From NCBI GenBank assembly GCA_944393505.1, contig CALYAK010000005.1, forward strand, positions 14,946-78,945: a DNA stretch of 64,000 nucleotides, written 5' to 3'. Below the pieces are notes generated by a model. That model ran no database searches. It had not been told where the DNA came from and saw only the letters and a program-made list of their open reading frames with translations. Origin of the DNA: an uncultured Clostridia bacterium (GTDB taxonomy: Bacteria; Bacillota; Clostridia; TANB77; CAG-508). Of the stretch, positions 1 through 64,000 are shown piece after piece. The first letter of the stretch is position 1. Every line of letters begins with the position of its first letter. Position numbers and translations under genes: made by a program.

Positions 1-749
1 CTTGTCTATCGAAATAATTTGCAACATGGTTTTTGGGATAATTTACGATCTTACGAGGAATTTGTTCATAATTTAAATGGAGAATTTCAAGAGGTAAAAG
101 ATGAATTGGCAACGGGAAGAAAACCAACGGAAGTATATTTTCGTAAAGGAAATAAACCGGAAGGAACCCCTACCGAATTAGCAGATATTATTATTTTTAT
201 CCTAGACTTTTTTGGTGGAAGTGAACCACCAATTGAAGTAGATGAAACTTTTTTAGAAACACCGGATTCCTTTTACAAAAATCCAGAACATTATGAACGT
301 ACTCGCCAAAATGATCCACTCCAGTATTTTTTCAAATCGAGAAAGCTTGTGGAGATCATATTGCCTTATCGAGTTTCTATCATGCTCTATATGGAAATGA
401 TATACATATAGATGAAAAAGGAAATACCTGCAGTGTAGCAATGGAATTACATTGCGTGATAAAATTAGTCTTAGAATTTTGTGATATTTATGGAATTGAT
501 ATGGAAAAAGAATTAACGGATAAAATTAATTTTAATCAGTCAAGACCAAAAGATTATCGTAAAATGGGAAAGGAAGAGTTATTGGAAACCGATCGAAATC
601 AAGTGTTTCGTGAAATGTTAAGAAGCGGATATGATATGTACAAAGAAACAGATGCTATAGTTGCCAAAAGGCAAAAAGAAAATGAGACGGTCTTGAGAAA
701 AAGAAACGATCGCGCAGAACTAGAAGACCGAGATCCTAGAGGAGAATAA
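1..749 (+). pseudogene. MazG-like (all-alpha NTP pyrophosphohydrolase family) gene, 5'-partial at the window edge and split by a frameshift in a T6 run
   Basis: ORFs 19-411 and 441-749. The frame of the second ORF is open back to ~315 and continues the first (..NDPLQYF / FQIEKACGDHIAL..MELHCVIKLVLEFCDIYGIDMEKELTDKINFNQSRP) if the T run at 327-332 were T7. ELADIIIFILDF and the C-terminal K.N.N.SRP pattern look MazG-like. The frame is open to nt 1. Confidence 0.4.
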
Positions 750-835
750 TGAAATCTGGGAGGATTGAACAATAGAGTACAAAAAGAACTTTCAAATCAA
801 CCATTAAAAAAGAAATATATACTTAAGGAGTAGAT

Positions 836-2791
836 ATGTTTAAATTACATTCAGAATATCAACCAACAGGTGACCAACCAAAAGCAATTGAATACTTATC
901 GAATGGAATCAAAGAAGGAAAGAAGTTTCAGACCTTACTTGGCGTTACAGGTTCCGGAAAAACTTTTACGATGGCCAATATAATTCAACAAGTGCAGAAG
1001 CCAACCTTAGTTTTAGCACATAATAAGACGCTTGCTGGACAGTTATATTCCGAATTTAAAGAATTCTTTCCTGAGAATAACGTAGAGTATTTCGTTTCGT
1101 ATTATGACTATTATCAACCAGAGGCATATATCGCATCTTCGGATACCTATATCGAAAAAGATTCTTCGGTTAACGATGAGATTGATAAATTACGCCATTC
1201 TGCTACTGCTGCTTTGTTTGAAACAAGGGATGTCATTATTGTTGCTTCTGTTTCTTGTATCTATGGTCTAGGAGATCCGATTGATTATGAGCATATGATC
1301 ATTTCTCTAAGACCAGGAATGAAAAAAGAACGAAATGAGGTTTTAAAGCGATTGATTTCGATGCAATATACACGAAATGAACTAGATTTTAAAAGGGGAA
1401 CATTTCGAGCAAAAGGAGATATTGTAGAGATTTATCCTTCTGACCAAAATGAAAGTGCAATTCGTGTTGAATTTTGGGGAGATGAAATCGAAAAGATTCA
1501 GGAAATCAATCCTGTAACAGGCAAAGTAATTGGTACGAGAAATCATGTAATGATTTTCCCAAATTCTCACTATGTTACAACAAGTGATAAAATGGAAAGA
1601 GCCATCCAAACCATTGAAGAAGAAAAAGAAGAAAGAATCCGTTTTTTTAAAGAGCATAACAAACTAATCGAAGCACAAAGAATCGAAGAAAGAACTAATT
1701 TTGATATTGAAATGATGAAAGAAACAGGATTTTGTCAAGGAATTGAGAATTATTCAAGACATATTAGTGGAAGAGCACCGGGAAGTCCTCCTTTTACACT
1801 ATTTGACTATTTTCCAAAAGATTTTTTATTATTAATTGATGAATCCCATGCTACCATCCCTCAAGTAAGAGCGATGTATAACGGGGATCGTGCAAGAAAA
1901 GAATCTTTGGTGAAATATGGATTCCGTCTACCATCTGCATTTGATAATCGTCCCTTAAAATTCGAAGAATTTGAGGAACGCATTCATCAATGTGTTTTTG
2001 TAAGTGCTACTCCTGCAGATTATGAAAAAGAACATGCAAAAGATAACGTGGTAGAACAAATTATTCGTCCAACTGGGTTATTAGATCCAAAAATTGAAGT
2101 AAAACCAGTTACCAACCAAGTAGATGACTTAATTGAACAAATTCGAGAAAGAACCGAAAAAAATGAACGTGTTTTAGTAACAACGCTAACCAAAAAAATG
2201 GCAGAAGATTTGACTGCATATTTAGCTGGATTGGATATTCGTGTAAAATATATGCATTCTGAGATTAAAGCTTTGGAAAGAATGGAAATTATTCGTTCTT
2301 TACGTTTAGGAGAGTTTGATGTGTTAGTTGGTATCAACCTATTAAGAGAGGGACTCGATATTCCAGAGGTTTCTTTGGTTGCGATTTTGGATGCAGATAA
2401 GGAAGGATTCCTACGTTCGGAAAGATCCTTAATTCAAACAATTGGACGTGCTGCACGAAATACCGAAGGAAAGGTGATCATGTATGCAGATGAATTAACC
2501 GAATCGATGGAGAAGGCAATCCATGAAACCAATCGTAGAAGAAAAATTCAACAAAAATATAACGAGGAACATGGAATTACACCAAAATCGATCCAAAAAT
2601 CAGTAAGAGAAGCGATTCGTGCAAGTATTTTGCAAGAAGCAGAAACCAATTATAATATTGGAAAAGATGAGAGCATAGAAGATGTAATTAACAAATTAAC
2701 GGACGAAATGTTAAAATATGCAGCCAATATGGAATTTGAGAAAGCAGCCGAGTTAAGAGATCAAATTAAAGAATTAGAAAAAATAAAATAA
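836..2791 (+). CDS. uvrB: Excinuclease ABC subunit B
   Basis: 651 aa. GVTGSGKTF Walker [11 protein letters not shown] beta-hairpin region, helicase motifs and a C-terminal UVR domain ([17 protein letters not shown]). AAGGAG RBS upstream. Confidence 0.97.
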
Positions 2792-2795
2792 ATCA

Positions 2796-2842
2796 AATCA
2801 CCTTATTTTATGGTTCGAATACCTTAAAATAGGGTGATTTTT
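2796..2842 (+). terminator. Rho-independent terminator after uvrB
   Basis: Arms aatcaccttatttta (2796-2810) and taaaatagggtgatt (2825-2839) followed by a T run. The 3' arm overlaps the purine-rich stretch directly upstream of the cysE ATG at 2843. Confidence 0.7.
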
Positions 2843-3362
2843 ATGAAGGTATTTCGAGAGTTATATGAAGATGCCAAAAACATTATGGAGAAAGATCCAG
2901 CTTGTCCAAACCTTTTGTATGCAATCCTTCTTTATCAAGGTTTTCATATTCTTGTTTTCTATCGAATTGGGCATTTTTTCTATCGTCATTATTTGTATTT
3001 TTTAGCAAGACTCATTTCTCAACTGGGTAGATTTTTTACAGGAATTGAAATCCATCCAGGTGCGAAGATTGGTAGAAGACTTTTTATCGACCATGGCATG
3101 CGGGATTGTCATTGGGCAAACAGCAACAGTAGGAGATGATTGTACGATTTATCATGGCGTGACATTAGGAGGAACTGGAAAAGACCAAAAGAAAAGACAT
3201 CCCGATATAGGAGATCGTGTCATGATTGGTTGTGGTGCGAAGATTTTAGGACCAATTAAAGTAGGAAATGATGCGAAAATCGGGGCAAATTGTGTTGTTT
3301 TAAAAGATGTAAAAGAAAAACAGGTAGTAGTTGGTGTGCCAGGAAAAACGGTGGAGAGCTAG
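2843..3362 (+). pseudogene. cysE: Serine O-acetyltransferase, interrupted by a 1-nt insertion
   Basis: ORF 2834-3139 gives [20 protein letters not shown]...[26 protein letters not shown] 3045-3362 continues [38 protein letters not shown] (hexapeptide repeats). Together they align end to end with short-type CysE. Removing the c at 3101 (atg c ggg att) restores DHGMGIVIG. Confidence 0.85.
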
Positions 3363-3455
3363 AAAAGTAGCTCTCTTTTATCTTTTTTATCCAAACTCTT
3401 GTTTTTATGCTTAAAGTGAGATATAATGAGGCAAGTTATAAGGGGGTATTACCAG

Positions 3456-6281
3456 ATGAATGATAAAATCGTAATCAAAGAGGCAAAAGTTCATAACTTA
3501 AAAAATATTAGTTTAGAGATTCCAAGAGATAAACTTGTGGTAGTAACCGGTCTTTCTGGTTCTGGCAAGTCTTCTCTTGCTTTTGATACACTTTATGCAG
3601 AAGGGCAAAGAAGATATGTCGAAAGTCTTTCTTCTTATGCAAGACAATTCTTAGGTTTAATGGAAAAACCAGATGTAGAATCGATTGAAGGGTTATCACC
3701 AGCGATTTCGATTGATCAAAAAACAACATCACGTAATCCAAGATCAACAGTCGGTACGGTAACGGAAATTTATGATTATATCCGTCTACTTTATGCTAGA
3801 ATTGGTGTTCCGTATTGCCCAAATTGCGGAAAAAAGATTGAAAAGCAAACCATTGATCAAATTGTTGATGAAATTATGACTTTGGAAGAAGGAACTCGAA
3901 TTCAAGTACTTGCACCAATTGTTCGAGGAAGAAAAGGAGAATTTGTTAAGCAATTAGAAGGTTATCAAAAAGAAGGATTTGTCCGTGTTCGCATCGATGG
4001 AGAAACTTATGAATTAACGGACGATATTCAAATTGATCGAAAAAAGAAACACAATGTGGAAATCATCGTTGATCGTTTGGTGATTCATGATGACATCCGT
4101 TCTCGTTTAACCGAATCAGTCGAAGTAGCTTTAAAATATGCGAATAATTTAGTAAGTATTGACATTCCAGGAAAAGAAACACGATTATTTAGCCAAAATT
4201 ATGCTTGCCCAGATTGTGGCATTAGTTTTGAAGAGTTATCTCCTCGTATGTTTTCTTTTAATAATCCTTTAGGTGCTTGTCCAGATTGTATGGGAATTGG
4301 TTATTTAATGAAAATGGATGAAGATTTAATTATTCCAGATAAAAATAAAACGTTATATGATGGTGTAAAAGCTTTTGGATCAAGTGCCTTAAAAAAGGGC
4401 GAGACAATGGCAAAAATGTATTTTGAAAGTATCGCAAGGAAATATGACGTTGATATTTCTGTACCGATTAAAAAGCTTCCTCGTGAGTTTTTAGATAAGA
4501 TTCTTTATGGAACAGGAGATGAGGTGATCGATTTTGTTTATGAATCTCCTTCTGGAATTCGAAGATTTTCAACTCCTTTTGAAGGGGTAATTCCTACGTT
4601 AGAGAGAAGACATTCTGAAACCAAATCCCAAGGAATGCGTGATTTTTACGAGTTATATATGAGTGAATCAGATTGTCCGACTTGTAAAGGTGCTCGTTTA
4701 AAGAAAGAAAGTTTATCGGTTCGTGTGGGTGACAAGAATATTAATGAACTAACCGAAATGTCCATTGATCGAATTCAAAGCTTTTTGAATCATTTAACAT
4801 TAAGCAACAAAGATGCGATGATTGCAGATCAAATCTTAAAAGAACTAAATAAACGTTTACAATTTTTAATTGATGTTGGATTAGAATATTTAACACTTGC
4901 TCGAAGTGCAGGTTCCTTATCCGGAGGAGAGGCACAAAGAATTCGTTTAGCAACTCAAATTGGTTCTGGATTAACAGGTGTTTTATACATTTTAGATGAA
5001 CCAAGTATTGGATTACATCAAAGAGATAATGATAAACTACTTGCTACGTTAAAGAAATTAAGAGATTTAGGAAATACACTAATTGTTGTAGAACATGATG
5101 AAGATACGATGTATGCAGCTGATCAAATTATCGATATTGGTCCAGGGGCTGGTGTACATGGAGGAAATGTGGTAGCACAGGGAACTGCAGAAGAAATTAA
5201 ATTAGTTCCAGAATCGATTACCGGACAATATTTAAGTGGAAAGAAAAAAATATTAGTACCAAAACAAAGAAGAAAAAGTAATAAAAAATACATTGAAATT
5301 ATTAGTGCAAAAGAAAACAATCTGAAAAATATTAGTGTTCGAATTCCTTTAGGACAATTTGTTTGTGTAACTGGGGTTTCTGGTTCTGGAAAATCTACTT
5401 TAATCAATGAGATCCTATACAAATCTTTAGCAAAAGAAATTAATCGATCCAACGAAAAGCCTGGAAAGCACAAAGAAATTAAGGGGATTGAAAACATTGA
5501 TAAGATCATTAATATTGATCAATCTCCAATTGGTAGAACACCTCGTTCGAATCCAGCTACTTACACAGGTGTATTTGACTTTATTCGTGATATTTTTGCA
5601 AATACAAATGAAGCAAAAATGAGAGGCTATGAAAAAGGAAGATTTAGCTTTAATGTAGAAGGTGGAAGATGCGAAGCATGTTCAGGCGATGGTATCATTA
5701 AAATTGAAATGCATTTCCTTCCGGATGTTTATGTACCGTGTGAAGTGTGTAAAGGAAAACGATATAACTCAGAAACGCTTCAAGTAAAATATAAAGGAAA
5801 AACCATTGCAGATGTTTTAGATATGACAGTGGAAGAAGCTTTAGAATTTTTCAAAAATGTTCCTCGTATTCGAAACAAAATTCAAACACTTTACGATGTA
5901 GGATTAGGCTATATCAAATTAGGACAACCATCCACGACCTTATCCGGAGGAGAAGCACAAAGAATTAAGTTAGCAACAGAATTGTCGAAAAAAGCAACAG
6001 GAAAAACCTTATACATTTTAGATGAACCAACAACTGGTCTTCATATTGCAGATGTACATCGTTTAATTGATATTTTACAAAGACTAGTCGATACTGGAAA
6101 CAGCATTGTTGTCATTGAACATAATCTTGACTTAATTAAAACAGCGGACTATATCATCGATTTGGGACCAGAAGGGGGAGACAATGGAGGAACAATTGTT
6201 GGTGTAGGAACACCAGAGCAAATTGTAAAAAACGAAAAAAGTTATACCGGAAAATTCTTAAAAAAATATTTAGAATCCTAA
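3456..6281 (+). CDS. uvrA: Excinuclease ABC subunit A
   Basis: Two ABC ATPase modules ([18 protein letters not shown], two LSGGE signatures) and zinc-finger cysteines. The start is moved to the ATG at 3456 ([18 protein letters not shown]), which has an AAGGGGG RBS. Confidence 0.97.
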
Positions 6282-6306
6282 ATAACTTTTAAGTTAAATC
6301 TTAAAA

Positions 6307-6339
6307 AACAGCATTTATGGAAAAGTAAATGCTGTTTTT
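6307..6339. terminator. Bidirectional rho-independent terminator (uvrA / small minus-strand ORF)
   Basis: Arms aacagcattta (6307-6317) and taaatgctgtt (6326-6336), with an A run on the 5' side and T5 on the 3' side. Confidence 0.75.
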
Positions 6340-6362
6340 CTATGGTTAAGATTTCATTTAAA

Positions 6363-6470
6363 TTATTGATTACAATCTTGTGAATTGTTGCTATTGCTTC
6401 TTTCAGAATTCTTTTGTGAATTGTTTTTGTTTGATTTTGAAGATTTATTTTTATTGTTTTTGTCTGCCAT
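6363..6470 (-). CDS. 35-aa highly hydrophilic Lys/Asn/Ser-rich peptide (MADKNNKNKSSKSNKNNSQKNSERSNSNNSQDCNQ)
   Basis: ATG at 6470-6468 is preceded by GGAGGTG at ideal spacing (rc of catttatgacacctcc). Stop at 6365-6363, followed by the bidirectional terminator. It is not in the ORF track because it is shorter than 60 aa. Composition resembles minor small spore proteins (inference only). Confidence 0.35.
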   Translation of the reverse strand: MADKNNKNKSSKSNKNNSQKNSERSNSNNSQDCNQ

Positions 6471-6584
6471 TTATGACACCTCCATTTCCTATTGATAGTT
6501 TGAACGAAATATTTTAAAATATACATTGTTTCTAAAATTTAACTGGTATATAATAAATGAGAAAAAGTAAAAAAGAGGAAAGTT

Positions 6585-7080
6585 ATGAAAAATTTAACAC
6601 AAGAAATGATAGATGAATTAATTCGTCGTAAAGAAACGATTGCTACCATGGAATCTTGTACCGGAGGATTGATTGCATCCGAAATTACCAATGTTTCTGG
6701 AAGTTCTGATGTTTTTGCGTTAGGACTCGTTACATATCAAGTACAAGCGAAAATCCAATATGGAATTTCAGAAAAAACAATTCAAGATCATACGGTATAT
6801 AGTAAAGAAGTAGCAGAAGAAATGGCAAAAAAGATAGCAGAAAAAGCAAATGCTACATGGGGAATTGGAACAACAGGAATGATCCGGAAGACCTGATCCA
6901 TTGGTTTCAAGTCAAACCGAAAAGATTGCCTATTATTCCATCTATCATCAACCGACAAAGACTTATCAAACAGGACAGCTTATATTTGAGAATGAAGATC
7001 GAGTGGAAAATAAACAGAAAATTTTAAATGCTATTTTAGTAGCATTGCAAAATAGATTGAAGAAAACAGAAAAGGAATAG
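6585..7080 (+). pseudogene. CinA C-terminal domain / nicotinamide-nucleotide amidase (PncC-like), frameshifted
   Basis: ORF 6585-6896 reads ..IATMESCTGGLIASEITNVSGSSDVF...WGIGTTGMIRKT*. The +2 frame continues GRPDPLVSSQTEKIAYYSIYH...RVENKQKILNAILVALQNRLKK to the stop at 7078-7080. One extra c in the cc at 6884-6885 accounts for the break. Confidence 0.6.
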
Positions 7081-7088
7081 GAGAAATT

Positions 7089-7805
7089 ATGGAACAACAC
7101 ATTGTAATAGGAATTGAAGGATTAGTTGGCTCTGGAAAAACCACAATGGCAAGGGAGTTATTAAAATATATTCCCAACAGCATTCTTCTTCATGGAGGAA
7201 ATATATATCGTGCTGTTGTTTTTGCGCTTTTGAATTCCGGTGTTCATTTAGAAGATTTGGCAAGTAAAACAAAAAATTTAGATTCTTTTGAAATTTTGAA
7301 AAAATTTCATCTTTCCATCCAATTAGAAGATCGCGAAACGGTTATCTATTGGAATGGAAAAAAAATTGCAGAAGAGGATTTGCAATCGGAAGCTTCTTCT
7401 TTGGGAGTATCTCAAATGAGTCAAGTGGCTGATAATCAAAAGTTATATGAATTTGGAAAGTCGATTATCGACCAATTTAAGAAAGATTATTCCATTATTT
7501 TATCTTCTCGTGATATTATTAAAATGTATCCAGATGTAGATTATCATTTCTTCATTACAGCTAGTTTAGAAGAACGTACAAGAAGAAAATGCATACAATA
7601 TACTAAAAAAATGGAGAATAAAGAGCAAGAAGAATTCGAAAGATCAATTCGAGAAAATATCGAAAAAAGAGATGAATTACAAGAAAAAGCAGGCTATTAC
7701 AAAATTTATGATCAGACAATTGTGATTGATGTAACAAAAGATGCAAGCCCACAAGAGTCTGCAAAAAAAATCATGAGCCATATTAAAATGCCCAGTGTTC
7801 GATAG
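7089..7805 (+). CDS. Cytidylate kinase family protein
   Basis: 238 aa. P-loop GIEGLVGSGKTT, the GGNIYRAV pattern, and SSRDI...FFITASLEERTRRK, which resembles the Cmk lid/C-terminal region. Confidence 0.55.
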   Translation: MEQHIVIGIEGLVGSGKTTMARELLKYIPNSILLHGGNIYRAVVFALLNSGVHLEDLASKTKNLDSFEILKKFHLSIQLEDRETVIYWNGKKIAEEDLQSEASSLGVSQMSQVADNQKLYEFGKSIIDQFKKDYSIILSSRDIIKMYPDVDYHFFITASLEERTRRKCIQYTKKMENKEQEEFERSIRENIEKRDELQEKAGYYKIYDQTIVIDVTKDASPQESAKKIMSHIKMPSVR

Positions 7806-7817
7806 GAGGTTGGAACC

Positions 7818-9215
7818 TTGTACTATAATCAGAAATTAGAAGAATTTGAAACATACTTAAGAAATAAAAAAGTAGCCATTATTGGAATGGGAGTTAGTAA
7901 TGCTCCATTAATTGAATATTTAAAATCTTTTTCATGCGATCTTACGGTTTTTGATAAACGAGAAGAAGAAAAAATCGATCCCGCCATTTTAAAGAAAATT
8001 AAAGATTTGCAAATTGATTATCACTTTGGAGAAGACAATTTATCCTATTTAAAAGGATTTCAACTAATTTTCCGTTCACCAAGTTGTAGACCAGATACCA
8101 AAGAAATTGTAGAAGAAGTCGAAAGAGGAGCTATCCTTACTTCTGAAATTGAACTTTTATTAGAAATTTGTCCTGGCAAGGTAATTGGTGTTACAGGAAG
8201 TGATGGAAAGACAACAACTACCACATTAATTTATGAAATGATTAAAAAGAAAGGATATCCTTGTTTTTTAGGTGGAAATATTGGTTATCCGATTTTTACG
8301 AAATTACGCGAAATGACAAATGAAACAATTGTGGTATTAGAGTTGAGCAGTTTTCAACTAATGGATGCGAAAGTTAGTCCAGACATTGCTGTTATTACTA
8401 ATATTGCTCCAAATCATTTAGATATTCATAAATCCTATGAAGAATATATTACATGTAAAGAAAATATTTTTCGCTTTCAAAATGAAAAAGGTATTTTTGT
8501 AACTAATTACGAGAATGATATTACAAGAAAGCTAGCGGAAAAAGCTCCTGGAAAGGTAATCTTTTTTAGCAGTAAAACCAAATTAGAAAATGGATATTTT
8601 TACGAAGATGGTATTATTAAGATGAGTGAAGATGGTTTACGAAGACATGTGATTCAAACCAAAGATATTCCATTGAGAGGCATTCACAATTACGAAAATA
8701 TCTGTACAGCATTAGCTGCAACTGATACTTTAGTAGATATTGATACACAAAGAGAGGTAATTCAAGAATTCAAGGGAGTCGAACATCGCTTAGAACTAGT
8801 TCGAGAGATTGATGGCGTAAAATGGTATAATGATTCAATTGGTACCAGTCCTTCTCGTACCATTGCAGGACTAAATTCCTTTGATGAAGATATTGTTTTA
8901 ATTGCCGGAGGCTATGATAAGCATTTAGATTATGCACCAATTGCAAAACCGATTTTAGACAATGTTACACAACTTGTATTGATGGGAGCAACAGCGCCAA
9001 AGATTTATGAGGCTGTTGTGAATGAAGCCAAAAAAGAAAAAAGAGAAATTCCAATTCACATGTGTGATTCTTTAGAAGAAGCGATTCACACCGCAAAAAA
9101 AGTGGCAAAGAAGGATCAAGTTGTTTTATTTTCGCCGGCAAGTGCTAGTTTTGATTTATTTAAAAATTTTGCAGAACGTGGAGAAAAGTTTAAGGAACTT
9201 GTTTGGAAATTGTAA
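7818..9215 (+). CDS. murD: UDP-N-acetylmuramoylalanine--D-glutamate ligase
   Basis: 465 aa. Mur ligase P-loop GVTGSDGKTTTT, NHLDIH, and C-terminal SPASASFD. TTG start. Confidence 0.9.
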   Translation: MYYNQKLEEFETYLRNKKVAIIGMGVSNAPLIEYLKSFSCDLTVFDKREEEKIDPAILKKIKDLQIDYHFGEDNLSYLKGFQLIFRSPSCRPDTKEIVEEVERGAILTSEIELLLEICPGKVIGVTGSDGKTTTTTLIYEMIKKKGYPCFLGGNIGYPIFTKLREMTNETIVVLELSSFQLMDAKVSPDIAVITNIAPNHLDIHKSYEEYITCKENIFRFQNEKGIFVTNYENDITRKLAEKAPGKVIFFSSKTKLENGYFYEDGIIKMSEDGLRRHVIQTKDIPLRGIHNYENICTALAATDTLVDIDTQREVIQEFKGVEHRLELVREIDGVKWYNDSIGTSPSRTIAGLNSFDEDIVLIAGGYDKHLDYAPIAKPILDNVTQLVLMGATAPKIYEAVVNEAKKEKREIPIHMCDSLEEAIHTAKKVAKKDQVVLFSPASASFDLFKNFAERGEKFKELVWKL

Positions 9216-9270
9216 CCATCTTTTCTTTTCTAGCATAGTATAGACTAACTTTAAATGAGGAGGTTATACT

Positions 9271-9948
9271 ATGTATTACAACTACGATGAATACATGAAG
9301 GAAGTTCTTGGATATCCACCTAACAATCCAGAAGACCGAAAAGTAGGCTTCGATGATCCTTTTCAAGCATCGGTTACATATCGTCAAGAATATCAACCAA
9401 GACAACAAGTTGATTTAACAACTTGTTATCCAGAAGTTTACAAAATGTTAATGCCCATGGTAACAAAAGCTTGTGAAAATCTTTATGAACCGGTTACCGA
9501 AAATGATATCACAAGAATTGCTCTTGATATTTATTTCCAATTTGAATCTGATGATCGAGAAAATGATCGAAAAGAGGAGACAGAAGAAAATAACCGATCG
9601 ATTCCAAAAACAGAATCAATTCGTACAGAAAGTTCACCACGTAATAATGTTCGAAGATTTGATCGAAATTTAGAAAAAAGTATTACTTCAAAGCCAACTC
9701 AAAAAGAAGAACCACCAAAAGAAGAAAATCGTGAAGAGGATAGAGTTAATACTTTCTCTCGTAGACCACGAAACCGATTGTTGTTTGACTTAATTCGAAT
9801 TTTAATCTTAAACCAAATTTTGGGTAGACCAAATTTTCCAGGAAGACCTCCAAGACCACGTCCCCCAAGACCAAGACCGCCAATTCGTCCAAGAGATGAA
9901 TATATGGGGTATGAAGATGATTTTGATTATCCATATTGGCAATATTAG
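9271..9948 (+). CDS. Hypothetical protein with an acidic/basic low-complexity middle and a Pro/Arg-repeat C-terminus
   Basis: 225 aa. GAGGAGG RBS. C-terminal FPGRPPRPRPPRPRPPIRPRDEYMGYEDDFDYPYWQY. No family recognised. Confidence 0.5.
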   Translation: MYYNYDEYMKEVLGYPPNNPEDRKVGFDDPFQASVTYRQEYQPRQQVDLTTCYPEVYKMLMPMVTKACENLYEPVTENDITRIALDIYFQFESDDRENDRKEETEENNRSIPKTESIRTESSPRNNVRRFDRNLEKSITSKPTQKEEPPKEENREEDRVNTFSRRPRNRLLFDLIRILILNQILGRPNFPGRPPRPRPPRPRPPIRPRDEYMGYEDDFDYPYWQY

Positions 9949-10038
9949 GAAAATAGAAAGATATGCAATAAAATATGCATATCTTTTTTCTTTTTGAAAA
10001 AAATAATAGTATTCTAAAGAAAGGAAAGGGAAAAAGAT

Positions 10039-10476
10039 ATGAAAACAAAGGATTGTATGTGTCAAAATATTGTAATTGCTCATCCAAATACAACGATTGA
10101 AGATTGTTGTAAAATGATGGGAGAAAATCATATTGGCTGTGTGCCAGTTTGTGATCAAGAAAATAAGATTGTTGGAATTGTCACAGATCGTGACATTGTA
10201 TTAAGAGGAATTGCTTGTCAAAAGGATCCAAAAGCGACAAAACTTTCGAATATCATGACTACCCAAGTTTGTTGTTGTCAAGCCGGAGATGATGTAAAGA
10301 AAGCAGAAGATTTAATGAAGGATAACAAAGTAAGAAGACTACCGGTTATTGAAAACAATCAAGTAGTGGGAATGCTTACAATCGGAGATTTAGCATGCAA
10401 TGATGACATATCTTGTGAATGCTTAGGAGAAACTTTAGAAGATATCTGCCAAGAAAATCATCAAAATGCTGAATAG
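10039..10476 (+). CDS. CBS domain-containing protein
   Basis: 145 aa. Tandem CBS pattern (GCVPVCDQENKIVGIVTDRDI... RRLPVIENNQVVGMLTIGDL). Confidence 0.8.
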   Translation: MKTKDCMCQNIVIAHPNTTIEDCCKMMGENHIGCVPVCDQENKIVGIVTDRDIVLRGIACQKDPKATKLSNIMTTQVCCCQAGDDVKKAEDLMKDNKVRRLPVIENNQVVGMLTIGDLACNDDISCECLGETLEDICQENHQNAE

Positions 10477-10542
10477 AGATGAAAAAGGCAGAAACAAGTA
10501 GCTTTGCTACTTGTACATATTTTCCTTTGAAAATGCGTAAGA

Positions 10543-11664
10543 TTGATTAAGAGAACAAAGGAGGTAATTATGGTAGTTGATATGAAATATTTCGTAAGAG
10601 TTATCCGAAAACTAATACCGCTCATTTTATCCATTGTTGCCATTTATCTAGGGTTCCAATTAGCTGTTTTTTATTTGCCTTTTCTAATCGCTTTTATCTT
10701 ATCGATCTTAATTGAACCTGCCATTCGTTTCTTTATGAAAAAAACGCATTTAAAGAGAAAAACAAGTTCCATTATTGTATTTTTAATTGTTTTATCGATC
10801 TTAATTGGAATTATTACTTGGGCTATTATGTCCCTTGTATCAGAAGCTTCCAATTTGTTGGTTAACTTAAATCAATACTTTGAAAAGGGATCAGATTTTA
10901 TCAATAATCTTATGGCAAAGATTGATTTATCACGTTTCCAACTTTCAGATACTGTTGTTCAAACTTTGCAAAAAGCAGCAAATGATACTTTAGACCAAGT
11001 TTCGACATGGGCTAAAAATATCCTAATTCGAACAATTGATCAGGCATCCCAAATTCCATCAATTTTGATCTGTGTGGTCATTTCTTTTTTAGCCTTGTAC
11101 TTTATGTGCACGGACAAGGTATATATGATTGATCAACTTGAACACCATTTACCAAAGTTATGGGTGAAAAAACTAGGAATTCATATAAAGGCAATTTCAA
11201 AATCCTTAGGAGGGTATTTAAAAGCGGAATGTATTCTAATCTTCATATCCTTTGTAATTTCAATTATTGGACTTTATCTTTTTAAAATCATGGGATTCGG
11301 TGTTCGTTATCCGCTTTTGGCAGCACTTGGAATTGGGTTTGTTGATGCACTCCCAATTTTTGGATCTGGAACCGTTATGCTTCCATGGGCTGTTATATCT
11401 GCGTTTGATGGGAATTTATCCCTTGCTATTGCAATATTTGTACTATGGGTGATTATGTCCATTGTGCGTCAACTTTTAGAACCCAAATTAGTTAGTAAAC
11501 ATATTGGAATTCATCCGATTTTCACTTTAATTGCAATGTATACGGGATTTAAATTTATTGGTGTTATGGGATTATTATTAGGACCAATTGTTTTAATCAT
11601 CTTAAAAAACATCTATGCTACTCTATTAGAGCAGGGTGTAGCAAAAGCAATTTTTGAAAGGTAA
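10543..11664 (+). CDS. AI-2E (PerM) family transporter, YtvI-like sporulation integral membrane protein
   Basis: 373 aa polytopic membrane protein with an AI-2E-type C-terminal half (GFVDALPIFGSGTVMLPWA...HPIFTLIAMYTG). The true start may be an internal Met (10570 or 10585). Confidence 0.7.
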   Translation: MIKRTKEVIMVVDMKYFVRVIRKLIPLILSIVAIYLGFQLAVFYLPFLIAFILSILIEPAIRFFMKKTHLKRKTSSIIVFLIVLSILIGIITWAIMSLVSEASNLLVNLNQYFEKGSDFINNLMAKIDLSRFQLSDTVVQTLQKAANDTLDQVSTWAKNILIRTIDQASQIPSILICVVISFLALYFMCTDKVYMIDQLEHHLPKLWVKKLGIHIKAISKSLGGYLKAECILIFISFVISIIGLYLFKIMGFGVRYPLLAALGIGFVDALPIFGSGTVMLPWAVISAFDGNLSLAIAIFVLWVIMSIVRQLLEPKLVSKHIGIHPIFTLIAMYTGFKFIGVMGLLLGPIVLIILKNIYATLLEQGVAKAIFER

Positions 11665-11747
11665 AATTGCTTTTTTTCGATGTCTATGATATATTGACTT
11701 TTCTAATCCAAGGAAAAGTGAAAAATAGAGAACTAAGGAGAAAATAT

Positions 11748-12716
11748 ATGTTATGGGATTTTGTACTCATTCTACTAGGATTTGTATTTTTAATTAAAGG
11801 AGCCGATTTGTTGGTAAGAGCAGCTACCAGTATTGCTAAAAAGTTTGGTTTATCCGAGCTTCTAATTGGCTTAACCATTGTTGCGGTAGGAACATCTCTT
11901 CCAGAAATCTTTATTACAATTACTTCTGCAGTTGATGGCCATTCGGATTTAATTATCGGAAATGCAGTTGGAAGTTGTATTTGCAATTTTCTATTTGTGA
12001 TTGGAGTTACGAGTCTATTCAGACCAATTAAATTGGATAAACGAATTGTCAATCGCCATTTACCAATCGGAATTATTGCAATGATATTGCTTCTATTTTT
12101 TGGGAATACCAATCAATTAGGTGATGTTCATGTAATTACGAGAGGGCAGGGAGCTTTCCTAATTCTATGTATAATTCTCTATATTATTTATACAATTTTT
12201 GAAGAACAACAACTCAAAAACAAAAAAATCGATCAGGAAATTATTAATGATGTAAAAGACAAAGATAAGTATGCAACGCGTACGATTATAATTTATATGA
12301 TCCTTGGTATTCTTGGACTAAAATTTGGTTCTGATTTTGTTGTAGATCATTCATTAGAAATTGCAAGAACTTTTGGCTTATCAGAGCAATTCTTAGGAAT
12401 GACGATCATCGCAGTAGGAACCGCATTACCAGAAATTATAACGGGGATTATTGCAGCTCGAAAAAATGAAACAGATCTATTAATTGGAAATATTTCTGGT
12501 TCCAATATTTTGAACCTATGCTTGTTAATCGGTTTAGGTGCGATGATCCAACCACTTACTTTTTCGACTGAATTTAATAGCAGTATTCTCATATTGATTG
12601 CAACAACCGTATTTCTACAACTTGTAGCAACCATGAGTGAGAAAAATGAATTAGATAAAAAAAGAGGAATTTTGCTCATTGTGGTATATTTCATTTATCT
12701 CTTTAGTATCGCCTAA
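11748..12716 (+). CDS. Ca2+/Na+ antiporter (CaCA/YrbG family)
   Basis: Two alpha-repeat signatures (GTSLPEIFITI.. and GTALPEIITGI..). The start is moved to the ATG at 11748 (MLWDFVLILLG), which has an AAGGAG RBS. Confidence 0.8.
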   Translation: MLWDFVLILLGFVFLIKGADLLVRAATSIAKKFGLSELLIGLTIVAVGTSLPEIFITITSAVDGHSDLIIGNAVGSCICNFLFVIGVTSLFRPIKLDKRIVNRHLPIGIIAMILLLFFGNTNQLGDVHVITRGQGAFLILCIILYIIYTIFEEQQLKNKKIDQEIINDVKDKDKYATRTIIIYMILGILGLKFGSDFVVDHSLEIARTFGLSEQFLGMTIIAVGTALPEIITGIIAARKNETDLLIGNISGSNILNLCLLIGLGAMIQPLTFSTEFNSSILILIATTVFLQLVATMSEKNELDKKRGILLIVVYFIYLFSIA

Positions 12717-12861
12717 TCTCTCCTTTAAACCTCTCAAAAGTAGGGATTACTAGACTTTTAACCTGTTTTGTGGTATAATAAAAGATGACCGATATGGTTG
12801 TACTAATATTATAATGGCTCTTTTGAGCAAGTCCTAAAACAAGGGCGGAAAGGATTAGAAT

Positions 12862-13239
12862 ATGGATACCTATTGCTATCGGGAAATGATGGACAAAATC
12901 CGGGAAACCTCAAAGGATATCCGGATGATCGGCCTGTGGTTTCTCTTTGGAGAGAAAGTTGAGCTCTGCTCGGATTCTTCCGAAGAGAAGCATGACAAAG
13001 AGATGTTCGAGCAGCTTTTGATCCACGATCCTGCTGCAGCCCCGCTTTTCCGGGAGCTTTCGGACTATTCTCCGTGTGCTCAGCACATTCACTTCTACTA
13101 TTCGGAGACCAAGCCGGCTGCCGCTGATCAGATCAACCCTTTGCGCGATCAGAAGACTTTCGCAGTTGAGGGAAGCGAGTATTCCTTCCTTCTGACAAAA
13201 GAAGCGGACCGCACCACGAAGATCGTTTTCTGGAAGTGA
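12862..13239 (+). CDS. Hypothetical protein in a compositionally foreign (GC-rich) patch
   Basis: 125-aa ORF with G/C-ending codons (ccg, ctg, gag, aag, gcc), unlike all neighbours. GGAAAGGA RBS. An extended -10 (tgtggtataat) lies ~85 nt upstream and a strong hairpin lies downstream. No family recognised. Confidence 0.5.
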   Translation: MDTYCYREMMDKIRETSKDIRMIGLWFLFGEKVELCSDSSEEKHDKEMFEQLLIHDPAAAPLFRELSDYSPCAQHIHFYYSETKPAAADQINPLRDQKTFAVEGSEYSFLLTKEADRTTKIVFWK

Positions 13240-13266
13240 TTCCATTTCGCAAACTAATCCAAGCAA

Positions 13267-13304
13267 GAGAAAACTCCAATCCCGAATGGGAGAGGAGTTT
13301 TCTC
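13267..13304. terminator. Hairpin between convergent genes
   Basis: 11-bp arms gagaaaactcc (13267-13277) and ggagttttctc (13294-13304), followed by ttt. Confidence 0.55.
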
Positions 13305-13325
13305 TTTGTCTGTTCTTTTGACTTT

Positions 13326-13871
13326 TTAAAGAATCGTAGAAGTTGGGATAAGATCATCGGTAGGAGGATAAACATATTCATCATTTGGTTTTTCTGCCTC
13401 TTGGATAGCAGTAATCTTTAAAACTGGTATTTCTCCATGATAGTCTCCTTTTACAATGGTTCCTTCTACTTCTACCCAGTTAAAATCCTTAAATTTATAG
13501 GCTATATCAGATTCACACAAAAATCCAACAACAACCGTCTGAAAATCAGAACTAATGACCATATTTCGTGCTAGTACAAAATTCTTTTCATTAAAATCTG
13601 ATAAACGATAGACATAACCGGTGAAGTGAATTTTTTGTCCAATATACTCATCTAAATGATCATGAACGATTTTTAAAACATCAGTATAATTATCACTCGT
13701 TACTTCACACATAGAATCGTCGGTACAAGTATCTCCATTTACAAAAAATAGATCAGTATGAAAAAATTTCGTACAAACAAAAATGAGGAGAATTGCAAGA
13801 AGTATAATGCCAATCGTAAATCCAATTCTTTTTAATCGTTTCGAGTTAATTTTTAAGTTACAGATAAACAT
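13326..13871 (-). CDS. Membrane-anchored hypothetical protein (possibly the DUF1980/TIGR03943 C-terminal type)
   Basis: 181 aa. Single N-terminal TM helix (IGFTIGIILLAILLIFVC). The family assignment is only a weak resemblance. Confidence 0.4.
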   Translation of the reverse strand: MFICNLKINSKRLKRIGFTIGIILLAILLIFVCTKFFHTDLFFVNGDTCTDDSMCEVTSDNYTDVLKIVHDHLDEYIGQKIHFTGYVYRLSDFNEKNFVLARNMVISSDFQTVVVGFLCESDIAYKFKDFNWVEVEGTIVKGDYHGEIPVLKITAIQEAEKPNDEYVYPPTDDLIPTSTIL

Positions 13872-14060
13872 AAAAAACCTCTTTTCTCTAATCGTTTTCT
13901 TAAGATTAATACATTCTATGAAGGCAATCCTAGATTATTCCAAGAAAGGGGAAGAGGAAGAGGAGATTTTTGGAAATGATTCGAAAAATTTTCTTGAAAA
14001 ACAAGAGATATCGTGATATAGTACAAGAGAAATATTTTACAGAAAGAAGGAGCCAAACAA

Positions 14061-16817
14061 ATGGGAAAATTTTTTAAGACATACAGTGAGCGAGAAGTAA
14101 AACGTGTTATGCCAATCATCCAAAAAATCAATAGTTTAGAAGAAGAAATATCCAAATTATCGGATGAAGAATTAAGAGGAAAAACAATAGAATTCCGAAA
14201 AGAATTGAAAGATGGCAAAACACTAGATGATATATTACCAGAAGCTTTCGCCGTTGTGCGTGAAGCTTCCAAAAGAGTAATAGGCTTAAGACACTTTGAT
14301 GTACAATTAATTGGTGGTATTGTTTTACATCAAGGTAGAATTGCCGAGATGAAAACAGGTGAAGGAAAGACTTTAGTTGCAACCCTTCCAGTTTATCTAA
14401 ATGCTCTTACTGGAGAAGGTGTTCATGTTATTACGGTTAATGATTACTTAGCTAAGAGAGATAGCGAATGGATGGGAAAAGTCTATCGTTTCTTAGGCTT
14501 AACCGTTGGTCTTGTTATCAGTGGTATGAATCCAAAACAAAAACAAGAAGCATATAACTGTGATGTTACCTATGGTACCAACAATGAATTTGGATTCGAT
14601 TATTTAAGAGACAATATGGTTATTTATAAAAATCAATTAGTACAAAGAAAATTGCATTATGCAATTGTGGACGAGATTGATAGTATTTTAATCGACGAGG
14701 CTCGTACACCATTAATTATCTCTGGACGAGCAAATAAATCTTCCGATTTATACAAAAAAGCAGATTCTTTTGTTCGTAAATTAACACCAAAAGTAATTGT
14801 AGAAGAAAATGTAAAGGATTTCGAACAAGCAGAAAGCTTAGAGGAATATGATTATGTTGTTGATTTAAAAGCTAAATCTGCAACTTTAACACAAAAAGGT
14901 ATTAAAAAAGCAGAACAAGAATTTAAATTGGAAAATTTCAATGATATTGAAAACTCAGAATTAGTTCACAATGTAAATCAAGCATTACGTGCACATGGTA
15001 TCATGAAAAAAGATATCGACTATATTGTAAAAGATGGAGAAGTCTTAATTGTTGATGAATTCACTGGAAGAATTATGGTTGGTAGACGATATAATAATGG
15101 ATTACACCAAGCAATTGAAGCAAAAGAACATGTTCATATTGCAGATGAATCGAAAACACTTGCTACCATAACATTCCAGAACTATTTCCGTATGTATGAA
15201 AAATTATCTGGTATGACTGGTACTGCTATGACAGAAGAAGCAGAATTCGAAGAAATCTATAAATTAGATGTAATTGAAATTCCAACCAACAAACCAATGA
15301 TCCGTGACGATCAAGCAGATACGATCTATAAAAATGAAGCAGCAAAATATCGTGCAATCATTAAAGACGTAAAAGCTTGTCACGAAAAAGGTCAACCAGT
15401 CTTAGTTGGTACCGTTTCGATTGAAAAATCAGAAAAGTTAAGTTCTCTTTTGAAAAAAGAAGGAATTAATCATGAAGTATTAAATGCTAAGAACCACGAA
15501 AAAGAAGCTGAAATTGTTGCACAAGCTGGTAAATTTGGTGCTGTTACGATTGCAACCAACATGGCTGGACGTGGTACCGATATTATGCTAGGTGGTAACG
15601 CAGAATATTTAGCAAAACAAGAAATGAGAAAGCTAAAATATTCGCAAGAACTAATTGAGCAAGCAACAGCTTTTAATGAGACAGATGATATGGAAATTTT
15701 AGATGCTCGTGCAAAATTTAAAGAATTAGAAGCAAAATTCAATGAAAAAATCCAAGAAGAAAAGCAAAAAGTAATTGATGCTGGTGGACTAAGAATTATT
15801 GGTACAGAAAGACACGAATCTCGAAGAATCGATAACCAATTGAGAGGTAGAAGTGGGCGTCAAGGAGATCCAGGAAGTTCTGAATTCTATATTGGATTAG
15901 ATGATGATTTGATGAAAATCTTCGGAGGAGATGCGATTACTCGAGTATATAACACTTTAGGTGCAGATGAAGATATGCCACTTTCTGCTAAAATGCTTTC
16001 GAAATCAGTAGAAGCTGCCCAAAGAAAAATTGAAAGTAGAAACTTTAGTATTCGTAAACATGTCCTACAATATGATGATGTTATGAATTCCCAAAGAGAA
16101 ATTATCTATGCAGAAAGAAGACAAGTTCTAGATGGAGAAGATTTAAAAGATAAAATCAAGAATATGGTAGATTATGTTGTCGAACAAATTGTTTCTTCTC
16201 ATGTAGAACCAGATGGCAATTTAAATACGGAAACTTTAGCAGAAGATGTAAGTGCAACTTTAGGAATAATTGATGCAAAAACATTATTAAAAGAAAAAAC
16301 AAAACCAGAAACAGCAATGGAAACTTTAAAAGAAAAAGCTCATCAAATTTATGAAGATAAAGAAAAAGAATTTGGTGAACAAGACATGCGTGAACTTGAA
16401 AGAGTTGTTATGTTAAAAATCGTAGATCAACGTTGGATGGATCACATTGATAGCATGGACGAATTAAAAGATGGTATTGGTCTTCGTGCTTATGGACAAA
16501 AAGATCCAGTTGTTCAATATCGTTTAGAAGGTTTTGATATGTTTGACCAAATGATTCATGACATTAAATTTGATGTTGTTCGCTTTATGCTAAATGCAAG
16601 AAAAAGAGAAGGCGGAATCGAACGTACAGAAACCGCAAAAGTTACCAATGCAGCATTAGAAGATACAGCAATCAATTTAGTAGATGGAAATATTTCTGAA
16701 AAAGAAGGTGGAATGAAGAAGACAATTGTTAATCAAGAACCAAAGATTGGAAGAAATGATCCTTGTCCATGTGGTTCAGGAAAGAAATATAAGAATTGTT
16801 GTGGAAAGAACGCATAG
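14061..16817 (+). CDS. secA: Preprotein translocase ATPase SecA
   Basis: 918 aa. MKTGEGKTL Walker A, DEID/DEAR motifs, [10 protein letters not shown], and a C-terminal zinc-binding tail [17 protein letters not shown]. Confidence 0.97.
16768..16806 (+). repeat. Direct repeat copy 1 (inside the secA 3' end): catgtggttcaggaaagaaatataagaattgttgtggaa
   Basis: 39/39 nt identical to 20687-20725. Confidence 0.95.
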
Positions 16818-16915
16818 CACCTGCGTTTAAAGCATTTTACAAAAATCGAAAATTTGGTGACAAAATTAGGTTGTCACTCAAACTTAAATAAAGAATTTAT
16901 AAAAGCTTAAAATTA

Positions 16916-16955
16916 AAGAAGTGTAACCTAAATAAAATGGGTGACACTTCTTTTT
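16916..16955 (+). terminator. Rho-independent terminator about 100 nt after the secA stop, lying inside the islet
   Basis: Arms aagaagtgt (16916-16924) and acacttctt (16944-16952), then a T run. Confidence 0.6.
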
Positions 16956-17007
16956 ATATTAAATTTATAAATGAGATAATTAAAAAATATTGTTGGGAGA
17001 AATTATA

Positions 17008-18441
17008 ATGGACATAAATGATGAAGCTAATAAGTTTAAAGAAATATTTGAAAATGTGGTAAGGGATGGATTAAAAAAGGCAAAGATAAATATTGAAAAT
17101 GGATCATCTATAGATCAATTTTATGAATATCCAATTTACGAAAGTGATTTTGAAAAAAGCAAAATGCCAAATTTTCGTACAACATTTCTTTCGTTCTTGA
17201 ACGATAATGTGGAATATAGAGACTATTCAAGCTTATTTAGAAAATATGTAACAAAAAAAGATGAAAAAATAGATATTGGAAATTTAAACGGAATAAATAA
17301 GTTTATATCTCTTGTTGAAGATAATACAAAATTAAAAGAAATGTTTTACATTAGAGAGTCTGATTTAAAATATTCTTTTTTGTATATGTTTATATCAGAC
17401 TTCATTGGAAAGTATATTTACAAATATGGGACAAGATATAACAAATCAAATTATAATAAACTACTGTCTCCAGTATTAAATTGTTTATATTCAGAACAAA
17501 TAAAATTAAATATAATTGTTCCTATTTTATTATTGCAGTTTGAACAGAATTCATATAAAATAAACGAAAATACAAAAATTATTAAAATGAACAAAGAAAT
17601 ACAACTTTCACGATACAAGATCGGAACAGATAGAGGGACATTTGAAAAGATTGTAAAAGGTTGTGCAACTCACGCCCTTGCTTTAGATGGCTACACACTA
17701 CAATACCCATCAAATAATTATTGGAATATTACAGATGCACTAAGCAGATATAATTCTTTTCCTTTATTCATAATAAATAGTTTTTTTATTTCATTGTTTC
17801 TTGAAACAGGTATATATAATGGATATGAACAAGTTATTGCAATACCAAAAAACTGGATGTTGTATATTCCAGAAGGCAACTTAATTGAAATGCATGGTAC
17901 AACTGTCAATATGTATCCAATATACTTAGAGAAAGGAACTTGGAATAATGAAGTACCAAAAATAAGTATAGTACAATTAAAAAAAGTTAAAAAAATATTT
18001 AATAATGTTATTAATTGTAATAACAAACAAATTGAGATGGCAATAGATAGGTTGATTAGAGCATTAGTTAGAGATAATAAGGAAGATGCTTTTTTAGATA
18101 TTTTAATAGGAATTGAAATATTATTGACTGATAATGAAAAAACAGAAGTAACATATAAATTAGCAATAAGAATATCATTCATTATGAATAGGTTAAATAA
18201 AGACATTGATTACAGAAAAGTGCTAAAAGATTTATATGCATATAGGTCGGCAATTGTGCATGGAAGTATAAATAAACAGAAATTTTCTTATTCAAAATAT
18301 TTAAATAAAAGTTGTTATAATATTGCATTAGATATTTTTAGTAAAATTTTAAAAGAAATAATATTAGACAATAAATTAATAACTAGTAAAAATATCCCTC
18401 TAGAGATTGACAATATGATAATTAATAGTTTCGTTAAATAG
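17008..18441 (+). CDS. Apea-like HEPN domain protein (predicted RNase), islet gene A
   Basis: ATG at 17008 with a GGGAG RBS (the track ORF begins at a TTG at 16990). The C-terminal ~130 aa read ..AFLDILIGIEILLTDNEKTEVTYKLAIRISFIMNR...LKDLYAYRSAIVHGS, with Rx4H (R codon 18244-18246, H codon 18259-18261). The N-terminal ~340 aa are unrecognised. Confidence 0.6.
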   Translation: MDINDEANKFKEIFENVVRDGLKKAKINIENGSSIDQFYEYPIYESDFEKSKMPNFRTTFLSFLNDNVEYRDYSSLFRKYVTKKDEKIDIGNLNGINKFISLVEDNTKLKEMFYIRESDLKYSFLYMFISDFIGKYIYKYGTRYNKSNYNKLLSPVLNCLYSEQIKLNIIVPILLLQFEQNSYKINENTKIIKMNKEIQLSRYKIGTDRGTFEKIVKGCATHALALDGYTLQYPSNNYWNITDALSRYNSFPLFIINSFFISLFLETGIYNGYEQVIAIPKNWMLYIPEGNLIEMHGTTVNMYPIYLEKGTWNNEVPKISIVQLKKVKKIFNNVINCNNKQIEMAIDRLIRALVRDNKEDAFLDILIGIEILLTDNEKTEVTYKLAIRISFIMNRLNKDIDYRKVLKDLYAYRSAIVHGSINKQKFSYSKYLNKSCYNIALDIFSKILKEIILDNKLITSKNIPLEIDNMIINSFVK

Positions 18442-18490
18442 AATTAATAGAGAGAAAAATGATATTTTATTTGATAAGAGGAGTCAAATT

Positions 18491-20428
18491 ATGAGCAATG
18501 AGTATAAACAAATAACAATATTTGAAGAAGACTATATTCAAAGGACTACTGGAACGGTTACCCAAAAACCAGATAATGCACTAACCGAACTTATAGCTAA
18601 TTCCTGGGATGCTGGTGCAAAACTAGTAGAGATTACAATTCCGTTAAAAGAGCATGAAAAGTTGATAATCCAAGACGATGGAATAGGAATGTCAGAAGCA
18701 GAATTTAGTCAAAGATGGTTAACTTTAAGCTATAATAGAGTAAAAAATCAAGGAATCGATGTTGAATTTCCTCCAGAAGTAAAAGACATAAAACGAAAAG
18801 CTTATGGGCGAAATGGAATAGGAAGACATAGTATGTTTTGTTTTTCTACTTCTTACCATATAGATACATGGAAAAATGGAGAATGCTTTAGTTGTGACGT
18901 GGATTTATCATCTGGATCAACTCCTTTTAAAATATACAATGTAAAGAAAACAAAAAAAGAAGGACATGGAACAAAACTTTCAACATTTGTGACTCAAAAT
19001 TTGCCAGATGTAAAAACGATTACAGATGTATTATCTGCAAGGTATTTGTTTGATCCAAGTTTCATTGTAAAAATAAACAATGTTATAATAGATTTATCTA
19101 ATCATAGTGGCTTACAGAAACAGGAAGAGATTGTACTGAGCAACGGAATAAAGTTAAAAATTTATATAATTGATTCTAATAAAACAGCTAAAAAGTCAGT
19201 TTATCATGGCATTGCTTTTTGGGTAGGTAAAAGATTAGTAGGTGAACCATCTTGGGAACTAGGTGATAGGATGATAAGAGATGGCAGAACTCAAATGGCT
19301 AAAAGATATACTGTGATTGTGCAAACAGATGATATGTATGATGATGTATTACCTGACTGGACAGCATTTAAAAAGAATGATAGAACTAAAGAACTATTTG
19401 AAAAAGTTGCTATATATGTGAATAATTATATAAGAGAAATTAGTAAAGAAAAAAGGCAAGAAACAAAATTAGAAATCGTTAGAAATAGAATTAATGAAAT
19501 TAAAGAATTGAATAAATCCTCTCAAAGTGAAGTGGCAGAATTTATAGATAATATTGTGGAAGAACAACCAGATTTATCTATAGAAACAGTTGATTTAGTA
19601 GTAGAAACCATGATTAATATTCAAAAAGCAAGAACTGGACAAGATTTATTAGAAAAATTGTCAAAATTCTCTGAAGATGATATAGAAACATTAAATAATA
19701 TTCTTGAAAGTTGGAATGTAAAAGATATACAATTAACATTAGACACAATAGATAAAAGGGTTTTAGTTGTAGAAGCAATAGAAAGGTTATGCTCTGATAG
19801 GCATACGGATGAACTTCATACGTTACATCCACTTGTTGCACAAGCTAAATGGTTATTTGGACCAGAATATGATTCGGAAATGTATACATATAATAAGCGA
19901 CTAAGTACTATTGTAAAAGAAGTTTTTAAAAGTATAAAATACAAAGAACTTGAGGAACCAAATAAAAGACCAGATTTAGTAATATTTGAAGAATCCGTAA
20001 TTGCTCCATATGGTTTTGAAGATTGGAATGACGAAATAAGTTTAAATGAATATAGAAAAATATTAATAATTGAATTGAAAAAAGGATTTTTTACAATAGA
20101 ACAAAATGAAATAAATCAGGCTATGACATATGTTAATGCATTATATAATTCTTCTTCATTGCCTTCTAAACCTACAATTTATGCATATGTTGTAGGGGAT
20201 AAAGTGTCTAATAATATTTCTAGAAATGTTAAAATGGATGAGACAAAACAAATATGTGCATGTACTTATTTAGAATTAGTAAGTACAGCTAAGAAGAGGT
20301 TATTCAAATTAAGAGAAACATTAAATGAGAGATACGAAAAAATGTCTACGGAAAGTATTGTAGATAAAGTTTTAAAAGAACCAAAACAATTAGAAATAAC
20401 AAAGAATAATTTAAAAGAAAGAGATTAA
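18491..20428 (+). CDS. GHKL (HATPase_c_3/MORC-like) ATPase fused to a PD-(D/E)xK, Shedu/DUF4263-like nuclease domain, islet gene B
   Basis: 645 aa with a GAGGAG RBS. Bergerat-fold motifs: ELIANSWDAGA (N box), DDGIGMS (G1) and YGRNGIGRHS (G2). The central region is helical and charged. The C-terminus has LHPLVAQAKWLFGPEY..KRPDLVIFEE..ILIIELKKG..QAMTYV (D495, E528, K530). Confidence 0.65.
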   Translation: MSNEYKQITIFEEDYIQRTTGTVTQKPDNALTELIANSWDAGAKLVEITIPLKEHEKLIIQDDGIGMSEAEFSQRWLTLSYNRVKNQGIDVEFPPEVKDIKRKAYGRNGIGRHSMFCFSTSYHIDTWKNGECFSCDVDLSSGSTPFKIYNVKKTKKEGHGTKLSTFVTQNLPDVKTITDVLSARYLFDPSFIVKINNVIIDLSNHSGLQKQEEIVLSNGIKLKIYIIDSNKTAKKSVYHGIAFWVGKRLVGEPSWELGDRMIRDGRTQMAKRYTVIVQTDDMYDDVLPDWTAFKKNDRTKELFEKVAIYVNNYIREISKEKRQETKLEIVRNRINEIKELNKSSQSEVAEFIDNIVEEQPDLSIETVDLVVETMINIQKARTGQDLLEKLSKFSEDDIETLNNILESWNVKDIQLTLDTIDKRVLVVEAIERLCSDRHTDELHTLHPLVAQAKWLFGPEYDSEMYTYNKRLSTIVKEVFKSIKYKELEEPNKRPDLVIFEESVIAPYGFEDWNDEISLNEYRKILIIELKKGFFTIEQNEINQAMTYVNALYNSSSLPSKPTIYAYVVGDKVSNNISRNVKMDETKQICACTYLELVSTAKKRLFKLRETLNERYEKMSTESIVDKVLKEPKQLEITKNNLKERD

Positions 20429-20686
20429 ATTGACAAATATTATTTTACATGATAACATTATTTTGTAAAATGTAATAAGTTTTGCTTATTTAGTTGTTTT
20501 ACAAAAAAATGGTAAATAAAAATATGTTGGCGACATTGTTGCCAATTTGTTGCTACAATATAAAAAAAGATAATTAGTATAATACAATAAATACTATATG
20601 TACCTTTTTATATAAATTCTTTAAATTAAGAAATACTAATAATATAGATAATATTGTATATACTAATAATACTTAGCTTTCCACTA

Positions 20687-20725
20687 CATGTGGTTCAGGA
20701 AAGAAATATAAGAATTGTTGTGGAA
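20687..20725 (+). repeat. Direct repeat copy 2 (orphan secA 3'-end duplicate)
   Basis: Identical to 16768-16806. In the secA frame it reads [15 protein letters not shown], with a stop at 20733-20735. Confidence 0.95.
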
Positions 20726-20826
20726 GAAATCAGTAATTTTAACTTGATGGAATTAAATTATAAAGATGTCGACATTCATTGTTGGCATCTTATTCTTTTA
20801 TTAGGATTTAGTAAAGGAAAGATAAT

Positions 20827-20922
20827 ATGGTAAGTGTAAGAAAAAGAGGAAAGGTTAATGAATATTGTCTTGAAATTGCACCAGTATATGATAAAAGAAT
20901 AGCAATAAAAAATATAATTTGA
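20827..20922 (+). pseudogene. Probable remnant of a tyrosine integrase N-terminus (arm-binding/AP2-like domain)
   Basis: 31 codons, MVSVRKRGKVNEYCLEIAPVYDKRIAIKNII*, with an AAGGAAAG RBS. The M.S.RKRGK...Y pattern is typical of phage/ICE integrase N-termini. It sits ~100 nt from repeat copy 2. Confidence 0.3.
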
Positions 20923-21059
20923 TATAATATAGAAAACATATAATATGAGTATTATTAGTTTATAAAACTATATACTAATCTTTTGTTTTAATAATAGTTA
21001 AGTAACTATGTAAAAATTACATAGAGATTAATTAATGCTATATGAAAAGGAGATTGTCT

Positions 21060-21419
21060 ATGAGCATTTTAGGAAATATATTATGGTTCATCTTTGGAGG
21101 TCTCTTAAGTGGACTTTCTTGGATATTATCTGGAGTAATTTGGTGCATTACTATTGTCGGTATACCTTATGGTAGGCAATGTTTTAAGTTTGCATCAATG
21201 TCATTTGCTCCGTTTGGAAAAGAAATAGAATATGGAGGTGGAGTTCCATCATTATTTGCAAATGTAATATGGATCATCCTCTTTGGTATTCCAATGGCTC
21301 TCGAAAATTTAATTTTTGGCTGTTTATGGTGCATAACCATAGTAGGAATACCATTTGGCTTGCAATTTTTCAAAATTGCAAAACTTTCTCTTGCACCTTT
21401 TGGAGCCAAGATAGTTTAA
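21060..21419 (+). CDS. YccF domain-containing inner membrane protein (DUF307)
   Basis: Two WCITIVGIP(Y/F)G repeats. ATG at 21060 with an AAAGGAG RBS. Confidence 0.8.
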   Translation: MSILGNILWFIFGGLLSGLSWILSGVIWCITIVGIPYGRQCFKFASMSFAPFGKEIEYGGGVPSLFANVIWIILFGIPMALENLIFGCLWCITIVGIPFGLQFFKIAKLSLAPFGAKIV

Positions 21420-21755
21420 GTACTTATAAAAAAACATCAATTTAAGATTTGTGTAATTTTCGAGAGAGAATCATTAGAGATAGTGATTCTCTTTTAGTCT
21501 TATAATATTAGCAAATATTTTTTAAGATATGTAGTTAAATAGTAGAATAATTAAAAGATATATGTTATTCTAGTGACGGAGTAATAAAAAAATAAATGAG
21601 GGAAAAATATATTAGTAAATAAATTTTCTGTATGGTAAAATATTTATAGTAAGACCTAGGTAAGGTAGCTAAATGCTAAGCGTATGTTAAGTACGCTGCC
21701 TCCTAGGCATTTTTATTATAACCGTAATCCAAAAGGTGACATAGTAAGATTAGTA

Positions 21756-21786
21756 CTCTTATCCGTTATTTGGATAAGAGTTTTTT
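21756..21786 (+). terminator. Strong orphan rho-independent terminator
   Basis: Arms ctcttatcc (21756-21764) and ggataagag (21772-21780), then T6. It lies 340 nt after yccF and 170 nt before the GNAT gene, so no annotated CDS ends here. Confidence 0.6.
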
Positions 21787-21958
21787 GTTACTGTATAATT
21801 ACATATTATCATATAAACGTATCTTGTCTGCTCTAAAAAGAGGGAGGTGTACAAACGATAAAGAAATGATTCTTTAATCGCTATTAAATTAATCAAATAA
21901 CCTGAAAAATGAAAAAATTTACGATATAATTAGTAAAAAAGATTAAGGAGATGAGTTG

Positions 21959-22441
21959 ATGAAAATAATCGAATATAACCCAAATTATTTAGAAGATGTA
22001 AGAAATTTACTAACAGAGTTAGAAGAATACCTTGTTTCAATTGATCAAGACCATTTGGATCAAGTTCATCCAGATTATTATGAAAAAATGGCACTCGTCG
22101 ATTTGGAAGAAATCAAAAAGAATCATGGTAAATGCTATTTAGCGATCGAAGAGGACAAGATAATTGGATTAATTATGGGAATGATACCAGACTATACGCA
22201 ATATGACTATTTAGATTACAAGTGCCCGAAAAAAGGAGTTATCACAGAGCTAATTGTTACTGCTCAAACAAGAAGCAAAGGAATTGGAAATGCTTTAATC
22301 GAACCAATGGAAGGATATTTTAAGGAAAATCATTGCGAATATGTTTTTGTGGATGTATTTGCCTATAATCAAAATGCCATCAATTTTTATGAAAAGAAAG
22401 GCTATCATCCAAGAATGTATACAAACATCAAAAAAATATAG
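21959..22441 (+). CDS. GNAT family N-acetyltransferase
   Basis: About 160 aa. Acetyl-CoA binding motif (VTAQTRSKGIGNALI) and C-terminal NQNAINFYEKKGY. Confidence 0.8.
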   Translation: MKIIEYNPNYLEDVRNLLTELEEYLVSIDQDHLDQVHPDYYEKMALVDLEEIKKNHGKCYLAIEEDKIIGLIMGMIPDYTQYDYLDYKCPKKGVITELIVTAQTRSKGIGNALIEPMEGYFKENHCEYVFVDVFAYNQNAINFYEKKGYHPRMYTNIKKI

Positions 22442-22549
22442 CCTTATACTTTAACTTAATCGAAAACACTTGACTTAAAGTATACTTTAAGTTGTATAAA
22501 ATAAGAAGAAAAAGAAACTAGATAAATAGAAGAAGCGGAGGGATTCTTT

Positions 22550-22849
22550 TTGAAAACATTGTATTTTGATTGCTCAAGTGGAATTAGTGGAAATATGACA
22601 TTAGGAGCATTATTAGAAATTGTTGGAGATGAAAATTACTTATTAGAAGAATTAAAAAAATTAAAAGTCGATGGATATAAAATCGAAATATCGAAAAAAG
22701 TGAAAAATGGTATTACTGGAACCTATGTCGATGTTATTTTAGAAGAAGAACATCACCATCATGAACATGATTCGCACGAGCATGAGCATGAGCACCATCA
22801 TCATCATCTTCATATGAAAGTAGAGCAATTTACAGAAAAAAAGAAATAG
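22550..22849 (+). pseudogene. larC: N-terminal fragment of nickel-insertion protein LarC (DUF111)
   Basis: MKTLYFDCSSGISGNMTLGALLEI plus a His-rich stretch (HHHHEHDSHEHEHEHHHHH), then a stop at 99 aa. Full-length LarC is about four times longer. No continuation is visible in any frame and there is no larB/larE nearby. Confidence 0.6.
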
Positions 22850-23028
22850 TTACTTTAAAATTGAAAAGAGAAAGGGAAAAATATGAAATATTTTATCCTA
22901 TACCTTCTATGTTCCTATCTGGATTTTTAATTGATTTCATGGGAATTACAGTATCGTAAAATTTGTTATATAGCCCAATAGCATCCTAAGTATAGAATAG
23001 ACGAAAAAGCCTATTCTTTTGTTTTTCG

Positions 23029-23057
23029 TTGACATATTTTAGGAAAATCGATATAAT
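23029..23057 (+). promoter_or_regulatory. Consensus sigma-A type promoter upstream of prfB
   Basis: TTGACA (23029-23034), a 17-nt spacer, then TATAAT (23052-23057). Confidence 0.65.
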
Positions 23058-23121
23058 CTTATAGTAAACTTATAAGAATTTAATTAAATTCTATAGAAAA
23101 AACTGTAAAGGAGTAGTACAC

Positions 23122-24238
23122 GTGATCAGTTTAGAAGAAAATCAACAAATACTTATCAATCTAAAAGAAAAATTAACCGATATTGGAGACTCTCTTTGAC
23201 GTTGCTAATTTAGAAGCTCAATTAAAAAAACTGGAAGCTCAAACTTTCGAGCCGAACTTTTGGGAAGACAGCAAAAAAAATGCGGGAATTTTGAAACAAA
23301 TTAATCAAATAAAAGGAAAAATCGAGCAATATAAAAAAGTAAAATCAGAGCTTGAAAGTGTATTAGAAATGAATGAGTTACTTTTAGCAGAACCAATGGA
23401 AGATATGCAGCAAGAAGTCTTTGACTCTACTAAAAAGTTAGAGAAAGCATTGGAAAAACTAGAAATTAGCACTTTACTTTCCGGAAAATATGATCAAAAT
23501 AATGCAATCATTACACTACATCCAGGAGCTGGTGGAACAGAAGCTCAAGATTGGGCAGAAATGCTTTATCGTATGTATACAAGATGGGCAAATGATAATG
23601 GATATACCGTAACAGAATTAGATTATCTAGATGGTGATGAAGCTGGATTAAAGAGTGTAACTGCTTTAATTTCTGGAGACTACGCTTATGGTTATTTAAA
23701 AGGGGAACAGGGAGTTCATCGTCTTGTGCGTATTTCTCCATTTGATGCGGGAGGAAGAAGACATACTTCCTTTGCTTCTTTGGAAGTGTTACCAGAAATT
23801 GCAGATGATATCGAATTAGAAATCAATCCAGATGATTTAAGAGTAGATACTTATCGTGCATCAGGAGCTGGAGGACAACATGTCAATAAAACTTCTTCTG
23901 CTGTTCGTATTACACACATTCCAACTAATATTGTTGTTAGCTGTCAATCCGAACGATCACAAATTCAAAATCGTGAGACAGCGATGAAGATGTTGAAATC
24001 TAAACTGTTGGATCTAAAAGAAAAAGAACAAAAAGATACAATAGAAGAATTGAAGGGAATCCAAATGGATATTGCTTGGGGAAGCCAAATTCGTTCGTAT
24101 GTTTTTTGCCCTTATACATTAGTAAAAGATCATCGAACCAATTATGAAGTTGGTAATGTGCAAGCTGTTATGGATGGAGATATCAATGGTTTTATTGATT
24201 CTTACTTAAAACTTCAAGCAAAAAAGAAGGAAGAGTAG
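23122..24238 (+). CDS. prfB: Peptide chain release factor 2, with programmed +1 frameshift
   Basis: GTG at 23122 with an AAAGGAG RBS. Frame 0 reads 25 codons, then CTT TGA C (TGA at 23197-23199) with an internal GGAG 6 nt upstream. The +1 frame from 23198 continues DVANLEAQL...SPFDAGGRRHTSFASLEV...SGAGGQHVNKT. Confidence 0.95.
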
Positions 24239-24366
24239 AGAACTCGAAAAAAGAGAAGAACAAAAAGATATCGTTCACATCTCTTTTTTCAAAACAATAT
24301 AATAAACTAAGTAGATTTATAATTAAATTTACTTTTGTATTCATGAGTAAAGAGGTGCCAATAAAT

Positions 24367-25551
24367 ATGGACACAGTAGTTTTAAAATTTGGAGGAAGTT
24401 CTGTTGCAGATAATATTAAATTAAATATTGTGGCAGACAAAATATTAGAGTTTTATAATCAAAATAACAATGTAATTGTTGTTGTTTCTGCACAAGGAAA
24501 AACAACAGATGGCTTAATTAAAGAAGCTAAAGAATTATCGGCGATTCCAGACAGCCGAGAAATGGATGTTTTATTAAGTACTGGAGAACAGGTTACTATT
24601 TCAAAATTATGTATTTTATTAAAAAGATTAGGTTATGATGCGATTTCATTAACTGGATGGCAAGCTGGTATTTTTACAGACAGTAATAGTCAAGAAGCTA
24701 AAATTGAATGCATTCATACCGAAAGAATTCAAAAAGAGTTAGATGAAAGAAAAATTGTTGTCATCGCAGGTTTTCAAGGAATTGACGAAAACGGAGATAT
24801 TACCACATTAGGAAGAGGTGGATCAGACACAACTGCTGTTGCAATTGCTGCTGCAATAAAAGCTGCTCATTGCTATATTTTCTCAGATGTTGATGGTGTT
24901 TATACGACAGATCCCAATAAAGTTACCATTGCGAAAAAATTAAATTCATTATCTTATGAAGAAATGTTAGATATTTCAAATGAAGGTGCAAAGGTTTTAC
25001 ACAACCGTTGTGTTGAAATTGGAGAACGTTTTCATATTCCAATTGTAACAAAATCAACTTTTAACAATCTTCCAGGAAGTACAATTTGCGATAAAATTGA
25101 AGATACGGAAGTAAAAAGTATTGTAAAAAATGACAACATTATCTTAGTACAAATTACATCAAATTCTTATCGAACCAAAGATTTTTATGATCTTTATTCC
25201 AAATTAGTAACAGAGAAAAATCTTTCCATTATGGATTTATCGAATAGCAGTAATCACAATTTAAATGTTACTTTTACGATCAAATTAGATCAACTTACTT
25301 TGTTACAAAATGCCTTAGATACTTACTTTCCAACTTATCAAGTATCGTATAAAAATATTACTAGAATTTCGATTATCGGTCATGGAATCCTAAAAAATCA
25401 TGATATTTTAAATAAAACACTATCTGTTTTGCAAGCGAATAATTTGGAAGTTACATCCTTTGATGTGACAGGATCGAAAATCGCAATCAATTTTGCAGAA
25501 CCATTAGAAAATAATATCTTAGAACAACTTCACAATTGTTTAATTTCATAA
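24367..25551 (+). CDS. Aspartate kinase
   Basis: VVLKFGGSSVAD, GRGGSDTTA, and C-terminal ACT repeats. The ATG at 24367 has an AGAGGTG RBS (the track ORF starts at 24343). Confidence 0.9.
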   Translation: MDTVVLKFGGSSVADNIKLNIVADKILEFYNQNNNVIVVVSAQGKTTDGLIKEAKELSAIPDSREMDVLLSTGEQVTISKLCILLKRLGYDAISLTGWQAGIFTDSNSQEAKIECIHTERIQKELDERKIVVIAGFQGIDENGDITTLGRGGSDTTAVAIAAAIKAAHCYIFSDVDGVYTTDPNKVTIAKKLNSLSYEEMLDISNEGAKVLHNRCVEIGERFHIPIVTKSTFNNLPGSTICDKIEDTEVKSIVKNDNIILVQITSNSYRTKDFYDLYSKLVTEKNLSIMDLSNSSNHNLNVTFTIKLDQLTLLQNALDTYFPTYQVSYKNITRISIIGHGILKNHDILNKTLSVLQANNLEVTSFDVTGSKIAINFAEPLENNILEQLHNCLIS

Positions 25552-25662
25552 GAAGAAAAAATCGGTTGAATCAATGATTTCGCCGATTTTTTTGTTCTAA
25601 AAAAGGACGAGATTGAATATATATAAGTTAGAGCTAAAAAGTTAAGAAAGTGGGGAAGAGGA

Positions 25663-25971
25663 ATGGTTTCTGGAGAAGAAAGAAAAATGTCTAGTTTAAA
25701 TTCCAATAGTGCAATTCAAAATTTAGTGTTAGAAAATCGAGAAAAGCTTAGTATTTCTGGCGTTTTGGATGTACTTAGCTTTGATGATCAAATTGTTATT
25801 TTAGAAACGGAACTTGGGTTATTAACGATCAAGGGTGAGAATATTCGTATTAACAAATTAAGTATCGATACAACAGAAGTGGTTTTAGAAGGAGAGATTA
25901 CGAGTATGAGTTATACGGATAAAGAAACCACGAAAAAAGAGTCTAGTTTTCTTGGAAAAATATTTAAATAA
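25663..25971 (+). CDS. yabP: Sporulation protein YabP
   Basis: LSISGVLDVLSFDDQIVILETELGLLTIKGENIRINKLSIDTTEVVLEGEI. An alternative start is at 25687. Confidence 0.8.
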   Translation: MVSGEERKMSSLNSNSAIQNLVLENREKLSISGVLDVLSFDDQIVILETELGLLTIKGENIRINKLSIDTTEVVLEGEITSMSYTDKETTKKESSFLGKIFK

Positions 25972-25984
25972 AAGGATTTGATCT

Positions 25985-26497
25985 ATGAACAATAGCATTG
26001 AGCAAGCACAAGTTTTTGTTATTTTTATCCTAGTTGGAAGCATCATCGGAATATTTTTTGATTGTTTCCGTATTCTAAGAAAAGTAATTAAAACATCTGA
26101 TTTGATGACTGCCTTAGAAGACGGAATATTTTGGATTTTAACAGGCCTTTTTTTAATCTATATGATATTTGTTTTTAATAATGGAGAAATTCGCTTATTT
26201 TTAATTTTAGGAGCTTTTGTTGGATTGATTTTATATTTTATGACCATTAGCAAATTCTTTGTTAAATTATCTATAAAAATAATTCAATTCGTTAATCAAT
26301 ATTTCTTCAGACCGATTTTGAAAGTAATCCTTCTTTTGCTAAAACCTTTTAAATTTCTCTTTCTTCTTTTTAAGAAAAAAGTCATTATTTGTTTAATTAA
26401 AATAAGAGAACGTAAAAAAATGCTGAAAGAAAAATCAAAAAAGAAAAAATTTACATTTTTTTCAAAAAAACCGACAAAAAAAGAAGGAATTTTGTAA
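25985..26497 (+). CDS. yabQ: Spore cortex biosynthesis protein YabQ
   Basis: Multi-TM protein directly after yabP, with a basic C-terminal tail. Conserved yabP-yabQ-divIC order. Confidence 0.7.
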   Translation: MNNSIEQAQVFVIFILVGSIIGIFFDCFRILRKVIKTSDLMTALEDGIFWILTGLFLIYMIFVFNNGEIRLFLILGAFVGLILYFMTISKFFVKLSIKIIQFVNQYFFRPILKVILLLLKPFKFLFLLFKKKVIICLIKIRERKKMLKEKSKKKKFTFFSKKPTKKEGIL

Positions 26498-26557
26498 GTT
26501 ATGTAGAAAAATATAGGTATAAAGTTCTATTTTTATAATTTAGCTGGAGATTAACAT

Positions 26558-26833
26558 ATGAAAATTTTAAAAGGATTTGGTAAACGAATTCTATTAATTG
26601 CTTTTGCTATCTATGTTATTTATACTTTATATTCACAGCAATTAACCTTAAATGCTTATCAAGCAGATGCAGATCGTTATCAAGAACAAATCGTTGCAGA
26701 ACAAGAAACAAAAGAAGAATTGAATTCGATTAAAGAAAACATTAATTCAGATGAGTATATTGAAGATATGGCAAGAGAAAAGCTTGGCATGTATTTACCA
26801 AATGAAAGAGTTTATATTGATATTACTAAATAA
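26558..26833 (+). CDS. divIC: Septum formation initiator (DivIC/FtsB family)
   Basis: 91 aa. N-terminal TM helix plus coiled coil, with a YIEDMAREKLGM tail. Confidence 0.75.
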   Translation: MKILKGFGKRILLIAFAIYVIYTLYSQQLTLNAYQADADRYQEQIVAEQETKEELNSIKENINSDEYIEDMAREKLGMYLPNERVYIDITK

Positions 26834-26986
26834 TATATGAGTTCCATCAAGAGGCTTTATTTTCATAAGCCTCTTGTAAAATTTATTCCAAAAATTTATT
26901 TCTTTTATTTCTATCCAAAAATCCAATATTTAATTAATAAAAAATAGATTGAAATCAATAAAACAATAAAATTATAGGGGGAATTT

Positions 26987-28327
26987 ATGAATTATAATGA
27001 TTGTACACTAGTCGAATTACGCCAACTTGCAAAAGAACGTGGCGCTAAAAATGTTTCAAAATTAAAAAAAGCCGAGCTTTTAGAATTATTAGAGCAATCG
27101 GAAACAAATTTGGAAAGTCAACAGGAAGCAAAGCAAGTCTCTCATTCTTCGGATCGTTTAGAAGAAGACTTAAATGAAAAGGCATCCTATAAAATAACAA
27201 GTGAGGACGATGAAATTGTCGAAGGTATATTAGAAGTACTACCAGATGGATATGGTTTTTTAAGAGGTGAAAACTATCTTTCTACACCAAAAGATGTCTA
27301 TATTTCACCAGTTCAAATTCGAAGATTTCGTTTGGATAAAGGAGATAAAGTAAAAGGAATCGCTCGACAGCCAAAAGAAGGCGAACGTTTCCCAGCTTTA
27401 ATTTATGTAGGTGAGGTGAATGGAGAAGCTCCAGAAAAAGCATATCGTCGCGCCAAATTTGATGATTTAATTCCAATTTATCCTGAAGAACGTTTAAGGT
27501 TAGAAACAAATTCAAAGGATTATGCGATGCGTTTAATCGATTTGATTTCACCAGTCGGCAAAGGTCAGAGAGGAATGATTGTTGCTCCACCGAAAGTAGG
27601 AAAGACTACTTTGTTAAAAATGATTGCCAATAGTATTACAACAAATAACCCAGAAGTTGAACTAATCGTACTTTTAATTGATGAAAGACCAGAAGAAGTT
27701 ACCGATATGAAAAGAAGTATTAAAGGAGATGTTATCTATTCCACTTTTGACGAACTTCCAGAGCATCATGTAAAAGTCGCTGAAATGGTATTAGAAAGAG
27801 CAAAAAGATTAACGGAACACAAAAAAGATGTTGTTATTTTGTTAGACAGTATTACTCGTCTTGCTCGAGCATACAACTTAGTTATTCCTTCTTCCGGAAG
27901 AACATTATCTGGAGGTTTGGATCCAAGTGCATTACATAAACCAAAAACATTTTTTGGTGCAGCAAGGAATATTGAAAATGGAGGAAGTTTAACAATTCTA
28001 GCTACTTCTTTAATTGAGACAGGCAGTAGAATGGATGATGTCATTTTTGAAGAGTTTAAAGGTACCGGCAATATGGAAGTTCACTTAGATCGTAGACTTT
28101 CTGAGAAAAGAATTTTCCCTGCAATTGATATTAATAAATCGGGAACAAGAAAAGAAGAAAAATTATTAACTCCAAGAGAATTGGAAACAGTTTATGCGCT
28201 TCGAAAAGCAATGGCTACTATGTCAACTGCAGAAGTAACTGAACAATTATTAACACAAATTATAGCTACCAAAAATAACGAAGAGTTTCTAGACCGTATG
28301 GAATATTTTTTGAAACAATTTAAGTAA
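26987..28327 (+). CDS. rho: Transcription termination factor Rho
   Basis: 446 aa. N-terminal Rho_N ([22 protein letters not shown]), an RNA-binding CSD (GYGFLR), Walker A PPKVGKTT, and RecA-type motifs. Confidence 0.95.
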
Positions 28328-28335
28328 TCATACAT

Positions 28336-28374
28336 AACTGCACTTTTAGTTTAGAGAAGTGCAGTTGTTTTTTT
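28336..28374 (+). terminator. Rho-independent terminator after rho
   Basis: Arms aactgcactt (28336-28345) and aagtgcagtt (28357-28366), then gttttttt. Confidence 0.8.
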
Positions 28375-28386
28375 GTCAAAAAGTAA

Positions 28387-28415
28387 TTGACAAATATCTA
28401 AACATATCATAAAAT
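28387..28415 (+). promoter_or_regulatory. Sigma-A type promoter upstream of the RhuM-Doc gene
   Basis: TTGACA (28387-28392), a 17-nt spacer, then TAAAAT (28410-28415). Confidence 0.5.
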
Positions 28416-28502
28416 ACAAACAATAGTTCTGATTATAGTAAACAAATTCTATTATCTAAAAACATAGGGTAAGAACTAAACTTTATAAAAGGATGTATTT
28501 TT

Positions 28503-29462
28503 ATGAGTGAAAAAAGTAATGAAATTATTCTTTTCGAAAACCAAGAGGTTAAATTAGAAGTTAATTTAAAAGATGAAACTGTCTGGCTTAATAGACAGCA
28601 ATTAGCTAAATTATTTAACAGGGATATAAAAACTATCGGCAAACATATTAATAATGCTTTAAATGAAGAATTAAAAGATATTCCAACTGTCGCAAAATTT
28701 GCGACAGTTCAAACCGAAGGAAATAGGCGAGTAACTCGAAATATAGAATTCTACAATTTAGATATGATTTTAAGTGTTGGATATAGAGTAAAATCTGATA
28801 AAGGAATTGTTTTTAGACAATGGGCAACCAATGTATTAAAAGATTATACGCTAAAAGGATATGCCGTAAATCAAAAAAGATTAGAATACTTAGAAAAGAC
28901 AATAAAATTAATTGATATTGCCAATAGAATTGATACAAGATTAGAAGGAAATGATGCAAAAGAAATATTAAAAGTAATTGGTAATTACTCAAAAGCACTT
29001 GATCTACTTGATGATTATGACCATAGAACATTAAAGAAAATAGATGGAAATATAGACGAAAGAAAAATCGAATATAGTGAATGTATAAAAATTATAAACA
29101 AGCTTAGATTTAATGAGGGAAGTTCTTTGTTTGCAATAGAAAGAGATAGGGGATTAGAATCAATTATAGGAAATATTTATCAAAGTTTTGATGGAAAAGA
29201 TGTTTATAAAAGTATAGAAGAAAAAGGAGCCAACTTTTTATACTTAATCGTTAAAAATCATGTCTTTGCTGATGGGAATAAAAGAATTGCAGCAACTTTA
29301 TTTATATATTTTTTAAATTTTTATGGCATCTTATATAGAAATGAAAAACAAAGCATTGATAATAATACTTTAGCTGCGTTAACATTATTAATTGCGGAAT
29401 CAAATCCAAAAGAAAAAGAAGTACTTATAGATTTAGTTATGAATTTTTTAAACACTGATTAA
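28503..29462 (+). CDS. RhuM family virulence protein with a C-terminal Doc-type Fic domain
   Basis: The N-terminus reads LFENQEVKLEVNLKDETVWLNRQQLAKLF..DIKTIGKHI...VGYRVKSDKGIVFRQWATNVLKDY (RhuM). The C-terminus has HVFADGNKR (29259-29285), the Doc-like variant of the Fic motif. Confidence 0.8.
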   Translation: MSEKSNEIILFENQEVKLEVNLKDETVWLNRQQLAKLFNRDIKTIGKHINNALNEELKDIPTVAKFATVQTEGNRRVTRNIEFYNLDMILSVGYRVKSDKGIVFRQWATNVLKDYTLKGYAVNQKRLEYLEKTIKLIDIANRIDTRLEGNDAKEILKVIGNYSKALDLLDDYDHRTLKKIDGNIDERKIEYSECIKIINKLRFNEGSSLFAIERDRGLESIIGNIYQSFDGKDVYKSIEEKGANFLYLIVKNHVFADGNKRIAATLFIYFLNFYGILYRNEKQSIDNNTLAALTLLIAESNPKEKEVLIDLVMNFLNTD

Positions 29463-30304
29463 ACTGATATCTAAAAAAGGGAGGGGATCTAAGCAATTCC
29501 CACCCTGTAAATCCAATATCAAACATTGCACAAAATAAAAGTTTTGCGCATAAAGAGATAGGGGTAATCCATATCGATCCGTATTTTCTCAAAGAACTCC
29601 TATCTCAAGGTTTTCAATGCTTTTAAGCTATCTCTTATTAATTACTTTTTTATTATATCATAACTTTTCTCTTTCTTACTAGCTTTTTTTATAAAATCTT
29701 CATTTTCTCTAAATTAGCCTCTTTTTTGAGACAACAAACTATATGTCTAAAAAATAAAAACGCCTTAAAATCGATTCTCGTGCGTCGTATTTTTGGCACT
29801 TTTCTTAAAATTATTGTATCTCATACTAATTACCATATTTTGCATATTTAGATCATATATATGACTATTTATTTTATTATTAGTATAATTATCAGACTTT
29901 TATATGAGTTTAAATAAATAGCTTATAATTACAAACGAATAATTTTATTACTATATTATATTATAAAAATGTCTTAAAATTGATTTTAGAGCTTCGTAAA
30001 TATATTAATAATATTTTAACTTGAAAATGTTCGATTTTGAAATTTTTAGAATATAATAATATAATTTGTAAATTTAAAACTCTGTATAAAATTTTATTTA
30101 TAATTCATTTGTTATATATTTCATTATTTCATTTATCTTTTATATATTACTATAATTTTATAATTTGAACATTAATTTATTAAATAAATTAATTATTAAA
30201 AATCATTCTAAAATATCATTATATAAAAACGCTTATTCCCCTACTCCCTATTGTTCTATCCAGCTTTAAATTCTGTATATTTTTTTCTGTTTCTTTTGAT
30301 TTGT

Positions 30305-30367
30305 ATGTATAAAAAATCAAAAAAATTATACATATTTATAAAACATGTATAATTTCTAGTTTGTATT
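30305..30367. repeat. Left copy of the ~60-bp direct repeat flanking the fic gene
   Basis: atgtataaaaaatcaaaaaaattatacatatttataaaacatgtataatttctagtttgtatt matches 31515-31574 with a handful of mismatches. It contains an internal inverted repeat (atgtataa..ttatacat). On the minus strand it has TTATAC, 16 nt, then tgTATAAT. Confidence 0.8.
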
Positions 30368-30398
30368 ATCAAAGTTTTGGACATATTTAAAGTAATAT

Positions 30399-31460
30399 TT
30401 AATTTTGGGATAATAACTTTATCAATCTAGTATTCTTATATAATCTTTCTCTACCCACTTTTTCAGATTCTAAAAGACCTATTTCCTCTAACTGATTTAA
30501 ATATGAAGTTGCAGTAATTCTTGTAACATTACATGCTTTTTCTATATATGATATTTTTGTATAAACTTCATAAAATAAACTTTCTAATAATTCTTTTGAG
30601 TATATTTTAGGTAATTTACTTCTAAATTCTTCTTTATAATTTTTCATTTCATTTTGAATCTTTTCGATTAATGAAATGGTTTCTTTTGATGTGATTTCAA
30701 TGCCTTTTAAAATATATAAAATCCAATCTTCAAAATTATTATTATTCCTAACTTCATTAAATAATTTATAATATTCTTGTTTCGTCTTATTTATATATTT
30801 ACTCAAGTATAGAATTGGACTATCTATTAGATTATTTAATACAAGATATAAAATATTTAATATTCTTCCGGTTCTTCCATTTCCATCATAAAAGGGATGG
30901 ATACTTTCAAATTGATAATGTATTAGGCAAACTTTTATTAATGGATCTATACCATCTTCATTATTATTGATAAAATCTTCTAAGTTGTTTAAATAAGCTC
31001 TTATTTCATGTTCATTTTGAGGTGGAGTATATATTATTTCTCCAGTAATCGAATTTTTTAGTTCTGTACCTGGTAATTTTCTAATTCCTGCATTATTATG
31101 TTCAATCGTTCCTTGAATTTTAACAATGGTATTTGTATTTATATAACCATCTTTTTTAATTTGTTCATATCCAAGCCAAATAGCATTTCGATAATCTACA
31201 ACTTCTTTTGCATTTTCTTCTTTATAGCCACTTTCTGTTAAAACTTTATAAATGTCATCATGAGTTGTAACAATATTTTCAATAGCACTACTATCTTTTG
31301 CTTCATTAATAGTTACAGCGTTTATTAGAATATGCATATTGGGTATAGTATTTGAATAACCTTTAAGCTCTGCTAATGCTCTTGATGATAAAGTTAATTG
31401 TTCTAAAATTTTATTTGTTTTTAAATTAACATTTTTATATGGTAACATTTCTAAATTCAT
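30399..31460 (-). CDS. Fic family protein (class II, N-terminal inhibitory motif, C-terminal wHTH)
   Basis: HPFYDGNGRTGR at 30864-30899. Inhibitory S-x-x-x-E-N (SSAIEN) at 31275-31292. The start is moved to the ATG at 31460, which has a GGAGG RBS. Confidence 0.85.
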   Translation of the reverse strand: MNLEMLPYKNVNLKTNKILEQLTLSSRALAELKGYSNTIPNMHILINAVTINEAKDSSAIENIVTTHDDIYKVLTESGYKEENAKEVVDYRNAIWLGYEQIKKDGYINTNTIVKIQGTIEHNNAGIRKLPGTELKNSITGEIIYTPPQNEHEIRAYLNNLEDFINNNEDGIDPLIKVCLIHYQFESIHPFYDGNGRTGRILNILYLVLNNLIDSPILYLSKYINKTKQEYYKLFNEVRNNNNFEDWILYILKGIEITSKETISLIEKIQNEMKNYKEEFRSKLPKIYSKELLESLFYEVYTKISYIEKACNVTRITATSYLNQLEEIGLLESEKVGRERLYKNTRLIKLLSQN

Positions 31461-31514
31461 ACTTTTACCTCCATATATATAAAATATCATATTTTTTATA
31501 TATTTTCAACGAAT

Positions 31515-31574
31515 ATGTATAAAAAATTAAAAAAATTATACATATCTTTAAAATGTGTATAATTTTTGTATTGT
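31515..31574 (-). promoter_or_regulatory. Right copy of the fic-flanking repeat; a likely fic promoter/operator
   Basis: The minus strand reads TTATAC, 16 nt, then an extended -10 tgTATAAT about 60 nt upstream of the fic ATG. It also contains the palindrome atgtataa..ttatacat. Confidence 0.5.
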
Positions 31575-31926
31575 TTAATATTCTCCATCTAAATATTTTC
31601 CTAAAGAGATTGGACCAATTAAGGGTGAGCAAAATACTTCTCGATGTTTTACCGGTGCCTCTAAAAAGTGTTTAAGTCTTTTATCTGCCATTTCTTGATT
31701 TTCTATTGAAATGCTAATATGAACGTGATTCCATCCGTCTCCCCAAACAGAAGGAATACACTGTGATATTCTTATAAGTTGTTTTTCCTTTTGTTATTAT
31801 TGTTGTATCTCGACCATATCTTTGGTCCATTTTATATACAAAGCAGTTTTTACAACCTATGCTTACTTTTTTGCATCCATGCCAAGGATTCCAAGGTATT
31901 GCTTTTTCAATTTCTATATTTTGCAT
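31575..31926 (-). pseudogene. Phage Gp37/Gp68 family (DUF5131) gene remnant, internally deleted
   Basis: The N-terminus reads AIPWNPWHGCKKVSIGCKNCFVYKM (the three-Cys signature). Another frame at 31575-31735 reads DGWNHVHISISIENQEMADKRLKHFLEAPVKHREVFCSPLIGPISL, which is DUF5131-like. The middle and C-terminal parts are missing. Confidence 0.6.
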
Positions 31927-31962
31927 GGTTTCCCTCTATAACTTACTATTTTTTTATTTTGT

Positions 31963-32625
31963 TTATCTTTCAAAATCTTTTGGTTCCATTCTCGTGATTA
32001 GTCCTTGAGAAATTTCTTCAATTGAATTAACTACAATCCCCATACTAGAATTCGTTTCGATTCCTTTACTATTTACCAAAATAGTCGATAAACCTTCTTC
32101 TCTTGCTCTTTGGATGTCTAAATATGGATCATCACCTATCATGACACATTCTTCTGCTTTTTTATCACCACAAGCATCTAAATAGGCTTGCTTATTTGGC
32201 TTTATGCAACGCTCACCATGACATTCTTTAAAAAAGCTACCAATTCCCATATTATTTAATCGATTCAATTGAGATATTGAAAAATAATTTGTTAATAAAA
32301 CTAGTTCATATCTTTTGGCTAGGCCTGATATGGTATCGATCAATTTATCATTTTTAGGAGGTATCGCACTTTTTAATTCTCCCCAAAAAACAAAAACAAA
32401 ACTTTCTGGTAATTTATTTTTCAATGCCTGTTCAAAATGTTCCGTGTAGCTTTTAATATTATAGTTGTTGTGTTGTTGCTCATAGGTTTTAATACCTTCT
32501 AAAAATAATTTTACATTATCTTCTGAATATAATCCTAGTTTTCGTAATGTCTCACTAATACTATCTATAAAATTTACTCCTGTGATAAGAGTTCCATCAA
32601 CATCAAAAATTAATCGCTTTATCAT
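31963..32625 (-). CDS. HAD family hydrolase
   Basis: LIFDVDGTLI motif I, and a C-terminal GDDPYLDI motif. Confidence 0.8.
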   Translation of the reverse strand: MIKRLIFDVDGTLITGVNFIDSISETLRKLGLYSEDNVKLFLEGIKTYEQQHNNYNIKSYTEHFEQALKNKLPESFVFVFWGELKSAIPPKNDKLIDTISGLAKRYELVLLTNYFSISQLNRLNNMGIGSFFKECHGERCIKPNKQAYLDACGDKKAEECVMIGDDPYLDIQRAREEGLSTILVNSKGIETNSSMGIVVNSIEEISQGLITRMEPKDFER

Positions 32626-32758
32626 GAATAATTATCTCCTTTATCATTCCTTAAAATATTTTCTATGTTTCCGATCATATATAAAGGAATATTGATAAGA
32701 TTTTCTTCCTCTTTATAATTTGCTATAGATGTTCTCACGTTGATTTTATCATTATTTT

Positions 32759-32857
32759 CACAAAAAGCAAACGACTTTTTGTAAATCTTTCACATTTTTC
32801 CTAACGACTTTTGAACAGAACACTCACATTTTCTTGACGACTTTTTTATTTTCTTCT
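32759..32857. repeat. Three tandem units with 33-bp period (TCACA(T/A)TTT..ACGACTTTT)
   Basis: acgactttt begins at 32771, 32804 and 32837. (t)cacattt/cacaaaa begins at about 32759, 32791 and 32825. Confidence 0.7.
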
Positions 32858-32957
32858 ATGTTATCTCCTAATTATTGATCTTTTATAATTTTTGCTTATC
32901 TAAAATGGATTAAAATAAAATTAAAGCCAGATTGAAAATCTAGCTTTTTCCTCTATT

Positions 32958-33515
32958 TTACTTTAATTGATTACCATCACTAAATGCTTGTCCTACTTTT
33001 TTCGTAACTTCATAATATCCATGTGTAAATGGATCATATGCAATTGTGTTCATTTTAGAAAGATTTGGATTTCCGTTTTCATCTAAATACTTTTCATCAA
33101 TCGATAAATTTACAATTTCTCCTAATACACCATATTCTCCATCAACTTCGATAGCTTTACATTCCATACATACCGGATATTCTTCAATGATTGGAGCATT
33201 AACATGTTCACTTTTTACAGCTGTCATTCCTGTTCTTTCAAATTTATCTTTTACATTGTTTCCTGAAACAATACCAAAGTAATCCGATTCTTTTAAAGTT
33301 TCTGTTGTTGCTAAAGATACTGTGAAGCAACCTGTTCTTCTAATATTTTGCGTAGTTTTGTGACTTTCACTAATATTTAATTTTATTTGTTTATAATCAT
33401 AAGCCATTCCCCATGCAGCATTCATAACATCCACACTTCCATCTTCGTTATAAGTTGCTATCATTAAAACTGGCATTGGAAATATTGCTGGTACAATTTT
33501 TAAATCTTTTCTCAT
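32958..33515 (-). CDS. Flavin reductase-like (flavoredoxin) family protein
   Basis: 185 aa. PMPVLMIATYNEDGSVDVMNAAWG is typical of the FMN-binding split-barrel family. Confidence 0.8.
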   Translation of the reverse strand: MRKDLKIVPAIFPMPVLMIATYNEDGSVDVMNAAWGMAYDYKQIKLNISESHKTTQNIRRTGCFTVSLATTETLKESDYFGIVSGNNVKDKFERTGMTAVKSEHVNAPIIEEYPVCMECKAIEVDGEYGVLGEIVNLSIDEKYLDENGNPNLSKMNTIAYDPFTHGYYEVTKKVGQAFSDGNQLK

Positions 33516-33595
33516 TTTGCATTCCTCCTAAATTTTTATTTCTATCTTTATTTTATCCTTTTTCCTTACTTTTTGTAAATATCCATTTACAATCT

Positions 33596-34597
33596 TTACT
33601 GATTATAATCTGCTAGTGGGTTATTTTCGACAGCGCTTCGTACTTGTTCATTACTAACATGGGTATAGATTTGCGTTGTTGCAATGGATTCATGTCCCAA
33701 AAGCTCTTGCAATGCACGAATATCGACATTGCCATACTGATACATCAATGTGGCTGCAGTATGTCTTAATTTATGAACCGAATACTTTCGAATATCCAAT
33801 CCTGCTCGTAAAAGCTCTTGTTTTACAATGTTTTGAACATTTCGATTACTAATACGTTTACGTCTTTCGCTCACAAATAAAGGATCTTTATCTTCTGCGT
33901 CTTTGATGACTTCTTTTGATCGTACTAATAGATATTCGTTAATTGCTTTCATACAAGCTTTATTTAAGTAGATTGTTCTTTCTTTATCTCCTTTACCAAT
34001 TACCGTCATTTTTTCTTCTGAAAAATCAATATCTTTTAAATTAATGCCAACAAGTTCTGATAAACGCATACCACAATTTAAAAATAAGGTAAGGATCGCA
34101 TAATCTCTTTCTGCATTACGATCTGTTTCTGGTTTAACTGTATCTAATAATTTCCTACTATCTTCTAAAGATAGATATTTTGGCATTCTTTTACCCAGTT
34201 TTGGTGACTCTAGGTTTTGAGCAGGATTAATTTCCAATCGATTTGCTTTTGCTGTTAAATATTGAAAGAAGATACGAATGGAAGACACTTTTCTAGCTCG
34301 TGTGGTAGGTTTGCTATCATAAACACGTTCTAAGTAGCTTAAAAACGCATGGATATCTTGCAATCTCACTCGTTTAATCACATCAAAACTCATATTGGTT
34401 ACGTAATGAAGATCCATATCCTTAATTTCTTTTTCATTTTTCAAATCCACGATACGATATTGATAAAGTAAAAATTTGAAAAAGTGAACGAGATCATAGT
34501 TATATTCTTTTATGGAATTCTTTGAACGATTTTGAATCGAGGCAGAATAGTCTAAAAATTCATTTAAAAATTCTGGGTTATCACGGCGATCGATCAA
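33596..34597 (-). CDS. Tyrosine recombinase, XerC/XerD family
   Basis: 333 aa. R..HKLRHTAAT...LGHESIATTQIYTHV catalytic box, and an N-terminal SAM-like domain. Confidence 0.85.
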   Translation of the reverse strand: MIDRRDNPEFLNEFLDYSASIQNRSKNSIKEYNYDLVHFFKFLLYQYRIVDLKNEKEIKDMDLHYVTNMSFDVIKRVRLQDIHAFLSYLERVYDSKPTTRARKVSSIRIFFQYLTAKANRLEINPAQNLESPKLGKRMPKYLSLEDSRKLLDTVKPETDRNAERDYAILTLFLNCGMRLSELVGINLKDIDFSEEKMTVIGKGDKERTIYLNKACMKAINEYLLVRSKEVIKDAEDKDPLFVSERRKRISNRNVQNIVKQELLRAGLDIRKYSVHKLRHTAATLMYQYGNVDIRALQELLGHESIATTQIYTHVSNEQVRSAVENNPLADYNQ

Positions 34598-34768
34598 AAT
34601 GATTACCTCCTTTTACTTTAGTAACATTATAATATTGAATCTTTATTTTTTCCATAGAAATTCTTAGGAAAAACGAAAAAAATAGTAAAACCATAGATTT
34701 CAAAAAATCCTATAGTTTTACTTTATTGTTCTTTTTCAATTTTTTCAATTCATTTATTTATTTTATAT

Positions 34769-35347
34769 TCATAACAAAATTGGTTGTAACTGTTCGTGAT
34801 CTAAAGCAGCTTCTAAAGTAGGAATTACATATTTAGGATCAAAAACTAACGAACGTGGCTTTGTGATTGGATTATCCTGTCGGAACGGAACAAAATAATA
34901 ATTGGTACGATTCAATAATTTACCAATATTTTCTGCACTTCCAGATAATCCGTCGTTTGTTGATATTGCAATAACAACCGGATTATTATTTCTCAAATGC
35001 GACTTAGTTGCCATTGTAGCAGGCGTATCGGTAATCGCATTTGCAAGTTTTCCCATCGTATTACCAGTACAAGGAGCAATAATCATAATATCCGTTAATT
35101 TCTTCGGGCCGATTGGTTCAGCTCCTTGTATCGTCGATATTATTTTCTTTCCCGTCATCTTTTCAATCTCATCAATAAATTCCTGTGCTTTTCCAAATTT
35201 GGTATCCATACCGTATGCGTTCGAAGACATGATCGGAATAACCTCTGCTCCTTCCTTTAGAATATTTTGGATTTCTGGTAATGTCTTCGAAAATGTACAA
35301 AAAGATCCTGTCAGGATGAATCCCACTTTTTTATCTTTTAGTTTCAA
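34769..35347 (-). CDS. spoVFB: Dipicolinate synthase subunit B
   Basis: 192 aa flavoprotein-fold protein (VGFILTGSFCTF...IAPCTGNTMGKLANAITDTPATMA), as in DpaB. Confidence 0.8.
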   Translation of the reverse strand: MKLKDKKVGFILTGSFCTFSKTLPEIQNILKEGAEVIPIMSSNAYGMDTKFGKAQEFIDEIEKMTGKKIISTIQGAEPIGPKKLTDIMIIAPCTGNTMGKLANAITDTPATMATKSHLRNNNPVVIAISTNDGLSGSAENIGKLLNRTNYYFVPFRQDNPITKPRSLVFDPKYVIPTLEAALDHEQLQPILL

Positions 35348-35500
35348 AAAAATCCCCCCTCTCTTCTATTCTCTCTATATCATATGAGTTGAAAAAAACG
35401 GATGACATAAGAACAAATCTAATATTTACATAATGTTGTAAAATGTGTAAAAAAATGGTATAATAGATGTATTGTAAGATTATTAATAAAGGAAGTTAGT

Positions 35501-37369
35501 ATGAGAGAAATAAAAGCAAAGTTTCGAAAAAATTTAATGCATGCCTTAAAATATACCGATACAAGACCAAAAGAACCCATCTATATTAATGATTTTTTAG
35601 GGCTTTTGCATCAATATATTCAAAAATTAAAACAGGAACAACCAGATTTAACGGTAGATCAATTGAGAGAAATCCTAAATCAGGATATTTTTGAACTATC
35701 AAAATCTGTTTATAGTGGTTGTATTGCTCCTGACATGTATATGGAATATGCTTGTGCCCTCTATTTAATGCAACACCCACAAGAAGCAAATGAACTCTTT
35801 GATCGAATTGAAAAAGAAGATTTAGAGACCTCCCACGAATATTTTCAATCACAAGAAAATTTTACGGATAATCTAATGGAGTATGTTTTAGCATTAAAAA
35901 AGGATTTTCCAGAGATATTAAAGAACTTTTCGGATGAATTTATTACGGCCGAACTTGAAGAAATTTTAAGTTCTTCCAAACTTTCTCCTCAAGAGAAGAA
36001 TAAAAAAGCAGAAGCTTATATCAAAAGCGAAATTCTTCCTATGTATCAAGCAAGATGTCGATTAGCGGTTCGTCTTCGTACAATTGGAGTACGAGCTTTC
36101 TTACCAGAAGATACGAAATTGCAAGAAAAAGATTTACGCAATACGCTCGTAAAATATATTTCGGATATTACTTCTCAATTAAAGAAATTAGGGTTATTTG
36201 ATCGATATAACCAAGTGCATACTTCCCAAATGAGAAGAATGAAACTTCCAGAACTCACTTACTCTAATCAAGATTTAGAAGTCGTTCTAAACCCAAATTA
36301 TTTAGCACATTTACCAATTGACGATTTATTAGCTTTAGGCGTATTTTGGCTTAATCGATATACCAAAGAGTTAGATACTTATTCTGAAGCAATGTTTGCA
36401 ATCGAACAATTTGATTTATTACCACAAATGTTGGCTTCTGATGATATTGGATCAATTACCGTTCCAGATGATCAATTAAAAGAAATGCTTTTAAAGATGC
36501 ATACGTTATACTATCCTTGCGAAACTTTCTTTCAAGAAAAACAAGCAGAATATGATGCAATTGAAGATGAAGAACCATTGTCTCAGGAGGAAGAAGAAGG
36601 AAACTATATTCTCTTTTCTTACGATCCTCTTGTTAAACAAATTACAGAAGATTATGGTGGTGAATATGAAGAATATTTCCAAGCAGCACTTCTAAATCTA
36701 GAACATAACTTAGAAAAAGATGTTCGCCTATATGCGAAAATGCAAAACCCGATCTCTTCTGCCAAAACAACCAAGGATGATTTCATTACTTCCCTATTGC
36801 TTAGTCTAGAAATTAATCCAAACCTAATCAATGGTGGAATTATTTTAGATGATCTTGCTTCTCCAGAAGATATTCGATCACAAAGATTTGTTGGTATTGC
36901 CTTAGATTGCAATTTAACGACACCGATGAGACAACATATTCGTTTGGATGTTTTAAAAGATTTTCTTCAGTCCTTTACAGGAAATACAAAAATACAAATC
37001 TATGAAGGAAATAGCGACTTCCGCGAATGGTTTGGTAAAACACTTAGTAACTCACTTTGTATTCCTTTTAGTAAAAAATCCGGAAAAGCTATTAAAGATT
37101 CTTTAAAGAAAAAAGAAGGCTTGTCTTCACAAGCACAAAAATATCTACAACATTTAGAATTTTTAAGAGATTCTAAACATGTGCCCGATCATTTAAAAAC
37201 AGAGATTATCAATGCGAAAGGAAAAAAAGAAAAAGTTTTTCAAAAAAGATATATTGATCTTTCGGATGGAAAAGTTTATCGATTCGAGAATAATGAATAT
37301 GTACTTTTCTCTCCTGAAGAGCCTAAGAAAGGAGATACTGAATATGATGATGAGCAAAGAGAAATTTAA
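35501..37369 (+). CDS. Hypothetical protein (622 aa)
   Basis: Long ORF with host-like codon usage and an AAAGGAAG RBS. No motif recognised. Confidence 0.6.
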   Translation: MREIKAKFRKNLMHALKYTDTRPKEPIYINDFLGLLHQYIQKLKQEQPDLTVDQLREILNQDIFELSKSVYSGCIAPDMYMEYACALYLMQHPQEANELFDRIEKEDLETSHEYFQSQENFTDNLMEYVLALKKDFPEILKNFSDEFITAELEEILSSSKLSPQEKNKKAEAYIKSEILPMYQARCRLAVRLRTIGVRAFLPEDTKLQEKDLRNTLVKYISDITSQLKKLGLFDRYNQVHTSQMRRMKLPELTYSNQDLEVVLNPNYLAHLPIDDLLALGVFWLNRYTKELDTYSEAMFAIEQFDLLPQMLASDDIGSITVPDDQLKEMLLKMHTLYYPCETFFQEKQAEYDAIEDEEPLSQEEEEGNYILFSYDPLVKQITEDYGGEYEEYFQAALLNLEHNLEKDVRLYAKMQNPISSAKTTKDDFITSLLLSLEINPNLINGGIILDDLASPEDIRSQRFVGIALDCNLTTPMRQHIRLDVLKDFLQSFTGNTKIQIYEGNSDFREWFGKTLSNSLCIPFSKKSGKAIKDSLKKKEGLSSQAQKYLQHLEFLRDSKHVPDHLKTEIINAKGKKEKVFQKRYIDLSDGKVYRFENNEYVLFSPEEPKKGDTEYDDEQREI

Positions 37370-37640
37370 ACAAGCTTTTCAAGCAAAAGATTATGTTACT
37401 TGTATCCAATTCTTAAGAGAAGAAATCAAAAATAGATTAACGCAAAAAATACAGCAAGTTAATCCAGATTTTGAATATGCGAGCATTCCTCAATTAAAGG
37501 AATATTCTTTCCGTTATTTAGATGACGAGGAAAAGTCAATTGCTTTAAAACTTTATCAATATTCTTATGAAGAAGTTCCAGAACAATTGGAATTAAATGA
37601 ATTATTGGAAATGTACGAAACATTGGAAAAAGTAGCATAG
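37344..37640 (+). CDS. Hypothetical protein (98 aa), overlapping the previous gene by 26 nt
   Basis: ATG at 37344 with an AAAGGAG RBS inside the end of the upstream gene. The track ORF start at 37212 is unlikely because it lies deep inside the upstream CDS. Confidence 0.5.
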   Translation: MMMSKEKFKQAFQAKDYVTCIQFLREEIKNRLTQKIQQVNPDFEYASIPQLKEYSFRYLDDEEKSIALKLYQYSYEEVPEQLELNELLEMYETLEKVA

Positions 37641-37726
37641 AAGTTTTAATGGATACTAATACAATTAATGGATTAATCTTAGAAAAGAAGGAACCTATTT
37701 TTAGGTCCCTTCGTATTTTTTATTTT

Positions 37727-39061
37727 TTACTTTTCTTTTAAATATCTTTTTAATAAAAAAGTTAGGAAATATGGGAATGTATAAAATTTTCCGTTAAATC
37801 CGATATTTTTATTACAAAGTTTGATACCATATTTAATATCTTTATATGTTGTATTATTAATTAAATTGTTAAGTGAAACTGTTGCTTTATCATTTGCTTT
37901 TACTTCGACTGGAATCAAAGAGCTTTTATCTCTTATCATAAAATCCATTTCAATTTTTTTACTATCGTCACGATAAAAATATAAATCATAGCCTTCTTTT
38001 ACCAGCATGTCACTTACAATGTTTCCATATAAAGCTCCTTTGTATGTATTCATATTCTCGTTGTTTCTTAAATCTTCTTGTACTTCTTCATCAAGTGAAC
38101 CAATTAATAACCCAGTATCAGCAAAGTATAGTCGATAATTATCTGGATTGTAATTTCCTTTTAACGGAAGGCAAGCTTGTTCCATTGCATAAGAAACGTT
38201 CACAATTCCAGCGTTCGCAAGCCATTCAATAACTCCTACATATTCACGATTTCTTGCTCCGTCTGCAATCTTAGAAATTTGGAATTTTTTATTTTCATTG
38301 CCTAAAAATACTTGTATTTTTCGATAACAATTTAATATCTTAGTTTTGTCCAATCCTCCAGCATATTTTGTAATATCTTCTTCATAATCTAGTAAAATTT
38401 GTTGTTGCATTTTTAGAATGCCACTAAAATTTTTGCTTTCGACAAATTGACTAACGATCGCAGGCATCCCCCCTACAATCATGTAATCTTTAAAATTAGA
38501 TAGCATAACTTCATATTGGGTATTACTTAATGGCTTAAGTTCTAACATATGCTGATATAAATCATTAACTTGTTCGTCATTGTATCCTTTTGCCCATAGA
38601 AATTCTTCGAAATCCAAGGATCTCATAATATAATCTTCTTTATTACCTACACTATTCGATTCAATCTCTTTGTAATTAATCCCCATTAAAGAACCAGAAC
38701 AAATAACATCATATCTACCATCCTCACGAAAAGCTTTTAATGAAGTAGCAGTACTAACACATTCTTGCATTTCATCAAAAAAGATTAATGTATTCTGTTC
38801 ATTTAATTCGATTTCTGGCATTTTTAACGTTATGTTTTTAATAATTTGATCCACTTCAAAACCATCTTCAAATATTGTTTTAAATTGTGGTTGAAGCGCA
38901 AAATTTATTTCAATAAAAGTTGAGTAATAGTTGACTCCAAAATTTCTAATTGCATTTGTTTTTCCAATTTGTCTTGCACCTTTTATAATTAAAGGTAATC
39001 GATTATCATTCTTTTTCCAATCTATAAGGTAATTATCAATTTTTCTTTTTAATCTTTCCAT
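37727..39061 (-). CDS. AAA family ATPase with a DUF4143 C-terminal domain
   Basis: 444 aa. Walker A GARQIGKT, Walker B IFFDEMQ, and a C-terminal restriction-fold-like DUF4143 pattern (IEMDFMI...IPVEVKA). Confidence 0.8.
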   Translation of the reverse strand: MERLKRKIDNYLIDWKKNDNRLPLIIKGARQIGKTNAIRNFGVNYYSTFIEINFALQPQFKTIFEDGFEVDQIIKNITLKMPEIELNEQNTLIFFDEMQECVSTATSLKAFREDGRYDVICSGSLMGINYKEIESNSVGNKEDYIMRSLDFEEFLWAKGYNDEQVNDLYQHMLELKPLSNTQYEVMLSNFKDYMIVGGMPAIVSQFVESKNFSGILKMQQQILLDYEEDITKYAGGLDKTKILNCYRKIQVFLGNENKKFQISKIADGARNREYVGVIEWLANAGIVNVSYAMEQACLPLKGNYNPDNYRLYFADTGLLIGSLDEEVQEDLRNNENMNTYKGALYGNIVSDMLVKEGYDLYFYRDDSKKIEMDFMIRDKSSLIPVEVKANDKATVSLNNLINNTTYKDIKYGIKLCNKNIGFNGKFYTFPYFLTFLLKRYLKEK

Positions 39062-39082
39062 ATAAAAACCTCCTAAAAATAG

Positions 39083-39181
39083 TTTATCACATTTTTAGAA
39101 GGTTTTCAATACTGTTTTATCACATTTTCAGAAAGGTTTTAAAGGTGATTTATCACATTTTCCGACAAATTAAACACTTTT
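39083..39181. repeat. Three tandem 33-bp units, each starting tttatcacatttt
   Basis: Units begin at exactly 39083, 39116 and 39149, directly upstream of the ATPase start codon. On the minus strand each unit carries a TG-extended -10-like box (tgtgataaa). Confidence 0.85.
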
Positions 39182-39237
39182 TTCTAAATTTTCTTTTATA
39201 TATTTACATATGTCTCCAAATAGTTTGGATCACACGA

Positions 39238-40386
39238 TTATACAATCGCACACACTTTTTCTTCCTTCTTTTTAAAATCTTTAAATTTTCTATGTAATAG
39301 CTTTTGTAATTTTTCATATAAAAATCGGAAAATTAATGGTAAAAAGATAGCTGCAATTGAATAAATAATATGCGATTGAGCTATTCCAGCGGTATAACTA
39401 TAATATATAGTACTCTTAAATCTCTCTACACTAAATCCTTCTAAATTTAATATTGGAGAAAGTTTCCATATCAATAGATTTAGCATAAAAACCACAAATA
39501 GATGATGTAACATGATATCATAAGTATGATTGCTTATATAATTAACTATCTTACTTTTCCCTAATGCTGGTACCAGTATTTCAGATATCTTAAGCCAAAA
39601 TAAAATTCCCGTAATACTAACGATGATTGGAGTAATTAGTATTTTATTTTCAAATTCCATAAAAACTACAGTATAAGGAACTTTTCCTTCAAGTTTTATG
39701 AAAATAAGTTGTACAAGAATAAGTATTAAAAAATAAATAGCATTATTTATTTGAAACTTTCCTTCTATCTTTGTTTTATAAACATACCCTAACTGATAAA
39801 AAAACAAAAAGAATCCTGTTCTAAGCAAAGGAAGATAATATTGACTTATATCCTTCTGTGCAAAAAAGATAGAAACGATTGAGATAATCAAAAAGAAAAA
39901 TAAAGCTAATACATCGTTCCATATTTTAGCCATTGAAGCTAGTTTCCTTATTAAAATATAAATAATACTTACTAAAAATAACGCAAGCAAAAACCACGAA
40001 GCTAAATTTAACATATATTGATGTCCCCCTAGCCAAGGACTTATAAATAGCGATCTAAAATTAATTGATACCCCATATGAAATAACATTGAGTTTTCTTA
40101 AAATAGTAACAATAATTCCATATATAACATTCCATATAAAGTACGGAATTACTAATTTTTTTACTTTCTTTAAGAGATATCCGTTTTTTCCCCATAATTT
40201 GTTTTCGTTTTGAGGATTATAAAAATATCCAGAGATGAAAATGAATAAAGCCATATGAAAAGAATAATATGGAAATATATCACTAGCTAGTCTGATAGGA
40301 TCTCCAGTGTGTCCTAATACAACCATTATTATTCCGAAAAAAGATAATAACATCATCTTCTTGTTACTTTTAACTTTAGTATTCAA
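39238..40386 (-). CDS. Acyltransferase family 3 membrane protein (O-acetyltransferase type)
   Basis: 382 aa polytopic protein. The N-terminal LSFFGIIMVVLGHTG histidine motif is typical of acyltransferase_3. Confidence 0.8.
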   Translation of the reverse strand: MNTKVKSNKKMMLLSFFGIIMVVLGHTGDPIRLASDIFPYYSFHMALFIFISGYFYNPQNENKLWGKNGYLLKKVKKLVIPYFIWNVIYGIIVTILRKLNVISYGVSINFRSLFISPWLGGHQYMLNLASWFLLALFLVSIIYILIRKLASMAKIWNDVLALFFFLIISIVSIFFAQKDISQYYLPLLRTGFFLFFYQLGYVYKTKIEGKFQINNAIYFLILILVQLIFIKLEGKVPYTVVFMEFENKILITPIIVSITGILFWLKISEILVPALGKSKIVNYISNHTYDIMLHHLFVVFMLNLLIWKLSPILNLEGFSVERFKSTIYYSYTAGIAQSHIIYSIAAIFLPLIFRFLYEKLQKLLHRKFKDFKKKEEKVCAIV

Positions 40387-40499
40387 TTTAGTTTCTCCCC
40401 TTTTAGATTCTTATGTAGTATTTTCGATACTTTATTTAGTTTTAAATTCATTACTTCTGAGATTTTAAAATTATAAAAGTGTCACATATCTTTTCTTCT

Positions 40500-41045
40500 T
40501 TATTTTAAATTATTTTTTACACATTGTAAAGCTTCAGCAATTACTTTGTCCATGTCAAAATATTTGTATTGTCCAAGTCTTCCTCCAAAAATAACATGAG
40601 AATCGTTTTTAGCAAGTTCTAAATATCTCATATAAAGAATTATTCTTTTCATTATTAATGGTATAATATGGTTCTTTTTCTTTGTTCCATTGATCTGGGT
40701 ATTCTCTTGTAATTACAGTTTTAGGTGTTATTTGTGTTGAGTCAAAATGTTTGTGCTCAATAATACGTGTATATGGAATCTCATATTCGGTATAATTAAC
40801 AACCGCATTTCCTTTTCAAATCGTAAGCTTCTATATTCCAACTCTCCATATTGAATTTTGCAAATTGATTAATATATTTCCAAACTTCTTCATTAGAAGT
40901 TTGGAAATATATGCACCATACTTATGTACTTGTATTCCTTCAACATTTTCTGTATAGATATTTCCGGCAATATGATCTCTTTTTTCAATAACAAGTACTT
41001 TCTGGCCTCTTTTCTTTGCTTCATAAAGTTTGTAAGGAATAATCT
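40500..41045 (-). pseudogene. glf: UDP-galactopyranose mutase remnant (multiple frameshifts and deletions)
   Basis: Minus-strand fragments: EAKKRGQKVLVIEKRDHIAGNIYTENVEGIQVHKYGA, VNYTEYEIPYTRIIEHKHF, PKTVITREYPDQWNKEKEPYYTINNEKNN, and VIFGGRLGQYKYFDMDKVIAEALQCVKNNLK* (stop 40500-40502). No ORF of 60 aa or more survives. Confidence 0.75.
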
Positions 41046-41124
41046 AATGAATGGGCAAAACAAAATTTACAATCTAATATTCATCCTTTAAAAGGTTGAA
41101 ATTTTGATTTTTAATCATCTTCCA

Positions 41125-42549
41125 TTACGAGTTTTGTTTTCGTTTTGATAGTAAAACTTCAGTAATATATTTTAAATTAAGAGAACTGTATATAGTCACT
41201 CCTAAAATAACTTCAACTATAATCATAACTAAGTTATTTTCTATGAATTGACCTATAAATTGTATGCTTATAAACATAATTAATCCAGAAAAAATAAAAT
41301 ATAAAACTGGCTTTAAAAAAATTTTAAAATTAATTTCTTTTCTTGATAAGAAAGATTGCAAAATAGTAATTAAAACCTCAGAGCAAACAGTTGCTATACA
41401 AGCTCCTAACGCAGCAAATTTAGGAATTAATATTACGTTTATTACCAAATTTAATAAAGCTCCCAAGATAGTTGTGCTTATATAGATATTATCATTTTCT
41501 TTTGGAATTAACCATTGAGTTCTTATTACATTCGCCCATGCAGTAAAAGGTATTGTAAAAGCTAATAATTTTATTAAATTTCCAGAATGACTATACTCGT
41601 CTCCTAAAAAGAATACTGCGAATTCAGATCCAATTGCAACTAACCCCAAAAAACAAGGTATAGCTAAAAATATGATAAATTTTATTGCTTTAAATAAATA
41701 ATCTTTTACTTTTTCGAATTCCATGTTAGCTACTAAATTTGAAATTTTAGGTAGCATAACTGTTCCTAATGCTGTAATAAATCCTATTGGAATATTTATA
41801 ATTTTTTCAGCATATTCATAATAAGCTACCTCTTCTACCGAACTTAATAGCCCTATCATAATTTTTCCCATTATTTTATAGACTGAGTATGATATTACTG
41901 GAATAAATAAGATTATAATTCCTTTAATATGCTTTCTTATGTCTTTGTTGTTTAATTTTAATCCCTTAAATATAATATATTTTTTTATGCTTACCCACAA
42001 TACTAATTGACTAATCAACGAACTTAAAGCCATAATCGCAGTATACAAATACAAATCATTTTTACTCTTTACAAAAATGAATATTAAAGCAAGTGATATT
42101 ACTTTAACCAAAATATTTCTTGTAACAGTTTTTTTAAATTCTTCTAAACCAAAATATAACCAGCTAATATCCAATAATGTAGATAACAAAAAGATAACTT
42201 CTATAACGCTTATTATGAAATATTCTGAAATAAAAATACAATATAATATATATATTATAATCGAAATGGCTGTAAAAATAAACTGTAATCGATAAATCGA
42301 TAAGAATTCTTTAGAAAGCTGTTCTTTCTTATCTTTATTCTTAGCAATTGTTCTATTTCCGTAGTTACTAATTCCTAACATTGCAAATATCATAAAATAA
42401 TTTACAATAGAATATGTATACGAATAAATTCCGTTTCCTTCTACCCCCAAAGTTCTAGAGACATAAGGTACAGTCATTATTGGCAAACATAAATTTAATA
42501 ATTGGTAAGCAATATTATATAACAAATTTTTTTTAAGCTTTGTTATCAT
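41125..42549 (-). CDS. Oligosaccharide flippase (Wzx/MOP superfamily)
   Basis: 474 aa, about 12-14 TM segments. The N-terminus YNIAYQLLNLCLPIMTVPYVSRTLGVEGNGIYSY is typical of polysaccharide biosynthesis flippases. Confidence 0.8.
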   Translation of the reverse strand: MITKLKKNLLYNIAYQLLNLCLPIMTVPYVSRTLGVEGNGIYSYTYSIVNYFMIFAMLGISNYGNRTIAKNKDKKEQLSKEFLSIYRLQFIFTAISIIIYILYCIFISEYFIISVIEVIFLLSTLLDISWLYFGLEEFKKTVTRNILVKVISLALIFIFVKSKNDLYLYTAIMALSSLISQLVLWVSIKKYIIFKGLKLNNKDIRKHIKGIIILFIPVISYSVYKIMGKIMIGLLSSVEEVAYYEYAEKIINIPIGFITALGTVMLPKISNLVANMEFEKVKDYLFKAIKFIIFLAIPCFLGLVAIGSEFAVFFLGDEYSHSGNLIKLLAFTIPFTAWANVIRTQWLIPKENDNIYISTTILGALLNLVINVILIPKFAALGACIATVCSEVLITILQSFLSRKEINFKIFLKPVLYFIFSGLIMFISIQFIGQFIENNLVMIIVEVILGVTIYSSLNLKYITEVLLSKRKQNS

Positions 42550-43687
42550 TATTAATTCCTCTTAGTAATGTATTTTGAGAAAAGTTTTTCATATTAGCTA
42601 ACTCTTCTTCATATTTCTTATAGTTGACTTCTTTTAGATAATCAAAATCTTCATTATAATTTGATGGTATAAGTCTATCCGCTATACACAGTTGATTAAT
42701 TAAAGTTCTTACTCTATCATCATCCCCATACATTTCCCCATTTTTAATTACCCAAAATTTTTTCTGATAAATTGTAGAAAAAATGGTTCCATGAAAGGAT
42801 GTCGTTATAACAAGTTCGGCATCACGAATTAAAGATAAGTATACACCAGGATTTTGCTTTTTTGGTAAATAAAAATTAGAAAAATTCATCAGTTTTAAAT
42901 AATAACTTCTTGGATTCCAAGCAATTACTCTCAATCCATACTTTTTAGAAATTTTGTTAACTAGTTTGTTTATTTCTGGTTTATATGATGGAGAATAATA
43001 AAAAATATATTTTCCAGAAATATTTTCATCATAAGAATCCTCTATTTTTTGATAATCTTCTCTTTCTAATAAAAGTGTCGGATCAAGAACAACAGGAACA
43101 TCAATATTTAAAATTTCCTTAAGCCATTTTTTACCATTTTCTTCTCTTATAGTAAGAAGCGAAAAATCGTTTAAGTATTCTATATATTTTCTCATTTCTT
43201 CTTCCGAAAGATAGTTTGACATTTTTTTTGCTCCAAAGCTAGGAGCATAAGCTATTTTTTTACAATTTGATACAAACGGTAAAAAATATGATTCATCAAA
43301 ATCATCAATTGTTACATTCCAAACTTGATCACTTCCGCATATGAATATTTCATAATTGAATTTATAGTCTTTCAATTCTTTTATCATAGAAAATTTAGCT
43401 TTAGATAGCTTTAGATTATCATGGATAAACTTTTCATAATTTTTATATGTATTCTTTAATATTTTTCTTCTCGGCAACAAAACTATATTTTTTAAAATAT
43501 TTTTTATTGAATTGTTTTTAAATACTATTTTATATAATTGTTGTTGACCATCATTCGAATAATTAATGACTTCAACGTCAAAATTATTTTTTATTAAAAA
43601 TCTTTGCAAGGCATAAGCTTGTAAAAAAGAGCCACAATTGTGAGATGCATGAAATGTTATAATTCCTATTTTTTTCAAAAAAATCAA
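42533..43687 (-). CDS. Polysaccharide pyruvyl transferase family protein
   Basis: 384 aa. The N-terminus IGIITFHASHNCGSFLQAYALQ and the C-terminal TTSFHGTIFS are both typical of this family. Confidence 0.7.
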   Translation of the reverse strand: MIFLKKIGIITFHASHNCGSFLQAYALQRFLIKNNFDVEVINYSNDGQQQLYKIVFKNNSIKNILKNIVLLPRRKILKNTYKNYEKFIHDNLKLSKAKFSMIKELKDYKFNYEIFICGSDQVWNVTIDDFDESYFLPFVSNCKKIAYAPSFGAKKMSNYLSEEEMRKYIEYLNDFSLLTIREENGKKWLKEILNIDVPVVLDPTLLLEREDYQKIEDSYDENISGKYIFYYSPSYKPEINKLVNKISKKYGLRVIAWNPRSYYLKLMNFSNFYLPKKQNPGVYLSLIRDAELVITTSFHGTIFSTIYQKKFWVIKNGEMYGDDDRVRTLINQLCIADRLIPSNYNEDFDYLKEVNYKKYEEELANMKNFSQNTLLRGINNDNKA

Positions 43688-44664
43688 ATCCTTTCTACCC
43701 TATATTTTTCTTTTGGTTTCTTTAGCAAATTTTTTATTTTAAATAAATGAAAAATAAACTTGTACATTTTTTTGTGTATAAAAAACAATAATATTCTCTT
43801 GCTTATTGTAAAATACTTTAAATATTTAAACTGTTCTTTTAATGTATTTATGTATTTTTGGTTCTCTGTTAACTGCTTTAAGTTATTCTTATTGTATTTT
43901 TTTTCATAGCTATATCGATCAAAAAATACAAGCCATGCATTTAAAATGCTTACTTTTTGTATGTATTCTAACTTATCATTTTTAACTAATTTTAGTAATT
44001 TTTCTAGTTCTTTTTGGTATACATTGTCTGAATTTAAAAACTTAATATTGTATCTATTAGTTGCTGAAGAACTATTAATGTAGTAATTATATATATTTTC
44101 ATTTATAAGTGTAATGGTTTTAACCTTAATATAATATTCTAAATTGAAAAGGATATCTTCTCCGTTAATTATATCAGTATGAAATTTAATATTTTCTTTT
44201 CTTAGTTCTTCCGTTAAATATAATTTTGACCAAATACAAGATAAATGCCCTTCTGAATTTAATCCTGTTATTCTTTTTATTATTTCTTGAGAATCTATAT
44301 TTTTAATATTTTCACTTGAAAATACAACAAACTTATTTTCTGGAATCATTTGTTTTTCTACTATTCTTGACCATCCGCTGGACAAGAAGTCGTCTGCATC
44401 AACGAACATGATCCACTCGCCAGTAGCTTTATTTATTCCACAATTTCTAGCTTCTGACACTCCTTTATTTTCTTGGCTAATTATTTTTATCTTTTCTTTA
44501 TATTTTTTTAGAAAAATTTCTAATATTTCAAGAGAATTGTCTGAAGATCCATCATTAATAGCTACAACTTCATATTGAAAATTAGGAATGTCATTAAAAA
44601 TACTTTCTAAACAATTTGAGAGTGTTCTTTCTGAATTGAAAATAGGAATAATTATACTAAGCAT
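43684..44664 (-). CDS. Glycosyltransferase family 2
   Basis: LSIIIPIFNSE..., DGSSDNS, and FVDADD (DxD). Confidence 0.85.
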   Translation of the reverse strand: MLSIIIPIFNSERTLSNCLESIFNDIPNFQYEVVAINDGSSDNSLEILEIFLKKYKEKIKIISQENKGVSEARNCGINKATGEWIMFVDADDFLSSGWSRIVEKQMIPENKFVVFSSENIKNIDSQEIIKRITGLNSEGHLSCIWSKLYLTEELRKENIKFHTDIINGEDILFNLEYYIKVKTITLINENIYNYYINSSSATNRYNIKFLNSDNVYQKELEKLLKLVKNDKLEYIQKVSILNAWLVFFDRYSYEKKYNKNNLKQLTENQKYINTLKEQFKYLKYFTISKRILLFFIHKKMYKFIFHLFKIKNLLKKPKEKYRVERI

Positions 44665-44665
44665 T

Positions 44666-45625
44666 TTATATCACCCTATTCTTTATAAATTTTAAAAATT
44701 TTAATAGTTTAAAACATCTATTTGATATTAGAATATATAATTTTTGTTTAAACGATATTTGCTTAGAAGTCATAATTTCTTTATAATACTTTTCTATACT
44801 TTTTTTTATTTTTATATATATCTCTGTATTTTTACATTTTGTAACTTTATATTGTTGTTTTTGTTGTATTGAGAGTTTTAGATATTCATATTTATAAAAA
44901 ATTAAATTTTCTAAAGATTTTTCCTTAACTATTTCTAAAACTTTATCATATGCATAAATTTCTGAAATTTTCTTCTCATTGTATGTAGAATTATATGCAC
45001 TTTTAGGATTTTGATAGTAATTATATAAGTATTCATTTAAAATAGAAATCCTTTTTACATTCTTTGCAACCTTTACGTTGAACAATAAGTCTTCACCTAT
45101 CGTAATTTCTGTGTCAAAATAAATATCATTTAATATTGATTTTTTATACATTTTGTTAGTTACAAACCCTTTTGCTCCTCCTGTCAATGCTTTATAGTAC
45201 TCTTCTTTTGAAAGAATTTTAGTTTCTAGCTGCAAAGGTCTTTCTATTTGATTTGAATACTCATAATTAACATTTACAACACATATCTCTGTATCATTTT
45301 TTTTACAACTATCATACATTTTCATAATAAAATTTGGGTCAACATTATCATCGCTGTCGATAAAGGAAACATATTCTCCAGTTGCAATCTTCAATCCTAA
45401 ATTTCTCGCATTGGAAACACCTTTGTTGGTTAATCTTACTAATCGAATTCTCCTGTCTTTTTTTTCGTATTCTTCACAAATTTCTCTGCTAGCATCTGTT
45501 GATCCATCATCTAGCAAAATAATTTCTAATTCTTTATATGTTTGATTAACAACACTTTCTATACACTTTTTTAAATATATTTCTGAATTATATATAGGTA
45601 TAATAATTGATATTAGCACAGACAC
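44666..45625 (-). CDS. Glycosyltransferase family 2
   Basis: ISIIIPIYNSE..., DDGSTDAS, and FIDSDD. Confidence 0.85.
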   Translation of the reverse strand: MSVLISIIIPIYNSEIYLKKCIESVVNQTYKELEIILLDDGSTDASREICEEYEKKDRRIRLVRLTNKGVSNARNLGLKIATGEYVSFIDSDDNVDPNFIMKMYDSCKKNDTEICVVNVNYEYSNQIERPLQLETKILSKEEYYKALTGGAKGFVTNKMYKKSILNDIYFDTEITIGEDLLFNVKVAKNVKRISILNEYLYNYYQNPKSAYNSTYNEKKISEIYAYDKVLEIVKEKSLENLIFYKYEYLKLSIQQKQQYKVTKCKNTEIYIKIKKSIEKYYKEIMTSKQISFKQKLYILISNRCFKLLKFLKFIKNRVI

Positions 45626-45629
45626 TTTA

Positions 45630-46719
45630 TTAACCCTCCTTGTTAAAAATAGTTGTATAATCTCTTACTTGATTTGCATCAGACAATACGAAAGCTTTAA
45701 CAAAGTATACACTATACATAACTAAAATTATTGAAATTATTGTTATAAATATCTTTTTTGTTACAGCAGGATTGTTTTTTAATAAGAACACATTATATGG
45801 AATCGTAATTATTTGAAAGAAATCAAATATTTGTTCTAATCTGTATGCTTGAGATAAGTTAAACGAAAAAATACAAATAATTACGGATATTAACTGTAGC
45901 TTTAAATAGAAATTATATTTTAAATCAGTCTTTGAATAGTTTTTATAATTAAACAAAAATACTAAAAATAAAACTGTATTTATAATTAACATTGAATATA
46001 GTGGATCAACAACCATTTTGTCACTAACAAAATAATTATTATATGAAGTCCAACTCAATAAAAATCCTAAAATATCACTTATAAAAAATGATACTCCTAT
46101 TGCACCAACCAATATAATTAAGATTTTTCTTATATCTAGTTTTAAGTAGTACAAAGGATAAAAAAGTAAAAATATTAAACTACTCTTATGTATTGACGTT
46201 GCAATTAAAACTGTAATAAGAAATTTTATTGGTTTTTTTTCTTCTACAAATCGCAATGTTAAAAGTCCTATTGCAACAGCCATATAATTTCTCATTCCAT
46301 TCATTGTTAATAAGAATGCACCTGACAAGAAAAAAATACATATACTTAACCATTTTATTTTAGATGTTTTATATATTACATAAAAAGTTATAAAAGTAAT
46401 AATAGCTGATCCTACTGTAAATAATATCACTGAGTTCTCAGATAACTGTGCTAATATAATAACTAAAATACTAAATCCGAATTTCATACTTTTGCGTTAA
46501 AAATTCGAATTCATTAAACCTATCACCATATATAGCGACATTTTCAAAAGTTGGACCATAGTTTAACCAAGTATCAATACCAACATTATATCGGATTGAC
46601 GGGATGATGAAAAATGGTAAAACAGATAAGACTAAAAATAGATTTTTTTGATTTTTAAATTTTACAGATAAGTAATAAAATAGCAATGTGAGAAAGAATG
46701 CCACAAGATATATTACCAT
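45630..46719 (-). pseudogene. EpsG family polymerase (Wzy-like), split by a frameshift
   Basis: ORF 46471-46719 holds the N-terminus (..IRYNVGIDTWLNYGPTF..). ORF 45630-46487 continues it (KFGFSILVIIL... multi-TM). The break is at the run at 46490-46493; one base fewer gives ..FLTQSMKFGFSIL. Confidence 0.6.
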
Positions 46720-46807
46720 TTTTATCTCCTCCTTTGTTTTATTTTTAACATCTATTTTTTATATTTCTATACTTTCATTATTTCTACTTTCGAATAACTA
46801 TTAACTG

Positions 46808-47865
46808 TTACTCTACTTTTTGTAAAGTTTTTCTAATATTTTGAATCTTCTTACATCCAATATTAAATGCATGTTGATAAATATATGAAATAATAATAGT
46901 TAATATAAATGATACGATGAACAACCTAAATGAAGAGAATCCTTTAACCATTAAAATATTGATAATTACCTGATGCCATAAAAAGAATTCCATTTCATAT
47001 TTAGCAAAATATAGTATTAATTTATTTGAAATAAGTTTTGAAATAAAACCTTCTTCAAACGCATATATAAAAATTAGAATTAATCCAATAAAAACATAAA
47101 TTCCCCTATACCAAATTTCATTATATTTTATAGTAAGAAAAACATATGTGATGAGACTTAATAGCTCAAGAGCACTAAAAATTATAAATCGATTTTTAAT
47201 ATTTTTATCAGATAATTTATCTTTTAGTTCTGAAAAACATGATCCTACAATACAAGCAAGAAAATATTCTATCATTCTTATCAGCGGGTAGGAATGTAAA
47301 CTAAATGATAAAATTCCTGGAAATTGAATACGAGCATATTCCAAAAATAGACGAATAATCAAAATAGCAATAAATAAAATGCATTTTTTCTTTTTATCTA
47401 ATTTAGATAAAATACTCATAATAAAAGGGGTGCAAAAATAACAAAATAATAGGGCTGACAAGAACCAAGAAGCTCCATTAAAGGTCCCCGTACACTACGA
47501 TTGGACAAGTAGTATATTTAAAAGCCCCATTGTCATTAATGCTCCGTTTAAAATATAACCTTTAAATTTAATCAAGAAAATTAAAGCTATTAACATCGTA
47601 ATTATATATAAAACATAAAATTTCTTTATGCGTTTCGTCACAAATCTTATCGCTTCGTAAATCGTCCCTTGAAATCCAACATAGCTATAATTATAAGCAT
47701 ACAAAAACCGGAACATATAAATAATATTTCACAGGCACGAGCTCCTAAATCTGGGTAAGATAACAATTCGCAATGCCATATAAAAACAGCAAGCAAAGCC
47801 AACACTTTAAATGCAGTTAGAGAATTAATCCTAGGCTTATCCTTATTGCCATCTTGTTTTTCCAT
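46808..47865 (-). pseudogene. Acyltransferase family 3 gene broken into three ORFs
   Basis: ORFs 47647-47865 (..LTAFKVLALLAVFIWHC..FICSGF), 47495-47716 and 46808-47461 are colinear pieces of one membrane acyltransferase. Confidence 0.6.
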
Positions 47866-47916
47866 AAAATCTCCCCTCTCATATTTTATATATACACTTA
47901 CTAAAATTATTTTTAC

Positions 47917-49011
47917 TTATTTGTCAGAATTTGTTGTGTAAAAATTTTGTATAAAACTGACCATTGTTTTTATATTATATTTTGAATCTTTGACAGCATC
48001 ATATATATTTTCTCGATCGTATTTTTCAAAATTTAATATATTTTCTTTCCATTCTTCTATATTTTTCTTCTTTATTCCTAAAAACTTCGTTAATTGACTA
48101 ATTTTTACTTCTTTTGTTATAGCACTTGAAAATAGGCATCTTAATCCAGAAACTTGAGCTTCTATTCCTACAACAGGTAATCCTTCAAAAAAAGATGGAA
48201 GTATAAAACAATCCATTGCTTGATATAATTTATTTGCATCTTTTACTACGCCTAAAAATTTAACATTTGATTCTATATTTATCTTTTTTACATATAATTT
48301 TATTTTTTCAATCAAACTTCCGTCTCCGGCTAATAGTAATACTGCTGATTCATCTACCTTTATTACTTCTTTAAAAACATCAATTATATATTTATGATTT
48401 TTTTGCAATTCAAATCTTCCGATATGACCTACTACCAATTTATTCTCAATATTTAATCTTTCTCTCTCTTGTTTTCTTGTTTCTGAATTAAATCGATATA
48501 ATTCCATATCTATTGCATTAGGAATAACTTCAAATTGACGTTTTCCAAAAAGAAACTTTCCTGCTTCGCTAGAGCAAGCAAAATTATGCGTACTTATATA
48601 TTTCAGCGGCTTAATTAGAACAGATTTGATAAAGCCTTTTATATTTTTTTCAGTATTTGAATTATGACTATGCGCAATTCTTACTTTAACACCATTCTTT
48701 TTAGCAATAAAAAAATTTATAAACCCAATGCTACTCATATGGCAATGAATAATTTTATATTCTGGATGCTCTTTATAAAAGGAATTTAAATCAGCCATAT
48801 ATTTAAAAATATTATTGTCGTCTCGAAGTGTCATCCTATATATCTTCCCACCCAATTTTTCTATTTCGTCATCAAAATGTTTTCGTTCTTTGTAATGAAC
48901 TAGAAAATCAAATTGAATACTTTCACGGTCTATTTTTCGATAAATATTCATAATAAAATTCTCTAATCCACCTGCTTGCATATTAGGAACGATCTGTAAG
49001 ACTCTTATCAT
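47917..49011 (-). CDS. Glycosyltransferase family 4 (GT-B, glycos_transf_1)
   Basis: 364 aa. The N-terminus reads VLQIVPNMQAGGLENF. The C-terminus has FILPSFFEGLPVVGIEAQVSG (EX7E-type motif). Confidence 0.85.
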   Translation of the reverse strand: MIRVLQIVPNMQAGGLENFIMNIYRKIDRESIQFDFLVHYKERKHFDDEIEKLGGKIYRMTLRDDNNIFKYMADLNSFYKEHPEYKIIHCHMSSIGFINFFIAKKNGVKVRIAHSHNSNTEKNIKGFIKSVLIKPLKYISTHNFACSSEAGKFLFGKRQFEVIPNAIDMELYRFNSETRKQERERLNIENKLVVGHIGRFELQKNHKYIIDVFKEVIKVDESAVLLLAGDGSLIEKIKLYVKKINIESNVKFLGVVKDANKLYQAMDCFILPSFFEGLPVVGIEAQVSGLRCLFSSAITKEVKISQLTKFLGIKKKNIEEWKENILNFEKYDRENIYDAVKDSKYNIKTMVSFIQNFYTTNSDK

Positions 49012-49852
49012 TTTTTTTTAGTTCTCCTGTTCTCTTTTTTCGTAATAATTTTATATAAATATATTTTCTTATACAGTTAGGCAAAAGGCAAACTATAGTA
49101 TGAGACACACACCCTTTTAAATAGTTTCCAAAAGAAAAATAACCATCTTTTAGCTGGATAGTTTTAAATTTTAGCATGGTTTTAAGATATTTTATTCCAC
49201 CACGTCTTTTATAAAAGTCTTCCCCTATTCTCATTGAAACTAATGGTTCTTGTATATTATAACATTGACATCCATTTTTTATCATTCGTATATAAAGATC
49301 ATAGTCTTCGCATAAATAAAAATCTTTGTAATTTCCAGCATTGATTACTTCACTTTTTTTATATAATAAAGATGGATGTCTAAAAGGACACCTAGTCTTA
49401 GAAAATTTCACGATTTCATCATTTGTTCTTGGCAATTCAACATAACTGACAACATTTGATATTTCTCCATAAAATTCATCAACATTTGTTCCAACCATTC
49501 CTAAATCTGGCTGTTCTTCAAACATTTTAAATTGTTCCTCTATCCTTGTAGGATAGCTATAATCATCTGAATCCATTCGTGCAACATATTCGTATTTACA
49601 TTCTCTAATTCCTATTGCTAATGCAATTCCTAGTCCTTGATTTTTTTCTAATCTAATGATATGAAATAAGCTGCCATATTCTCTTTCATAAAATTTTATT
49701 ATTTCTTCTAATTCTTCTGTTAATTTTCCGTCTTCGACAATAACAAAATCTGCGGTTGGGACTGTTTGTGCCAACATGCTCTCTATACTATATTTCAGCC
49801 AATCTGGTTTTTCCTTATAATAAACACTCATTAAGACGCTATAATTTTTCAT
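48983..49852 (-). CDS. Glycosyltransferase family 2
   Basis: YSVLMSVYYKE, and ARMDSDD (DxD). Confidence 0.8.
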   Translation of the reverse strand: MKNYSVLMSVYYKEKPDWLKYSIESMLAQTVPTADFVIVEDGKLTEELEEIIKFYEREYGSLFHIIRLEKNQGLGIALAIGIRECKYEYVARMDSDDYSYPTRIEEQFKMFEEQPDLGMVGTNVDEFYGEISNVVSYVELPRTNDEIVKFSKTRCPFRHPSLLYKKSEVINAGNYKDFYLCEDYDLYIRMIKNGCQCYNIQEPLVSMRIGEDFYKRRGGIKYLKTMLKFKTIQLKDGYFSFGNYLKGCVSHTIVCLLPNCIRKYIYIKLLRKKRTGELKKNDKSLTDRS

Positions 49853-50608
49853 TTATACAGCACCCTCTCTTTTTAGAACTCTCTTAATTGTTTTTAAAAT
49901 AATCTTTAAGTCTCTTCTATTTCCTCGTCTACTGCAATATTCTTCGTCTAATTTTAGTCTGTCTTCAAAAGATAGATTCGCTCTTCCAGCAACTTGCCAC
50001 GGACCTGTTAGTCCAGGCTTCATTTTGATAATGTAGTCATAGTATTCACCCATATCTTCTTTTTCTCTTGGAAGATATGGTCTTGGTCCCACTAAACTCA
50101 TCTTTCCGATCAAAATGCAAAAAAACTGTGGCCACTCATCTAATGAAGTTTCTCTTAGAAATTTACCGGTTTTGGTAATACGCGGATCATTCTGTAATTT
50201 CTTGTTGATCTTAAATTCTTCTGCTGCTTCTGGATTTTCTTTTAAATATTTTTCTAAGACATCATCAGCTCCGATTACCATACTTCGGAATTTATAAATT
50301 CGAAAGATTTTTCCGTTTTTTCCAATCCTTAATTGTTCATAAAAAATTGGTCCATTTTCTTTGTTAATCAAATTTAGTACCCAAACAATAATTGTTAAAG
50401 GAATTAAAAGTAAAGTACCAACGATTCCCGCCAATAAGTCAATAGTCCTTTTTAAGACAAGACTAATGAAATTCCTGACTGTTCTTTGTGCGATCTTTTC
50501 ATCGTGTTCTTGGTTCTTTCTTCGAAAATCAGCAATTTCTTCTTCCCCCATACTATTCAATTGCTCAAGAAGATTTTTTTCATCAATATTTTTTAAACTT
50601 GCATTCAT
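49853..50608 (-). CDS. Initiating sugar-phosphate transferase (bacterial sugar transferase, EpsL/WbaP C-terminal type)
   Basis: GPIFYEQLRIGKNGKIFRIYKFRSM...DEWPQFFCILIGKMSLVGPRP. The ATG at 50608 has a GAGGA RBS (the track ORF extends to 50680). Confidence 0.85.
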   Translation of the reverse strand: MNASLKNIDEKNLLEQLNSMGEEEIADFRRKNQEHDEKIAQRTVRNFISLVLKRTIDLLAGIVGTLLLIPLTIIVWVLNLINKENGPIFYEQLRIGKNGKIFRIYKFRSMVIGADDVLEKYLKENPEAAEEFKINKKLQNDPRITKTGKFLRETSLDEWPQFFCILIGKMSLVGPRPYLPREKEDMGEYYDYIIKMKPGLTGPWQVAGRANLSFEDRLKLDEEYCSRRGNRRDLKIILKTIKRVLKREGAV

Positions 50609-50968
50609 CTTTGTAATTCCTCTTTTAAAAATTGTTATCGATTCAAAAAAACATTTTCGATACTTGCAATTAAAATCCAATTTTTAGTATCGATTCTAAT
50701 CTTTTATGTCCTCGCAAAGTTGATACTTAGCGATTTTTCCTTTTCTTATATAGGATATCAAAAAAACATAAGACTGTCAATAAATAATTTATTTTGTCAT
50801 ACTTTCCCTATGTAGTTACCATATTTTTATCGAATGACTAAGTCTGTAATTTTCTTTCTTCTTTGATCTAGCCTCGATTTTTTTAGAAAGTAATTAAGTG
50901 CAAAAAAGAAGAGATACCTCTTAACTTTTAGGTACCTCTTTCTTTTTGGCTCTATTTTCTTTTACTTT

Positions 50969-52162
50969 CTAGCCAACTAATTCTTTGGTATGTCTAGCAA
51001 TAACTAACTCTTCGTTTGTTGGTACTAACCATACTTTTACTTTTGAATCATCGGTAGAAATCTCTTTTTCTTCTCCTCTTAGTCCATCATTCTTAGCAGG
51101 ATCTACTTTTACTCCTAAGAATTCTAGATATTTACAAATTCCTGCTCTTGTAATGTCTCCGTTTTCTCCAACACCACCAGCAAATGCGATCACATCAATT
51201 CCGCCCATAGCAACAGCATATTTTGCAATATATTGTGCTACTGTGTAATCATACATATCCATTGCTAATTTTGCTCTTTCATTTCCTTCTTTCATAGCTG
51301 CTTCGATATCACGGAAATCTGCAGAAACTCCAGAAACTCCATATACTCCAGATTCTTTGTTTAGAATCTTATTAATTTCCTCTGTTGATAGATTTTCTTT
51401 TTCTATCAAGAAAGTTACGATGGATGGATCTAAATCTCCGCAACGTGCACACATTGGAATACCTGCAATTGGTGTTAATCCCATACTTGTATCAACTGAA
51501 ACGCCACCTTTTACAGCACAAAGACTTGCACCTTGTCCTAAATGGCATACAACTGTTTTTAATTCTTCAACTGGTTTTCCCATTAATTCAGCTACTCGGT
51601 GAGATACATAGTAGTGAGAGGTTCCATGGAAACCATATTTACGAATACCATATTTTTCATAATATTTATATGGGATTGGATAAATATATCTTTCTTTTGA
51701 AATAGTTTGATGGAAAGCTGTATCAAATACACCTACCATTGGTTTTCCAGGCATTACTTTTTTGCAAGCTGCAATTCCAGTTAATCCTGCTGGATTATGA
51801 ATTGGTGCTAAGCTAATGCATTCTCTCATAGCTTCTTCTACATCTTCATTAATGATAACTGGTTTATTGAATTTTTCTCCTCCATGAACCAAACGATGTC
51901 CAATTGCAGTAATTTCGTCTAGGCTTTTAATTACTCCATATTCTGGGTTTAGCAATTGATCAATAATTAAAGAAATTGCCACTTCATGATTTGGGATCGA
52001 TTGTTCTACAACATGTTTTTCTCCATTTACTTTGTGTGTTAAGAAAGAACCTTCTGTTCCAATTCTCTCACAATTTCCTTTTGCGATTACGCTTTCATCT
52101 GTCATATCAATTAATTGATATTTTAAAGATGAGCTTCCACAGTTTACTACTAATACTTTCAT
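50969..52162 (-). CDS. ackA: Acetate kinase
   Basis: 397 aa. MKVLVVNCGSSSLKYQL, HRLVHGG, and GFHGTSH. Confidence 0.96.
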   Translation of the reverse strand: MKVLVVNCGSSSLKYQLIDMTDESVIAKGNCERIGTEGSFLTHKVNGEKHVVEQSIPNHEVAISLIIDQLLNPEYGVIKSLDEITAIGHRLVHGGEKFNKPVIINEDVEEAMRECISLAPIHNPAGLTGIAACKKVMPGKPMVGVFDTAFHQTISKERYIYPIPYKYYEKYGIRKYGFHGTSHYYVSHRVAELMGKPVEELKTVVCHLGQGASLCAVKGGVSVDTSMGLTPIAGIPMCARCGDLDPSIVTFLIEKENLSTEEINKILNKESGVYGVSGVSADFRDIEAAMKEGNERAKLAMDMYDYTVAQYIAKYAVAMGGIDVIAFAGGVGENGDITRAGICKYLEFLGVKVDPAKNDGLRGEEKEISTDDSKVKVWLVPTNEELVIARHTKELVG

Positions 52163-52194
52163 TTATATCCTCCTTAAATTTTATTAACAATGTT

Positions 52195-53196
<1,002 letters not shown>

Positions 53197-53358
53197 TTAA
53201 ACTCTCCTCCTTTAGTCCTATTTTTCTTATAACACGTATATTATATAAAGATTTTTGCAAAAGTACAAGTTTTTTCTTTTATTTTTTCCATTTTGAAATA
53301 TTGACTTTTTAGTCTCTTTGAGATTTAATGAATTTATCTAGAAAAAAGGAGATTTTTA

Positions 53359-54258
53359 ATGAGATTAAGTTACCAAATTGAAGAAAAAGATGAATATCAA
53401 ACAGTTCAAGATGTTTTAAAAAATCAATTTCATATTTCCAATCGTTTATTTTCAAAACTAAAAAAGAATCCATGTATTTTTTGCAATCGACAACTTGCAA
53501 AACCAAAGGATTCTGTTCAAACGAATGATTTAATTGAAGTTTTGATTGATTTTGAAGAAGAAAGCGATAACATTGTTCCTACCTTTATGGATCTATCCAT
53601 TCTTTATGAAGATGATTCTTTTTTGATTGTTAATAAAACTGCTGGAGTAACGGTTCATCCATCTTTTTCCCATTATACAGATAGCTTATCGAATGGAGTT
53701 AAAAACTATTTTGAAGCAAAAGGAATTAAGAAAAAGATTCGTCCCGTGAATCGTTTAGATAAAAATACTTCTGGCATTGTTATTTTTGCCAAAAATGAAT
53801 ATGTACAAGAATGTCTTGTTTATCAAATGAAAAACAAAACATTTCAAAAAGAATATATTGGCTTATGTGAAGGAATCTTTCAAGAAAAGACAGGAACAAT
53901 TACTGGAAAAATTGCCAGAAAAGCAAATAGTATTATCGAACGAGAAATTAATTCAGATGGTGAGGAAGCAATTACTCATTATTCGGTATTAAACGAGAAT
54001 CCAGATTTTAGTACAGTTCACTTTATTTTAGAAACTGGCAGAACTCATCAAATTCGTGTTCACTGCCAATCCATCGGACATCCTATTTTAGGAGATGACC
54101 TTTATGGTAAACCTTCTCCCCTTATCTCTAGACAAGCTTTACATGCTTACCGCGTACGTTTTGAACATCCAATTTTGAAGAAATCACTTTACTTCGAAGC
54201 TCCCATTCCAGAAGATATGAATCGCTTAATTTATGAGAATAATTTTAATCTTACATAG
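53359..54258 (+). CDS. RluA family pseudouridine synthase (RluD-like)
   Basis: 299 aa. S4-like N-terminus, catalytic PVNRLDKNTSG, and GRTHQIRVH. Confidence 0.9.
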   Translation: MRLSYQIEEKDEYQTVQDVLKNQFHISNRLFSKLKKNPCIFCNRQLAKPKDSVQTNDLIEVLIDFEEESDNIVPTFMDLSILYEDDSFLIVNKTAGVTVHPSFSHYTDSLSNGVKNYFEAKGIKKKIRPVNRLDKNTSGIVIFAKNEYVQECLVYQMKNKTFQKEYIGLCEGIFQEKTGTITGKIARKANSIIEREINSDGEEAITHYSVLNENPDFSTVHFILETGRTHQIRVHCQSIGHPILGDDLYGKPSPLISRQALHAYRVRFEHPILKKSLYFEAPIPEDMNRLIYENNFNLT

Positions 54259-54298
54259 AAAAAGCAGGTGTATGCAACAACCTGCTTTTTCTGTCTGT

Positions 54299-54568
54299 TT
54301 AATCCCAAATGACTATAATGCCGAGAATACGGGAGTACCAAACGTGCATCGAAAGGTTTTCCTCAAGTTTTCTGACAATGTCTTTCTTCGCCTGCTTTGC
54401 GACCGTGTGCTCTAAATGAATTCGGACGATGGTCTTCCGCAACGGATGGATTAGTCGATAATTGACAATCTCATACTCCGCAGCTTCGGCTACATATTCA
54501 TAAAAAACTTCGGGATTTAAGCGCATGAATCTCACGCCTCTTTCTTCCAAAATATATGTCGTAAGCAT
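54299..54568 (-). CDS. Hypothetical 89-aa protein in a GC-enriched patch
   Basis: The ORF sits in a segment of about 42-45% GC (counted over 120 nt), against a visibly AT-rich background. No family recognised. Confidence 0.4.
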   Translation of the reverse strand: MLTTYILEERGVRFMRLNPEVFYEYVAEAAEYEIVNYRLIHPLRKTIVRIHLEHTVAKQAKKDIVRKLEENLSMHVWYSRILGIIVIWD

Positions 54569-54736
54569 TTCGCTTCGAACTTTTTAATTATATCATATTA
54601 AAAAGAAAAAAGCAAAATTTCTTTTCATATTATTTTAGAAAATATATTTTGTATAAATTAAACGCCAATCTAGTTTTATATAACATTCCTAAAAAGCAAT
54701 TATTCTTAGTTTTTGTAAACAATTTCAATCGTAAAT

Positions 54737-54885
54737 TCACTCATCTTCACTATTTAAATCCTCCATAAAATCATTGATATTATTGTACGACATTTCTTTT
54801 TTCGGATTTTTCATCATTTTAATAGCTTCATTTATTGCTTCAATTGTTTCTTTATTATATCGAGGCTTTTTATTTCAAAAGTCAT
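54737..54885 (-). pseudogene. Possible RelB/DinJ-type antitoxin C-terminal remnant, followed by a 12-codon toxin stub
   Basis: ATG at 54885 with a GGAGGTG RBS. MTFEIK is followed, after a shift in the homopolymer at 54867-54871, by KPRYNKETIEAINEAIKMMKNPKKEMSYNNINDFMEDLNSEDE*. The stop overlaps an ATG (ATGAGTGA) that opens MSEFTIEIVYKN*. Confidence 0.3.
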
Positions 54886-54952
54886 AGCAATCACCTCCAT
54901 ATTCTAGTATTATATATTTTTACTAGATTGTGTATACATTGTCAATTCTTTG

Positions 54953-55777
54953 TTATATATTATTTGTATTTTCAAAATCAATGGTGATATTTCCAATTCC
55001 GCCTTCTATTTTGATTTGGTTCTCTCCTGATCCATATCTTGTATGATTTCCTTGATTGGTTCCATTGATTTGAATATTACCAAGTCCTTTTTCCGCTAAA
55101 ACGGTATAATCTTCTTCTTTTCCTAACAAGGTTAGATCCGTATCTCCAACGCCACATTCGATCTCACTCTTTCCCGTCATTTCAGCTTTTATGGAAATTG
55201 CTCCTACTCCTGCATTTAATTTTAAATTGTGAAAAGAAGTGTCCTCGATTATCGTTTCTCCTGCACCTCCATCGATGTCTGTTCTTTGAAAAGTTCCATT
55301 CTTGATTTCAAGAACCCCTGCTCCTTGATCAATGTCCAGATGCTCTACTTCAATATTGGATATTTCGATCTTTCCCGCTCCTGCATCAATTTCTAGTTTC
55401 CTTAAAATTGTATCATCCGGAACGGAAACAATGATTTCTCCGGAAACAGAATTGGTATTCCAAAACCAAGTATTTTCTTCCTCGATTTTTAAAGTTCCAT
55501 TTTGTAATTTCGATGAAAATCGATTGTTTAAATTGTTTGCTTCCACTTTCCACTCTTCTCCTGGTTGTATGATTAAATTCGAAGCAATTGTGTCAATTTC
55601 GATCTCTCTTACATTTTGATAAGTTTCTGAAAATTGTTCTACTACGATCTTTCCTTCTCCAAATCCAATTTGTGCAAATGCGGATATTCCGATTAAAAGA
55701 CCTCCTAGGATATTCACAATTAGGAAAATAGCGAAACAAATCGCTAAAACTTTAATGACTTTTTGACCTTCACTCAT
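54953..55777 (-). CDS. DUF4097 family beta-strand-repeat protein (putative adhesin), membrane-anchored
   Basis: 274 aa. One N-terminal TM helix, then repeated D.GAG..EI / GVG motifs. Confidence 0.7.
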   Translation of the reverse strand: MSEGQKVIKVLAICFAIFLIVNILGGLLIGISAFAQIGFGEGKIVVEQFSETYQNVREIEIDTIASNLIIQPGEEWKVEANNLNNRFSSKLQNGTLKIEEENTWFWNTNSVSGEIIVSVPDDTILRKLEIDAGAGKIEISNIEVEHLDIDQGAGVLEIKNGTFQRTDIDGGAGETIIEDTSFHNLKLNAGVGAISIKAEMTGKSEIECGVGDTDLTLLGKEEDYTVLAEKGLGNIQINGTNQGNHTRYGSGENQIKIEGGIGNITIDFENTNNI

Positions 55778-56454
55778 TTAATATCGACACCTCCAAACAT
55801 GCAAAAGGATTCGATATAGATTGTTTTTTCATTTTCCTTTTGGTTAATTACTTTGTTTGAGGTTCCACCAAAAATAGCGGTTGATTTTACTTTTACGTTC
55901 ACATCACTTGGTACAAAAATTTCAATTCCTCCAAAAATACTGCTTGCATAAATTACCGCTTCTTTTTCAATCATTGCTTTTCTTAAGTCTAATTCTACTG
56001 CTCCAAATACAGCATCTAAGTTTGCTCCTTTAAATGCCTCATCATCTTTCTTGACTTTTTGTCCAGAAAATGTTGCTGCAATAGATTCTAAACCATTCTT
56101 TTTTCCCTCTTTTACTTTTTGTGTTACTTTGTTTTTGATTACACTGTTAAAAATAATAGTAAGACCGATACCGATCAAGATCAAAGGTACAATTAATTTC
56201 GCAATTAACTGAAAATGAATGACTCCATTAACAGCTAATAATAGAGCGATACCAATGAATAGTCCAATTAAGTTTCCGATCTTTCCTTCTGTCCCATAAT
56301 CAAATAGCCCAATAAAACAAGGAACAATGATAAACAAGGTCCACCATCCTGGAAAGAAAATATTAATTTGTGTAATTCCTAATGAATTTGTTGCTAGAAT
56401 AACACCAATAACAATAAAAAATATCCCCCATAAAATTTTACTAAATCGACTCAT
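55774..56454 (-). CDS. LiaF-like cell-wall stress response membrane protein
   Basis: 226 aa. Four N-terminal TM helices and a C-terminal beta domain (ASSIFGGIEIFVP...TAIFGGT). Overlaps the downstream DUF4097 gene by 4 nt. Confidence 0.6.
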   Translation of the reverse strand: MSRFSKILWGIFFIVIGVILATNSLGITQINIFFPGWWTLFIIVPCFIGLFDYGTEGKIGNLIGLFIGIALLLAVNGVIHFQLIAKLIVPLILIGIGLTIIFNSVIKNKVTQKVKEGKKNGLESIAATFSGQKVKKDDEAFKGANLDAVFGAVELDLRKAMIEKEAVIYASSIFGGIEIFVPSDVNVKVKSTAIFGGTSNKVINQKENEKTIYIESFCMFGGVDIK

Positions 56455-56635
56455 CTTTTTCCCCTTTTCTTTGATTTTCTTTTTTTCTCTAACAATTGTT
56501 AGTTTGATTTGCTCCTATTATATCGTCTTTTTGTTCGCTTGTATAGATGTTTTATCATAAATTGTTGTTTCATAAAAGCACAAAAAAAGAATAGATGTTC
56601 TGAAAACCATCTATCCTTCTTTGTTTTATTTTAAT

Positions 56636-56992
56636 TTAAGTAAATCGATAAGCCGGGTTCTGTCTAGAATAGTCATTTATCTAGTACATATATTACTATA
56701 TGTCTCAAGCCACCAAATTAAGAAGATGCCGAGCAGGCTTAGCCTTCTAGTCTCGGTGTTGCTCCAGATGGGGTTTACACGGACCCAGCATGTCACCATG
56801 CCAGCGGTAAGCTCTTACCTCACCTTTTCACCCTTGCCTTTACAGGCGGTTCTTTTCTGTTGCACTTTCCTTAAGGTTCCCCTCACTGGACGTTATCCAG
56901 CATCCTTGCTCTGTGGAGCCCGGACTTTCCTCGTACGCAACCTTTCGGTATTTGCTATACGCGACTATTTAACTTACTCCTACTTATTATAT
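56636..56992 (-). ncRNA. rnpB: RNase P RNA, bacterial class A
   Basis: The minus strand reads ..cgaGGAAAGTCCGGGCTCCACAGAGCAAGGATGCTGGATAACGTCCAGTG..GGAAAGTGCAACAGAAAAGAACCGCC..GGTAAGAGCTTACCGC..GTAAACCCCATCTGGAGCAA..AGACAGAACCCGGCTTATCG. These are universally conserved P4/J3-4/P15 elements. The ends are approximate. Confidence 0.9.
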
Positions 56993-57015
56993 GATTTTCT
57001 TGAAAAAAAGTCAAC

Positions 57016-57939
57016 CTAACTAATGTTTTCAATGGATTGCATTACATTTTTGTAATTTATATAAAATAATTCTGGATCTTTTAATGTAATGCTTTCTTGC
57101 ATTTCTTTAATGAGTACATATACCTTACTAATATCCGCTTGCTTATTTTGACTTACCGATACATCATTCATCACTTGCTGAAAGCTGTTTTCCGCATCTT
57201 TTAAATAAGTAGCACAATCGTCCCATCGATCCATTTCAACAATCGCATAAGCATTTAAAATATGTGCTTTGGTATACATGATTTGTTTTCTGATGTTATC
57301 TGTTTCATATCCTCCTACCAATTTTGCCAAAGTAGAATAACAGTTGGTTAATGCAACTAAAGAATTCGTTTTATCTTCATTTTTTATTTGTAAGATGGAT
57401 GCTTTTAAATCGTCAGAAAAACGTAAAATATCTTCTGCATTTCCATTTAAAGCATGTAGGTCTAATTCAATGACAGCCCAAGATGAATAAACCGTTTCTA
57501 CAGTTTGCTTAATCTGGTTCCAATCTAATACATCTCGAGTATTATTTAAAATATTGTTGGAAATAATTTTGCTTTGATTAATTGCTTCCGTACTATCTTG
57601 TGAATCATTCCCTCCACTATTTTCTCCTCCCGCGCTCGATCCTCCTTCTGAATTGCTACCTTGATTTCCACTTTGTCTAGAACTTTGATCCGATCCACTT
57701 GCTGTTTCGATACGATCTGTTTGTACTTTATAGTCTTCATAAGAGATACTATTTAAATCATTTAAAATTAAGATCAAATTTGAATCCAAATAATGAACCT
57801 CTTCCCTTACTTTTCTTCTCAAATCTTCTTCTGAACTTCGATTTCCCTGAACATTCGAATAAATCATAAAACTCGCTAAGATTGTGAAAACTAAAATTAA
57901 AATCATAAGGATCATATTCAAAAATTTTTTCATATTCAC
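57016..57939 (-). CDS. Hypothetical membrane-anchored protein with a Ser/Gly/Asn-rich linker
   Basis: 307 aa. N-terminal TM helix (LNMILMILILVFTILASFMIY) and a low-complexity SGSDQSSRQSGNQGSNSEGGSSAGGENSGGNDS stretch. Confidence 0.55.
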   Translation of the reverse strand: MNMKKFLNMILMILILVFTILASFMIYSNVQGNRSSEEDLRRKVREEVHYLDSNLILILNDLNSISYEDYKVQTDRIETASGSDQSSRQSGNQGSNSEGGSSAGGENSGGNDSQDSTEAINQSKIISNNILNNTRDVLDWNQIKQTVETVYSSWAVIELDLHALNGNAEDILRFSDDLKASILQIKNEDKTNSLVALTNCYSTLAKLVGGYETDNIRKQIMYTKAHILNAYAIVEMDRWDDCATYLKDAENSFQQVMNDVSVSQNKQADISKVYVLIKEMQESITLKDPELFYINYKNVMQSIENIS

Positions 57940-58059
57940 TTCACCAGTAATTTCCCTTTCTTTTCCTTTTTAGTATGGGCAAAGCCAAGTGAAAATATTC
58001 TTTTGCATAAAAAAAAGAGTTTTGCAAAAACTATAAAAAAAGAAAAAAGGAATGAAGAA

Positions 58060-58359
58060 ATGATGAAATATATTGCAAAACTTTATTCTTCCAAACCAAA
58101 TGAAATTTCAAATTATTTAAATCGATTCTTTCAAGCGTTAGAAATTCCGAAAACATTGGAAAAACCAGATTTATTCGAATGGGAATCGGATTACAATAAC
58201 CCGATTGATTTAGTGGATTTGATTAATTTCCATCAAGATCAATGTGATGATTTTCAAGTTGAACTCTGGATCTGTTTAGATAAAAATCTGTTTATTCATG
58301 TCACCAAAGAAATTGCCGATCAAGTTGTTCGCTATATTTATGAACGTTTTCCATACTAA
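58060..58359 (+). CDS. Hypothetical protein (~99 aa)
   Basis: ATG at 58060 (MMKYIAKLY..). The track ORF begins at an upstream TTG at 58003. No family recognised. Confidence 0.45.
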   Translation: MMKYIAKLYSSKPNEISNYLNRFFQALEIPKTLEKPDLFEWESDYNNPIDLVDLINFHQDQCDDFQVELWICLDKNLFIHVTKEIADQVVRYIYERFPY

Positions 58360-58409
58360 AAGCGAGATGGTTTTGTTTTACCTCTCGCTTTCTCTTCTTT
58401 TTCTCTTTT

Positions 58410-58847
58410 TTATTTTTCAATGATGATCGTTACTGGTCCATCATTTAATAACTCAACTTTCATTTCTGCTCCAAAGACTCCTGGATAAGTTGGCACTCCT
58501 TTTTTATTACATTCTTCTAAGAAATATTCATACAAAGGATTTGCAATTTCTGGTCTTGCCGCTTCAATAAAACTTGGTCTATTCCCTTGACTACAATTTG
58601 CATAGAGCGTAAATTGAGAAACTACAATCATTTCTCCCTTTTCGTCTTGGATGGAACGATTCATCTTTCCTTGTTCGTCTTCAAAAACTCTTAGATTGGT
58701 TAATTTCTTTACCAAATAATCTGCATTTTCTTTTGTATCATTATGCGTAACACCTAATAGTACTAAAAATCCTTTTCCAATTTTTGAGATCATTTTTCCA
58801 TCTACTGTTACACTTGCATGACTAACTCTTTGTACAACGATTTTCAT
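58410..58847 (-). CDS. dtd: D-aminoacyl-tRNA deacylase
   Basis: 145 aa. MKIVVQRV..., SQFTLYA, and the NDGPVT C-terminal motif. Confidence 0.93.
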   Translation of the reverse strand: MKIVVQRVSHASVTVDGKMISKIGKGFLVLLGVTHNDTKENADYLVKKLTNLRVFEDEQGKMNRSIQDEKGEMIVVSQFTLYANCSQGNRPSFIEAARPEIANPLYEYFLEECNKKGVPTYPGVFGAEMKVELLNDGPVTIIIEK

Positions 58848-58858
58848 ATATCTTGCTC

Positions 58859-59275
58859 CTAGTGATTTTCGTTTTTTAATTTATTAAATTCGATTTTTCC
58901 TTGTCTTGCTCCACAATATGGACAAAATTTTGCATCAATAAAAACTTCTTCATAACAACTTGGACATTGTTTTCGCTCTTGCAATTTTAATAATTCTTTT
59001 CTCGTATCTGCAATCTCATCAGCCAAAGAATCAATTTTGGAACATTCATTCATCAATTCTTCTTCGATATAGACAATCTTATCTTTATCATCCGTATCCA
59101 GTACATGTTTTTGATAAACAATCTTTCCAATTTCTTGATAAAGATCATCAATTTTCGCTCGATTATCTTCTAAAATGGAATTTAGTTTTACTTTTTTGGC
59201 TAATTTTTCTGTTTGTTGAGCAGTAACATGATAAGTTTTGGATACACCTTTGGCCACTTTATTCAAAAATTCCAT
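58859..59275 (-). CDS. Zinc-ribbon domain protein with a coiled-coil N-terminus
   Basis: 138 aa, with CPSC...CPYCG near the C-terminus. Confidence 0.6.
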   Translation of the reverse strand: MEFLNKVAKGVSKTYHVTAQQTEKLAKKVKLNSILEDNRAKIDDLYQEIGKIVYQKHVLDTDDKDKIVYIEEELMNECSKIDSLADEIADTRKELLKLQERKQCPSCYEEVFIDAKFCPYCGARQGKIEFNKLKNENH

Positions 59276-59363
59276 ACGAAATCACTCCTTCTTTTGCACT
59301 ATGTATAACTATATTATTCGATTTTCTGGCGAAATTATTCATGATTTCGTAGTTTTTCTTTCT

Positions 59364-60350
59364 TTAATTTTCAAATTTCTTTTCTCTTGTCATTAAACGT
59401 TTTACCGCTTCTTCTGGTTTTAAACCATGGAATAAGATATCATACACGGTATTAACAATTGGAAGTTCAATTTGGTATTGCTTTGCTAATTGATAAGCTG
59501 CTTCAATATTATCTACACTCTCGATTGTCATTCCAATTTCCCTTTGCGCTTCTTCTACGGATAATCCTCGTCCGATTAATTTTCCAGCTCTTCGGTTACG
59601 ACTATGTTCACTTAAACAAGTAACAATTAAATCACCTAGTCCAGATAATCCATAGAAAGTTTCTTTTTGTGCTCCCATCGCTTCTCCCAAACGAGAAATT
59701 TCAACTAATCCTCTGGTAATTAATGCTGCAAAAGTATTGTCTCCCATTCCAATTTCTGCTGCAATTCCTGCACAAAAAGCAATGATATTTTTTAAAGCCC
59801 CGCCTAATTCTACTCCTTTGACATCATGAGAAGCATAAACTCTTAAGTTTTCATTCATAAAAAGAGATTGTACTTCTTCAATTACAGTATCATCTTTCGA
59901 TCCAATCACAATGGCAGTAGGTATGGCGAAAGAAACTTCTTCTGCATGACTTGGCCCAGAAAAAATGCCGATTCTTTTTCCTGGTAACTCTTCCTCTGCA
60001 ACTTGACTTAGTGTTTTTAAGCTTGTATTTTCTAGTCCTTTCGAACAAATAATAACAGGTTGATCTTTTAGAGCATCTTTGTATTGCTGAATCGTAGATC
60101 GAACGAAACGAGATGGCGTAACATGAATGATGATTTCTGCATCCTTTACCACTTGTTTGATATCCGTATCTGCTACAATTCCATCCGGTACTTTTAACCC
60201 CGGTAAGAATTTACAAGACCTTTCTTCATTGATTAAGCGTGCTTCTTCTTCATTAAAAGACCACATTTTGATTTCATTTCCTAAATTTGCCAAGTGCGTC
60301 GCTAAAGCAACTCCCCAACTTCCCGTTCCAATTACGGCTACTTTTTTCAT
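59364..60350 (-). CDS. gpsA: NAD(P)H-dependent glycerol-3-phosphate dehydrogenase
   Basis: 328 aa. VIGTGSWG Rossmann motif, and GALKNIIA. Confidence 0.94.
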   Translation of the reverse strand: MKKVAVIGTGSWGVALATHLANLGNEIKMWSFNEEEARLINEERSCKFLPGLKVPDGIVADTDIKQVVKDAEIIIHVTPSRFVRSTIQQYKDALKDQPVIICSKGLENTSLKTLSQVAEEELPGKRIGIFSGPSHAEEVSFAIPTAIVIGSKDDTVIEEVQSLFMNENLRVYASHDVKGVELGGALKNIIAFCAGIAAEIGMGDNTFAALITRGLVEISRLGEAMGAQKETFYGLSGLGDLIVTCLSEHSRNRRAGKLIGRGLSVEEAQREIGMTIESVDNIEAAYQLAKQYQIELPIVNTVYDILFHGLKPEEAVKRLMTREKKFEN

Positions 60351-60368
60351 TTGATTTCCTCCTCCAGT

Positions 60369-61007
60369 TTATTTTTTAAAGCTCAATTTATTTTCTTTTC
60401 CTTCTAGGATTCGTTTTAAATTGGTTCGATGATTGTATACAACAAGAATTGCAAGAAGAATACTAAAGATTAAATAGGAATAGTTTCCTTCTCCTGCAAT
60501 GATGTAGTGTTCATGGATAAATAGGGTTAAAACAGGATAAAGAATGGCTGCCATAATCGATCCTAAAGAAACAATTCTGGTAACTGCCATAATGACTAAA
60601 GCAAACACTAAACAAATTAATCCAATTTGCCAGTTACAAATTAATAGAACTCCTAAAGCAGTAGCAACTCCTTTTCCTCCTTTAAATCCAAAGAAAATTG
60701 GAAAAGTATGTCCTAGTACAACAGCACCTGCTGCAAGTTGAATTAAAAGTGGGCCATTTGCTTCTTTCCAAATCAAACTTGCAATTGTTGCAATTCCAAC
60801 AGCTACCACTCCCTTTAAAATATCACAAATTAAGGTTAAAATTGCTGCTTTTTTTCCAACTGTCCTTAATACATTGGTACTTCCTGCATTTCCGCTTCCC
60901 TTTTCTCTTACGTCAAATCCAGCCATTTTTTTGCTGATAATGACAGAAAAGCTAATGCTTCCTAATAAATATGCAAGAATTGTGATTACGATATATAAAA
61001 CGATCAT
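60369..61007 (-). CDS. plsY: Glycerol-3-phosphate acyltransferase PlsY
   Basis: YLLGSISFS, SGNAGSTN, and FKGGKGVAT. The start is moved to the ATG at 61007, which has a GGAGG RBS. Confidence 0.92.
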   Translation of the reverse strand: MIVLYIVITILAYLLGSISFSVIISKKMAGFDVREKGSGNAGSTNVLRTVGKKAAILTLICDILKGVVAVGIATIASLIWKEANGPLLIQLAAGAVVLGHTFPIFFGFKGGKGVATALGVLLICNWQIGLICLVFALVIMAVTRIVSLGSIMAAILYPVLTLFIHEHYIIAGEGNYSYLIFSILLAILVVYNHRTNLKRILEGKENKLSFKK

Positions 61008-61034
61008 AGTTTTTTCCTCCATCTTTTGATTTTT

Positions 61035-62360
61035 TTATTCTTCATTTTTTTCTCTTACAATCATACGTATTGGTGTTCCTGTTAGACCAAATTCTTTTCG
61101 AATTTGATTCATTAAATATCGTTCATAGGAAAAATGGAATAATTTTTTATCATTTACAAACACAACAAAAGTTGGTGGTTTGGTTGAAGCTTGTGTTATA
61201 TAGAAAATTTTTAATCTTCTTCCTTTGTCCGTTGGCGGTTGAACAATGGCAATTGCTTCATTTAATACTTGATTTAGCATTGCTGTTGAAACACGCATTG
61301 CATTCTGACTGGCTACTTGATTAATCAATTCAAATAGCTTTTGCACTCTTTGTCCAGTTTTCGCTGATAAGAAAAGAATTGGTGCATAGGATAAATAGGA
61401 TAACTTCTCGTAAACCTCTTTCGTATAGTTTTCCAAAGTTCCATTTTGTTTTTCATAAGCATCCCATTTATTTACAACAATAATGACACCTTTTCCTGCC
61501 TCGTGTGCTTCACCTGCAATTTTGGTATCTTGCTCGGTTACTCCTTCGAGTGCATCAATCATTAAGACGCAGACATCTGCTCTTTCGATCGCTAAAAGCG
61601 TTCGTGAAATACTATATTTTTCAATATTTTCGGTTACTTTGCTCTTTCTACGAATTCCAGCTGTATCGATCAAAACATATTTCCCGTATTCGTTTTCAAA
61701 TTCAGAATCAATCGCATCCCTTGTTGTTCCTGCTATATCACTGACAATCATACGATTTTCTCCTAAGATATAGTTCACTAGACTGGATTTTCCAACATTC
61801 GGTTTTCCGATTAAAGCAACTTTAATCACTTCTCCATCCTCTTCGGATGCGTCGTCTTCTGGAAGAGCTTCATAGATAGCATCTAATACATCTCCCATTC
61901 CTTTTGCATTCACTGCAGAAATGGCATGGGGATCTCCTAAACCTAAATGATAGAATTCATAAAGTTCTTCTGGTTCACTTGTTCCAAATTTGTCGGCTTT
62001 ATTACAAACAAGAATAATTGGTTTTTGTGATCTTCTTAGCATATTCGCAATATCTTGATCTGCTGCCGTTACTCCTTGTTTGATATCTGTCATAAAAACG
62101 ATGACATCTGCAAGTTCAATTGCCATATCTGCTTGCTGTTTCATTTGTTCTAATATCGTATCATCGGATTTTGGTTCGATTCCACCGGTATCAATTAAAT
62201 TGAAGGTTCGATCTCTCCAGGTCGCTTCTGCATAGATACGATCTCTTGTTACACCTGGTGTATCTTCTACAATTGCAATTCTTTTTCCAATGATATAGTT
62301 AAAAAATGTAGATTTTCCGACATTTGGTCTTCCTATGATAGCAACTGATTTTTTGCTCAT
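61035..62360 (-). CDS. der: Ribosome biogenesis GTPase Der (EngA)
   Basis: 441 aa. Two G domains (GRPNVGKST, GKPNVGKSS) and a KH-like C-terminus. Confidence 0.96.
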   Translation of the reverse strand: MSKKSVAIIGRPNVGKSTFFNYIIGKRIAIVEDTPGVTRDRIYAEATWRDRTFNLIDTGGIEPKSDDTILEQMKQQADMAIELADVIVFMTDIKQGVTAADQDIANMLRRSQKPIILVCNKADKFGTSEPEELYEFYHLGLGDPHAISAVNAKGMGDVLDAIYEALPEDDASEEDGEVIKVALIGKPNVGKSSLVNYILGENRMIVSDIAGTTRDAIDSEFENEYGKYVLIDTAGIRRKSKVTENIEKYSISRTLLAIERADVCVLMIDALEGVTEQDTKIAGEAHEAGKGVIIVVNKWDAYEKQNGTLENYTKEVYEKLSYLSYAPILFLSAKTGQRVQKLFELINQVASQNAMRVSTAMLNQVLNEAIAIVQPPTDKGRRLKIFYITQASTKPPTFVVFVNDKKLFHFSYERYLMNQIRKEFGLTGTPIRMIVREKNEE

Positions 62361-62402
62361 TTTCTCACCTCTTTGATATTTTATCCGATTCCCTGAATTT
62401 AG

Positions 62403-64000
62403 TCAAATTTTTGTCTGTTTTTCTTTTAAAACTTTTTTCTTTGTAAACAACCAATAACCGACTAGAGCAACAAAGGAAATTACACTTACTCCATAAGAAA
62501 TTTTCATACCAGCTGTTCCAGGATAGGAAACTTCTAAAAGATAAGTCTCTTCTTGGTTTAAATTGCTTAGATTAATGGATAAAAATCCATTCTCCGATTC
62601 TTGAACCAAAACTTTTTCCCATTCTTCTTCTGCGTCTTCCTCTCCTTTTATTTTTACCTCATAACCTAGATAATAGATATATGGTAATTCTAAGGTCAGC
62701 TCTTCTGTTTCTGGTTGAAGCTCCATCTTTAAATTGGTTCCATTTTTTTCTTCTTCAATCTTTGCTGATCCCTTTAAGCAATAAGTTCGATCTTCTCTTT
62801 CGACCAGATAAGTTCGATTTTCAAAAGCCTTCGTTGGTAAATATTCAAAGCTTGCACATCCTGCATGAACTCTTCCTGTTTGTTCTGTAACTGGAAATGC
62901 AGGCCATAACATATCTTCTGTCCAACCATGTTCTTCATAATCCAGTAATCGATTGAGTGGAACTAATAGCAAAACTGCAATGATTCCATAAATGAGTACA
63001 TCTGCAATTGCAAACTTTCGGAATAAATAGGTGAATCCTATTGCTGCTGTAAAAGAAAGAAAGAATCCAATAAATTCAAGGAAGCGGAAAGTAAATTGAA
63101 TCATACAAAGAAGATCCGGTAATTTTTCAAACGGAAAAATTCTCAATGTTAAAAAGGTGCACACGATTCCTAAAATCAAGAAAAAGATAGTATGATTTTG
63201 TTCTGTTTGATTCAATTTTTCTTTATAAATGGCTCTAACTGCAAAAATACTTCCAATAATTAGTAAAAGTCCAATTTCAAAAATGCGTCCTCCATTTTGT
63301 GTAAACAGTAATTGCGAAAAACTTAGTTTATAGTAGGCAAGAACATCAACGCGAGACATTCTTCCTTCTTGAAACACCTCGTATTCCGTTCCCATTTTAT
63401 GTTCCAGTAAAGGTACCCAGAAAAATGCTGTTAATAATAGAACAATTAGTAGACTGATCCCTAATCTTAAGATCACTTTTCGGTTTATTTTTCTGCATTG
63501 TAAAATTAAATACAAAAAAGCAAAAATTGCTGTATATAGTGTAATAACTGTATGGGTTAGGAATAGTCCTACCGTTCCCACAATTAGAATAAGACTCATA
63601 GGCTTCTTTTCTTGCTCGTCTTTTTGGGAGTCTTCAAAAATCGCATAAATTCCATGAAAGACCATAGGTAAAAAGATAAAAGAAGCAAGCTCTGCGATTG
63701 CAATTCTCATATACATATCGGTTAATCGGTAGGGTAATAAGATATAAAAAATAGCAGCTAGTAAAGCCATGTTTGGCTTCTTGGTAACACGTTTGGTAAA
63801 TTCATACATCGTAAATCCAGATAGGATGGTAATAGCATAGATAAATAGCTTAATACAACCTACATAAGAAGCTCCAAAAAGTTTAAATAGAAGCGGAACA
63901 TATGCTGTCGCAATACTATAAAATAAATTCCAAGAATAGCCAAATCCATTACAAAAATTTGACATAATAACAGGGAACACTGGATTTGCCTCGATCGATT
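62403..64000 (-). CDS. Large polytopic membrane protein (glycosyltransferase-C-like / YfhO-type), N-terminus beyond the window
   Basis: The frame is open to nt 64000 (..SIEANPVFPVIMSNF..). It has many TM segments followed by a soluble C-terminal domain and a final TM helix. The family call is tentative. Confidence 0.55.
   Translation of the reverse strand, partial: SIEANPVFPVIMSNFCNGFGYSWNLFYSIATAYVPLLFKLFGASYVGCIKLFIYAITILSGFTMYEFTKRVTKKPNMALLAAIFYILLPYRLTDMYMRIAIAELASFIFLPMVFHGIYAIFEDSQKDEQEKKPMSLILIVGTVGLFLTHTVITLYTAIFAFLYLILQCRKINRKVILRLGISLLIVLLLTAFFWVPLLEHKMGTEYEVFQEGRMSRVDVLAYYKLSFSQLLFTQNGGRIFEIGLLLIIGSIFAVRAIYKEKLNQTEQNHTIFFLILGIVCTFLTLRIFPFEKLPDLLCMIQFTFRFLEFIGFFLSFTAAIGFTYLFRKFAIADVLIYGIIAVLLLVPLNRLLDYEEHGWTEDMLWPAFPVTEQTGRVHAGCASFEYLPTKAFENRTYLVEREDRTYCLKGSAKIEEEKNGTNLKMELQPETEELTLELPYIYYLGYEVKIKGEEDAEEEWEKVLVQESENGFLSINLSNLNQEETYLLEVSYPGTAGMKISYGVSVISFVALVGYWLFTKKKVLKEKQTKI

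Follow-up and report, generated by a model that had tools for sequence, protein, structure and literature searches.

A 39-bp repeat at the 3′ end of secA in an uncultured Clostridia bacterium probably marks the att junctions of two tyrosine-integrase elements in tandem

We analysed a 39-bp direct repeat (CATGTGGTTCAGGAAAGAAATATAAGAATTGTTGTGGAA) in a 64-kb stretch of DNA from an uncultured Clostridia bacterium (the window), one copy of which lies inside the 3′ coding end of secA (Table 1). The two copies are probably the att junctions of tyrosine-integrase elements directed at the 3′ zinc-finger codons of secA, with two such elements lying in tandem. Comparison with related loci (L numbers) indicates that these codons serve as the target of a family of such elements in uncultured gut Clostridia, and that the inserted element provides secA in the window with its last 14 codons and its stop (position 16775 onwards). 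Mobile DNA would in this way supply the final codons of an essential gene, and with them two of the four cysteines that bind zinc in the SecA metal-binding domain, and probably has done so twice.

Table 1. Features of the secA–prfB region of the window
Feature	Position	Strand	Basis or remark
secA, 918 aa	14061–16817	+	ORF and Pfam SecA domains; tail analysis
Repeat copy 1, left junction (attL)	16768–16806	+	Inside secA; CATGTGG at 16768–16774 is the probable crossover core
Repeat copy 1, putative element-borne surrogate coding part	16775–16806	+	
Putative P′ arm of element 1 (codons to GKNA*, hairpin 16853–16882, secA terminator 16915–16953 and T-run)	16775–16965	+	
Putative integrase deletion scar	16962–16985	+	Alignment: homology shifts from int-upstream sequence to the int-3′/p477 junction of the intact element
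p477, 477 aa, cargo gene	17008–18441	+	Small family, recurring cargo in secA-site elements
p645, 645 aa, cargo gene	18491–20428	+	N-terminal GHKL (HATPase_c_3) ATPase; PF13589 at 2e-17
Putative P arm of element 1	20429–20686	+	Hairpin 20526–20546, AT-rich repeated motifs; ends TCCACTA directly before the core
Repeat copy 2, putative junction of P arm (element 1) and P′ arm (element 2)	20687–20725	+	Core CATGTGG at 20687–20693
Putative P′ arm of element 2 (surrogate codons to GRNQ*, stop 20734–20736, terminator hairpin 20763–20791)	20694–20826	+	
31-codon ORF	20827–20922	+	Codons 1–24 (to 20898) resemble a tyrosine integrase N-terminus; remainder unrelated
Accreted material between islands and prfB	20923–23122	+	Pfam
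yccF	21042–21419	+	90% nucleotide identity to L012, vs 78% for secA
GNAT gene	21956–22441	+	GNAT homologue follows secA in L099
larC, truncated N-terminal fragment	22550–22849	+	
prfB start	23123	+	

Both copies of the repeat are exact and lie on the + strand. No further copy with up to three mismatches was detected in the window, and none of 100 dinucleotide-preserving shuffles gave any 39-mer match. A search between 20726 and prfB for a third copy, including degenerate ones, or for a second P arm found neither. Copy 2 can still be read in frame up to a stop at 20734–20736, but it is not part of a gene, because stop codons precede it. Metagenome assemblies do break or mis-join in this region (the contigs of L007–L010 break off 5–265 bp beyond the end of secA, and that of L005 is possibly chimeric). 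However, both copies were present in the same arrangement in four independent assemblies of different samples (L001–L004; 99.2–100% identical), and this agreement excludes an assembly artefact. A chance likeness of unrelated sequences is contradicted by the shuffles, a coding constraint cannot maintain copy 2 because that copy is non-coding, and the same architecture recurs in other species, equivalent repeats being present in L015, L017, L033, L109 and L114. The probability that the repeat arose in any of these trivial ways is therefore negligible. The preliminary description of this DNA had reported the repeat, had read it as the trace of a site-specific integration at the 3′ end of secA and had named an assembly artefact as grounds for refutation. 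The repeat was found as reported, the artefact was not the case, and the integration reading was supported; direct repeats stand at both ends of the island, one of them inside the target gene.

The explanation that we favour is as follows. The attP of the circular element would comprise a conserved P arm ending in TCCACTA, then CATGTGG as a short core, and finally a P′ arm, in which a surrogate for the final ~14 codons of secA is followed by a stop and a terminator. In intact elements, the integrase gene comes directly after the P′ arm. A crossover inside CATGTGG, which encodes the P-C-G of CPCGSG, or beside it would join the P′ arm to secA. The SecA zinc finger would stay complete, host and element contributing two cysteines each, and the displaced host tail would move to the far end of the element. 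Element 1 (16775–20686) would have retained both arms together with p477 and p645, its integrase having been cleanly deleted, which would give the state of a cis-mobilizable element (CIME). Element 2 would have been reduced to its left end (20694–20898), with GRNQ*, a terminator and 24 integrase codons, and a deletion would have removed the right junction of element 2 together with the ancestral secA tail, which is absent from the window. The anatomy, the homology with an intact element, the joint travel of tail and integrase and the frequency of tandem arrays are observed, and from them we infer the exact cleavage positions and the order of events.

An integrase gene is located directly 3′ of secA in L021, L022, L023, L029, L033, L043 and L051, and the junction of TCCACTA with CATGTGG is kept in 26 metagenome loci, the sequence beyond it being variable. 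In the single insertions L109 and L033, the two ends have only CATGTGG in common, and the right junction of L005, possibly a chimeric low-coverage contig, diverges right after CATGTGG. These three loci suggest that the crossover core is probably the 7-bp CATGTGG, the other 32 bp of the repeat probably being parallel surrogate secA codons carried by the elements. The 39-bp identity would then be made up of the 7-bp core and, since two elements lie in tandem, the 32 bp of surrogate sequence that their P′ arms have in common. The two window copies are identical over all of these 32 positions, whereas the P′ arm of the intact element described below differs from that of the window at 8 of them, and this calls for gene conversion or for a crossover lying further to the right. 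The restored gene end travels with the integrase: L015, L092, L109 and L114 share the same P′ tail and have integrases 93–95% identical, and their distal tails are different. Tandem arrays were found at four loci (L114, L092, L095 and L017), the first three with P-core-P′-int tandem junctions equivalent to copy 2, and the L017 array contains several integrase-less cassettes, each with a full P-core-P′ junction at its bounds. No clear distal copies were seen in the two-integrase loci L023 and L029.

Element 1 was identified by comparison with an intact homologue. In L134–L139, which belong to a different species, the order is secA, CATGTGG, the GKNA*/two-hairpin arm, int, p477, p645, P arm and CATGTGG; this DNA is 89.8% identical to window positions 16971–20729, and 76% over the region including secA. 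The window cargo is 98.8% identical to that of L133, in which the 3′ end of an integrase gene lies directly upstream. In L130, L131 and L133, 30 nt separate the integrase stop from the ATG of p477, and the window is homologous to these loci from 16971 onwards. An integrase gene thus occupies the exact corresponding position in L134–L139 and L130–L133, and none was detected between the two repeats of the window, whose copy of the element has no integrase of its own beside the att site. We conclude that the segment 16775–20686 represents a single secA-site element with both arms and two cargo genes, and that it is, as judged from these alignments, a deletion derivative from which the integrase gene was cleanly removed. 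The window copy is a decayed relic. No integrase of the cognate family was found anywhere in the 64-kb window, the only other recombinase being Xer-like (33596–34597; 22% identity), and element 1 is probably immobile today. No excised-circle junction was identified. A near-identical P arm occurs in L095, L110 and L111. Within the same species, L006 carries other cargo (RhuM) after an identical element 1 P′ arm, and the p477–p645 element is present in another species (L134). The GC content of the island is 23–31%, vs 31–35% for secA and prfB.

The terminator hairpin downstream of GKNA*, followed by a T-run, showed a folding energy of −16.8 kcal/mol (z = −4.6). By blastn, the arm at 16807–16960 was 91% identical to L012, vs 78% for secA overall, and third codon positions of secA were 61% identical between the window and L012. 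The same GKNA*/two-hairpin arm precedes the integrase of the intact element in L134–L139, and its conservation is 86–91% where that of secA is 76–78%.

The GKNA* tail also occurs without cargo in L012 and L030, the latter sharing GKNA* and about 30 nt, and in these loci it could be read as native. On such a reading, GKNA* and the terminators would belong to the host, illegitimate or homology-facilitated recombination would have placed 16984–20893 (cargo, P arm, core, P′ arm and integrase stub) behind the terminator, and copy 2 would be an intact attP rather than an integration junction. The extra DNA of the window relative to L012 is indeed exactly 16984–20893, and L095 joins a window-type P arm to GRNQ* and an integrase, so that the junction of P, core and the element 2 P′ arm resembles a single attP. 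However, the arm stands between secA and the integrase of an intact element in a different species, and its excess conservation indicates that it travels with the element. In addition, the window cargo meets the arm at the exact place of the missing integrase, and the integrase stub beyond copy 2 is closer to a different integrase subtype (L022, 17/24) than to the element's own (L134, 14/24). We consider a native GKNA* tail very unlikely. L012 as an empty site with a native GKNA* tail was rejected, since the arm is more conserved than secA and travels with the L134 integrase; the arm in L012 is more plausibly a scar. We found no genome of the window's species with an empty site.

The DNA beyond copy 2 most plausibly belongs to a second, tandem element that has been truncated and of which this is the left arm. 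Its terminator hairpin showed a folding energy of −19.1 kcal/mol (z = −4.5). The following ORF begins with MVSVRKRGKVNEYCLEIAPVYDKR, which is identical to integrase N-termini at 14–17 of 24 positions (L022, 17; L021, 16; L134, 14), the full-length integrase of L022 containing PF00589 and PF14659. The 31-aa product itself matched nothing in Pfam, even at E = 10. The catalytic R..H-x-x-R..Y domain of the tyrosine recombinases (PF00589) is missing, and only 24 codons of the N-terminal, arm-binding region are left, suggesting an integrase remnant, not a working member. GRNQ* tails are found before this second integrase subtype in L023, L029, L051, L095 and L114, and GKNQ* in L021.

These features bear on whether there was instead a single insertion of one element (16807–20686), with the GRNQ* of copy 2 as the displaced ancestral secA tail and native chromosome beyond it. 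The direct repeats do flank two foreign-looking genes, some related species use GRNQ* as their SecA tail (L023, L029 and L040), and a P arm lies immediately to the left of copy 2, as a right junction should have. Against this, a recognizable integrase N-terminus begins 90 nt after copy 2, and GRNQ* and GKNQ* are exactly the tails that precede that integrase subtype. Integrases follow the tails in L023, L029 and L051, indicating that the tails are element-borne there too, and the expected native neighbour, prfB, is 2.4 kb away, beyond yccF, the GNAT gene and the larC fragment. A single insertion is therefore unlikely, and we retain the reading of two elements in tandem.

With regard to the preliminary description, integration at the 3′ end and an island-borne SecA tail and terminator were borne out, the same arm lying directly before the integrase of the intact element in L134–L139. 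Its alternative, in which the distal copy is the orphaned ancestral tail, was not shown, as that copy has its own terminator, a 24-codon integrase stub and the GRNQ* typical of the second integrase subtype. Nor did we find an integrase-bearing element or a 39-bp core; the gene appears to have been deleted, and the core is probably 7 bp.

To the right of element 2, homology to the region upstream of yccF in L012 begins at 20898, giving the window and L012 a common right-hand breakpoint at ~20898, which is not explained by a history of tandem insertion and deletion alone. prfB closely follows secA in L030, L052 and L062. A search of Rfam over 12–26 kb gave one sub-threshold match only.

Both cargo genes of element 1 were compared with protein families. 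For p477, searches of Pfam, NCBIfam, PADLOC and PDB sequences returned nothing usable; its family comprises 13 clusters, and a homologue forms part of the cargo in L122, in the order secA–int–Fic–p477 homologue. A C-terminal R-x4-H (HEPN-like) motif in p477 was seen by eye only, and no claim is made for it. p645 resembles the BbrUII/HgiDII type II restriction enzymes and the MORC/MutL-like GHKL ATPases in its N-terminal GHKL domain and in having homologues beside DNA methyltransferases: it matched the NCBIfam BbrUII/HgiDII model NF050001 at 2e-27 (residues 31–210), and its homologues adjoin C5 methylase and type I R-M genes. In contrast to the restriction enzymes, its score of 95.9 bits, over the N-terminal 180 residues only, is far below the cut-off of 550, placing it outside that family, and the PD-(D/E)xK-like nuclease motif in its C-terminal half was recognized by eye only. 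No methyltransferase was found in the window. We regard p645 as a restriction-like defence candidate; the cargo of element 1 looks defence-related, and a defence role is presumed. An obligate p477–p645 pair was considered and rejected, as homologues of p645 are found in the absence of p477, and those of p477 can have Fic or SLFN/AlbA-type neighbours. At secA sites elsewhere, the cargo includes an R-M pair with C5 methylase, RhuM, a YhcG/DUF1016 nuclease, Fic and DUF6602.

By Pfam, the island contains neither phage structural or replication genes nor conjugation or mobilization genes (relaxase, T4SS), the only match being HATPase_c_3 in p645, and it is thus neither a prophage nor an ICE/IME. 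A scan of viral contigs with the junction pattern gave no match, and a phage is for that reason without support. A larger relative, L022, carries ParA/ParB, a sortase and a surface protein.

The 3′ end of secA thus appears to be an integration hotspot in uncultured gut Clostridia. Small defence-like cassettes accumulate there, which should make the site worth searching for new anti-phage genes; p477 and p645, the latter GHKL nuclease-like and stand-alone, are candidate examples. In annotation, the distal 'secA fragment' would become an att junction, the 31-codon ORF an integrase remnant and the 16.8–23.1 kb region accreted mobile DNA. The kind of event is known. In the literature searched, we found no paper describing secA as an att site, an absence that is no proof of novelty, and nothing relevant on programmed frameshifting in tyrosine integrases.

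The lambdoid phage 21 and the element e14 insert by a tyrosine integrase at the 3′ coding end of icd in Escherichia coli. They carry a surrogate 3′ end, by which icd is kept intact, and the displaced native end is orphaned at the far junction. The secA-site elements are similar in that the surrogate gene end is element-borne and the core gene is kept intact. Phage 21 and e14 are, however, prophages or prophage remnants with a considerably longer surrogate, whereas at secA the surrogate amounts to some 14 codons and a terminator, the core of identity spans about 7 bp, and one or two defence-like genes make up the cargo.

The arrays at the secA site resemble integrons in cassette-array logic only. 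IntI, attI and attC cassettes are lacking: the integrases are phage-type with an arm-binding N-terminus, and the cassettes are bounded by ~250-nt P arms and by P′ arms that copy the gene end, not by attC. A more speculative idea, which we hold to be possible rather than likely, is that the secA–prfB gap of this gut Clostridia lineage captures cassettes much as an integron does. Small defence cassettes of one or two genes, each with a full P-CATGTGG-P′ site at its bounds, could be stacked, swapped and lost there by site-specific recombination, integrase-less cassettes could be moved in trans by co-resident integrases, and integrase dosage could be set by a conserved A_AAA_AAA −1 frameshift, failing which a DNA-binding-only N-terminal protein would be made. 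The L134-type integrase gene contains an A8 run, and the loss of one A, equivalent to the −1 shift, would fuse its frames.

In integrase-associated defence islets and hotspots, satellite-like or integrative islands carry anti-phage systems (see also the ciMGE survey, PMC10201445). The secA site shares with them a fixed chromosomal hotspot and variable, small, defence-like cargo beside a site-specific integrase; it differs in that the anchor is the 3′ end of a protein-coding gene, not a tRNA or tmRNA gene, and in the array of integrase-less cassettes in L017.

Finally, Streptococcus thermophilus has islands of the ICESt1/ICESt3 type that use the 3′ end of fda and are known to undergo integration, decay to CIME and accretion (Pavlovic 2004; Bellanger 2011; reviewed in PMC5704250). 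By the definition in that review, element 1 would correspond to a CIME: its integrase appears to have been deleted (scar near 16962–16985), no transfer genes were found by Pfam, and both junctions keep CATGTGG and the full P′ and P arms, the right site being, as predicted from its sequence, a hybrid of P, core and the element 2 P′ arm. As with the fda CIMEs (PMC5704250), the island lies at the 3′ end of a housekeeping gene, the integrase has been lost, the sequences of both att sites are kept and a second element stands in tandem at the same site. Unlike them, the target is secA, the elements are tiny (1.5–5 kb) and without conjugation or mobilization genes, and the candidate for the cis-acting neighbour is itself a 24-codon stub.

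The 39-mer CATGTGGTTCAGGAAAGAAATATAAGAATTGTTGTGGAA occurs exactly twice in the window, with no further copy there even when three mismatches were allowed and no match in 100 shuffles, which confirms the perfect direct duplication of the secA end noted in the preliminary description. Copy 1 lies inside secA, near the 3′ end of the gene; copy 2 can be read as a SecA-like end, yet with stop codons ahead of it in frame it forms part of no gene. Because the identical two-copy layout was detected in four independent metagenome assemblies (L001–L004; 99.2–100% identity), the repeat is real, and the mis-join considered earlier as a possible assembly artefact is excluded. In more distant Clostridia, prfB lies close behind secA, so the entire 16.8–23.1 kb interval is extra DNA.

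Features of the secA–prfB interval and its surroundings, in window order
Feature	Position	Size	Remark
ORF without Pfam match	12862–13239	125 aa	upstream of DUF1980 gene; spanned by local GC rise to 0.40 (12500–13500; ~0.32 in flanks)
secA	14061–16817	918 aa	contains copy 1
Copy 1	16768–16806	39 bp	
Non-coding stretch after copy 1		164 nt	two hairpins
Second of these hairpins	16915–16953		strong terminator; −16.8 kcal/mol, z = −4.6 (folding)
p477 ORF		477 aa	no family match
p645 ORF		645 aa	N-terminal GHKL ATPase domain
AT-rich arm before copy 2		258 nt	non-coding
Copy 2	20687–20725	39 bp	
Second terminator hairpin	20763–20791		after copy 2 and a stop codon
ORF 3′ of second terminator		31 codons	starts MVSVRKRGKVNEYCLEIAPVYDKR
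yccF	21042–21419		
DUF3800-I RNA match (Rfam)	21620–21721		weak, sub-threshold: 33.5 bits, gathering score 44.2, E = 0.064; in 0.5-kb non-coding gap between yccF and GNAT gene
GNAT gene			
larC-like ORF	22550–22849	99 aa	probably a truncated gene remnant; matches only first 85 of 375 positions of nickel-insertion (LarC) model; ends in His-rich run
prfB			
RhuM-like gene	28503–29462		~8 kb further along; 46% identical across 125 aa
Xer-like tyrosine recombinase	33596–34597 (− strand)	333 aa	22% identical to L022 integrase

In related species of the host lineage, uncultured gut Clostridia, a tyrosine integrase gene lies directly 3′ of secA (L021, L022, L023, L029, L033, L043 and L051; domains PF00589 and PF14659 in L022), and several loci, including L015, L033, L109 and L114, show the full order of secA, tail, terminator, integrase, cargo, AT-rich arm and second secA end. 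The Xer-like gene is outside this secA-targeting family, and no recombinase beyond it and the integrase remnant after copy 2 was seen in the window. Scanning of metagenomes for the arm–core junction (TCCACTA+CATGTGG, then degenerate zinc-finger codons) gave 26 loci, in which the ~60 nt preceding CATGTGG were highly conserved, while variation was free in the next four bases and in the tail (GK, GKNA, GKNQ, GRNQ or GRNA before the stop codon). At the single insertions L109 and L033, CATGTGG is the sole sequence common to both ends, with divergence right after it; strand exchange must therefore take place within or next to this core (the P-C-G codons), at exact cleavage positions that are putative. 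The stretch common to both ends in L015 is TGTGGTTCGGG. One proximal tail travels with integrases of 93–95% identity (L015, L092, L109 and L114) and the distal tails differ, which makes the proximal tail a part of the element, its P′ arm, and assigns the distal tail to the host or to the next element. This is a classical design: the element brings along a surrogate 3′ end of the gene that it targets.

Two further loci bear on this site. A contig of the same species as the window, L005, is 99.85% identical to it up to 20729, but leaves the window sequence after CATGTGG (AAGTGG...GRNA with two stop codons) and runs straight into a divergent prfB; its positions 16051–16464 are equivalent to window 20689 onward, and its prfB start is only distantly related to that of the window. 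L005 is either a strain with element 1 still abutting a native tail or a chimeric contig of low (4x) coverage across a shared mobile element; under either reading, it displays the P-arm/CATGTGG/host-tail/prfB junction. In L022, a much larger element (9361–15454) lies at the same secA site behind an unsplit integrase, and its ParA/ParB-like, 915-aa surface protein and sortase-like genes, with domains judged from the sequences alone, suggest that the integrase family also serves plasmid-like or ICE-like elements.

The complete element was found in another species (L134–L139), in the order secA (919 aa), CATGTGG, a GKNA tail with the same two hairpins as window 16807–16965, an integrase in two parts (172 and 215 aa), p477, p645, P arm, CATGTGG and the distal copy. 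Since the same GKNA/hairpin arm precedes the integrase in these loci, the earlier proposal that the SecA tail and terminator are island-encoded is borne out. The window is 89.8% identical to this element over 16971–20729, compared with only 76% over the region including secA, and its alignment switches near 16962–16985 from integrase-upstream sequence to the integrase-3′/p477 junction. The window therefore carries this element minus its integrase gene, which has been cleanly deleted. Window 16971–20584 is also 98.8% identical to L133 and ~89.5% identical to L130 and L131, and in all three the 3′ end of the integrase gene stops 30 nt upstream of the p477 start. A cis-mobilizable element (CIME) is defined by loss of the integration genes and retention of the att sites (PMC5704250), and, judged by sequence, the window element would now fit this definition. 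The window copies are identical over 32 bp past the core, but the P′ arm of the intact element differs from that of the window at 8 of these 32 positions; either the copies must have undergone gene conversion, or the crossover must have lain further right.

Integrases of the element 1 subtype were in every case encoded by two ORFs, an N-terminal one (~170 aa) and a C-terminal one (~195–216 aa), which part at a conserved A8 run forming the slippery heptamer A_AAA_AAA (L015, 12540–12560; L033, 11655–11680; L134, 6885–6905); the split also occurs in L043, L091, L092, L109, L114 and L122–L125. A −1 shift at this run yields sequence alignable with unsplit integrase homologues. The C-terminal half has 1739 database homologues, all of 193–259 aa among the 120 matches listed. 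The pattern resembles programmed frameshifting or transcriptional slippage, on which, for tyrosine integrases, no paper was found in the literature searched.

Compared with integrase N-termini, the 24 N-terminal codons 3′ of copy 2 agree at 14–17 of 24 positions, best with the unsplit subtype (17/24 in L022; 16/24 in L021 and L028), and this subtype is preceded by GRNQ or GKNQ tails (L021, L023, L029, L051, L095 and L114). With an integrase stub following copy 2 and GRNQ tails accompanying that subtype, the suggestion that copy 2 is the ancestral tail is not supported; integration at the secA 3′ end with an element-borne tail and terminator is the part of the preliminary description that stands. 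Junctions of P arm, core, P′ arm and integrase occur within tandem arrays (L114, L092 and L095), and in L017 three secA-end copies (10970, 12511 and 13906) bound two integrase-less single-gene cassettes, resembling an integron-like array; the cassette genes encode a HAD/2H-phosphoesterase-like protein of 365 aa and a membrane protein of 390 aa. On the simplest reading, the window would hold a tandem array: element 1, lacking its integrase, followed by the left end of another element (element 2). The latter breaks off at ~20898, the point from which the window is homologous to the yccF-upstream region of the sister species L012; no third secA-end copy was found between 20726 and prfB, and the window lacks both the right junction of element 2 and the ancestral secA tail itself. 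This breakpoint is common to L012 and the window, which the tandem reading leaves unexplained.

Both L012 and L030 have the GKNA tail without cargo, and L012 also has both hairpins. L012 was rejected as an empty site, its arm being 91% identical to that of the window versus 78% for secA overall. Identity between the two is 61% at secA third codon positions, 91% in the arm and 90% in yccF; the arm and yccF, both above the secA values, were thus shared later than secA itself, which fits scars of mobile DNA. At the protein level, yccF identity is 92%, which suggests that yccF too lies in recently exchanged DNA of the secA–prfB gap.

For the cargo, the GHKL proteins of ~640 aa to which p645 belongs form a large family (1733 matches among 8,000 candidates scored), with members next to a C5 methylase and to genes of type I R-M systems; the p645 N-terminus is similar to BbrUII/HgiDII restriction enzymes, with a score far under the cut-off. 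The p477 family is small (13 clusters) and recurs as secA-site cargo, for example in L122 (secA–int–Fic–p477 homologue). Cargo elsewhere in the element family includes an R-M pair, RhuM, a YhcG/DUF1016 nuclease and DUF6602. We infer a plausible defence role for the cargo. In L006, from the same species, a RhuM-family gene (12890–14056) replaces p477/p645 directly after the identical GKNA/terminator arm, and RhuM is recurrent at the secA site (L024, L035, L038, L039, L094 and L105).

The mechanism is ordinary. What is new is the target (the SecA zinc-finger codons), together with cassettes of very small size and their arrangement in arrays; the literature searched gave no paper on secA as an att site. 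The window copy is a decayed relic in this genome, and the surrounding family deserves more follow-up because of the putative frameshift at the conserved A_AAA_AAA of its integrase and the integron-like stacking of cassettes. Three known systems are closest. Phage 21 and e14 at icd provide surrogate 3′ ends at an att site in a protein gene, a feature shared here. Integrase-anchored defence islets are another, and the ICESt1/ICESt3 family at fda, with its CIME formation and tandem accretion, is the third (PMC5704250).
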